Positions 1-32,000 of a DNA stretch of 32,000 bases are shown here, piece by piece (position 1 is the stretch's first letter; the number at the start of each line of letters is the position of its first letter). A model generated the notes under the pieces. That model made no database searches and was not told the origin of the DNA. It was given only the letters and a program-made list of their open reading frames with translations. Made by a program: the position numbers and the translations under genes. This stretch comes from Candidatus Kuenenia stuttgartensis (GTDB taxonomy: Bacteria > Planctomycetota > Brocadiia > Brocadiales > Brocadiaceae), in assembly GCF_900232105.1 (NCBI RefSeq), contig NZ_LT934425.1:2790001-2822000 (forward strand). Reading direction: 5' to 3'.

Positions 1-1889
1 ATTACCGGCGGTTGTATGGGTTGTCATCTATGGAGGGTTTTTTCAAGGACGGCATTAATGATTATATCGTAAACGGGCATAAGATGGCCATAAATCCTGC
101 AAAAAAAGGCACCAAAGGAGCGGCACATTACCAGCGCACCATTTCATCAGGTAATGCAACAAGTATTCGTTTAAGATTCTCGGGACATGCCTTGTCCAGC
201 CCCTTTAAAAAATTTAACAAGATGTTTCAGCAAAGCATTGCGGAAGCGGATGAATTCTACGCGGACCTGCAGTCAGAAATCAAAGAGGAAGATGCAAGGA
301 ATGTGCAGCGCCAGGCATTTGCCGGCATGCTCTGGTCAAAACAATTTTATTATTTTGATGTGCGCAGATGGTTAACGGGAGACAGCGGGCAGCCCCCACC
401 GCCTCACGAACGGTTGGATGGACGCAATCATGAATGGGTTCATCTTCACAACGCAGACATTATTTCCATGCCTGATAAATGGGAATTCCCCTGGTATGCC
501 GCATGGGATCTGGCATTTCATTGTCTGCCACTGGTGTTGGTTGATCCGGAATTTGCCAAAGGGCAGCTTTTACTACTCACCCGCGAATGGTACATGCATC
601 CCAACGGACAATTGCCAGCCTACGAATGGGCCTTTAGCGATGTGAATCCCCCTGTCCATGCCTGGGCAACGTGGCGTGTCTATAAAATTGATAAAAAAAG
701 AAATAAGGGGAAAGGGGACATTGATTTCCTGTCACGGGTCTTCCATAAACTTTTGCTCAACTTTACCTGGTGGGTCAACATAAAGGATGAGCATGGTCAT
801 AACCTATTCCAGGGGGGCTTTCTGGGATTGGACAATATTGGCGTCTTTGACCGAAGTGCGGCATTGCCAACCGGTGGGCATATCGAACAAGCCGATGGAA
901 CGAGCTGGATGGCTATGTATTGTCTGAATCTCATGCACATTGCCCTTGAATTGTCAATATATAATCCCATCTATCAGGATCTGGCAATCAAGTTTTTCGA
1001 ACACTTCCTCTATATCGCCGCCGCAATGAAAAATCTTGGTAACATTGGCATTAATTTGTGGAATGAGGATGATAAATTTTTTTATGATGTTCTTCATTGC
1101 CCCATAGCAAATCATAGCAAGTGTGATGTCATGCAGTTAAAAGTGCGCTCTATGGTGGGATTAACTCCTCTTTTCGCAGTTGAGACCCTTGAGCCTCACC
1201 TTCTTGAACAGGTCCCGAAGTTTAAGAAGCGGCTCGATTGGTTTCTGGAAAACCGGCCCGACCTGGCAAGTCTGATTTCCCGCTGGACAGAACCCGGTGT
1301 TGGCGAGCGGCGGCTGCTTTCGCTGCTGCGGGGACACCGGATGAAACATCTGCTTAAGCGCATGTTGGATGAAAGTGAGTTTTTGTCTGATTACGGGGTT
1401 CGGGCATTATCCCGTTATCACCTGGAACACCCCTTTGTCTTACATTTTAACGGCAATACATTTTCAGTGTCTTATCAGCCTGCCGAGTCGGACTCAGGTT
1501 TGTTTGGCGGCAATTCCAACTGGCGGGGACCCATTTGGTTTCCCATGAATTTTTTGATTATCGAGTCACTGCAAAAATTCCATCACTATTATGGAGACGA
1601 TTTCAAGATTGAATGCCCGACGGGGTCAGGAAATTTTATGACCATCAATGATGTTGCCAATGAGCTGTCGCGGCGTCTGACCCGAATATTTTTGCAGAAT
1701 AAGGATGGGAATCGTCCTGTATTCGGCTACAGTGAAAAAATTCAAAAAGACCCGCATTTTCGAAATTACCTATTGTTTCATGAGTATTTTCACGGCGATA
1801 CCGGAAGGGGTGCTGGCGCTTCTCATCAAACCGGCTGGACCGGTTTGGTGGCAAAACTGCTGCAACCCAGGGACGTCGGACAACCTTGA
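1..1889 (+). CDS. GH63-like / MGH1-like glycoside hydrolase (glucosidase); 5' end lies outside the window
   Basis: The reading frame is open from base 3 to the stop at 1889, so the listed TTG at 12 is not a credible start. The conserved stretch FPWYAAWDLAFHCLPLVLVDPEFAKGQLLLLTREWYMHPNGQLPAYEW...NPPVHAWA is typical of (alpha/alpha)6 GH63-like glucosidases, from memory of the family. Confidence 0.7.
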   Translation, partial: YRRLYGLSSMEGFFKDGINDYIVNGHKMAINPAKKGTKGAAHYQRTISSGNATSIRLRFSGHALSSPFKKFNKMFQQSIAEADEFYADLQSEIKEEDARNVQRQAFAGMLWSKQFYYFDVRRWLTGDSGQPPPPHERLDGRNHEWVHLHNADIISMPDKWEFPWYAAWDLAFHCLPLVLVDPEFAKGQLLLLTREWYMHPNGQLPAYEWAFSDVNPPVHAWATWRVYKIDKKRNKGKGDIDFLSRVFHKLLLNFTWWVNIKDEHGHNLFQGGFLGLDNIGVFDRSAALPTGGHIEQADGTSWMAMYCLNLMHIALELSIYNPIYQDLAIKFFEHFLYIAAAMKNLGNIGINLWNEDDKFFYDVLHCPIANHSKCDVMQLKVRSMVGLTPLFAVETLEPHLLEQVPKFKKRLDWFLENRPDLASLISRWTEPGVGERRLLSLLRGHRMKHLLKRMLDESEFLSDYGVRALSRYHLEHPFVLHFNGNTFSVSYQPAESDSGLFGGNSNWRGPIWFPMNFLIIESLQKFHHYYGDDFKIECPTGSGNFMTINDVANELSRRLTRIFLQNKDGNRPVFGYSEKIQKDPHFRNYLLFHEYFHGDTGRGAGASHQTGWTGLVAKLLQPRDVGQP

Positions 1890-1924
1890 TTCTATAGGAA
1901 TCAAAAGAAAGGCAGAGGGATTCA

Positions 1925-3031
1925 ATGAAAGCCATTGCAGTTGTACCGGGTCGGCCAGATTCATTGCATATACGGGAGATACCCAAACCAATGGTGACTG
2001 ATGTCCCTGATGGAAGAGGTGTTCTGGTAAAGGTGCTGAGAGTGGGCGTTGACGGGACAGATAAAGAAATTAATGCCGCAGAGTATGGTACTGCGCCACC
2101 CGGAGATGATTTTCTCATTATTGGTCATGAGTCTTTTGGCATTGTCGAAGATGTGGGCTCTCATGTGAGTGGTCTGAAGGCCGGTGATTATGTTGTGGCA
2201 ACGGTCAGACGTCCTGGAACTTCCCTATATGATAAAATCGGGACGTACGACATGACTACAGACGATGTCTATTATGAACGGGGAATCAATCTGAGACATG
2301 GGTATATGACTGAGTATTATGTGGATGAACCGGAATATATCGTTAAAGTTCCACCGGGGTTAAAAGAGGTAGGCGTACTTCTGGAACCTACCAGTGTGAT
2401 CGAAAAGGGGATAGCTCAGGCGTATGAAATCCAGCGACGGTTAAGGGTGTGGCGTCCCAAGCGGGCCGCTGTGCTCGGTGCCGGTACTATCGGATTGCAG
2501 GCAACTCTGGCGCTGCGTCTTCGCGGATTGCAGGTTTGTGCTTTCGGACGGACCAAACCACCTTACTTAAACTCTCAGCTTTTGAATCAAATAGGTGCAT
2601 GCTATCATAGTCTTCAGGATGTTACTTTAACGGAATCTTTCGGAGATCATGGCCCTTTTGATCTCATTCTCGAAGCGACGGGCTATTCACCGCTTGTATT
2701 TGAAGCGATGAACATCCTGGGGAAGAATGGTGTTCTTGTTCTTTCCAGTGTGACAGGCGGCGGGAGATCTGTTGAGATACCATCTGATAAAATTAACATG
2801 GGATTTGTTCTGGGCAATAAGGTTGTTGTTGGTACAGTGAATGCAAATCGGGAGTATTTTGAATTAGGTGTTAAAGACTTTTCTCTGGCTGAAATGCAAT
2901 GGCCTGGATGGCTGTCGAAATTGTTAACCCATCAGATCGGAGGTCTTGAAAACTATCAGGATATTATCCCCATTCTAACGAAGGCGAAAAATGTGATTAA
3001 GGTTTTTGTTCAAGTTGCAGACACGCAATAG
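1925..3031 (+). CDS. Zn-dependent medium-chain dehydrogenase, glucose 1-dehydrogenase-like
   Basis: 368-aa ORF. The N-terminus (MKAIAV...[13 protein letters not shown]...GHESFG) and a GAGTIG Rossmann motif resemble archaeal-type glucose dehydrogenases of the MDR family. It sits 36 nt downstream of the glycoside hydrolase. Confidence 0.7.
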
Positions 3032-3109
3032 TTTAATTTTCTGGCTATCGCCCATAATATGCCTCTTCAGTAATAGGGCCGCAATTTTGATATGCGTTTG
3101 TTTCTAAGA

Positions 3110-3232
3110 CTTTAGCTTTTTGAAAATTATGTTTCGGTTTAGTTTTGGGTGGCACGGACAAACACAGCTTGTCTGTGCCACCCATGTTGAGCGATAATAG
3201 ATGCATCAATTTCCAAAAATCTAAAGTGTTAC
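3110..3232. mobile_element. MITE family A, copy 1 (123 bp)
   Basis: The terminal inverted repeats are CTTTAGCTTTTTGAAAAT (left) and ATTTCCAAAAATCTAAAG followed by GTGTTAC (right). The central hairpin is GGGTGGCACGGACAA-acacagc-TTGTCTGTGCCACCC. A second copy lies at 4995-5195. Confidence 0.8.
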
Positions 3233-3366
3233 TAAAATTTTTATTTTGTTGGAATAAATCATGATTATTGCTTGTCATTAAAAGCGTAAGAACAAAATTA
3301 TTTTACAGATACTTTATTAAAAAGCAGGGAGTGGATATGGCCCAAAGCCACTCATAAGTCGATTGG

Positions 3367-3632
3367 GTGATGAGTGAGGAGGAAGGACTCAGGCAGGCCA
3401 AAGCAAGTAGTAAGATAGCGATGATTGATTTTTATGCGTCGTGGTGCGCAGCCTGTATGGAGTTGTTGGTTTGCCTACTATCGTGTTTGTTAATAAGGAC
3501 GGAACTGTGGTCAAAGATAAAACTATTGCCGGTTTTGTCAATTCTAAGGAATTTCTGAGTATCATAAAAAGCCTGGAGTGGCGTAAAATAAAGCGCCATG
3601 CAAATTATTTTATAGCGCCAGGTACTGAATAA
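3367..3632 (+). pseudogene. Remnant of a DsbD-type C-terminal thioredoxin domain (internal deletion plus frameshift, N-terminal domains missing)
   Basis: Frame 1 reads EEGLRQAKASSKIAMIDFYASWCAAC (CxxC site). The frame then switches at about 3445 to LYGVVGLPTIVFVNKDGTVVKDKTIAGFVNSKEFL. The roughly 35-40 aa normally between these motifs are absent, and a stop lies immediately upstream at 3356-3358. Confidence 0.5.
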
Positions 3633-3652
3633 CGCGCTATATCAAGAGTGTT

Positions 3653-4999
3653 ATGGAAGCAAAAATGAAGATAAAGAAAACAATAATAATTTTTATGCCC
3701 ATAGTCTTAATCCTTATTGTGCTGGCTGGAGGAGGTATCTGGTTTAAAAGGAAATATGCCACCTCGGTTAATATGGATATTCATCTCAAAGAATATTCTC
3801 AATTTGAATATCCCGAAGATCCTGCAAATCGCAGTGTTCATTATGCGCAGTATTCAAACAGGAATTTGAAAATTGTGAAAAAAGATAAAACCCATTTCGA
3901 TCTGATTTTGGAACCAACAAATGATCATACGGCAAAAGTTGTATTTAATGATATTGACGCAGGTCTTTTTGTAACAGGCCTGCCGGAATGGACAAAAAAG
4001 GATAAAGATTTAGAGATTATTGCCCTGACCGATAGGGAATGGAACAGGCAGCAGGTAAGTTTTGAGCCAGATTCAAAACACATTGAAATTACCGGTGGTG
4101 ATGGATTTGAAAAAAGCAATTTGCATTCAGCCGCAATTGCTAAGAATTGTTTAAATGCCGGTCTTTGGGAAATTTTATTGTTTACGAAAGAAAAAGAGGA
4201 AAAGGCCTTATATTATCAAGGATGGTTTACGTTCCCCCTTGGACACTATAAAGCTGTATTTGAGGAAATCACCGGCCTGTCGTATTGGGAGCACTGGCGA
4301 AGATTGGAACATTGGGTAGACCCTGCTGGCGCCTCTATCAATTTAAAAGCCCTCAGAAAAGTTTTAAATGAGAGAGAGGTACAGGCTGAATTCCTGGCAC
4401 AAGAGCGTATTTTTGCATCGGGTGAACAGGTAAGAAAGCTCAGAACTACAAATGTGCAGAACGTTATCACCTGGAAGGATTTTTGTGGTAGTTCGGTTGA
4501 ATTTGCGACCTTTGCCCCGCCAGGCAGGTACTATGTTGAAAAACCCTGGAAGAATGAGTATTGGAGGATTGCAGAGTTCAAAAAAGCGATACTAAGGGAC
4601 ATTCAATCACCAGCATCGGAAGAAGTCTTACAGGAAATAGAGCTGGTTTTTAAAGATTCCAAAACTGGCGAAGAGAATAGATTTTTTGTCAGCGGATTCA
4701 AGCTGAACCAACTTCCTCAGCTTCCTGTTGAACATTACCCACAGGGGTTATACATGCCCATGGGAATCGGGGTTCCGCCTTTCTTCTTAAGCTATCAAGA
4801 CCTGGAACGGAATCCACCCGATAAGAGCCCTTATTTCAGTGTACTTCTGGATTCAAATGACACATGGATTAATCACCACGAGGTGGCTATCGACGGGCCG
4901 GTTCTTCACAGAGATATTAATAATCCGAATGTAATCCATGTTTATTTGCTTTCTTACGAACGCCATAGTCTGGTCGGTCATTACCTTCTGAAGATTTAA
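3653..4999 (+). CDS. Hypothetical protein with an N-terminal membrane anchor (448 aa); no family recognised
   Basis: Long uninterrupted ORF with an N-terminal hydrophobic helix (IIIFMPIVLILIVLAGGGIW). The stop codon lies inside the left arm of MITE A copy 2. Confidence 0.65.
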   Translation: MEAKMKIKKTIIIFMPIVLILIVLAGGGIWFKRKYATSVNMDIHLKEYSQFEYPEDPANRSVHYAQYSNRNLKIVKKDKTHFDLILEPTNDHTAKVVFNDIDAGLFVTGLPEWTKKDKDLEIIALTDREWNRQQVSFEPDSKHIEITGGDGFEKSNLHSAAIAKNCLNAGLWEILLFTKEKEEKALYYQGWFTFPLGHYKAVFEEITGLSYWEHWRRLEHWVDPAGASINLKALRKVLNEREVQAEFLAQERIFASGEQVRKLRTTNVQNVITWKDFCGSSVEFATFAPPGRYYVEKPWKNEYWRIAEFKKAILRDIQSPASEEVLQEIELVFKDSKTGEENRFFVSGFKLNQLPQLPVEHYPQGLYMPMGIGVPPFFLSYQDLERNPPDKSPYFSVLLDSNDTWINHHEVAIDGPVLHRDINNPNVIHVYLLSYERHSLVGHYLLKI

Positions 5000-5195
5000 C
5001 TTTTTGAAAATATGTTGCAGTTTAGTTTTGGGTGGCACGGACAAGCTGTGCTTGTCCGTGATCGCGCGCAAATAGGTTTAGTGTAGAGACGCAAAATCTT
5101 GCGTCTCTACACCCCACATGGACAAACAGAGTTTATCCGGCCACCCATGTTGAGCGATAATATCTGCATCAATTTCCAAATATCTAAAGTGTTAC
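4995..5195. mobile_element. MITE family A, copy 2 (201 bp) with a nested GTAG-type REP hairpin
   Basis: It has the same arms as 3110-3232. The core is duplicated and interrupted by GTGTAGAGACGCAA-aatc-TTGCGTCTCTACAC (about 5080-5111). Confidence 0.8.
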
Positions 5196-5261
5196 AAAGG
5201 AAGAAATAATACTTATGGATGCCTGTCCGTTGCAATTTGTTGAAAATAAGGGAGCGTTAGC

Positions 5262-5714
5262 ATGAAGAGGACACTTTTCATTATCTTATTATTCACTATA
5301 GCTATTATATTTGTCGGATATTATGCATTAAAGGCAAATATACAAAACAAGAAATTTGCTATCATTCTTCAAGCAGGTAAAGAGACTCACGAAGGAATGG
5401 TTCGTGCTACGCATGCTTTACTATATGCCACAGAATTAAAAGGGAAGGGCTATGAGGTAGTTTTGATTTTCGACGGTGCAGGAACGGTGTGGGCAGAAGA
5501 GGTGTCAAATCCTGATTCACAAAGCAAACTCTTACCAATGTATAATGCTATAAAAAAGGCGGGAATTCATGAGATTGTATGTGATTTTTGCGCTCATGCT
5601 TTTGGGGTAAAGGAAGAGCTCCAGACCCGACAATGCCCCCTCCTATCGGAATATAATGGCCATCCGAGTATTGAAAAATTGGCGGGAAAAGGCTATCAAC
5701 TTATTGTGTTGTGA
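5262..5714 (+). CDS. DsrE/DsrF-like family protein with an N-terminal TM/signal-anchor helix
   Basis: 150 aa. After the hydrophobic N-terminus, the pattern AIILQAGKETHEG..RATHALLYA..L...G.EV.LIFDGAG...VC.FCA.AFGV fits the DsrE-like fold, from memory. Confidence 0.6.
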   Translation: MKRTLFIILLFTIAIIFVGYYALKANIQNKKFAIILQAGKETHEGMVRATHALLYATELKGKGYEVVLIFDGAGTVWAEEVSNPDSQSKLLPMYNAIKKAGIHEIVCDFCAHAFGVKEELQTRQCPLLSEYNGHPSIEKLAGKGYQLIVL

Positions 5715-5770
5715 AGTAATAAATAATTAAAAAGAGTCCCAATAACCTGATTCAGAAAGGAGAGATTTTA

Positions 5771-6442
5771 ATGAAAGTACTTGGGATCAGTGGCAGTCCG
5801 AGAGCTGGTAAAACAACAGAGAGCCTGGTGATGGCCATTTTGGATGCAACTGGCTTAGAAACGGAATTCATATCCTTACACGGCAAGAAAATTAACGGTT
5901 GTATATGCTGTTTAGGTTGCGTGGAAGACAACCTCTGTAAAGTACAGGATGATTATCTCCCAATCATGCACAAAGTTATGGAGGCAGATGCGATTATTAT
6001 CGGTGCTGCAAATTATTTTGGCAGACTGAATGCCCTTACGCACGCCCTTCTTGAACGATTTTACTGCTTTAGACACGATAGTAACGGACACGGCGGCATG
6101 AAACTCTCCGGTAAATTGGGTGCAATTGCCTCTGTGGGCGGTGGTGGAAACTGGAAGATGCCGGGGAAGGATATTAAAATGAGCGAGGTTGCAGGAGATG
6201 ATATTAAAGGCTTTTTTGCATACAATGAGATTGAACTTGTTGGCGCTGTAAAGGCACAGGGGCCTGTGGCATGTTTTACCTGTGGATACGGAGAAACTTG
6301 CAACGTAAGCGGCATAAAGAAATTCTTTGGTAAGGATACCAAAATCACCCCGGACATTATACCATGTTTAGAAAAGCAGCCCGAAGTCATAGAGAAGGCA
6401 AGGGCACTTGGAAAGGCATTGGGAGAAAGATTGAAAAAATAA
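5771..6442 (+). CDS. Iron-sulfur flavoprotein (Isf-like NADPH-dependent FMN reductase/flavodoxin family)
   Basis: It starts MKVLGISGSPR. The compact cysteine motif C-x2-C-x2-C-x5-C (CICCLGCVEDNLC) matches the Isf [4Fe-4S] motif. Confidence 0.75.
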   Translation: MKVLGISGSPRAGKTTESLVMAILDATGLETEFISLHGKKINGCICCLGCVEDNLCKVQDDYLPIMHKVMEADAIIIGAANYFGRLNALTHALLERFYCFRHDSNGHGGMKLSGKLGAIASVGGGGNWKMPGKDIKMSEVAGDDIKGFFAYNEIELVGAVKAQGPVACFTCGYGETCNVSGIKKFFGKDTKITPDIIPCLEKQPEVIEKARALGKALGERLKK

Positions 6443-6443
6443 A

Positions 6444-6670
6444 ATGGAACATAATGTAATTTTACAATCGGTAATTACCTGTCCAAATTGTGGACATCAG
6501 AAAAAGGAAACAATGCCTACTGATGCCTGTCAATATTTCTACGAATGTGAAATTGCAAATCAAGATTAAAACCCAAAAAAGGGCATTGTTGCGTGTTCTG
6601 TTCTTATGGAACAGTTCAATGTCCATCAATACAAATACAACAAAAAAGAGGCCACAGTCCTCTACGTTGA
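6444..6670 (+). pseudogene. GDCCVxC-type small cysteine-rich (metal-binding) protein, disrupted by a -1 frameshift
   Basis: Frame A (6444-6569) reads MEHNVILQSVITCPNCGHQKKETMPTDACQYFYECEIANQD*. Frame B from 6554 reads CKSRLKPKKGHCCVFCSYGTVQCPSIQ. One extra T in the ATT|GC run at about 6552-6554 would join them as ...YECEICKSRLKPKKGHCCVFC. Confidence 0.6.
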
Positions 6671-6745
6671 TGTCAACGACTTTGAGGAGCAAAGGGATGC
6701 CTTTGATGCCGCGTGGGAGCTTGGAGTAAGGAATGAGAGGCAAAT

Positions 6746-6883
6746 GTAGGGTGGATGAAGCGAAGCGCATCCACCATTTCTCAGGAAGGCGGGAAATGAC
6801 AGGAAAATTACCGCTTTTCTGTGTTCCTGATATTAAATCTGGTGGATACGGCGTGAAAAGGCGCACGCCTTTATCCACCCTAC
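6746..6883 (+). repeat. REPIN (inverted REP doublet), copy 1
   Basis: The 5' REP is GTAGG-GTGGATG-aagcgaagcg-CATCCACC. The spacer carries TCAGGAA...TTCCTGA pairing. The 3' inverted REP is GGTGGATAcGGCGTG-aaaaggcg-CACGCCttTATCCACC-CTAC. Confidence 0.85.
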
Positions 6884-7024
6884 CCAAAACAAAAATAATG
6901 TCCATCAATACAAATACAACAAAAAAGAGACCACAGTCCTCTACGTTGATGTCAACGACTTTGAGGAGCAAAGGGATGCCTTTGATGCCGCGTGGGGGCC
7001 TGGAGAAAGGAATGAGAGGCAAAT

Positions 7025-7162
7025 GTAGGGTGGATGAAGCGAAGCGCATCCACCATTTCTCAGGAAGGCAGGAAATGACAGGAAAATTCCCGCTTTTCTG
7101 TGTTCCTGATATTAAATCTGGTGGATACGGCGTGAAAAGGCGCACGCCTTTATCCACCCTAC
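7025..7162 (+). repeat. REPIN (inverted REP doublet), copy 2
   Basis: Same architecture as 6746-6883, offset by 279 bp. Confidence 0.85.
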
Positions 7163-7187
7163 CCAAAACAAAAATAAGGGAATATCC

Positions 7188-7637
7188 ATGAGCGAATATC
7201 GCCGGCTCTATCGTGAACAAGGCTGGTATTTCTTTACGATTGTGACATACAATCGACAAAAAATTCTTACCCATCCTGATAACGTTACCAGATTACGACG
7301 TTCGTTCCAATATGCGATGAATAAACACACCTTTTTTATCGATGCTATTGTTGTTCTTCCTGATCATATTCACTGTATCTGGAGGTTGCCTCATGACGAT
7401 GATGATTTCTCAACACGATGGAGATTGGTTAAATGGCATTTTTCTTTGGGCATGGATACCCTCTTGACCGAAAGAGGTGAGAAGAAGGTATGGCAAAGGA
7501 GATTTTGGGAACATTTGTTGAGGAATGAAAAAGATTGGCGCTATGGGTCATTTCATGATGCTGTAAAGAGGGGATTCTATACCATAGATTGGGGTTCGCA
7601 AGAACCTGATTCCATAAAGGAAATGGATTTAGAGTAG
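7188..7637 (+). CDS. rayT: REP-associated tyrosine transposase (RAYT / TnpA_REP, IS200-like Y1 HUH family), unusually short
   Basis: The N-terminus MSEYRRLYREQGWYFFT, the HUH region VVLPDHIHCIW, and LPHDDDDFSTRWR and VWQRRFWEH..RNEKDW closely follow my recollection of E. coli TnpA_REP (YafM). The gene is flanked by GTAG-headed REPs on both sides. Confidence 0.85.
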   Translation: MSEYRRLYREQGWYFFTIVTYNRQKILTHPDNVTRLRRSFQYAMNKHTFFIDAIVVLPDHIHCIWRLPHDDDDFSTRWRLVKWHFSLGMDTLLTERGEKKVWQRRFWEHLLRNEKDWRYGSFHDAVKRGFYTIDWGSQEPDSIKEMDLE

Positions 7638-7663
7638 GATGGATGAAGCGAAGCGCATCCACC
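7634..7663 (+). repeat. REP (GTAGGATGGATG-aagcgaagcg-CATCCACC) overlapping the RAYT stop codon
   Basis: It is the same palindrome as the 5' REP of the upstream REPINs, in the same orientation. The TAG stop (7635-7637) lies inside the GTAG head. Confidence 0.85.
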
Positions 7664-7752
7664 ATAGTTTATCTCTGCCTAATCCCCTTCATACATAGTT
7701 GTTTTTTCAGAAAACTAAATTGCTATGAAATTTTTTATAGAGAGGCTGGATA

Positions 7753-8283
7753 ATGGCACGGATTTTGGCTAGAGAAAAAGAAGAAACGTCGATGGACGTA
7801 CAGGAGGTTTTTGCAGAAATTGAAGGTGCTTTTGGCATGGTTCCAAATTTGTTTAAGACCTACTCGCATTTTCCACCTTTATTGAAAGCCAACTGGAACA
7901 AGGTAAAGGCGGTAATGATGCAAGGGGGTTTGAGTAGAAAAACAAAGGAAGCTATTGCCCTTCTGGTTTCAAAGGACAATAGCTGCGCATATTGTGTGGC
8001 TGCTCACACGGCTGCCCTCAAATCCATCGGTGTGACGGAAAAAGAAATTAACATAATTGAGAGTGAGATTGAGAAATCAAAATTTACAGAGAAGGAACGA
8101 GAAATCATAACCTTTGTCAGGAAGGCGAACAAAGACCCAAATAAGATAACTGATGAAGAATTTGAAGAGCTAAGGAAGAGGGGCGCTAGTGATTCGGAAA
8201 TTGTTGAGGCACTTGGTGTAATGGAACTCTTTACAGCATTTAATAAATTCCTCGATTCTCTTAACGTGGAGATAGATTTCTGA
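7753..8283 (+). CDS. Carboxymuconolactone decarboxylase (AhpD-like) family protein
   Basis: 176 aa. The core LSRKTKEAIALLVSKDNSCAYCVAAH carries the AhpD-type CxxC. Its stop overlaps the next start (TGATG). Confidence 0.8.
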   Translation: MARILAREKEETSMDVQEVFAEIEGAFGMVPNLFKTYSHFPPLLKANWNKVKAVMMQGGLSRKTKEAIALLVSKDNSCAYCVAAHTAALKSIGVTEKEINIIESEIEKSKFTEKEREIITFVRKANKDPNKITDEEFEELRKRGASDSEIVEALGVMELFTAFNKFLDSLNVEIDF

Positions 8284-9413
8284 TGGCAATCTTAATAATC
8301 CTTTTTCTTGCTACTTGTTTTCTCTCATATTCAAATGGCGCTAATGACAACTTTAAAGGGGTAGCTACGCTCTTTGGAAGTAAGACCACGAATTATAAAT
8401 ACGCAATCTGGTGGGCAACTATTACAACATTTGCAGGTTCGCTGGCTTCCCTATTTTTTGCATACGGTCTTGTGAAGACCTTTTCTGGTAAAGGCTTGGT
8501 TCCCCAAAGCATATCCTCTGCTCCTGAATTCCTCACAGCAGTGGCGATTGGCGCTGCCATTACCGTTATGGTTGCAACGATTACAGGGTTTCCAATCTCA
8601 ACCACTCATAGCCTGACAGGCGCCCTGGTCGGCGCTGGTTTTGTAGCCGTGGGTTCACAGGTTAATTTTGCCGTTCTGGGCAGCGCCTTTTTCATGCCGC
8701 TTTTACTCAGTCCTGTTATTGCCACCGCTCTTGGCAGCGGTCTTTATATTATTTTTCGGAATATGCGTATCCGTTCCGGCATAACTAAGGAATGGTGCCT
8801 TTGTGTTGGTGAACAGAGAAAAGCAATTCCATCATGTACGCCCACTCCCGCTCTGAGTGTAAAATACGGTAACACTATCAGTGCTGCAATTGACACCGAA
8901 GAAAACTGTCAGGAAATTTACCATGGACGTTTTCTGGGTATAAATAGCCAGAAATTGCTGGATGCTTTGCATTTTTTCTCTGCCGGGGTTGTCAGCTTTG
9001 CGCGGGGTCTTAATGATACGCCAAAGATTGTGGCGCTCTTATTATTGGTTAAAGGTTTGTCGATACACTGGGGCATGCTGGCTGTTGCTGTTGGAATGGC
9101 TGCCGGCGGGCTTTTGAATGCAAGAAAAGTGGCTGAAACCATGAGTAATAAAATCACAAAATTAAACCACGGTCAGGGCTTTACAGCAAACCTTGCCACC
9201 AGTATTCTTGTAATATTTGCCACTAAGCTTGGGATGCCGGTATCTACAACACACGTATCCGTAGGCTCTCTTTTTGGCATAGGGTTAATTACAAGGCGTG
9301 CCAACATTCGCAAAGCGCTGGAAATACTTTTATCATGGTTCATAACCTTGCCTGTTGCCGCAGTATTTAGCGGCGGCACGTATTGGATATTAGGAAACTG
9401 GTTATTCAATTAA
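8283..9413 (+). CDS. PiT (PHO4) family inorganic ion transporter
   Basis: 376 aa and polytopic. It has the duplicated GANDxxK/...TTH signature (GANDNFKG ... ISTTHSLTGA ... GLNDTPK ... VSTTHVSVGS). The central loop is Cys-rich (CLCVGE..SCTP..NCQE). Confidence 0.8.
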   Translation: MAILIILFLATCFLSYSNGANDNFKGVATLFGSKTTNYKYAIWWATITTFAGSLASLFFAYGLVKTFSGKGLVPQSISSAPEFLTAVAIGAAITVMVATITGFPISTTHSLTGALVGAGFVAVGSQVNFAVLGSAFFMPLLLSPVIATALGSGLYIIFRNMRIRSGITKEWCLCVGEQRKAIPSCTPTPALSVKYGNTISAAIDTEENCQEIYHGRFLGINSQKLLDALHFFSAGVVSFARGLNDTPKIVALLLLVKGLSIHWGMLAVAVGMAAGGLLNARKVAETMSNKITKLNHGQGFTANLATSILVIFATKLGMPVSTTHVSVGSLFGIGLITRRANIRKALEILLSWFITLPVAAVFSGGTYWILGNWLFN

Positions 9414-9473
9414 TTCTTCGGAAGCGAACTTTCAAGGCTGAAACCTTGAATCATTGTAATAATTTTTAACAGA

Positions 9474-9974
9474 ATGGAGAGAAGCGTGAATAAAAAAATG
9501 TTTAAATATAGATGTTTTGCTTTTTTGTTTGCAGTGAGCCTGACTATAGCCCCGGCAATTTCTTATGCAGAAGATGCAGTCAAGACGATAAAACTTACTG
9601 AATTAAACACCTTGCTTGAGAGCAACAAAGGCAAGGTGGTGATTCTTGACCTGTGGGCAACATGGTGTCCGCCCTGCCGGAAGGAGATACCCGGTTTTAT
9701 CAGTCTTTACAAGAAATACAAGGACAAAGGCTTAGAGATCATTGGTGTTGCATTTGATGAAAATGGGCCGGAAGTTGTTCCCCCATTCATGAAAGCGATG
9801 GGCATCAATTATCCCATTTATCTTGGTGAGGGCGATATTGCCCGGAAGTATGATCTACATGCCTACCCAACAACTATTGTCTACGGAAAAGACGGCAAAG
9901 CAGCCAGCAAACATGTTGGTTACGTATCAGAAGAAGAATTCGAAGACGAACTGGGGGAGTTGTTGAAAAAGTAA
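9474..9974 (+). CDS. TlpA/ResA-family periplasmic thiol:disulfide oxidoreductase
   Basis: Signal peptide, then LDLWATWCPPCRKEIP (WCPPC active site). Confidence 0.85.
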   Translation: MERSVNKKMFKYRCFAFLFAVSLTIAPAISYAEDAVKTIKLTELNTLLESNKGKVVILDLWATWCPPCRKEIPGFISLYKKYKDKGLEIIGVAFDENGPEVVPPFMKAMGINYPIYLGEGDIARKYDLHAYPTTIVYGKDGKAASKHVGYVSEEEFEDELGELLKK

Positions 9975-10004
9975 AGAGAACGGGGCACCCGTTAGAAGTC
10001 TCTT
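9974..10004 (+). terminator. Hairpin downstream of the tlpA-like gene (weak terminator candidate)
   Basis: AAGAGAACGGG-gca-CCCGTTagaagTCTCTT. No following T-tract. Confidence 0.3.
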
Positions 10005-10009
10005 GTCAA

Positions 10010-10078
10010 GCAAAACGTCACCGAACAAAAAAATCAGCTGTCGTGCTTTTTACGGTCGGCTGCATTGCCTCGTTATGA
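10010..10078 (-). other. attC-like site of cassette 3 (last cassette)
   Basis: On the minus strand, R'' TCATAAC (10078-10072) is the exact complement of the cassette-3 start G|TTATGA. The distal box is GTTTTGC (10016-10010). The internal stems are imperfect and asymmetric. Confidence 0.45.
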
Positions 10079-10132
10079 TTTGTTTTTTAGCCTTTTTGCA
10101 TCTTCAATATCTTTTGGTCTACCTATTGCTTC

Positions 10133-10176
10133 CTTGTTTTTAATTAAATCATCACTTGTTTTTAATTAAATCATCA
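10133..10176. repeat. Perfect 22-bp tandem duplication (CTTGTTTTTAATTAAATCATCA x2)
   Basis: 10133-10154 and 10155-10176 are identical. The duplication lies at the 3' end of the minus-strand nucleotidyltransferase ORF. Confidence 0.95.
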
Positions 10177-10544
10177 ACGGACAATATATTTGGGGAAATT
10201 CCTTCGAATTTGGCTTTAATAGAGCGTCTTTTTGCATCTGCAAATTTTATATCGCCGGAAATTTCTGTTATAATGTCAATCCGGCATGGTGCAACACCAA
10301 TTTGGAATATAATTCCTTTTTCCTTAAAAGTATCTTCATTAATACCATCAAGAGGGGCACCGAATTCTACCAATGCCTTGTAAAGTTTTACGGAATTATC
10401 CTTGTCTGGTTTAACCCAAATGTCAATATCAAGAGTACTTCGAGGATAGCCATGGGCGGCTAGCGCATACGCGCCAACCAAAATATAATCTACATCATGC
10501 TTTTGTAAGATTTGTAACATTTCTTTGTAATCTTGATTTAGCAT
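10152..10544 (-). CDS. Nucleotidyltransferase-fold protein, C-terminus truncated by the 22-bp duplication
   Basis: It reads DYKEMLQILQKHDVDYILVGAYALAAHGYPRSTLDIDIWV...FQIGVAPCRIDIIT. Removing one repeat copy extends the frame to ...LIKNKEAIGRPKDIEDAKRLKNKS*, ending at 10073, which matches the family C-terminus (NK.A.GR.KD). Confidence 0.7.
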   Translation of the reverse strand: MLNQDYKEMLQILQKHDVDYILVGAYALAAHGYPRSTLDIDIWVKPDKDNSVKLYKALVEFGAPLDGINEDTFKEKGIIFQIGVAPCRIDIITEISGDIKFADAKRRSIKAKFEGISPNILSVDDLIKNK

Positions 10545-10692
10545 TTATATTTCCTTTTGTTGAAATTGCCCATAATTCTTGCGTAATATCCCAAACCATT
10601 TCTATCCGATCTTTTATAGAGGCATCGACATATTCATCATTAACAATATTTTTCATTTGAGATAATTTTACAATATTTTTATTTAGTTTCAT
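10495..10692 (-). CDS. Small protein (65 aa) upstream of and overlapping the nucleotidyltransferase gene; possible partner or antitoxin-like
   Basis: An AAGGA SD precedes the ATG. The tail ...IEMVWDITQELWA...AKSRLQRNV resembles small proteins I recall beside this nucleotidyltransferase family. It overlaps the next ORF by 50 nt in another frame. Confidence 0.5.
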   Translation of the reverse strand: MKLNKNIVKLSQMKNIVNDEYVDASIKDRIEMVWDITQELWAISTKGNINAKSRLQRNVTNLTKA

Positions 10693-10715
10693 CTTAATCC
10701 TTTTATTTTAATCAA

Positions 10716-10775
10716 TCATAACGTAGAGCTAACCGGGCACGGCACGAGAGGGAGTAGGGTTGCAGCTTAAATCCT
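10716..10775 (-). other. Degenerate attC-like site of cassette 2
   Basis: The minus-strand R' is GTTATGA (10722-10716), and there is a stem AGCTgcAACC/GGTTAGCT. No recognisable RYYYAAC box complements the cassette-2 start TTATAC. Confidence 0.3.
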
Positions 10776-10817
10776 AAATAATGGCTAAAATTTATTATAA
10801 TAACGCAATAGAAAATA

Positions 10818-11108
10818 TCAATATTTAACATTTAAGATGTGACCCTTCCCCATTCCCTTGGGAGGTTTGTCCGTATTTGGTGAGTTTCCCGTTAGTACAT
10901 GATAATTTGTCACTAAAAATATAATTTTCCCTTTTGTGCTATCTTCTAAAAGATAATAGAATCCAGTCCCTTGAGAGATAACAACATTGCCTTTAAGCAA
11001 CTGTATTGGAGTTGTAATTAAAGAAATATGTTCTATTTCTTGAGCATTTGCTTGCATAACGAACACTCCTAATATTAGGAATAATATTTTTGTAGCTAAA
11101 TTTTTCAT
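10818..11108 (-). CDS. Signal peptide plus the N-terminal fragment of a trypsin-like serine peptidase domain (96 aa, likely truncated)
   Basis: GTGFYY...IIFLVTNYHVLTG fits the catalytic-His region of trypsin-like peptidases. The rest of the roughly 200-aa domain is absent. Confidence 0.5.
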   Translation of the reverse strand: MKNLATKILFLILGVFVMQANAQEIEHISLITTPIQLLKGNVVISQGTGFYYLLEDSTKGKIIFLVTNYHVLTGNSPNTDKPPKGMGKGHILNVKY

Positions 11109-11111
11109 GCT

Positions 11112-11188
11112 GTATAACGCCTCACATCACCGGCAGCGAAAAGCAGAGTGAGGAACGAGCGGCGCTTTTTGCTGTCCGAGTGCATGTG
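11112..11188 (-). other. attC site of cassette 1 (77 bp)
   Basis: On the minus strand it reads GCCTAAC (embedding the CDF TAA stop), then AATCACATgCACtCGGaCAGC ... GCTGCCGGTGATGTGAGGC, then GTTATAC. There are 16 paired bases, and all three single-base bulges are on one arm. Confidence 0.7.
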
Positions 11189-11192
11189 ATTG

Positions 11193-11795
11193 TTAGGCCT
11201 TAGTTGATTCCAGTGCATCTGCTCGTTCTTTACTGGCTGCAGTGTAAACTTGGCGTGCAGCATCCAGATTAATGAGGAATATTGCTAGCCCTACGATCAA
11301 GTCGGGCCATGCACTTAGGGTAAGTAAGGTTATGAAGCCTGCTCCAATAATGGCAACATTAGCGAAAGCGTCATTACGCGCAGAGAGAAAAGCAGCGCGT
11401 GTAAGGCTACCGCTATGTTTGCGGTAACGAACAAGGACAAATGCACAAATAATATTAACAACCAAAGCACCACTTCCAGTAAGCGACAGGAGGGTTGCGT
11501 CTGGTGGCAATGGAATGAGAAATTTCCCCCAAGCTGTCCAAAGCGTGAAAAGCCCTGGAATTAGAAGAATTGCCGCAAGCGCCATGCCGACCATTGATCG
11601 CCGATGCAAGCTCCAGCCTAGCGCCATAAAGATTAGAATATTAACTGCTGTATCTTCAAGAAAATCGATGGAGTCTGCAAAAAGTGAAACCGAGCCTATT
11701 GAATGTGCGACAGAAAACTCAACAAAAAAGTAGCCGAAATTAAGGAGGGCTACGACAAATACTGCTCGACGGAGGAGAGAATTTTTAGCGTTCAT
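11193..11795 (-). CDS. Cation diffusion facilitator (CDF) family transporter, short form without the C-terminal cytoplasmic domain
   Basis: 200 aa with 5-6 TM helices. It has FFVEF..A...GS.SL.ADS.DFLED in TM1-2 and a second acidic/His site typical of CDF TM5. Confidence 0.75.
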   Translation of the reverse strand: MNAKNSLLRRAVFVVALLNFGYFFVEFSVAHSIGSVSLFADSIDFLEDTAVNILIFMALGWSLHRRSMVGMALAAILLIPGLFTLWTAWGKFLIPLPPDATLLSLTGSGALVVNIICAFVLVRYRKHSGSLTRAAFLSARNDAFANVAIIGAGFITLLTLSAWPDLIVGLAIFLINLDAARQVYTAASKERADALESTKA

Positions 11796-11811
11796 ATAAT
11801 GTTTTCTTGAG

Positions 11812-11902
11812 GCCTAACTATTAATATACGAAATTCCAGATTACCAAAAGCTTACAGTAACTTTGCGGGATTATAGCCGGATATTTGATGTCGGTCAAGG
11901 GA
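11812..11902 (-). other. attI region with the attI/cassette-1 junction GTTAGGC
   Basis: The minus-strand GTTAGGC (11818-11812) lies 16 nt upstream of the first cassette ATG, on the intI-proximal side of the array. The extent of attI is only inferred. Confidence 0.4.
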
Positions 11903-12112
11903 ATATAGTCAAACAAATCTGGTTTTATAAACTTAGCGGTAATTTGGCTTTTTGAAAAATGGGGGCGAAGCATTTGCCTGCGTACAGTATAACTCCTTCA
12001 ACATAGCGGGGTTGGCGTATGTACAGCATTTTACGTCTCTCTCTTATATGCAGGCAAATGCTTCGCCCCTACCCAGAATGTTTTTCGAAAAACAGATTTA
12101 TTCGACTATATT
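11903..12112. mobile_element. MITE family B, copy 1 (210 bp), between attI and intI
   Basis: The outer TIRs are ATATAGTCAAACAAATCTG and CAGATTTATTCGACTATAT. The inner arms are TTTTTGAAAAA/TTTTTCGAAAAA. The core palindrome is GGGGCGAAGCATTTGCCTGC...GCAGGCAAATGCTTCGCCCCTAC. Confidence 0.75.
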
Positions 12113-12205
12113 AGGAAAAACGTTGATACGACTTCGTATAGTCTGTATAATTCCACAAAATAAGAACTTTGTATTTTATGGAATATTTGTCCATTTAAGG
12201 ATTTT

Positions 12206-13507
12206 ATGTTGAATAATATACTACCTGAATATCAAAAATATTTAATTTTCAATAAACTTGTTCCTGAAAAAAATGTCCAGTTTTACGCCTTGTGGGTGAG
12301 TAAGTTTCTGTCGTTTTCAAACAAAAATGAGGCTTTTACCGTTGATATCAAGATTGAGAAGTTTTTGGAATCTCTATCCAATGATGAAGAAATAAGAGAC
12401 TGGCAAATAGAGCAGGCCAAGACAGCATTACATTTATATGTTAATAATTTTCTTGAAGGCGACAAATCGTTAATGGATCCAAACTACCAGAAGAATAACC
12501 ATAGTAAATTTCCCGACTTTAATGCTGTTATTGATAAATTACGAGAATTAATACGTTTAAAACATTATTCATACAGCACGGAGCAAACTTATATTGAATG
12601 GGCAAAAAAATTTCATACCTTTATTTTAGATTCGAAGGGAATCAAATTTGAAATAGATACATTGGATTCAAATGATGTCCGTAATTATTTAAGTTATCTG
12701 GCATTGAAGCAAAGAGTGTCGTCTTCAACTCAGAATCAGGCATTCAGCGCGTTGTTGTTCTTATTTAAAAATGTGTTGAATGTTGAATTGGGTGATTTAG
12801 GAGATACTGTCAGGGCGAAACGTGGGACAAAATTGCCGGTGGTTTTGGCGGTGGAAGATGTGCAGGAATTATTTAAACAGGTAAAAGGAAGGAATCTTCT
12901 TATTATTCAGTTGATATACGGTTCCGGGCTCAGGCTTATGGAACTGGCCAGATTGAGGGTTAAGGATATTGATTTTGATTCGAATATGATTTTTGTACGC
13001 AGCGGCAAGGGCGATAAGGACAGGTCAACCATGCTTCCTGAATTTGTTAAACCGGAGCTGAAATTGCATCTGGATAAGGTCAAAGTACTGCATAATGAGG
13101 ATGTGGAAAAAGGATACGGTGAGGTATATTTGCCGAACGCGTTAGATAGGAAATATCCCAACGCGCCGAAAGACTGGGGATGGCAGTATGTTTTTCCTTC
13201 CGAAAGGCTTTCCGTTGATCTGAGAAGCGGGAAAATCAGGCGGCATCATTTAAGTGATAAGGCGATTCAGAATATGGTAAAAGGGGCAGTTAAAAAAGCA
13301 GGGATTGTCAAAAATGCGTCTGTTCATACCTTACGGCACAGTTTTGCGACCCATCTTTTAATGAACGGGGTTAATATCCGGGAGGTTCAGGACTTACTTG
13401 GGCATAAGAATCTCGAGACTACGATGATTTATACGCATGTAATGCGGGATATGTCGAATGCGCCGAAAAGCCCGCTGGATAATCTCTATGGGAAAAAAAA
13501 GCTATAA
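12206..13507 (+). CDS. intI: Integron integrase IntI (tyrosine recombinase) with a roughly 110-aa N-terminal extension
   Basis: It carries the IntI-specific additional domain ALDRKYPNAPKDWGWQYVFPS. Catalytic residues are present: GLRLMEL (R), HTLRHSFATH (HxxR), LLGH and MIYTHV (Y). Confidence 0.9.
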   Translation: MLNNILPEYQKYLIFNKLVPEKNVQFYALWVSKFLSFSNKNEAFTVDIKIEKFLESLSNDEEIRDWQIEQAKTALHLYVNNFLEGDKSLMDPNYQKNNHSKFPDFNAVIDKLRELIRLKHYSYSTEQTYIEWAKKFHTFILDSKGIKFEIDTLDSNDVRNYLSYLALKQRVSSSTQNQAFSALLFLFKNVLNVELGDLGDTVRAKRGTKLPVVLAVEDVQELFKQVKGRNLLIIQLIYGSGLRLMELARLRVKDIDFDSNMIFVRSGKGDKDRSTMLPEFVKPELKLHLDKVKVLHNEDVEKGYGEVYLPNALDRKYPNAPKDWGWQYVFPSERLSVDLRSGKIRRHHLSDKAIQNMVKGAVKKAGIVKNASVHTLRHSFATHLLMNGVNIREVQDLLGHKNLETTMIYTHVMRDMSNAPKSPLDNLYGKKKL

Positions 13508-13653
13508 CAAAATTGATAAACGGGTGCAACCTCTGTATTATGTAAATCGACTATGCTGCAATAGGAAATCGGAGATTCCGGGGACACCATACTTAATTTT
13601 AGGAGGTTAGAACCATTAATACGCCAAAGGTTTATTTAAAACAGCTCGAAACG

Positions 13654-15432
13654 TTGTGGTTTCAGGTAACAGGCACTCATTGTAACCTACAGTGCGCCCA
13701 TTGCTTTATCTCCTGCGGCCCCAAAAATACAACGCATGAGATGATAACCATTGATACAATACAGTGGTACTTGAAAGAGGCTGCAATGCTGGGTGTAAAA
13801 GAATTTTACTTTACCGGAGGCGAGCCTTTTTTACATCCTCATATAGTAGATATTTTACAAGAGTCACTAAAATACGGTCAGACCACAGTCCTTTCAAATG
13901 GCACCTTAATAACAGAGGATATTTCACAAACGCTAGCCCAGGTATCTCGCACATCCAAACATAAATTAGCATTCAGGGTAAGCCTGGAAAGTTTTATAGA
14001 GGAAGAAAATGACCAGATTCGTGGAGAGGGAGCATTTAAGATGGCAATCAGGGGTATTCAATCCCTGACACATGCTGGTTTTAATCCGATTATTACGGTA
14101 GCCGATTGGTCGAAATATGGAAAGTTTACGAAAGAAACGGCAGAAGAACTTCAGTTGCTTGAACGTTCTTTGAATATCCCACAGTTAAGACTCAAAAAAC
14201 TACCTTTGGTTCTCCTGGGACGATGCGCCGAATTTGTCAGACCTTACGATGAGGGCGAACGGGTTACCGATCAGTGCTTTGATAATTACCCGATGGACAA
14301 TCTCCAATGTACTACCAGCCGTATCGTGACCAGTAAAGGGGTCTTTGTCTGTCCAATACTTATTGACGATCCCAAAGCATGGATGGGACGGACTTTGCAG
14401 GAATCCCTCAATCCATATACGATGGAATCGCCCGCTTGTTATACCTGCAGAACAACGGGATTAACCTGTAAAAATGAAGCGGATGATGCTAAGGATGCGG
14501 TCAGGAAATCGGTTAATGAATTTTATGCGGCGGCCGCCATTCAGCCCCAAAAGGAACTATGCTGTCCCACCAGTTATAATGCGGCGGATATATCACACAT
14601 TCCCCTGGAGGCGCTGAATATCTCATATGGATGTGGTAGTCCAGTGACACAAGCCAACATCAAATCTGGGGAGAACGTGTTGGATTTGGGATCCGGCGGT
14701 GGAATAGACTGTTTTATTGCGGCAAAAATGGCCGGAGAACAGGGACAAATTATCGGGGTAGACATGACAGACGAAATGCTGAGAAACGCCAATGCCACAA
14801 GAGAGATTGTTGCGCGGAACCTTGGTTATAATAACGTCCGTTTTATGAAGGGGTTTCTGGAAGAAATACCGGTTACGGATGAATGTGTCGATTTGGTAAC
14901 ATCCAATTGTGTCATTAATTTGTCAGCACAAAAGGAGAAGGTCTTTCAGGAGATATTCAGGGTACTAAAGGCGGGCGGCAGATTTGTGATATCTGATATA
15001 GTTTCCGACAGGGAAGTTCCTGTGTCTATGAAACAGGATAAAAAATTGTGGGGCGAGTGCATTTCCGGGGCAATTACAGAAGCAGAGTTTTTTAATATAA
15101 CAAGGAAGATTGGTTTCTACGGACTGGAAATAGTAAATCGTTATCTCTATAAAGAAGTGGACGGCTTTACGTTTTATTCTATAACTGCGCGGGGACACAA
15201 ATTTAAGAAATCAAAGGAGTGCGTGTACACCGGCCAATATGCAATCTATAAAGGGCCATTCAGTAATGTCTCAGATGATGACGGCCATACATATCCGGTA
15301 GGAACGCCAATAGAAATTTGCATTGATACGGCATGGAAACTCTCAAACCCTCCATATGAAGGGATGTTTATACTGTCCGGTGGTATGCAAAGCAAAGATG
15401 TAAAGACAGCATGCGGGCCAAAATGCTGTTAA
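13654..15432 (+). CDS. Radical SAM domain fused to an ArsM-like SAM-dependent (arsenite) methyltransferase domain
   Basis: The N-terminus has CNLQCAHC (CX3CX2C) and FTGGEPF. The middle has a Cys-rich segment (VCPILIDD, ACYTCRTTGLTC). The C-terminus has LCCPTSY, SYGCGSP, VLDLGSGGGID, SNCVINL and WGECISGA. The start is uncertain: the frame is open from 13603 and a strong AGGAGG lies at 13601-13606. Confidence 0.8.
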   Translation: MWFQVTGTHCNLQCAHCFISCGPKNTTHEMITIDTIQWYLKEAAMLGVKEFYFTGGEPFLHPHIVDILQESLKYGQTTVLSNGTLITEDISQTLAQVSRTSKHKLAFRVSLESFIEEENDQIRGEGAFKMAIRGIQSLTHAGFNPIITVADWSKYGKFTKETAEELQLLERSLNIPQLRLKKLPLVLLGRCAEFVRPYDEGERVTDQCFDNYPMDNLQCTTSRIVTSKGVFVCPILIDDPKAWMGRTLQESLNPYTMESPACYTCRTTGLTCKNEADDAKDAVRKSVNEFYAAAAIQPQKELCCPTSYNAADISHIPLEALNISYGCGSPVTQANIKSGENVLDLGSGGGIDCFIAAKMAGEQGQIIGVDMTDEMLRNANATREIVARNLGYNNVRFMKGFLEEIPVTDECVDLVTSNCVINLSAQKEKVFQEIFRVLKAGGRFVISDIVSDREVPVSMKQDKKLWGECISGAITEAEFFNITRKIGFYGLEIVNRYLYKEVDGFTFYSITARGHKFKKSKECVYTGQYAIYKGPFSNVSDDDGHTYPVGTPIEICIDTAWKLSNPPYEGMFILSGGMQSKDVKTACGPKCC

Positions 15433-15613
15433 GATAAAATTAAAAAGAATGGTGTAGCATGTAACATATCCTTTCTCGTATTCTGCCGAATCGTCAACTG
15501 CCATTTAACCTAACAAGTTCTTTTTATTTTTTTGCAATAAAATCAGGGCTTGGGAAAATATAGCTTTGCAATCGGCAATCTACAGTCGGCAGTTGACCAA
15601 TGACTAAGACCAA

Positions 15614-15829
15614 ATGACTAATGCAAACAAAACTAAGCAGTGCTTTCTTGAACTGTTAAATCCCCATAAGGATTTACTGTACAAATACGGCAAACACATA
15701 ATACGGAACGTGAATGATGCTGAAGATGCATTGCAAACAACGATTATGAACGCCTACAAGACTCTTGATATATTTATGGACAATAGGTTCCGGCGGGCTT
15801 TTTTTCAAGGGACGCAGGGAAAAGGCTGA
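15614..15829 (+). pseudogene. N-terminal fragment of an ECF-type sigma-70 factor
   Basis: FLELLNPHKDLLYKYGKHIIRNVNDAEDALQTTIMNAYKTLDIF fits sigma region 2.1-2.2. The remainder of the protein is missing. Confidence 0.5.
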
Positions 15830-16204
15830 CGTCAGATACCGGTCATCTGAAATACCATTGGCAAAGGTACAGCAGGATATCATACAAGATATAATCGTTG
15901 TCCATACACAGGTACATATCAGGCAGGAACAAATAACGATTGCAAAACAAGGTGTTATGGATGCGGAGAAATCTCTCAGGCTGAATGAAAACCGGCTGAA
16001 ACATGGTATGGGATTGCCCCTTGAGGTATACTACAGGCCGAAGACGCCTTTATACAAGCAAGAAGGGATCGTATCCCGGCAATTATCGATTATAACAAGG
16101 CGCAATACACACTTTTTGTAAGTGTGGGAAACAGACCCTGGCGCCGGCATACCTCACTTGAAAGTCTTTGCAATCCGAACGGATGCTTTCCCGATTTTTT
16201 GTAA
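15798..16204 (+). pseudogene. C-terminal fragment of a TolC-like outer-membrane efflux protein, frameshifted
   Basis: ...IAKQGVMDAEKSLRLNENRLKHGMGLPLEV is followed by a frame change at about 16029 to LQAEDAFIQARRDRIPAIIDYNKAQYTLFVSVGNRP...*, with the stop at 16202-16204. Confidence 0.55.
16088..16176 (+). repeat. Direct repeat copy 1 (72 + 17 bp), the 3' end of the tolC-like fragment
   Basis: GATTATAACAAGGCGCAATACACACTTTTTGTAAGTGTGGGAAACAGACCCTGGCGCCGGCATACCTCACTT followed by GAAAGTCTTTGCAATCC recurs at 17177-17278. Confidence 0.95.
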
Positions 16205-16216
16205 AAAAATTCAAAG

Positions 16217-16247
16217 GTAGGGTGCATTAAGCGATAGCGAATCCACC
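16217..16247 (+). repeat. Degenerate REP of the RAYT-associated family
   Basis: GTAGGGTGCATTaagcgatagcgAATCCACC; compare 6746-6775 and 7634-7663. Confidence 0.6.
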
Positions 16248-16466
16248 ATTCAATACCATGTCCCTACAATAAATATCTCATCAATAATTAAGTATGGCGT
16301 CCCCTGAATATGATCACAAAAATTGACATTCAGGTTTTTATTGACAAAGCTTTTTAAAAAAATTACCCTTGTGCAAGGATGAACGAAGCAAAGCCGACTC
16401 TGCATTAAAGATAATTTTTGTAACTATTCAGCGTAATTTATTAAACTACCGGAGATCAGAGCGCAA

Positions 16467-16648
16467 CTCGTTACCAAACCACAGTTTGGGAACACAATTG
16501 CACTGGAAACTTTGTTTCCAGTGCGTGTCAGACTTGACGAATTACAAACTGTCTTAACCCTGTGATTTTATTCCCTATCTATCAGCAAACAGGCGAGAAA
16601 CCGGAGTTTCTCGAACAAATGCATTCCCAAACTGGAGTTTGGGAACGA
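16467..16648. mobile_element. MITE family D, copy 2 (182 bp)
   Basis: It has imperfect roughly 44-bp TIRs, CTCGTTACCAAACCACAGTTTGGGAAC... and ...GTTCCCAAACTGGAGTTTGGGAACGAG. Each terminus folds into its own hairpin. Confidence 0.7.
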
Positions 16649-16709
16649 GCCGTGTATCGTTTACTCTGAATAGTTACTAATTTTTCCATGTTTAAGGAGA
16701 TATAACAAA

Positions 16710-16931
16710 ATGATAAAAAAATTAGCCAAATTTAAACCCCGGTATGTTCTCGATAAGAAAGGTAAAAAAATTGCTGTTGTTTTTGATCTTCATGAATATC
16801 AATCTATTATAGAGTTTATTGAAGATGTCGAAGACTCCAGAGACCTATTAAAAGCGGAATTGAACGCCACCGACTTTACACCGTACGAGGAATTCCGGAA
16901 AAAATGGCTAAACCACAAGGTTATCAGATAA
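16710..16931 (+). CDS. Type II antitoxin (Phd/YefM- or RelB-like)
   Basis: 73 aa. The pattern ...KKIAVVFDLHEYQSIIEFIEDVEDSRDLLKA is typical of antitoxin N-domains. It overlaps the toxin gene by 28 nt. Confidence 0.65.
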   Translation: MIKKLAKFKPRYVLDKKGKKIAVVFDLHEYQSIIEFIEDVEDSRDLLKAELNATDFTPYEEFRKKWLNHKVIR

Positions 16932-17173
16932 TTCTTGAAAAGAGGGCTAAGAAGGAAGCTGAGAACATTCCTCCGCCACAGAGACACAGAATTGACAAAG
17001 CCATTAGTTCTCTTTCGGTTAATCCAAGACCTGTCTCATGTAAAAAAATTACACAAAAAGAAGGTTATCGCATTCGTGCCGGAAACTATAGGATTCTTTA
17101 TACGATAGATGATAAAGCAAAGATAATCGTTATTTACCGCATAAAAGTAAAAGGCAAGGATACGTATAAATAA
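16904..17173 (+). CDS. RelE/ParE-family type II toxin
   Basis: 89 aa. It shows L..NPRP...KK...KEGYRIRAGNYRILYTIDD...I.V..I..KGKDTY. Confidence 0.8.
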   Translation: MAKPQGYQIILEKRAKKEAENIPPPQRHRIDKAISSLSVNPRPVSCKKITQKEGYRIRAGNYRILYTIDDKAKIIVIYRIKVKGKDTYK

Positions 17174-17176
17174 ATT

Positions 17177-17278
17177 GATTATAACAAGGCGCAATACACA
17201 CTTTTTGTAAGTGTGGGAAACAGACCCTGGCGCCGGCATACCTCACTTAAAACACGCACCTGAAAGTCTTTGCAATCC
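17177..17278 (+). repeat. Direct repeat copy 2 (72 bp + 13-nt insert + 17 bp)
   Basis: It is identical to 16088-16159 and 16160-16176 except for the inserted AAAACACGCACCT (17249-17261). Confidence 0.95.
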
Positions 17279-17331
17279 AGACACTTGTATTGGCAGCAAT
17301 TCTGAAACATATGAGAGTAAAGGCCGCGCAT

Positions 17332-18074
17332 ATGAAAAAAACTTTATTTATATTTCTCGCCATATTCACAACCATATCTGCGGTGAATTTAAGAAATGTA
17401 TCTTCCGATGCTGAGACAAAGGAAATGAAACATAGCTCCGCGCTCAACGATGCCGGAAAGAAACACAACAGGCTTATCCATGAAAAGAGTCCGTATTTAC
17501 TGCAGCATGCAGACAACCCCGTAGACTGGTATGCCTGGGGGCCTGAGGCCTTTGAAAAAGCCAGGAAGGAAAACAAACCCATCTTCCTTTCCATTGGTTA
17601 TTCAACCTGTCACTGGTGCCACGTAATGGCGCACGAATCATTCGAAGATCCGGAGGTTGCCAGGTTAATGAATGAGGTATTTATCTGTATTAAGGTAGAT
17701 AGAGAAGAGCGGCCTGACATAGACAATATTTATATGCGTGTCTGCCAGATGATGACGGGCAGTGGCGGCTGGCCGCTTACTATTGTCATGACGCCTGACA
17801 AAAAACCCTTTTATGCCGGCACATATATCCCGAAGAAAAGCTATGGACGGATAGGCATGCTGGACCTGGTACCCCGTATCAAAGAATTATGGAACATACA
17901 ACACGCTGATATTCAAAAATCAGCCAATCTGATTACGGCCAGTCTTGGCCAGTTTTCTCATGACCCTTCAGAGGCAAGGCTTGACGCCTCTACCTTAAAG
18001 GCTGCATATGAGCTGCTCGCCAGGCGCTTTAGTGAGCAGCATGGCGGTTTCAGCACTTCGCCAAAATTCCCTAG
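17332..18074 (+). pseudogene. DUF255/YyaL thioredoxin-domain protein, N-terminal part (interrupted by an IS)
   Basis: A signal-like [12 protein letters not shown] is followed by [47 protein letters not shown]. The ATG at 17332 is preferred over the one at 17290. Confidence 0.85.
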
Positions 18075-20082
18075 CGTGAGTTTATCACGAAATAAGGTGT
18101 AAGACAAAGACATCAAGTTGCAATCCAATGATTTGTATCGGGTTGCGACTTTTTTTGTCTAAAAAATTATGTATACACTGAATAATACTATATTTATATT
18201 GCATTATATGCCTGTATATACTATTATACACGGAGTATTAATCTATTACGTATACACTAACAACTAATAGCCATGGCTACCATTCAATCTAAAAACTCCA
18301 GAGGTTATAAATATTGGTATATTGTCGAATCGCGGCGCGTTAACGGCAAGCCCAGGCCCATCGTCCTGGCCTATCTTGGCAAGGCAGACGATTTATTAAA
18401 ACAACTGCAAGGTCTTACCGAAAAATTACGGCTCAAATCTTATTCACATGGCGCGGTAGCCGCATTGCTAAGTGTGGCCAATGCCCTGGACGTCCCTTCC
18501 GTGATTAATAAATATATAAAGTCGCCACGGCAGTATTGTGCTAAAAAACCTGTTCGAAATAATCTGACCGCCGGAAGTACCCTCTTGTTGGGTGCCGTGG
18601 GGAGAGTGTGTGTGCCTACCAGCAAAAGAGGATGGTGGGATTGGGCAAAGACGACTACTGCCGAATACTTACTCAGACACAGCTTGAGTAAAATAGACAG
18701 TCAGCATTTCTGGGATTTGATGGATGCACTTCCTGAAGAATCCATTGCAGAAATCGAGCGCGAATTAATTGAAAAGACATTTAAAACATACAACCTTCAA
18801 AGCGACACACTGTTTTTTGATACAACCAATTTTTTCACGTATATCGACACAACTAATCTGCGATGCACTATTGCCCGGCGGGGGAAAAACAAACAAAAGC
18901 GATACGATCTCAGGCAGGTCGGGTTGGCGATGGTCGTTACACGTAACGACATGATACCGTTGTTTCACCATACCTATCAGGGGAACATGGCGGATGCAAA
19001 GGTGTTCAGCGCGGTTCTTGAGACGATAAAAGACAGGATGACCGGATTAGGTTTCGACAGCAAAAAGCACACTATTGTTTTTGATCGTGGAAACAATTCC
19101 ATGGACAATATGGCTATTGTAGAGAGATTGGCATTGCATTACGTTGGAGCGCTTACACCGTATCATCACAAGCAGTTGGTAGGGGATGCCATGTGTAATT
19201 TCAGGGAATATGACGTTGACGGCAGTAAGATACAGGTGTACCATGACAAACGGGTTATTTGGGGGCAGGAAAGAACCGTTGTCGTATTTATTTCCGAGAA
19301 ATTAAAGGTTGGGCAATTAAGGGGAATGTCTCAGTCTCTGGAAAAGGCAGAACATCAGTTAAAGCTCTTACAGCAGCATCTGTGTAATCCAAAGGGAAAG
19401 ATGCGGGACAAAGAGGGTCTGGAGGATACGATAAGAAGTGTAGTGAAATGTCAATTTGCGAAGGATGTTATCGATTGGTCGTTAAAAGAGGTATCTGAAG
19501 GCAAGTTTCAATTGAATTTTTCAATCGACCAGAAAAAGCTCGAAGAAATAGAAGGGGAACTGGGGTTCAGGATTCTTATGACAGACCATCACGATTGGGA
19601 TACCGCGGACATTATAAAAGCCTACTATGGGCAATCAAAAATTGAACATGCCTTTAGAAATCTCAAGAACCCCTATCACCTTGCTTTAAAACCGCAATTT
19701 CACTGGACGGATCAGAAAATCAGGGTGCATTTTTTTATTTGCGTCCTCGGATACCTAATGGCGGCGATTGTGTGGTATCAGGCAAAAGCGCACGCACAAT
19801 TTAGTGGAACGTTAGATACCCTGTTAGACACCCTTAATAATATAAGGCTTTCTGCTATGCTTGAAGAAACAAAGGCCAGAGGGAGAGTTAAGGCTACCTA
19901 CAAATTGGAAGAAATGTCCGACAAGGAATCTCTGTTGATGAATGCGTTAGGCATTATGGATTTCCACAAACATCGGCTGAAACTTCAAGGACTCAGTGTA
20001 TACAATTGATGTTGTGCTTAACGCATTGACTGTATTTATGTTACGTTGCTTCATGCCTTATTTTGTGATAAACTCACGCTAG
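18071..20082 (+). mobile_element. IS element (IS1634/IS4-superfamily-like), about 2.0 kb
   Basis: The 23-bp IRs are CGTGAGTTTATCACGAAATAAGG (18075-18097) and CCTTATTTTGTGATAAACTCACG (20056-20078), with 1 mismatch. Both ends abut CTAG, which is either a 4-bp TSD or part of the IR. Confidence 0.9.
18273..20009 (+). CDS. DDE transposase, IS1634-family-like (578 aa)
   Basis: It is the single long ORF between the IRs. The N-terminus ...KYWYIVESRRVNGKPRPIVLAYLGK resembles IS1634-group transposases, from memory. Confidence 0.8.
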   Translation: MATIQSKNSRGYKYWYIVESRRVNGKPRPIVLAYLGKADDLLKQLQGLTEKLRLKSYSHGAVAALLSVANALDVPSVINKYIKSPRQYCAKKPVRNNLTAGSTLLLGAVGRVCVPTSKRGWWDWAKTTTAEYLLRHSLSKIDSQHFWDLMDALPEESIAEIERELIEKTFKTYNLQSDTLFFDTTNFFTYIDTTNLRCTIARRGKNKQKRYDLRQVGLAMVVTRNDMIPLFHHTYQGNMADAKVFSAVLETIKDRMTGLGFDSKKHTIVFDRGNNSMDNMAIVERLALHYVGALTPYHHKQLVGDAMCNFREYDVDGSKIQVYHDKRVIWGQERTVVVFISEKLKVGQLRGMSQSLEKAEHQLKLLQQHLCNPKGKMRDKEGLEDTIRSVVKCQFAKDVIDWSLKEVSEGKFQLNFSIDQKKLEEIEGELGFRILMTDHHDWDTADIIKAYYGQSKIEHAFRNLKNPYHLALKPQFHWTDQKIRVHFFICVLGYLMAAIVWYQAKAHAQFSGTLDTLLDTLNNIRLSAMLEETKARGRVKATYKLEEMSDKESLLMNALGIMDFHKHRLKLQGLSVYN

Positions 20083-21544
20083 CCCCCAAAACCTTCTCTT
20101 CTTACTGCGCTACTGGAAGAGTACGGGCGAAGGGAATGCCCTTAGGATGGTGGTCAAAACCCTCCATTCCATGCGGAAAGGCGGCATATACGACCACATC
20201 GGATATGGTTTTCATCGATATTCTACTGACCCCGAATGGCTCGTCCCCCATTTTGAAAAAATGCTTTATGATCAGGCAATGCTGGCAATGGCATATACAG
20301 AGGCATATCTGGCAACGGGGAGGAAAGAATTCGGTGAGACCGCAAAAGAGATATTTGCATACGTTATGCGTGACATGACAGACCCGAAAGGAGGATTCTG
20401 CTCTGCCGAGGATGCTGACAGCGAGGGTAAGGAGGGGAAGTTTTATGTCTGGACAGAAGAGGAGATTCGCCATGCCCTCAAAGAAGATGATGCAAACCTG
20501 ATTATCAATGTATTTAACATCGAAAAGGCAGGTAATTTCAAAGATGAAATAGCCGGCAGGAATACGGGAGACAACATCCTGCATCTGAAAAAAAGCCTTG
20601 CAGAAATAGCCTTAGAGAATAAGACATCATTGGATGAACTCAAAGAACGTGTCGAAACTGCCAGAAGGAAATTGTTTGCTGTGCGCAGTAAAAGAATTCG
20701 TCCGCACAAGGATGATAAAATATTGACAGACTGGAACGGGCTAATGATAGCTGCCCTGGCAAAAGGGGCGCAGGCATTTGATGCGCCGGAATATTTGGCT
20801 GCGGCAAAACGTGCGGCAGACTTTATTCTTTCGGACATGCGCAGGCAGGATGGAAGATTGCTGCACCGTTACCGTGGCGGCCAGGCAGGCATACCGGCCT
20901 TTGCAGATGATTACGCCTTCTTTATATGGGGACTACTTGAACTCTATGAAACAAACTTCAATGTAAATTATCTCCGGACAGCGCTGGACCTGAACAGTGA
21001 CATGATAAAACATTTCTGGGATAATCAAAACGGTGGTTTTTATTTTACTGCGGATGATGCAGAGGACCTTATCGTTCGGCAGAAAGAAGTCTACGACGGC
21101 GCCATACCATCCGGGAATTCAGTAGCGGCCCTGAACTTATTCAGGCTTGCGAGAATCACCGCAGACCCTGAGCTTGAAGAGAAGGCAAATAAAACAATGC
21201 TCGCCTTTTCCACGGAGGTGAAAAAAATGCCTGCCGGTTACACACAGATGATGATAGGGCTTAGTTTCGGAATAGGCCCTGCTTATGAGATTATCATAGC
21301 AGGCAACCCGCGCGCAGTGGACACCAGGGACATGCTTAATACTCTCAGAAGACATTTTATACCCAATAAGATCGTACTCTTAAGACCGACAGATGAAGAA
21401 ACCCCGGAGATCACCAGAATCGCCAAATTCACAGAGCATCAATCAGGCATAGACGGCAAAGCTACCGCTTATATCTGCCGTGATTACACATGTAAGATGC
21501 CTGTGACAGATACGAAAGAAATGCTTAAACTGCTCAAAGAATAG
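20079..21544 (+). pseudogene. DUF255/YyaL thioredoxin-domain protein, C-terminal (alpha/alpha)6 part
   Basis: From 20081 it reads SPQNLLFLLRYWKSTGEGNALRMVVKTLHSMRKGGIYDHIGYGFHRYSTDPEWLVPHFEKMLYDQA... It is in frame with 17332-18074 once the IS and one CTAG are removed. Confidence 0.85.
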
Positions 21545-21704
21545 GGAACACTTCCCGTATTTCATTATAGCCCGCCGCTTCTTTTATATTTGCGGTTTAT
21601 GTATTATGTGTATACCGGATTTGTCCCGCCTATCCTTCTGGCAAGGGATTCTTCTTGTTCAGGCGTCACAAGTATATGGACGTGGTCTGTCATAAGACAG
21701 TATG

Positions 21705-22068
21705 GGGTGCATTCCCGATTTTTTGTATATCTTCACACATTTTGTTTTTTTACAAAGAATTGTAATACTTTAGTCCTATGAAAAAAACCGCTCGTTCCCA
21801 AGCTCCGGCTTGGGAACGTAATTGTGTTGGAAGCTCCAGCTTCGAATGGAAAAGGGAATGAACCCATTATGTCAGCTTGGAGGCTTTTCAGTATGTTACC
21901 CAAGATATTTGGGAACCTCTTTTGAATCGAATAATACATGAAGCTTCGCTTGCCGGCTAAATGGAAGCTAGAGCTTCCAACACAATTACGTTCCCAAGCC
22001 GGAGCTTGAGAACGAGCATTTTTGTTTTTCAAAAATCTAAACTGTTACAAAAAATCAGGAATGCTCCC
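21705..22068. mobile_element. Composite MITE (364 bp) with an 8-bp TSD
   Basis: The TIRs are GGGTGCATTCCCGATTTTTTGTA (left) and TACAAAAAATCAGGAATGCTCCC (right). The flanking ACAGTATG appears at 21697-21704 and 22069-22076. Confidence 0.85.
21790..22017. repeat. MITE family D, copy 1 (228 bp), nested in the composite MITE
   Basis: It has 47-bp TIRs with 1 mismatch: GCTCGTTCCCAAGCTCCGGCTTGGGAACGTAATTGTGTTGGAAGCTC and its complement. Confidence 0.85.
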
Positions 22069-22546
22069 AACAGTATGCCCAAATATCCAACCCCCGTTTT
22101 TTGCTATAGACACTGAGAGTTTTTAGATAAAACGCCTTGTCTTCATCGTCAAAAAAGACGTCTCCCTGATTGTTTCCACGTTGAGTGATATGGTGCGGAT
22201 AATTCACAGCGCATACTCTCGCTATTTTTTTGGCATACAGAGGAAAATATCACACCTTAAAGTGCATGTCAAAAATATGGGAAGTGTCCCTCCAATTCCT
22301 GTAATGCATCGCGCAGCCTTTGGGCATTTCGAAATGCGAATTTGTGTAACACTTTAGCTTTTTGAAAAATTCCTACAATAACGATATACCGTATTAATGC
22401 ATCAGGAGCAAGGATGCTCCGGCATATCTTAGTTTTTTGAAAATGTAGCGCTGATCCCTTGTGGTAGGCTTGTGCGGGGGATAAACCTCCCGCGCTACGT
22501 ATTCTGTTTAGTACTTATCAAATTCCCCTCATGGAAGGGGTAAGGG

Positions 22547-23305
22547 CTTATGTTTATACACATCTTTTTCCATTCCGTGTTTTCGGTTGCACAGGCCCAA
22601 AGGCTTTCCAGGCCAATGTGAAGTCTACCATTCGTTGCAGGCCAACCCACATGGTTTTTTGGCCTGGTGAGCCATCGCATTTGCGATTTAAGTATCCTCC
22701 CAGACTTGATACCATTACGGTAAAGTCTCCGGGCGATGGCGGGGTTTCGGGTGGAGCTTCATTTTTGGCAATCATATACACGGGTTTCCATTCATCATCC
22801 TCTAAAAGTGCTGTACACGGCAAATCCGGGCATTCCCTTCCAAACATGGTAACAAACAATACCCGCCATGCTACTATCATATAAAGAGCAATACACGGCT
22901 TGATACGCTCCGCTGTCTCCAATTGGCGCTCTTCTATCTTGCAACCGCTCTTTAATACTTTAAAATATATCTCTATCTGCCATCGGCAAAGGTAACATTC
23001 CACCACGAGACACGCTTGCCTGAAGGTGTCTGCGGGGAGGCTGGTGAGCAGCAACCAGGCGATCGGCTCTTCTCCTCCGGGAGGATTGATCTCTTCACTG
23101 AAGGGCGTCGTGGGTAAACGACCTTCCGCATAATCGCTCTGGTATTCCTTTATTCATCCATCATCTCCTTGTAATGCAGTTTGTATTTACTCAAAAAGAT
23201 AATTATAATTATTCAGTGTTTCTGTACCCAGCTAAATTTCTTAATATATCTTCTCCCTCGCCACAATGACTCTAAGGAAACGAAAAAGATGTGTATAAAC
23301 ATAAG
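22547..23305 (-). mobile_element. Internally deleted IS4-family (IS50/Tn5-like) element, 759 bp
   Basis: It has perfect 24-bp IRs, CTTATGTTTATACACATCTTTTTC (22547-22570) and its complement (23282-23305). The 9-bp TSD GGGTAAGGG lies at 22538-22546 and 23306-23314. Confidence 0.85.
22554..23153 (-). pseudogene. C-terminal roughly 200 aa of a Tn5-like IS4-family transposase
   Basis: ...EEINPPGGEEPIAWLLLTSLP...YLCRWQIEIYFKVLKSGCKIEERQL...VAWRVLF...LGGYLNRKCDGSPGQKTMWVGLQRM. There is no N-terminal catalytic half, and a stop lies at 23154-23156. Confidence 0.8.
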
Positions 23306-23576
23306 GGGTAAGGGGTGGGTAAAAGTGAATGTTGTTGGGTTTTTGTCTTTTATAACCCAACCTAATTTATATTCGTTTATTATGACTTTGGCGTTGCCGT
23401 GGCGTAGAATGCTTTTAACTTGCATTCACCAACATGTTATGATATACAGTTGTGAACATTTTCTTTACGTATTTTGAAGGGCTACCGTTTAATAAAAAGG
23501 AAGTATTACTATCCAGAAAAATATACCGGATGTTTCTCATCCGTGGTTCTACCTTGTATTTTTTGTTGCGGGATTA

Positions 23577-24401
23577 GTGGTAGGGAGTTTTCTCAATGTC
23601 TGTATCTATCGAATCCCGAAGAATAAATCCTTGATACATCCCCGCTCATTTTGCCCGCACTGCAAGGTGTCTATCAATTGGTTTGATAATATTCCTGTTA
23701 TTAGTTATATGTTTCTGCTTGGGCGTTGCCGGGCATGCGGAAACAGGTTATCAATACGTTATCCGCTCGTAGAATTGCTGACAGGTTGTGCTTTTTTACA
23801 ACTGTATTATATTTTTATTGTATGCCGAAGTGAATCTTTCTGTGTGCTTTTTGGATATCTGGCTCTTTGTTGTGCGCTGATAATATCTGCCTTTGTTGAT
23901 CTTGAATTACGCATAATTCCCAACGAAATCACCTTTATCGGTATTCCGGTCTTTGTTGTTTTAAGTATTGTATGTCCGGATCTGCATCATGCACAGAATA
24001 CATTGAGAAGATTTACCTTTATTGACATACACCGGCTAGACTCGTTTATTGCCTCGCTCATCGGTATTTTTACCGGAGGCGGACTCATTTTCCTATGCGG
24101 TGTGATGGGAAAACTTCTTTTTAAAAAAGATGCCATGGGTTTTGGCGATGTAAAACTTATGGGTATGATTGGCGCTGTTGTCGGCTGGAAGCTGGCGGTG
24201 GCGGTATTTTTTGTTGCGCCATTTTTCGGACTTCTGATGGCAATCCCCGTATTTGTGTTTAAAAAAAGCCATTTGATCCCTTACGGGCCGTTTTTATCGA
24301 TAGCTGCTTTGGTATGCATCTGTTTTCAGGATTATTTTATAGGGCAAATCAATTTATATATACTGGTATTCCGTGTTTTTTTAAATGGTTTTCCTGCCTA
24401 A
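23577..24401 (+). CDS. pilD: Prepilin peptidase (A24 family, PilD-like)
   Basis: GSFLNVCIYRIP, CPHC...CRAC, and GFGDVKLMGMIGAVVGW. The frame is open from 23496, and the upstream part encodes the expected first TM helix (PWFYLVFFVAGLVV) without any ATG/GTG/TTG. Confidence 0.85.
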   Translation: MVGSFLNVCIYRIPKNKSLIHPRSFCPHCKVSINWFDNIPVISYMFLLGRCRACGNRLSIRYPLVELLTGCAFLQLYYIFIVCRSESFCVLFGYLALCCALIISAFVDLELRIIPNEITFIGIPVFVVLSIVCPDLHHAQNTLRRFTFIDIHRLDSFIASLIGIFTGGGLIFLCGVMGKLLFKKDAMGFGDVKLMGMIGAVVGWKLAVAVFFVAPFFGLLMAIPVFVFKKSHLIPYGPFLSIAALVCICFQDYFIGQINLYILVFRVFLNGFPA

Positions 24402-24430
24402 AAATGCGGTATTTATCCTGTCAAAGCACC

Positions 24431-24586
24431 TATAGTCAAACAAATCTGATTTTTGAAAAGTAGGGGTTAAGCATTTGCCAGTTTGGGTATGAACTTATTT
24501 ATGACAATTTATAGCAAATGCTTCGCCCCTACACTATACGGCAAACATCACTATTATTGGAATTTTTCAAAAAACTACAGTGTTAC
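24431..24586. mobile_element. MITE family B/A chimera with a REP-B palindrome (24460-24532)
   Basis: The left arm is TATAGTCAAACAAATCTGATTTTTGAAAA. The core is GTAGGGGTTAAGCATTTGCC...GCAAATGCTTCGCCCCTAC. The right arm is TTTTTCAAAAAACTACAGTGTTAC. Confidence 0.75.
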
Positions 24587-24680
24587 CAAAAAGAATGTAT
24601 TTTTATAATGAGAAACTGCTTTGCGGTTTTCTGTATCCCTTAATTTCTAGTGGCATTGCTCGTGAAAGGAAAAAAAGAAT

Positions 24681-25328
24681 ATGTTAAAAAAGGTTGGATT
24701 GATGCGGGGTATTTGTCTTTTGGGAATGTTCGGAATGTTTGCGGTGGGAACAGGGTGTGGCGAGCTTAAGCAATTACGCGTTGAAAATCAGCAGTTGAGC
24801 CAGAGCCTTGCCAGTCTGCAGCAGGAAAACGCGAACCTTTCGGCGACGGCAAGCAGGTACGAAAGCGAACTCAACAGGCTTGAAAATTCGAGACGGGATC
24901 TTGAGTCAAAGCTGGCAGGCACAGGAGCAATCACAAAAATAAAGGACGGCTCTGTTTCTATTGTATTGCCAGACTCAATACTCTTTGATCCTGGACAAAC
25001 GAAATTACGTGAACAGTCAAAGGCGACTTTGAAAAAAATAGCCGGAATATTGAAAACCGATATTTCAAATGAAATGGTAAGGATAGAAGGGCATACGGAT
25101 AGTGATCCTATTCAAAAGCAAAAAGATAAATACCCTTCAAACTGGGAACTTTCAACCGCAAGGGCAAACTCTGTTTTGCATTATTTGGTAGATGAATGCG
25201 GCATTTCTCCCACAAGGGTATATGTTGCCGGGTTTGGGCAATTTCAGCCCATTTCGGACAATAAAACAAAGGCAGGCAAGGCGCAAAACCGCCGTGTAGA
25301 GTTTGTTATTATTAGCGGGGGTGGCTGA
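24681..25328 (+). CDS. OmpA/MotB-domain lipoprotein with a coiled-coil linker
   Basis: It has a lipobox (AVGTGC), a heptad-like region, then IEGHTDSDPI...SNWELSTARANSV...NRRVEF. Confidence 0.85.
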   Translation: MLKKVGLMRGICLLGMFGMFAVGTGCGELKQLRVENQQLSQSLASLQQENANLSATASRYESELNRLENSRRDLESKLAGTGAITKIKDGSVSIVLPDSILFDPGQTKLREQSKATLKKIAGILKTDISNEMVRIEGHTDSDPIQKQKDKYPSNWELSTARANSVLHYLVDECGISPTRVYVAGFGQFQPISDNKTKAGKAQNRRVEFVIISGGG

Positions 25329-25338
25329 AACGCACTGC

Positions 25339-25962
25339 ATGATTACCGTTGTCGATTATGGGATGGGGAACCTTCGCAGCGTAGAGAAAGGGTTCGAACG
25401 GTTTGGTTTTGAAGTCAAGGTAAGCGACAATCCAAACGATATCAAACATACTGACAAGCTGGTGCTGCCAGGGGTAGGCGCCTTCAAGGATGCCATGATC
25501 GGATTACAGAAGAGAGGATTAATAGAACCCATCATTGACTTTGTCCGGCGCGGGAAACCATTTCTGGGCATATGCCTCGGTCTTCAGTTGTTGTTTTCAC
25601 GAAGTTGTGAAGATGGTGAGCACATGGGGCTGGACATTATCCCGGGCAAGGTAATTCGATTTGATTTTTCCGGCAGGCAAACAAATGAAAAATTAAAAAT
25701 TCCCCACATGGGCTGGAATCAGATTGATATTGTCAGGCAGGATAATCCCCTCCTGAAAAACGTTCCTTGTAACTCGTATATGTATTTTGTGCACTCGTAC
25801 TATGTATGCCCTGAAGATAAAAATGTTGTTGCTACGGAAACGGAATATGGTGTGCGATTTACTTCAATGATATGGCACAAAAACATTTTTGCCACGCAAT
25901 TTCATCCTGAAAAAAGTCAAAAATACGGCCTTGCCATACTTGAAAACTTTGGGAATTTATAG
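25339..25962 (+). CDS. hisH: Imidazole glycerol phosphate synthase, glutamine amidotransferase subunit HisH
   Basis: MITVVDYGMGNLRSV..., GICLGLQLL, and HSYY...FHPEKS. The ATG at 25339 is preferred over the one at 25303. Confidence 0.9.
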   Translation: MITVVDYGMGNLRSVEKGFERFGFEVKVSDNPNDIKHTDKLVLPGVGAFKDAMIGLQKRGLIEPIIDFVRRGKPFLGICLGLQLLFSRSCEDGEHMGLDIIPGKVIRFDFSGRQTNEKLKIPHMGWNQIDIVRQDNPLLKNVPCNSYMYFVHSYYVCPEDKNVVATETEYGVRFTSMIWHKNIFATQFHPEKSQKYGLAILENFGNL

Positions 25963-26038
25963 TGTAGGGGTGAAGCATTTACCATAAACTGTCATAAATG
26001 CGTTCATACCCAAGCTGGCAAATGCTTCGCCCCTACAC
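25962..26038. repeat. REP-B palindrome in the hisH-hisA spacer
   Basis: GTGTAGGGGTGAAGCATTTACC...GGCAAATGCTTCGCCCCTACAC. It is the inverse orientation of the copy at 24460-24532 and starts on the last base of the hisH stop codon. Confidence 0.85.
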
Positions 26039-26093
26039 AACCCTGTATGGGTTTGTTTGTGTTTTTTAACCTTTAAACATCTGACCTTATCCT

Positions 26094-26825
26094 ATGATTA
26101 TTTTTCCGGCAATCGACTTAAAAGGCGGGAAATGTGTGCGATTAACCCAGGGGAAAAAAGACGAAGAAACCGTCTTTTCCGATGACCCCGTGGATATGGC
26201 GAAATCATGGGAAGATCAGGGTGCACAGTATCTGCATGTGGTTGACCTTGACGGGGCATTTGACGGGCTGCCTAAAAATCTTTCTATCGTAGAACAGATT
26301 GTCAACAACATAAACATTCCCATCGAATTCGGCGGCGGTTTAAGGACCACTGAATCAGTAAAATCCGTGCTAGGCCTCGGTGTGGAAAGGGTAATAATAG
26401 GAACAAAGGCCATCGATTCCCCATCATGGGTTGAAGAACTTTGTTCCCTATTTCCCGGGCGTGTCGCGGTTGGCATTGACGCGAAAAACGGCAAAGTTGC
26501 CGTGCATGGATGGACGTCTCTCAGTGAAAAAACTGCCATAGATTTCGCACGAGAGATGGAGAAATTCTCGCCATGCGCGATTATTTTTACTGACATTTCA
26601 AAAGATGGAATGCTTCAGGGACCAAACATTGAAAGCCTGAAGGAACTTTTATCCTCTATAAAAACCCCGGTAATTGCTTCCGGAGGAATATCCTCGCTCA
26701 AAGATATTGAATACATCTGTCAATTGCCAGTAGAGGGTATGATTGTGGGAAAGGCGCTCTACACGGGACACATTAAATTCTCAGAGGCGAAGCAATTGTG
26801 CGATTCGATTTGCCTGAATAAATAA
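26094..26825 (+). CDS. hisA: ProFAR isomerase HisA
   Basis: MIIFPAIDLKGGKCVRL.QG..., LHVVDLDGA, GGGLR, and ASGGIS. Confidence 0.9.
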   Translation: MIIFPAIDLKGGKCVRLTQGKKDEETVFSDDPVDMAKSWEDQGAQYLHVVDLDGAFDGLPKNLSIVEQIVNNINIPIEFGGGLRTTESVKSVLGLGVERVIIGTKAIDSPSWVEELCSLFPGRVAVGIDAKNGKVAVHGWTSLSEKTAIDFAREMEKFSPCAIIFTDISKDGMLQGPNIESLKELLSSIKTPVIASGGISSLKDIEYICQLPVEGMIVGKALYTGHIKFSEAKQLCDSICLNK

Positions 26826-26929
26826 TACGCCACTGAACTTCAATTCATCCTGTAAGCCGGGGTTAAAGTACGAAACCCAACCGTTCGGTAAATACCGCAA
26901 ACCGTTTGCTAAAATAAGATAAAACAAAA

Positions 26930-28510
26930 ATGCAAGACATTTTGACAATTAAAGAAGCCAGTGAATGGGCGACAAACTACCTGAAAAAAAATGTAACGAC
27001 TTCAAATATTTCTTACTTAATACAATACGGAAGGATTAAAAAGATTGGAGACAATGGAACGGTACAGGTTTCCAGACAGGACTTAATAAATTACTACAAA
27101 TCTTTCAATGGCAAACGAGAAGTCTCCTGGAAAGACCAACTCGGTAACGACTTAAATTGGGCTTTATCATTTGACCAATACAAAGAAGCAGAAACAACCA
27201 AGCATGTTCACCGGCTTCATCCTTACAAGGGCAAATTCATTCCTCAACTTGTAGAGTATTTTCTTGACGACCACACCGACAATTTCAAAACAGAGATATA
27301 TTTTAAAAAAGGTGACATTATTCTAGACCCTTTTTCCGGTAGCGGCACTACAATGGTTCAATGTTGCGAACTTGGAATGCATGCACTTGGTATTGATGTT
27401 TCAGTATTCAATGCTCTTATTGCAAATTGTAAAGTGACCAAATATAACTTGATTAATGTCCAAACAGAAATTAACCGCATCACAAAAGCATTAAAAGAAT
27501 TCCTTTTTAATTCACAGACTTTGGAGTTTGAAGAAAAACTGTTACAAGCACTTTATGAATACAACAACAAATATTTCCCTATTCCTGAATATAAATACCG
27601 TTTAAGACAAGGCGAGATTGACGAAGTACAATATGGAGCAGAAAAAGAAAAAGAGTTTTTGCCTGTTTACAACAAACTTCTTAAACAATACGAGCTGAAA
27701 CTCCGCCAGGAAAAATCCGACACGTTTCTTGGCAAATGGTATTCTCAGCATATCCGGGAAGAAATTGAATTCGTATTCAATGAAATTAAGAAAATCAAAA
27801 ACATTGACACCAAGAAAATTATCAGTGTAATTCTAAGCCGGACAATTCGAAGTTGCAGAGCAACTACCCATGCGGACCTTGCGACTCTTATCGAACCAGT
27901 GTCAGCTACTTATTATTGTGCGAAACACGGCAAAATATGTAAACCGCTTTTCTCCATCTTAAAATGGTGGGAAACATATACCCGGGATACCGTTAAACGG
28001 ATCGCCCAGTTTGACAAGCTGAGAACACAAACTTTCCAAGTTTGCCTGACCGGAGATAGCAAGACTATCAACATATTTGAAGAACTACAAAAGAAAAATA
28101 CTGCTTTTGCAGAATTAGCCCTGAAGAAAAAAATCAAAGGTATCTTTTCTTCACCTCCTTATGTAGGGCTGATTGACTACCATGAACAACATGCTTACGC
28201 TTACGATTTGTTTGGATTTAAGCGAAAAGATGAATTAGAAATCGGCCCGCTTTTCAAAGGCAAAGGCAAAGAAGCAAGAGAATCCTATGTTCAAGGAATC
28301 GCTGATGTGCTAAATAACTGTAAAAGATTCATGGTGGAGGGTTACGACGTTTTCCTTGTCGCAAACGACAGGAGTAACCTTTATCCTACGATTGGAGAAA
28401 AAGCAGGAATGCAAATTGTCAATCAATACAAAAGACCCGTATTAAACAGAACCGAGAAAGATAAGGGAGCTTACTCGGAGATTATTTTTCACCTTAAATC
28501 AAAATATTGA
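26930..28510 (+). CDS. Amino-type (N4-C or N6-A) DNA methyltransferase, motif order I...IV (alpha-like), with an N-terminal HTH-like region
   Basis: Motif I is ILDPFSGSGTT at about aa 140. Motif IV is FSSPPY at about aa 405, separated by a roughly 260-aa putative target-recognition region. Confidence 0.8.
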   Translation: MQDILTIKEASEWATNYLKKNVTTSNISYLIQYGRIKKIGDNGTVQVSRQDLINYYKSFNGKREVSWKDQLGNDLNWALSFDQYKEAETTKHVHRLHPYKGKFIPQLVEYFLDDHTDNFKTEIYFKKGDIILDPFSGSGTTMVQCCELGMHALGIDVSVFNALIANCKVTKYNLINVQTEINRITKALKEFLFNSQTLEFEEKLLQALYEYNNKYFPIPEYKYRLRQGEIDEVQYGAEKEKEFLPVYNKLLKQYELKLRQEKSDTFLGKWYSQHIREEIEFVFNEIKKIKNIDTKKIISVILSRTIRSCRATTHADLATLIEPVSATYYCAKHGKICKPLFSILKWWETYTRDTVKRIAQFDKLRTQTFQVCLTGDSKTINIFEELQKKNTAFAELALKKKIKGIFSSPPYVGLIDYHEQHAYAYDLFGFKRKDELEIGPLFKGKGKEARESYVQGIADVLNNCKRFMVEGYDVFLVANDRSNLYPTIGEKAGMQIVNQYKRPVLNRTEKDKGAYSEIIFHLKSKY

Positions 28511-29293
28511 ATGGCATTATCAAAAAATCAGAAAGACAGAATCAGTGAATTATTGTCTCAAAAAATAGAGGGTAAGCTAAAAAAGTATGGCAGAGAAACG
28601 ACATCAATGCCATTTCTTGCAAGGTTAATCCAGGACAATGAAAAGATTGCTGCATATTCTTTTATTCATTCACTTGCAACAACCCTTGGAATGTCTATCT
28701 ATGAGGACGTTTCATTGATTATTGCCAGCGAGACAAGTGATGAATGTTTCAAAAGCTACGGAATTGGTGGTGCAATTTCAAGACAACAAAAGTCTGTTAT
28801 TAATAAAATTATTACAGAATTGAGGAATGGCAATAGAACCGCCGACATTAAAAAGGAAATTTCAGAGATAATTGCAACCCCCTCTTCAGGTGGACAATTT
28901 CAAAAGTCAGGTAACATTGCAGATTTCTATATGCGAAGGGGAAACGATGAATGTTACTTTGAAATAAAAACGGTAAAACCAAACATTGACGTTTTTGAAA
29001 AGAGCAAAACAAAATTGCTAGAATGGGTCGCAAGAAAAAGGAAACCTATAAAGGTATTTCTAGCTTTTCCTTACAACCCTTACTATCCGGAACCATATTC
29101 AAGATTTACAGAAGTCGGTATGATGGACCACCCAAACGACTTTCTTATTGGAGAAGAATATTGGAACTTATTGGGAGGTAATAAGACTTTTCAGGAATTA
29201 CTTGACGTATTTGATAAAGTTGGTAAACAATTTAAAGCAAAACTTCAGGAAAAGTTCAAACAAGTTGCAAAAGATAAATTAGATTCCTACTAA
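28511..29293 (+). CDS. Probable cognate type II restriction endonuclease (possibly TdeIII-like; PD-(D/E)xK candidate)
   Basis: Its start directly abuts the methyltransferase stop (TGAATG). The candidate catalytic pattern is ADF...(13 aa)...FEIK. The N-terminal region (PFLARL...HSLATTLGMSIYE) recalls the TdeIII family, from memory only. Confidence 0.5.
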   Translation: MALSKNQKDRISELLSQKIEGKLKKYGRETTSMPFLARLIQDNEKIAAYSFIHSLATTLGMSIYEDVSLIIASETSDECFKSYGIGGAISRQQKSVINKIITELRNGNRTADIKKEISEIIATPSSGGQFQKSGNIADFYMRRGNDECYFEIKTVKPNIDVFEKSKTKLLEWVARKRKPIKVFLAFPYNPYYPEPYSRFTEVGMMDHPNDFLIGEEYWNLLGGNKTFQELLDVFDKVGKQFKAKLQEKFKQVAKDKLDSY

Positions 29294-29299
29294 TTTCAT

Positions 29300-29340
29300 C
29301 TGCTTGTTCCAAAGCTCCTGTTTGTGAACAAGCAGTTTGG
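29300..29340. terminator. Hairpin terminator (bidirectional candidate between the R-M module and clpB)
   Basis: CTGCTTGTTC-(16 nt)-GAACAAGCAG, followed by TTTGG. Confidence 0.5.
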
Positions 29341-29368
29341 TATTTCGGTAGATTGGGGTTGAGGTACG

Positions 29369-29392
29369 AAACCAAACCAAACCAAACCAAAC
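29369..29392. repeat. Pentanucleotide microsatellite (AAACC) x about 4.8
   Basis: AAACCAAACCAAACCAAACCAAAC, intergenic, contiguous with the right-hand copy of the R-M flanking repeat. Confidence 0.9.
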
Positions 29393-29452
29393 AGTTCAAC
29401 TATTCCGGGTAGAAATTTGATTAAGAATTTGCAATCTTTCCAGCAGGACAAA

Positions 29453-32000
29453 TCATTTATTTGTAAAAACAGCCTTCCCATCCTGCATATCTACCATGAT
29501 TTCCGAGCCGTCTGGGAATTTCCCTCCCAAAATTTCCATAGAAAGCGGGTTTTCGATGAGCTGCTGGATGGTGCGCTTTAAAGGCCGTGCGCCAAAATGC
29601 GGGTCATACCCTTCTTCAATCAAAGTCTCTTTTACCCGGTCTGTAACGGTAAGTTTAAGGTTGTTTCTGGCGAGGCGCTTTCGAAGGTCGTTCAATTGTA
29701 TGTCGGCAATCTGTTTGATTAGTTCTTTGGAGAGACTGTGAAAGACAATTGTTTCATCGATACGGTTAAGGAATTCAGGGCGGAAGGTCTCCTTCAGCGC
29801 CTGTTTTACCTCTCTTTTCAGTTCTTCTTCATTTTCAGGGCCGGTTAAATCCTGTATCCACTGGCTTGCGATGTTTGAGGTCATTACAATAATGGTATTC
29901 TTAAAATCAACGGTTCTGCCGTGTCCGTCAGTAAGCCGTCCGTCATCAAAAACCTGAAGCAAGACGTTAAATACATCCCGGTGTGCCTTTTCAATTTCAT
30001 CGAATAGCACCACTGCATAGGGTCTTCTTCTTATAGCCTCAGTGAGTCTTCCGCCTTCTTCGTATCCCACATAACCAGGTGGGGCGCCTATAAGCCGTGC
30101 AACCGAGTGTTGTTCCATGAATTCAGACATGTCGATACGAACCATTGCATCTTCGTTATCAAACAAAAAGGCCGCCAGCGCCTTGCAAAGCTCCGTTTTC
30201 CCAACTCCGGTAGGACCAAGAAACAGGAAGGTACCGATAGGCCGGTTCGGATCCTGGAGTCCGGCGCGTGCACGCCGGATGCCGTTTGACACGGCGGAAA
30301 TTGCCTCTTCCTGACCAACTACCCTCTCTTTCAGTCTTTCTTCCATCTTTAATAGTTTTTCCTTTTCACTTTCCAGCATACGTGATACGGGAATTCCAGT
30401 CCATTTGGCGACTACCATGGCAATGTCATCCTCACCCACCTCCTCATTCAGGAGGGATTTGGATTTTTGCAGTTCCTGTAATTCAAGGTGCTTTTCCTTT
30501 AATTTTCTTTCACATTCAATAATACGTCCATAGCGTATCTCAGCAACCTTTTCTAAATTTCCCTCCCTTTGGGCTGCTTGCTCCTCAATGCGCGCCTGGT
30601 CAATCTTTGCGTTAATGTCCTGTATTTCCTTGATAACCTTCTTTTCGTTTTCCCAGTGTGCCCGGAAAGCCCTGGATTCTTCTTTCAGGTCGGATAATTG
30701 TCTTTCAATTTTCTCTATGCGTTGTTTAGAAGCTTCGTCTTTTTCTTTTTTTAAAGCCTCTTTTTCTATTTCCAATTGCAGGATCTTACGCTCTATCTCA
30801 TCAAGCTCAACAGGCATGCTGTCGATTTCTATCCTTAATTTTGACGCAGCTTCATCGATAAGATCTATTGCCTTGTCGGGCAGAAACCTGTCCGATATGT
30901 ACCGGCTGGAAAGGGTCGCTGCAGCAATAATCGCTGAGTCTGTTATGCGCACTCCGTGATGCACTTCGTATCGTTCTTTTAGTCCGCGCAGGATTGCGAT
31001 AGTGTCTTCAACGGTAGGTTCTCTCACATATACTTGCTGGAACCGTCGTTCCAGGGCGGCGTCTTTTTCAATGTATTTTCTGTATTCATCAAGAGTGGTG
31101 GCGCCCACGCAACGCAGTTCTCCACGCGCCAATGCCGGTTTTAGGAGGTTGGAAGCGTCCATTGCCCCTTCTGCGGCTCCTGCCCCAACCACGGTGTGCA
31201 ATTCATCGATGAAAAGTATTATCTGCCCTTCCTTCTCGCTTATCTCTTTAAGAACCGCCTTAAGACGGTCTTCAAACTCCCCACGGTATTTTGCGCCGGC
31301 AATAAGCGCACCCATATCGAGCGACATTACCCGTTTGTTTTTTAAGCTTTCAGGGATATCTCCGTTTACAATGCGCTGGGCAAGCCCTTCGACGATAGCG
31401 GTTTTTCCCACGCCTGGCTCGCCGATGAGAACGGGATTATTTTTTGTCCTTCGTGACAATACCTGTATTACCCTGCGAATTTCGTCATCACGGCCAATAA
31501 CGGGGTCAAGCTTTCCTCTTTGTGCCAGAGCAACCAGATCTTTACTGTATCGTTCAAGTGCACGGTACTTGTCTTCGGGAGTCTGGTCGGTGACTCTCTG
31601 GCTGCCCCGGATTTCTTTTAAAGCCTTGAGAATATTTTCCCGGTCAATGCCTGCCTCGTTTAATATTTTGCATGCGGAGGTATTTTTTTGCCGTGCCAGC
31701 GCCAGCAGCATATGTTCGGTGCTTAGGTATTCGTCCTTCAGCTTGCCGGCTTCTTCCCATGCAAAGTTTATCATATCGCGCAGTTCCGCACTCACATATG
31801 CCTGCCCCGGCGCTCCTGAGCCGCTTATTTGCGGAAGCTTGTTAACGGCCTCCATTGTTTTATCAAGAACAATATTTGCATCCACACCTAATTTTTGCAG
31901 GAGAGGAACTACGATGCCCTGCTCCTGCGTCAATAAAACCTCCAATACGTGCGCCGAAAGGATTTGCTGCTGCCTCTTTGATTCGGCTAATTCCTGAGCT
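29453..32000 (-). CDS. clpB: ClpB disaggregase (AAA+ chaperone); 5' end lies outside the window
   Basis: It has two Walker A sites ([18 protein letters not shown]), a long middle coiled coil, and the tail GARPLKR. The frame stays open beyond the listed TTG (31945) to the window edge (…[23 protein letters not shown]). Confidence 0.95.

Follow-up and report, generated by a model that had tools for sequence, protein, structure and literature searches.

The closest known system is the REPtron of E. coli K-12, which comprises the rayT gene (yafM, TnpA_REP; PDB 4er8) and its flanking Y and Z2 REPs (BIME). In this enzyme the Y115F substitution is a catalytic mutation that leaves the protein inactive (PMC8266576). 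Group 2 RAYTs have been described by Bertels et al. 2017 and Corneloup et al. 2021, and the most frequent 16-mer flanking them occurs 57 times on average. Bertels and Rainey (bioRxiv 10.1101/2021.07.10.451892) treat cases from Neisseria gonorrhoeae, Pseudomonas chlororaphis and E. coli in which a RAYT was lost or frameshifted and its REPINs then decayed. By analogy with E. coli TnpA_REP, a working enzyme would bind the folded single-stranded REP through its GTAG head and bulged stem, and its tyrosine nucleophile would cleave nearby DNA, so that REP doublets are carried into intergenic DNA. In the literature that was searched, Kuenenia is not mentioned together with REP, RAYT or REPIN.

Here, we analyse a stretch of 32,000 nucleotides (the window) from the genome of the anammox bacterium Ca. 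Kuenenia stuttgartiensis, a gap-free, single-contig sequence of 4.4 Mb. Its GC content is 41.1%, close to the roughly 42% given in an earlier note on this DNA. We read the locus as a REPtron of the group 2 type in which the RAYT has been disabled by a deletion, the dispersed REPs are a relic and a tandem duplication is a separate, host-mediated event, and we give this reading a probability of about 0.8.

The RAYT locus and its REP hairpins

The locus would consist of a single-copy RAYT/TnpA_REP gene and its recognition hairpins, with a BIME/REPIN arrangement upstream and a single REP downstream. Its features, and one dispersed REP of the window, are the following (L numbers designate the corresponding locus in other assemblies):

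6446..6670, + strand: small Cys-rich gene (GDCCVxCSYG-like), directly 5' of the repeat region; alignment with L009 and L017
6618..6896, + strand: 279-bp tandem unit, copy 1; haplotype identical to the single-copy unit of CP049055.1 (L118)
6746-6775, + strand: REP_A, short type, copy 1 (GTAGGGTGGATGAAGCGAAGCGCATCCACC); sequence match, fold -8.6 kcal/mol, z = -4.6
6841-6883, - strand: REP_B, long type, inverted, copy 1; fold -14.1 kcal/mol, z = -6.0
6897..7175, + strand: 279-bp tandem unit, copy 2; haplotype of single-copy L019/L122 plus a private change (A at unit position 33)
7025-7054, + strand: REP_A, copy 2 (GTAGGGTGGATGAAGCGAAGCGCATCCACC); sequence match
7120-7162, - strand: REP_B, inverted, copy 2; ends 25 nt 5' of the RAYT start codon
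7188-7637, + strand: RAYT (TnpA_REP), deletion allele, 149 aa, starting MSEYRR; NCBIfam, Pfam, PDB 4er8
7529-7539, + strand: deletion scar, the sole retained 11-bp direct repeat AAAAGATTGGC; alignment with L009, BLAST segments overlap there
7634-7663, + strand: REP_A', downstream (GTAGGATGGATGAAGCGAAGCGCATCCACC), one stem mismatch; fold -5.7 kcal/mol, z = -2.8
16217..16247, + strand: dispersed singlet REP (GTAGGGTGCATTAAGCGATAGCGAATCCACC) of the genome-wide subtype, with a stem mismatch

Five REPs are found at the locus, and matches to REP_A expected by chance amount to 0. Both types have a GTAG head, an 8-bp lower stem and an AA/G internal loop, which is closed by a GCGAAGC mini-hairpin in REP_A and followed by a 6-bp upper stem (GGCGTG/CACGCC) in REP_B. 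A short and a long REP in inverted orientation make up each of the two 138-bp REPINs (6746-6883 and 7025-7162). Their 65-nt spacer has a pairing of its own (TCAGGAA/TTCCTGA), and the REPIN as single-stranded DNA folds at -32 kcal/mol (z = -6.6). The earlier note had described two such REPINs, each with a GTAG-headed REP, a pairing spacer and an inverted REP, and had placed the stop codon of the RAYT in the head of the downstream REP. Coordinates and folds agree with the former, and the latter is borne out by the TAG at 7635-7637, which lies within the GTAG head of REP_A' at 7634-7637. The exact sequences of the flanking REPs do not occur elsewhere in the genome.

This layout is that of E. coli K-12, with a REP on the plus strand, an inverted REP of a second type, the RAYT on the plus strand and further REPs. 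The hairpins of both organisms share a GTAGG head, a lower stem of 7-8 bp, an AA-versus-G(C) internal loop and a GGCG upper stem, and the intact Kuenenia allele is 45% identical to the E. coli protein over its full length, with the same MSEYRR start and the HUH motif. The two systems differ, however, in the lower stem (GGTGGAT in Kuenenia, GCCGGAT in E. coli), in the structured spacer of the upstream doublet, in the number of REPs (about 23, against the group 2 mean of 57 for the top flanking 16-mer) and in the host, a planctomycete of 41% GC. Above all, the window allele lacks the helix that carries the equivalent of Y115.

The RAYT, which is chromosomal and the only gene of its subfamily in this genome, is flanked by FMN reductase and CMD genes and occupies the same position in about 30 contigs or genomes. 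The small Cys-rich gene is frameshifted in the window, where one A is missing from the run near 6548-6552; L009 and L017 keep this A and an intact 75-aa ORF. It matches no Pfam family at cut-off, and its final 50 nt or so fall within the duplicated unit. Some assemblies annotate a 47-aa ORF at 6606-6748 as a gene. Its stop codon is again the TAG of a GTAG head and it matches no Pfam family, and we discount it as something that the REP head produces incidentally; the ORF calls that run across the REPINs (47, 59 and 152 aa) are in all likelihood spurious. An Rfam scan of 6000-8200 gave two chance-level matches (E = 0.2-0.4), far under the gathering scores, and a promoter and terminator scan of 6300-7900 gave sites that were not above shuffled sequence, none of them 5' of the RAYT.

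Loss of the catalytic segment and its distribution among strains

The window RAYT scores 129.7 bits against NCBIfam NF047646 (REP_Tyr_transpos; cut-off 80), but only over profile positions 1-121 of 146. Pfam Y1_Tnp is matched at 6-98 of 121, and PDB 4er8 aligns at 1-112 and 127-155 (E = 2e-29). The HUH motif H60-I61-H62, in VVLPDHIHCIW, aligns with the H-M-H of E. coli; across the aligned family, H60 never varies and H62 hardly ever does. What is missing is a run of 23 residues, DWQRHMDYIHHNPVKHRYVQNPK, present in 53/53 other aligned family members. It includes the equivalent of the E. coli nucleophile Y115, in the D-Y-I-H/Y-x-N-P-V-K-H helix, and with it the surrounding segment HxDYIHYNPVKHG, which hardly varies in the family. 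The DNA alignment with L009 shows that the gap is due to an in-frame 69-bp deletion between 11-bp direct repeats: intact alleles have two copies of AAAAGATTGGC, which bracket the 69 bp missing in the window. Deletion between these repeats would thus have removed 23 codons, nucleophile included, from the gene of the window strain. Because this loss takes out the catalytic tyrosine, and given the inactivity of E. coli Y115F, we infer that the 149-aa protein would be unable to cleave or join DNA. The window locus would then be a RAYT by descent and not a functional member of the family, while the earlier note had treated it as a working gene.

The genome holds no other RAYT of the same subfamily, the remaining matches being of a different, 177-aa type or weak Y1 matches. 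The 177-aa genes (genome positions 1410354 and 1411259) were considered as a source of enzyme in trans and rejected: the best alignment with the intact allele covers only 71 residues, at 31% identity, and these genes have their own, unrelated palindrome family.

The deletion allele is widespread in Kuenenia strains, beside intact alleles of 172 aa in the same position (P0002 and P0126; the latter, from the complete genome CP049055.1, is annotated as a REP-associated tyrosine transposase of Ca. Kuenenia stuttgartiensis). Populations of this species therefore carry, at one locus and on otherwise near-identical haplotypes, alleles with and without the catalytic helix. Every deletion allele has one and the same haplotype block, from about 7089 to beyond 8100, and the closest intact allele is that of L122. 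Because of this common block, the 69-bp deletion appears to have arisen once, on an L122-like haplotype; as the block is identical in all deletion strains, the event also looks recent. A recurrent origin, suggested by the upstream unit haplotypes that deletion and intact alleles have in common, was ruled out by the shared block.

The deletion is exactly in frame, and the ORF stays open in all assemblies seen (more than 200 contigs, with four protein variants). One may thus ask whether the protein has been kept as a non-catalytic REP-binding protein, for instance as a regulator or structural binder of DNA or mRNA hairpins. Its HUH core (residues 10-110) is indeed modelled at pLDDT 84-95, with 4er8 as the best Foldseek match of the predicted structure, and the deletion has spared beta1, the surroundings of beta4 and the C-terminal tail, where part of the GTAG-contacting residues of the E. 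coli protein are found. However, a single identical haplotype block indicates a young allele, in which an open frame is expected without selection. Moreover, the variants I61V and I61A strike the middle residue of the HUH motif, and the region after the deletion junction is poorly modelled (pLDDT 57-71). We consider such a retained function unlikely, and favor a RAYT that has simply been disabled.

The 279-bp tandem duplication

Tandem Repeats Finder reports one array at 6618-7177, with a period of 279, 2.0 copies, 97% matches and 0 indels, in line with the tandem duplication of about 97% identity of the earlier note. By direct count, the copies differ at 6/279 bp (unit positions 33, 100, 103, 109, 173 and 192), none of them in the REP hairpins. 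The earlier note had taken this identity as a sign of youth, an argument that does not hold: five of the six differences occur as alleles among single-copy strains, and one other assembly has two copies that differ at a single site. Because these alleles segregate in single-copy strains, the divergence between the copies would reflect recombination and not age, the copies differing mainly through homologous recombination that imported different alleles of the population. The surroundings of the junction suggest the same kind of mosaic, L118-like on the left and L019/L122-like on the right. Indeed, the window differs from L118 by 1 mismatch in 1231 bp on the left and 18 in 2498 on the right, and from L122 by 12 in 813 on the left and by 1 in 643 and 2 in 2498 on the right.

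The duplication is found in the window, L021 and L018, and 17 other loci have one copy, including L009, a 96%-identical outgroup. It is seen solely in a subset of the strains with the tyrosine-less allele, and parsimony over these recombining haplotypes would place the deletion before the duplication. The duplication itself would be a host-mediated event, distinct from the 69-bp deletion.

Two other explanations of the duplication have to be weighed. Most short-read assemblies have one copy, as they would if the window sequence were an assembly artefact that expanded a single-copy region. This is highly improbable: the window comes from a gap-free single-contig genome, the copies can be told apart by their six differences, and the comparison across strains proposed in the earlier note recovers the same junction in the independent assemblies GCA_022180985.1 (identical copies) and GCA_023384235.1 (different SNP pattern), the private A at position 33 of copy 2 being common to all three. 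Furthermore, the single-copy contigs L019 and L023 show exactly the pattern expected from the collapse of two copies, so any artefact would more likely have worked in the opposite direction. The other explanation is that the RAYT itself made the duplication, by copying a REPIN out and pasting it in beside its own gene. A whole REPIN has been doubled right beside the RAYT, and REP clusters near RAYT genes have been described in some REPtrons. However, the doubling is strictly head to tail, and its 279 bp take in 128 bp of non-REP DNA as well as the 3' end of the upstream gene. The CTAC tail stops 13 bp short of the junction, where there is a microhomology of only 2-3 bp (AA/AAT) and no REP cleavage site, and the event is confined to strains whose RAYT lacks the tyrosine, in a genome without a second RAYT of the subfamily. 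We thus hold the action of the RAYT to be very unlikely, and retain a host-mediated duplication.

Dispersed REPs, relatives and origin of the RAYT/REP pair

In the whole genome, 23 REPs of this family were counted, of which five belong to the locus and the 18 others are dispersed. None of the 18 falls in an ORF of 150 aa or longer, a class of ORFs that covers 72% of the genome. They belong to a slightly different subtype, GGTGGATT...AATCCACC, and 0/18 reproduce a flanking REP exactly. Stem mismatches are seen in several of them, and only three complete doublets were found, all A(+)/B(-), with spacers of 15-18 nt (genome starts 1428617, 2282325 and 2361111). The genome-wide count proposed in the earlier note thus gives a divided answer: extragenic members of the family do exist, but the exact flanking sequences are confined to the locus. 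GTAG-headed palindromes related to those that flank the RAYT recur in extragenic DNA at low copy number, and the inverted doublet of the locus has three dispersed counterparts. Because the dispersed REPs form few doublets, carry stem mismatches and are never identical to the flanking ones, the most plausible reading is that of a relic population, which would have ceased to be replenished; this small family, once spread by the RAYT, is probably in decay. Its small size is not firmly attributable to the deletion, and may precede it. On this point, we note that the deletion looks recent, while REPIN decay is thought to take very long.

A comparable situation is that of the frameshifted group 2 RAYT of N. 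gonorrhoeae and of the RAYT-less E. coli and P. chlororaphis, in which, as in Kuenenia, an apparently vertically inherited RAYT is dead in one lineage and kept by its sisters, and the REP population that goes with it is small and degenerate. Unlike the gonococcal frameshift, the Kuenenia event cut out precisely the catalytic segment without a shift of frame, so that an ORF of 149 aa stays open, and intact and dead alleles coexist within one species.

Among other Brocadiaceae, genomes G009 and G015 and the MAG H5_AMX3 share the REP family GTAGGGTGGAT...ATCCACC, with short and long types in doublets, and their RAYTs are 59-72% identical to that of Kuenenia (70-72% for G009 and G015, where the same REP family flanks the gene). 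In H5_AMX3, the RAYT stop even lies within the GTAG head of an identical REP_A. Unlike the deletion allele, these RAYTs are full length (172 aa or more), and neither an FMN reductase nor a CMD gene lies within 1.5 kb of them. Some sister Brocadiaceae genomes contain 27-53 exact-pattern REPs (52 in G001, 53 in G008, 27 in G009 and 31 in G015), with many identical doublets in such genomes, against 13 REPs of this pattern in the Kuenenia genome. G001, of the same genus, has its 52 REPs and no RAYT match, and G002 and G003 have few REPs; REP numbers do not cleanly track the presence of a RAYT across these relatives.

The similarity to E. coli was assessed with the REPs that actually flank rayT in MG1655. 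REP_B matches the Y-type REP at 29/35 positions, a score reached by 0/5000 random hairpins with a GTAG head and matched architecture and GC content, so the likeness pointed out in the earlier note is real, as is the identity of the MSEYRR N-terminus with that of TnpA_REP. Since the family is patchy over phyla, which implies transfers at some depth, these likenesses could suggest that the pair was recently gained from Enterobacteria or a close relative. This is exceedingly improbable. E. coli RayT has no more than 45% identity and branches in another subclade of the family tree, while the nearest relatives are those of other anammox Planctomycetes, then of Syntrophobacterales, Smithellaceae and Gammaproteobacteria; the phylogeny suggested in the earlier note thus gives no enterobacterial grouping. 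MSEYRR-like starts are found family-wide, and in many phyla the REPs beside RAYTs of this family combine the GTAGG head and a lower stem of 7-8 bp with an AA/G internal loop and an upper stem of GCG or GGCG. Two MAGs, one of Smithellaceae and one of another anammox organism, even have the identical 30-nt REP_A beside their RAYTs. The AA/G loop occurs in both REP types, and E. coli RayT nests in a tree that has no group 3 reference. The E. coli-like REPs would therefore be a feature of the whole family, which points to protein-DNA co-constraint and not to an enterobacterial link. Of the two explanations offered in the earlier note, horizontal acquisition or co-constraint, the second is thus the better. 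Because the same REP family and RAYTs of 70-72% identity are found in several other Brocadiaceae genera, the acquisition does not appear to be recent. The gene neighbourhood is not conserved within 1.5 kb across these genera, which says nothing on vertical versus horizontal descent.

As the mechanism of RAYTs and REPs is already known, the general interest of this locus is modest. For annotation, the RAYT at 7188-7637 should be marked as a catalytically defective allele. It is a doubtful prospect, but the tyrosine-less protein might have been retained as a factor binding REP hairpins, or the allele pair might serve as a natural knock-out for what the RAYT/REPIN system contributes to its host. 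More broadly, the intact and deletion alleles of one species lend themselves to a clean natural comparison that bears on a published idea, the decay of REPINs after RAYT loss. The same or nearly the same REP hairpin, found with this RAYT family over very distant phyla, is useful evidence for protein-DNA co-constraint, and the RAYT/REPIN system of the E. coli type is hereby extended to the anammox Planctomycetes.

Plan of the locus and its place in the RAYT family

In the anammox planctomycete Candidatus Kuenenia stuttgartiensis, whose genome is a single contig of 4,406,153 bp with 41.1% GC (the window being positions 2,790,001-2,822,000), the locus is a bona fide REPtron, probably of the E. 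coli (group 2) type. The RAYT (REP-associated tyrosine transposase) and its REPs, which upstream form inverted doublets (REPINs), are laid out as follows:

6618-7177: tandem array, period 279, 2.0 copies, 97% matches, no indels (the one array reported by Tandem Repeats Finder)
6746 and 7025 (starts), + strand: short REP_A, GTAGGGTGGATGAAGCGAAGCGCATCCACC
6841-6883 and 7120-7162, - strand: long, inverted REP_B, reading GTAGGGTGGATAAAGGCGTGCGCCTTTTCACGCCGTATCCACC on that strand
7188-7637: RAYT ORF, its TAG stop forming part of the GTAG that heads the next REP
7634-7663: third REP_A, with one mismatch

Each 279-bp copy carries one short REP_A and one long REP_B, and none of the 6 positions that differ between the copies falls within a REP hairpin. 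Folded as single-stranded DNA, both REP types adopt a short upper stem above an AA/G internal loop and a lower stem of 8 bp (z-scores of -4.6 for REP_A and -6.0 for REP_B), while the 138-nt doublet reaches -32 kcal/mol (z = -6.6) with additional pairing in its 65-nt spacer. On these data, the earlier note's description of the RAYT, REPs, REPINs, stop codon within the GTAG head and 279-bp tandem is accurate.

The RAYT occupies the same site in some 30 contigs and genomes, where an FMN reductase gene, a small Cys-rich gene and the REPIN precede it, in that order, and a CMD-family gene and a PHO4 transporter follow. The Cys-rich gene (6446-6670) has a one-A frameshift in the window and in loci L020, L021, L023 and L118 (CP049055.1), and is intact (75 aa) in L009, L017, L019, L022 and L024; as the frameshift is common to several assemblies, it is a real polymorphism and not a private sequencing error. 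Just upstream, a strain-specific indel is found: about 3.7 kb of the window (~1900-5667; a 368-aa ORF, a 448-aa ORF and a DsrE-like gene) is absent from L118, whose RAYT is intact and which has a thioredoxin gene in place of the segment.

The same plan is found at the MG1655 rayT locus, with a Y REP(+), an inverted Z2 REP(-), rayT and further REPs. REP_B matches the Y REP at 29 of 35 positions. Over its full length, the intact Kuenenia allele shares 45% identity with E. coli RayT, and both start with MSEYRR. The resemblance of the REPs to those of E. coli, proposed from the sequence, does exceed background: among random GTAG-headed hairpins of the same architecture and GC, 0/5000 scored at least as high as REP_B and 16/5000 at least as high as REP_A. 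It is a property of the whole RAYT family: in a set of 80 loci spread over many phyla, REPs adjoining related RAYTs have a GTAGG head, a lower stem, a purine-A internal loop and a GCG/GGCG upper stem. Across these loci, the sequence of the stem varies with RAYT subclade: GGTGGAT occurs in the window's clade as well as in Gallionellaceae and Rhodanobacteraceae, GGTTGGGTT is the form of cyanobacteria and Poribacteria, and GGATGGGCA that of Chromatiaceae and Methylococcaceae. Beside the RAYTs of the anammox MAG H5_AMX3 (protein identity 59% in the locus search) and of a Smithellaceae MAG (51%), at loci L027 and L031, the 30-nt REP_A is identical; here the hairpin shows stronger conservation than the protein that recognises it.

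The earlier note had offered horizontal acquisition or protein-DNA co-constraint as explanations. In the RAYT tree, the window protein groups with that of H5_AMX3 (SH-aLRT 98), and next with those of Syntrophobacterales, Smithellaceae and Gammaproteobacteria; the mixing of phyla in the tree is compatible with transfers of old date. A recent origin from enterobacteria is not supported, E. coli RayT being only 45% identical and lying in another subclade. Co-constraint between enzyme and hairpin is the better explanation, given the family-wide REP features and the published enzyme contacts to GTAG and the bulge (PMC8266576).

The RAYT deletion allele

The window RAYT is a deletion allele that lacks the nucleophile. 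NCBIfam REP_Tyr_transpos matches it with 129.7 bits (cut-off 80) over profile positions 1-121 of 146 only, the Pfam Y1_Tnp match ends at profile position 98 of 121, and the alignment to the E. coli TnpA_REP structure 4er8 covers residues 1-112, then 127-155, skipping the intervening stretch. Nearly all homologues in a large protein collection have 172 aa, and the nearest (P0002) is 99% identical except that the window protein misses one stretch of 23 residues, DWQRHMDYIHHNPVKHRYVQNPK. Across 54 aligned sequences, the columns H-x-D-Y-I-H-Y-N-P-V-K-H-G hardly vary, and the window allele alone lacks them. The full-length allele matches 4er8 throughout, its D-Y opposite E. coli D114-Y115; Y115F is the catalytic mutant of Corneloup et al. 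(PMC8266576). In the AlphaFold model, built with the family alignment as input, the HUH core (residues 10-110) is confident (pLDDT 84-95), the part past the deletion junction is uncertain (pLDDT 57-71), and the best structural match is again 4er8.

At the DNA level, an 11-bp repeat, AAAAGATTGGC, occurs twice in intact alleles, 69 bp apart, and once in the window (7529-7539), the classic trace of a deletion in which short direct repeats slipped or recombined. Deletion alleles (four protein variants) are found in more than 200 contigs, and full-length alleles come in six, one of them being WP_164995508.1 of the complete genome CP049055.1; a near-identical full-length allele is entered at NCBI under the name Candidatus Kuenenia stuttgartiensis. 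The deletion arose once and looks recent, because all deletion alleles share one haplotype from ~7089 to beyond 8100; its closest intact relative is L122, the remaining intact alleles being of a different haplotype. Two further observations may hint at relaxed constraint in Kuenenia: in the full-length P0002 allele (L009-L016), Leu replaces a near-invariant Pro just before the HUH motif (VVLLDHIH), and some deletion-allele variants carry I61V or I61A within that motif.

The 279-bp tandem duplication

Upstream of ~7020, the deletion allele is linked with at least 4 different unit haplotypes, and recombination in or adjoining the REPIN must therefore have been repeated. Strain haplotype breakpoints fall at 7018-7089, inside the RAYT-proximal REPIN; recombination may favour this REPIN as an end-point, or the position may be due to chance.

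The tandem duplication itself is real and strain-polymorphic, and its copies are shaped by recombination. Besides the window, GCA_022180985.1 (identical to it) and GCA_023384235.1 have two units; every other locus compared has one, among them L009, an outgroup lineage of 96% identity. As the same junction recurs in three independent assemblies, the assembly artefact considered by the earlier note is unlikely. In copy 2, all three have an A at unit position 33, a private change that argues for a single origin. The same note had read the ~97% identity as a sign of youth; the figure holds, the reading does not. In GCA_023384235.1 the copies differ at position 33 only, and the other five differences of the window copies are alleles existing in single-copy strains: copy 1 is the unit of L118, and copy 2 that of L019 and L122 except for position 33. 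The flanks agree, with 1 mismatch in 1231 bp left of the junction and 18/2498 right of it against L118, and 12/813 left and 1/643 plus 2/2498 right against L122. The divergence thus reflects imported alleles rather than the age of the duplication.

Microhomology at the junction (...CAAAAAT|AATGTCC...) amounts to 2-3 bp; the junction lies 13 bp past the CTAC tail, and the unit takes in ~50 nt from the 3' end of the upstream gene. These features fit replication slippage or illegitimate recombination, and make RAYT chemistry a poor candidate. Since the duplication is confined to deletion-allele chromosomes, it most likely came, by parsimony, after RAYT inactivation.

REP population of the genome and of sister Brocadiaceae

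A whole-genome search found no other occurrence of the exact flanking REP sequences, and a hairpin-aware search recovered a family of 23 members, 5 at the locus and 18 dispersed over 0.25-3.74 Mb. The family is thus present elsewhere, as the earlier note's reading requires; the clustering around the RAYT that it proposed to test was not found among the 18 copies, one of which is a singlet 8.5 kb downstream (window 16217). Dispersed REPs have a T:A closing pair (GGTGGATT...AATCCACC), several with stem mismatches; there are 3 complete A(+)/B(-) doublets, with spacers of 15-18 nt, and all 18 copies lie outside ORFs of at least 150 aa, which make up 72% of the genome.

The genome has 20 Y1-transposase-like matches in total. 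Two 177-aa RAYT-like genes (L002 and L003, genome 1410354-1411714) lie in a 905-bp tandem duplication, with HUH and YIHCNP motifs intact, amid short tandem repeats and arrayed palindromes of another family (GTTCCCAAGC..GCTTGGGAAC).

Among 15 other Brocadiaceae genomes searched, 12 hold the same REP family, with exact-pattern counts of 52 (G001), 53 (G008), 27 (G009) and 31 (G015) against 13 in the window genome; G002 and G003 have few REPs. In G001, of the same genus, many of the 52 are identical doublets, and no RAYT of this subfamily was found in its 190-contig assembly at E <= 1e-20, the gene being either unassembled or lost. A link between the small REP population and the RAYT deletion is only suggestive, given a recent-looking deletion, many REPs but no RAYT hit in G001, and small REP numbers in G002 and G003; in a published model, REP decay is slow once the RAYT is lost (bioRxiv 10.1101/2021.07.10.451892). 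G009 and G015 carry full-length RAYTs (70-72% identity) flanked by family REPs and, with the family in 12 of 15 genomes, this shows that the RAYT/REP system is old in anammox bacteria; in this genome it is small, and the REP population is relic-like.

Follow-up and report, generated by a model that had tools for sequence, protein, structure and literature searches.

To our knowledge, ArsS and ArsL are the only radical S-adenosylmethionine (SAM) enzymes known to make As-C bonds, the former with an adenosyl and the latter with an aminocarboxypropyl group. ArsS, the radical SAM protein of TIGR04167, adds 5'-deoxyadenosyl to dimethylarsenite in arsenosugar biosynthesis. ArsL, the radical SAM protein with an RCCLKC tail (NF040542), belongs to arsinothricin biosynthesis and binds As(III) on its C-terminal cysteine tail. 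As far as we know, the TIGR04282 and TIGR04283 glycosyltransferase families owe their names to their association with ArsS and not to experiments. We know of no report of arsenosugars or arsenolipids in anammox bacteria, Nitrospinota, Thermodesulfobacteriota or Acidobacteriota.

In the 32,000-nt stretch of DNA analysed here (the window), one gene encodes a radical SAM domain followed by an ArsM-type arsenite methyltransferase domain. The literature search returned no paper describing a protein in which radical SAM and ArsM are fused, which is not proof of absence, and none on organoarsenicals in anammox bacteria, for which the search is not exhaustive proof either.

The reading frame and its two halves

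The fusion gene is a single intact open reading frame (Table 1). A TAG stop (13600-13602) directly precedes position 13603, from which the frame is open as far as the TAA stop (15430-15432); it codes for about 605 residues (translation of 13501-15432). The first-pass annotation had placed the ORF at 13603-15432; the frame is indeed open over this span, but 13603 is the first codon after TAG and not a start codon. No canonical start, neither ATG nor GTG, was found at the 5' end of the ORF. One candidate start is an ATT at 13615, 8 nt past the AGGAGG sequence, and this arrangement of Shine-Dalgarno sequence and ATT was kept in 10 of 10 relatives. The other candidate is a TTG at 13654; the residues ahead of it (LKQLET) are conserved family-wide. 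The AF2 model of the protein had a mean pLDDT of 85.4.

Table 1. Features of the fusion gene and its surroundings in the window
Feature	Position	Strand	Basis or remark
AhpD/CMD-family peroxidase-related gene, conserved cluster partner	7753..8283	+	TIGR01926 104 bits, above cutoff
PHO4/PiT-family phosphate (arsenate) transporter, conserved cluster partner	8283..9413	+	PF01384 226 bits
TlpA/ResA-like thiol-disulfide oxidoreductase, conserved cluster partner	9474..9974	+	homologues beside the fusion in L001, L009, L014, L017, L095
Strain-specific insertion, 3.6 kb, between fusion and its cluster	9980..13594		blastn against L001
CDF transporter inside the insertion	11193-11795	-	outside the system
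Integron integrase inside the insertion, directly upstream of fusion	12206-13507	+	TIGR02249 426 bits, cutoff 265
Shine-Dalgarno AGGAGG, perfect match	13601..13606	+	read directly; conserved in Brocadiaceae relatives
Radical SAM-ArsM fusion CDS, 605 aa if ATT start	13615..15432	+	alternative start TTG 13654
Radical SAM domain, aa 1-290, uncurated 'TLWFQ' family, predicted twitch/SPASM class	13615..14484	+	PF04055 58.2 bits
CNLQCAHC (CX3CX2C), C23/C27/C30, [4Fe-4S] ligands	13681..13704	+	invariant in 50 homologues
GGEP SAM-binding motif	13816..13827	+	invariant in aligned homologues
Second Cys group, C232-x13-C246...C275-x2-C278-x6-C285	14308..14469	+	four of five Cys invariant, C285 nearly
ArsM-type As(III) SAM methyltransferase domain, all three subdomains	14500..15384	+	NF008823 241.6 bits
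LCC, C316/C317, equivalent to CmArsM Cys44	14557..14565	+	aligned to CrArsM 'SAC'; invariant
YGCG, C340, equivalent to CmArsM Cys72	14626..14637	+	structure alignments; invariant
VLDLGSGGGID, SAM-binding motif I	14677..14709	+	Pfam and ArsM alignments, read directly
SNCVINL, C432, equivalent to CmArsM Cys174	14902..14922	+	ArsM alignments
GECISGA, C482, equivalent to CmArsM Cys224	15052..15072	+	ArsM alignments
CGPKCC tail, C600/C604/C605	15412..15429	+	nearly invariant; predicted disordered

Judged by its sequence, the C-terminal half is a bona fide ArsM-type methyltransferase, with a complete body and a predicted As(III) site. It aligned to residues 19-329 of CrArsM (5evj) and 51-337 of CmArsM (4fr0), and solved ArsM structures matched it at E values of 3e-42 and 1e-37. 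Methyltransf_31 scored 122 bits (E 1.8e-35), and the NCBIfam arsenite methyltransferase match had an E value of 1.1e-71. The NF008823 score narrowly missed the subfamily cutoff of 263 bits, and the cutoffs of two ArsM equivalog models were also missed, those for arsinothricin (AST; 222 against 500 bits) and for arsenosugar (167 against 400 bits). Equivalents of the four As(III)-binding cysteines of CmArsM (C44, C72, C174 and C224) were invariant in 50 homologues. A generic UbiE/COQ5 methyltransferase was rejected, because the best NCBIfam matches were all ArsM models and both the As-binding cysteines and the three-domain body align. At its end, the protein carries the CGPKCC tail (pLDDT below 50 for residues 591-605 in the AF2 model), a candidate arsenic-shuttling arm by analogy with the RCCLKC tail of ArsL.

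The N-terminal half appears to represent an uncurated and unstudied radical SAM family of the twitch/SPASM class. Pfam Radical_SAM (PF04055) scored well above its gathering score of 29.5 bits, with an E value of 1.5e-15. Just past CX3CX2C lies a further invariant cysteine, C34 (13714-13716). That GGEP and CX3CX2C are invariant speaks for genuine turnover as a radical SAM enzyme. The second Cys group is a candidate for either a twitch/SPASM-like auxiliary site or an As-binding tail, and standalone radical SAM homologues stop right after it. In an NCBIfam scan of this half, no family among the best 25 of 46 matches was above its own cutoff. The best structural matches in Foldseek were SkfB, BlsE, SuiB and MoaA; in the predicted model, the fold match to SkfB, BlsE, SuiB and anSME spans about 280-310 columns.

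The first-pass annotation had described a single-polypeptide fusion of a radical SAM enzyme and an ArsM-like methyltransferase, and this description was borne out by the one open frame and the two domain profiles. All motifs that it quoted were found in the translation, at the positions of Table 1: CX3CX2C, GGEPF and the second Cys-rich stretch in the first 290 residues or so, and LCC, SNCVINL, GECISGA and VLDLGSGGGID in the ArsM-like half, where the As-binding cysteines align to those of CmArsM and CrArsM. Its comparison of the radical SAM half with ArsS and ArsL, however, did not hold as kinship. On the ArsS model TIGR04167 (cutoff 300 bits) the half scored 73.6 bits, and only positions 5-148 of the 303 in the model were covered. 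DUF3641 (PF12345), which all true ArsS proteins carry, gave no Pfam match even at E 10. The NCBIfam scan, BLASTP against PGAP-annotated ArsS and hhalign all confined the homology to the N-terminal core; in hhalign, similarity was seen in the N-terminal 151 columns only, and the C-terminal halves had a probability below 1%. All five C-terminal cysteines lined up with ArsS in a MAFFT global alignment, which we took as a resemblance only, since hhalign did not support it. ArsL was rejected because RCCLKC is missing from the sequence and its family was not among the 25 best of the 46 NCBIfam matches. By sequence and fold the half falls among SkfB, BlsE and MoaA, a SPASM grouping which the annotation had counted against its own reading. 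In our weighing, this grouping is outweighed by the genomic context.

Distribution and gene neighbourhood

The fusion is more than a peculiarity of the window: at least 90 homologues in anammox Brocadiaceae/Kuenenia and in Thermodesulfobacteriota keep the same architecture. Among the 50 homologues that were aligned, none had lost a part of the architecture or a catalytic cysteine, identity reaching down to 49% in this set as in the whole. The same radical SAM family also lies C-terminal of ArsM, in the reverse order (P0086 and P0100, with more permuted representatives in P0242, P0262 and P0376), and the two parts occur as adjacent separate genes in L075, L077, L078, L085 and L087. P0096-P0120 combine an ArsM half of the same subclade (54-61% identical) with another radical SAM/SPASM domain, unlike that of the fusion, and the first of these (P0096-P0098) have a PqqD-like domain (PF05402) at the N-terminus. 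In Nitrospinaceae, where the radical SAM family has members that stand alone, these had no ArsM within 10 kb. In L095 the radical SAM and methyltransferase genes are split, probably through a frameshift artefact of assembly, since the PHO4 gene of that locus is likewise in three pieces; this split was left out as evidence. A match on a Marinobacter plasmid was unannotated, in two pieces and in no useful context. Fusion proteins are currently annotated only as "methyltransferase domain-containing protein".

Directly downstream of the fusion, L009 and L007 carry TIGR04282 and TIGR04283 genes that score above the curated cutoffs (195.9 and 194 bits in L009, 204 and 209.7 bits in L007); the fusions of these loci are only about 49% identical to the window protein. 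Many type B loci and the relatives L001 and L022 also have such neighbours. Counted within 10 kb, TIGR04282/TIGR04283-like genes were present at 3 of 14 loci of type A, 14 of 28 of type B and 3 of 5 with split genes. In the fusion loci with these genes, a separate radical SAM gene resembling arsS was not seen. PHO4 or Pst transporter genes adjoin the fusion in 19 of 42 loci, the window included (5 of the 14 loci of type A and 14 of the 28 of type B). Around half of the type A loci lack both these glycosyltransferases and phosphate transporters. In L007 the fusion gene follows phoBR-pstSCAB-phoU in one direction. An annotated arsS cluster on a Thiodictyon plasmid contains GT2, sterol desaturase, TIGR04282 and thioredoxin-family genes, the same as L007.

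Thiol-redox genes recur beside the fusion, namely TlpA-like, DsbD and AhpD-like genes. The AhpD-like gene of the window weakly matched TIGR04169, 'arsenosugar biosynthesis-associated peroxidase-like protein', and the pair of CMD and PHO4 genes recurs in L003. The cluster is, however, broken in the window: TIGR04282/TIGR04283 glycosyltransferases are absent (tblastn with the L007 and L009 proteins), and the insertion parts the fusion from its PHO4 and TlpA partners. Relatives have glycosyltransferase genes where the window has the integrase, which in tblastn against all loci was confined to the window and to 99%-identical contigs. A simple scan of the whole window, made without a covariance model, found no R''/R' core pairs of attC-like sites. 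Because it is restricted to this strain, lies on the 3.6-kb insertion and had no attC-like sites in that scan, the integrase is incidental to the fusion; the neighbouring CDF transporter is incidental as well. The integron integrase to which the first-pass annotation had pointed is present directly upstream. The CDF transporter and thiol-redox genes confirm its mention of metal and thiol genes nearby, and, as it stated, no arsR, arsB or arsC was found among the ORFs scanned in the window, a scan that covered small ORFs only partly. An Rfam scan of the window gave zero matches.

Possible functions of the fusion

In relatives, the fusion has phosphate/arsenate transporters and arsenosugar-type sugar transferases as neighbours, and it is therefore probably an undescribed enzyme with which anaerobic bacteria make As-C compounds. 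We regard the specific proposal of a bifunctional enzyme of organoarsenical biosynthesis as evenly poised. The link to organoarsenical biosynthesis was supported by TIGR04282/TIGR04283 genes downstream in relatives and by the reverse-order and adjacent genes, but not by kinship with ArsS or ArsL; against the proposal, the radical SAM half resembles ArsS no more closely, by sequence and fold, than it does peptide maturases and MoaA.

In the scheme that we infer, the ArsM half would bind As(III) on C316/C317, C340, C432 and C482 and methylate it with SAM, probably up to dimethylarsenite. The radical SAM half would reductively cleave a second SAM and add a carbon radical, most likely 5'-deoxyadenosyl as in ArsS, to the trivalent arsenic. 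It would take the role that ArsS has elsewhere, with methylation followed by a further C-As bond, and the product would be a dimethylarsinoyl-nucleoside such as stands at the beginning of arsenosugar synthesis. With both activities on one chain, the trivalent methylated intermediate, which is toxic, would go straight from one active site to the other, and the disordered CGPxCC tail, the CX2CX6C that closes the radical SAM half, or both, may carry it. For strict anaerobes, this could be an oxygen-free way to make methylation non-toxic. A wider proposal is possible though doubtful: that 'TLWFQ' is a third, hitherto unrecognised As-C bond-forming family of radical SAM enzymes beside ArsS and ArsL and that, with a dedicated PiT/Pst importer and TIGR04282/TIGR04283, anammox bacteria and other strict anaerobes deliberately take up arsenate and build compounds of the arsenosugar or arsenolipid type. 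On this proposal, the process may take place under phosphate limitation, in view of the location of the L007 gene after phoBR-pstSCAB-phoU.

It is rather unlikely that the protein is an arsenite-detoxifying ArsM in which the radical SAM domain forms no C-As bond but supplies electrons, for example through Fe-S clusters that re-reduce ArsM disulfides or pentavalent intermediates, or else cleaves or demethylates organoarsenicals. Such a role would agree with the complete ArsM features, the recurrent TlpA-like, DsbD and AhpD-like partners, the lack of specific ArsS or ArsL likeness past the core of the radical SAM half, and the many type A loci without glycosyltransferases. It is at odds with the invariant GGEP and CX3CX2C motifs for SAM cleavage, however, and leaves unexplained the link to TIGR04282/TIGR04283 and the partners common to canonical arsS clusters.

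We consider it unlikely that the substrate is not arsenic but another metalloid (Sb, Se or Te) or a peptide or small-molecule thiol, with a radical SAM half of the maturase type. The peptide maturases SkfB, SuiB, WgkB and ScmF are among the nearest folds and HMMs, and the PqqD-like domain of the sister architecture is peptide-binding. Nevertheless, conservation extends to all four As(III)-binding cysteines and to the entire ArsM body, the PiT/Pst transporters and arsenosugar-type transferases point to a group 15 oxyanion, and no precursor peptide gene was noticed near the fusion.

The reverse order of reactions, in which the 3-amino-3-carboxypropyl group of SAM would go to As(III) as with ArsL and ArsM methylation would then give an arsinothricin-like compound, seems improbable. 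The ArsM half scored higher on the arsinothricin than on the arsenosugar ArsM model, the ArsM beside a standalone family member in L077 reached 333.6 bits on the former, and the C-terminal tail is Cys-rich as in ArsL. Yet this tail is not RCCLKC, the ArsL model is missing from the 25 best radical SAM families, and the neighbours are arsenosugar-type glycosyltransferases and not an AST cluster.

Very improbable is an integron cassette or mobile resistance gene captured by the integrase, or an inactive remnant in this strain: the gene directly follows the integrase and has the same orientation, an inverted repeat of 24 nt flanks it (repeat search), a canonical start codon is missing, and gene fragments and IS elements crowd the downstream region, but the ORF is intact, its start arrangement is kept in relatives, the integrase adjacency is confined to this strain and 99%-identical contigs, while relatives have glycosyltransferase genes in that place, and the attC scan gave no match.

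If the fusion is a bifunctional organoarsenical enzyme, complex organoarsenical synthesis would occur in anoxic nitrogen- and sulfur-cycle bacteria, the groups concerned being anammox bacteria, Nitrospinota, Thermodesulfobacteriota and Acidobacteriota. The adjoining phosphate transporters would tie this synthesis to phosphate and arsenate uptake. The radical SAM part falls outside both known As-C families, and the protein would offer a compact, expressible model for the hand-over of a trivalent arsenical from a nucleophilic methyltransferase to a radical enzyme.

Comparison with described systems

The fusion resembles the ArsS and ArsM system in that a radical SAM protein is paired with ArsM and in its TIGR04282/TIGR04283, sterol-desaturase-family and thioredoxin-family neighbours. 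The N-terminal radical SAM cores are about 30% identical, and both proteins end in a CYxC-x6/7-C tail. It differs in being one polypeptide, in a radical SAM half that is not an ArsS orthologue, and in the PiT/Pst transporters, which are characteristic neighbours of the fusion. With ArsL and ArsM, a system of radical SAM C-As bond formation followed by ArsM methylation in which a Cys tail binds As(III), it shares the 222-bit match of its ArsM half to the AST-ArsM model, but it lacks both the RCCLKC tail and a specific ArsL match, and its neighbours are different.

The ArsM/AhpD-domain and ArsM/DUF2284-domain selenoproteins curated in NCBIfam (NF041537 and NF041536) likewise join ArsM to a redox or Fe-S-type partner, and our locus has an AhpD-like gene among its neighbours. 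In our protein the partner is radical SAM, no selenocysteine is present and the scores are far under the cutoffs. The twitch/SPASM enzymes SkfB (6efn), BlsE (7vob), SuiB, MoaA, EpeE and anSME share nearly the full-domain fold of the predicted radical SAM half (Foldseek E 2e-13 to 1e-7) and the Cys pattern CX9GX3C...CX2C. They are, however, only 15-20% identical to it, the Pfam SPASM family PF13186 gave no match, and the context of the fusion is metalloid rather than peptide or nucleotide. The uncharacterised proteins of about 850 aa from Scalindua, Elusimicrobia and Acidobacteriota, with PqqD-like, radical SAM/SPASM and ArsM domains, have an ArsM of the same subclade (54-61% identity), a terminal CC and also PHO4 and TIGR04282/TIGR04283 neighbours; they differ in a radical SAM part that is longer and of another kind, with a full SPASM domain, and in the N-terminal PqqD-like domain.

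Open reading frame and 5ʹ end of the fusion gene

The fusion was translated (13501-15432) as one open frame running from 13603 to a TAA stop at 15430-15432, and all motifs quoted in the first-pass annotation were found in it, with the coordinates computed here (see table). Pfam matches were Radical_SAM at residues 20-160 (E 1.5e-15) and Methyltransf_31 at residues 349-488 (E 1.8e-35). The proposed start at 13603, by contrast with the motifs, did not hold: this codon directly follows a TAG stop and is not a start codon, and neither ATG nor GTG is present at the 5ʹ end of the gene. A perfect AGGAGG (13601-13606) is followed after 8 nt by ATT at 13615, from which the protein was numbered (605 aa).

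The 5ʹ ends were set side by side for window positions 13601-13675 and the relatives' loci L001, L003, L009, L010, L012, L014, L015, L017, and L021. The AGGAGG-8 nt-ATT arrangement was kept in 10/10 Brocadiaceae relatives, and the first ~60 nt were nearly invariant as DNA across these ten, although protein identity was merely 76-85%. These two features point to initiation at a non-canonical ATT, to regulatory constraint acting on the 5ʹ end, or to both. Among the relatives, an ATG near the 5ʹ end was seen in L001 alone, where the window has ACG. ORF calling gave TTG 13654 as an alternative start; the residues upstream of it, LKQLET, are kept family-wide.

Features of the fusion gene and its surroundings in the window
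Feature	Position	Detail
IS200-like Y1 transposase	7188-7637	
AhpD/CMD-family gene	7753-8283	TIGR01926, above cutoff
PHO4 transporter	8283-9413	226 bits
TlpA/ResA-like oxidoreductase	9474-9974	
CDF transporter	11193-11795	minus strand
Integron-type integrase	12206-13507	TIGR02249, 426 bits
24-nt inverted repeat	13575-13598 and 16286-16309	92% complementary, core GGGGACACCATACTTAATT
CNLQCAHC	13681-13704	
GGEP	13816-13827	
Second cysteine group	14308-14469	C232, C246, C275, C278, C285
LCC	14557-14565	
YGCG	14626-14637	
VLDLGSGGGID	14677-14709	
SNCVINL	14902-14922	
GECISGA	15052-15072	
ECF-sigma-like fragment	15614-15829	N-terminal
TolC-like fragment	15765-16121	
79-nt direct repeat	16085-16163 and 17174-17252	97% identical
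RelB/ParE-like toxin-antitoxin pair	16710-17173	
DUF255/thioredoxin-like gene	17290-18102	broken by IS
IS with DDE_Tnp_1 transposase	18273-20009	
GlcNAc-2-epimerase-like remainder of DUF255 gene	20147-21544	
N6/N4 DNA methylase	26930-28510	type II restriction-modification pair
TdeIII-family endonuclease	28511-29293	type II restriction-modification pair

The methyltransferase and radical SAM halves

The C-terminal half had been described as ArsM-like, and this was borne out. Models for arsenic methyltransferases, or closely related ones, took the first six places in NCBIfam. The arsenite methyltransferase subfamily NF008823 came first with 241.6 bits (slightly below its cutoff, 263), ahead of the ArsM models for arsinothricin (222 bits) and arsenosugar (167 bits); UbiE/MenG models reached only ~55 bits. 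Among solved structures, 8xt7, CrArsM 5evj (E 3e-42, chain residues 19-329), and CmArsM 4fr0/4kw7 (E 1e-37, chain residues 51-337) matched best, and the structure alignments extended through the third (C-terminal) ArsM domain. C340, C432, and C482 aligned with CmArsM Cys72, Cys174, and Cys224, and C316/C317 with the first conserved cysteine of CrArsM; 50 full-length homologues keep every one of them without exception. The last six residues of the protein are CGPKCC, of which C600, C604, and C605 are nearly invariant; residues 591-605 were disordered in the AlphaFold prediction. This half of the protein is therefore a genuine ArsM.

No NCBIfam family reached its cutoff with the radical SAM half. 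The leading matches were the Rv1681 family (104.8 bits, cutoff 380), WgkB, ScmF, NirJ2, and ArsS TIGR04167, the last with 73.6 bits against a cutoff of 300 and over model positions 5-148 only. Residues 156-302 matched nothing in Pfam, even at E 10. Modelled with AlphaFold (pLDDT 80.8), the domain matched SkfB, BlsE, SuiB, MoaA, EpeE, anSME, and PqqE, all of the twitch/SPASM class, over at most ~310 columns, and the pattern C232-x9-G-x3-C246 ... C275-x2-C278-x6-C285 is compatible with this class. Four of these five cysteines are invariant, as is C34, and C285 is nearly so. This half is a radical SAM enzyme of an uncurated family, and its predicted structure fits the twitch/SPASM class.

A specific kinship of this half with ArsS or ArsL was not supported. 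Against a PGAP-annotated ArsS of a Thiodictyon plasmid, the BLASTP alignment was confined to the first 155 residues (30% identity). When the profile of the TLWFQ family, to which the radical SAM half belongs, was compared with the ArsS profile by hhalign, the probability was 98.6% over the N-terminal 151 columns only, and no similarity was found between the C-terminal halves. Both proteins end in CYxC-x6/7-C, and a global MAFFT alignment brought all five C-terminal cysteines together, which was taken as resemblance only and not as homology. Identity with ArsL was rejected, since the RCCLKC tail is absent and there was no specific match. Sequence comparison thus places the domain outside the ArsS and ArsL families. 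ArsL-like chemistry is a rival reading of the fusion.

Relatives and gene neighbourhoods

A search of 5.8 billion proteins gave ~90 full-length homologues (600-650 aa), 69-88% identical in Candidatus Brocadiaceae and Kuenenia and ~50% in Thermodesulfobacteriota, named in databases only as "methyltransferase domain-containing protein" or "arsenite methyltransferase". In the proteins P0086 and P0100 the order was reversed, ArsM preceding the same TLWFQ...ACYTC...C radical SAM domain, and P0242, P0262, and P0376 were also permuted. The occurrence of both domain orders argues for tight functional coupling of the two predicted activities. In Acidobacteriota and Thermoanaerobaculia, the two were adjoining separate genes (L075, L077, L078, L085, L087). 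A third architecture (type B, ~850 aa, P0096-P0120) joined a PqqD-like domain and a different radical SAM/SPASM domain to an ArsM half 54-61% identical to that of the window fusion, terminal CC included. It was seen in Scalindua, Elusimicrobia, Acidobacteriota, Nitrospinota, and Wallbacteria (L026-L055, L064, L066), and a peptide-binding-type domain is thereby part of a putative arsenic enzyme.

The TLWFQ family comprised merely 77 representatives at 50% clustering (E <= 1e-30). Its standalone proteins (~290 aa), which Nitrospinaceae, Ignavibacteria, and other groups often carry, end directly past CX2CX6C. Within 10 kb of standalone Nitrospinaceae genes (L094, Nitrospinales, 6737-9536; L056-L072) there was neither an ArsM nor a phosphate transporter, so the function of the family may not always depend on ArsM in cis. 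These genes adjoin one of AhpC/TSA type and one for a 375-aa protein with weak likeness to radical SAM enzymes. A full-length relative of the radical SAM domain (31% identity) was also found in a cultured bacterium, on Roseomonas haemaphysalidis plasmid p546-1 (L097, 4986-11946), in an operon-like row with TIGR04282, DUF547, a second radical SAM, a phosphate/phosphite/phosphonate (Phn-type) ABC transporter, and a metallophosphoesterase; no ArsM lay within 8 kb. This bacterium may lend itself to work on the family.

In L009 (fusion 85% identical), the next gene was a fused TIGR04282+TIGR04283, the models named "arsenosugar biosynthesis glycosyltransferase" (195.9 and 194 bits; cutoffs 134 and 182). 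In L007 (49%), the next two were TIGR04283 (209.7 bits) and TIGR04282 (204 bits), with a sterol-desaturase-family gene and a VTT/DedA gene beyond and phoB/R, a phosphate porin, pstSCAB, phoU, and a cupin gene ahead. Neighbours were counted with HMMs built from these L007 and L009 genes. Type B loci carried PHO4 or TIGR04282/3 genes (18/28) more often than type A, and the phosphate transporter gene often abuts or overlaps the fusion gene. None of the fusion loci with TIGR04282/3 showed a separate arsS-like gene. The "arsenosugar" names of TIGR04282/3 were given by association, not by experiment. A substrate other than arsenic is a rival explanation for the fusion.

Neighbours within 10 kb, counted in non-redundant loci no shorter than 6 kb
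Class	TIGR04282/3-like	PHO4/PiT or Pst
Type A (window-type fusion)	3/14	5/14
Type B (~850 aa)	14/28	14/28
Split genes	3/5	1/5
Standalone radical SAM	3/25	0/25

In the window, TIGR04282/3 genes were absent. The AhpD/CMD gene, which weakly matched an "arsenosugar biosynthesis-associated peroxidase-like" model, the PHO4 gene, and the TlpA/ResA-like gene lie upstream of the fusion, in agreement with L003 and L014. Between them and the fusion, a ~3.6-kb segment (9980-13594) holding two hypothetical ORFs, the CDF transporter, and the integrase (with a ~107-aa N-terminal extension) had no counterpart in L001 and is missing from related genomes. The integrase adjoined the fusion only here and in 99%-identical short contigs (L010-L013), and was absent from L001, L009, L014, L015, L017, and L021; a simple core-pair scan of the whole 32-kb window gave 0 attC pairs. 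The integron and metal-transporter genes reported in the first-pass annotation are present, but as neighbours they are therefore incidental.

Downstream lie gene fragments, the RelB/ParE pair, and the IS-interrupted DUF255 gene. The ECF-sigma-like and TolC-like fragments form a patch of decayed genes (15614-16121). The 79-nt repeat codes for the C-terminus of the TolC-like fragment (..IDYNKAQYTLFVSVGN) on both sides of the toxin-antitoxin module, which thus seems to have arrived by insertion into a decayed gene for outer-membrane efflux or by recombination with it. The 24-nt inverted repeat flanks the fusion gene; its motif recurs ahead of the L015 and L021 orthologues and, downstream in L001, beside an ISAZ013-type transposase, and may be a solo IS end. 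A mobile or inactive fusion gene is a further rival; as read from the sequence, the cluster is partly degraded in this strain and the fusion ORF is intact.

Possible function and comparison with known arsenic systems

The most economical reading is that the fusion is a putative bifunctional organoarsenical synthase. ArsM chemistry would come before, or possibly after, the making of another C-As bond by the radical SAM domain, which would stand in for ArsS in a pathway of the arsenosugar type. In their cysteine content the tails of the fusion resemble the RCCLKC tail with which ArsL binds As(III). A plausible reason for the fusion would be channelling of toxic trivalent methylarsenicals where oxygen cannot be relied on to oxidise them. 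Alternatively, the radical SAM domain could supply electrons or act in demethylation. The synthase reading is directly testable in vitro.

In full-text literature searches, neither a radical SAM-ArsM fusion nor complex organoarsenicals of anammox bacteria turned up. The partnership of radical SAM enzymes with ArsM is already known from ArsS and ArsL; new here are the covalent fusion, the radical SAM family apart from both, and the recurrent link to PiT/Pst transporters. The canonical arsS cluster of the Thiodictyon plasmid contains GT2, sterol desaturase, arsS, TIGR04282, and thioredoxin-family genes, and these companions of arsS are the same as those of the fusion in its relatives.
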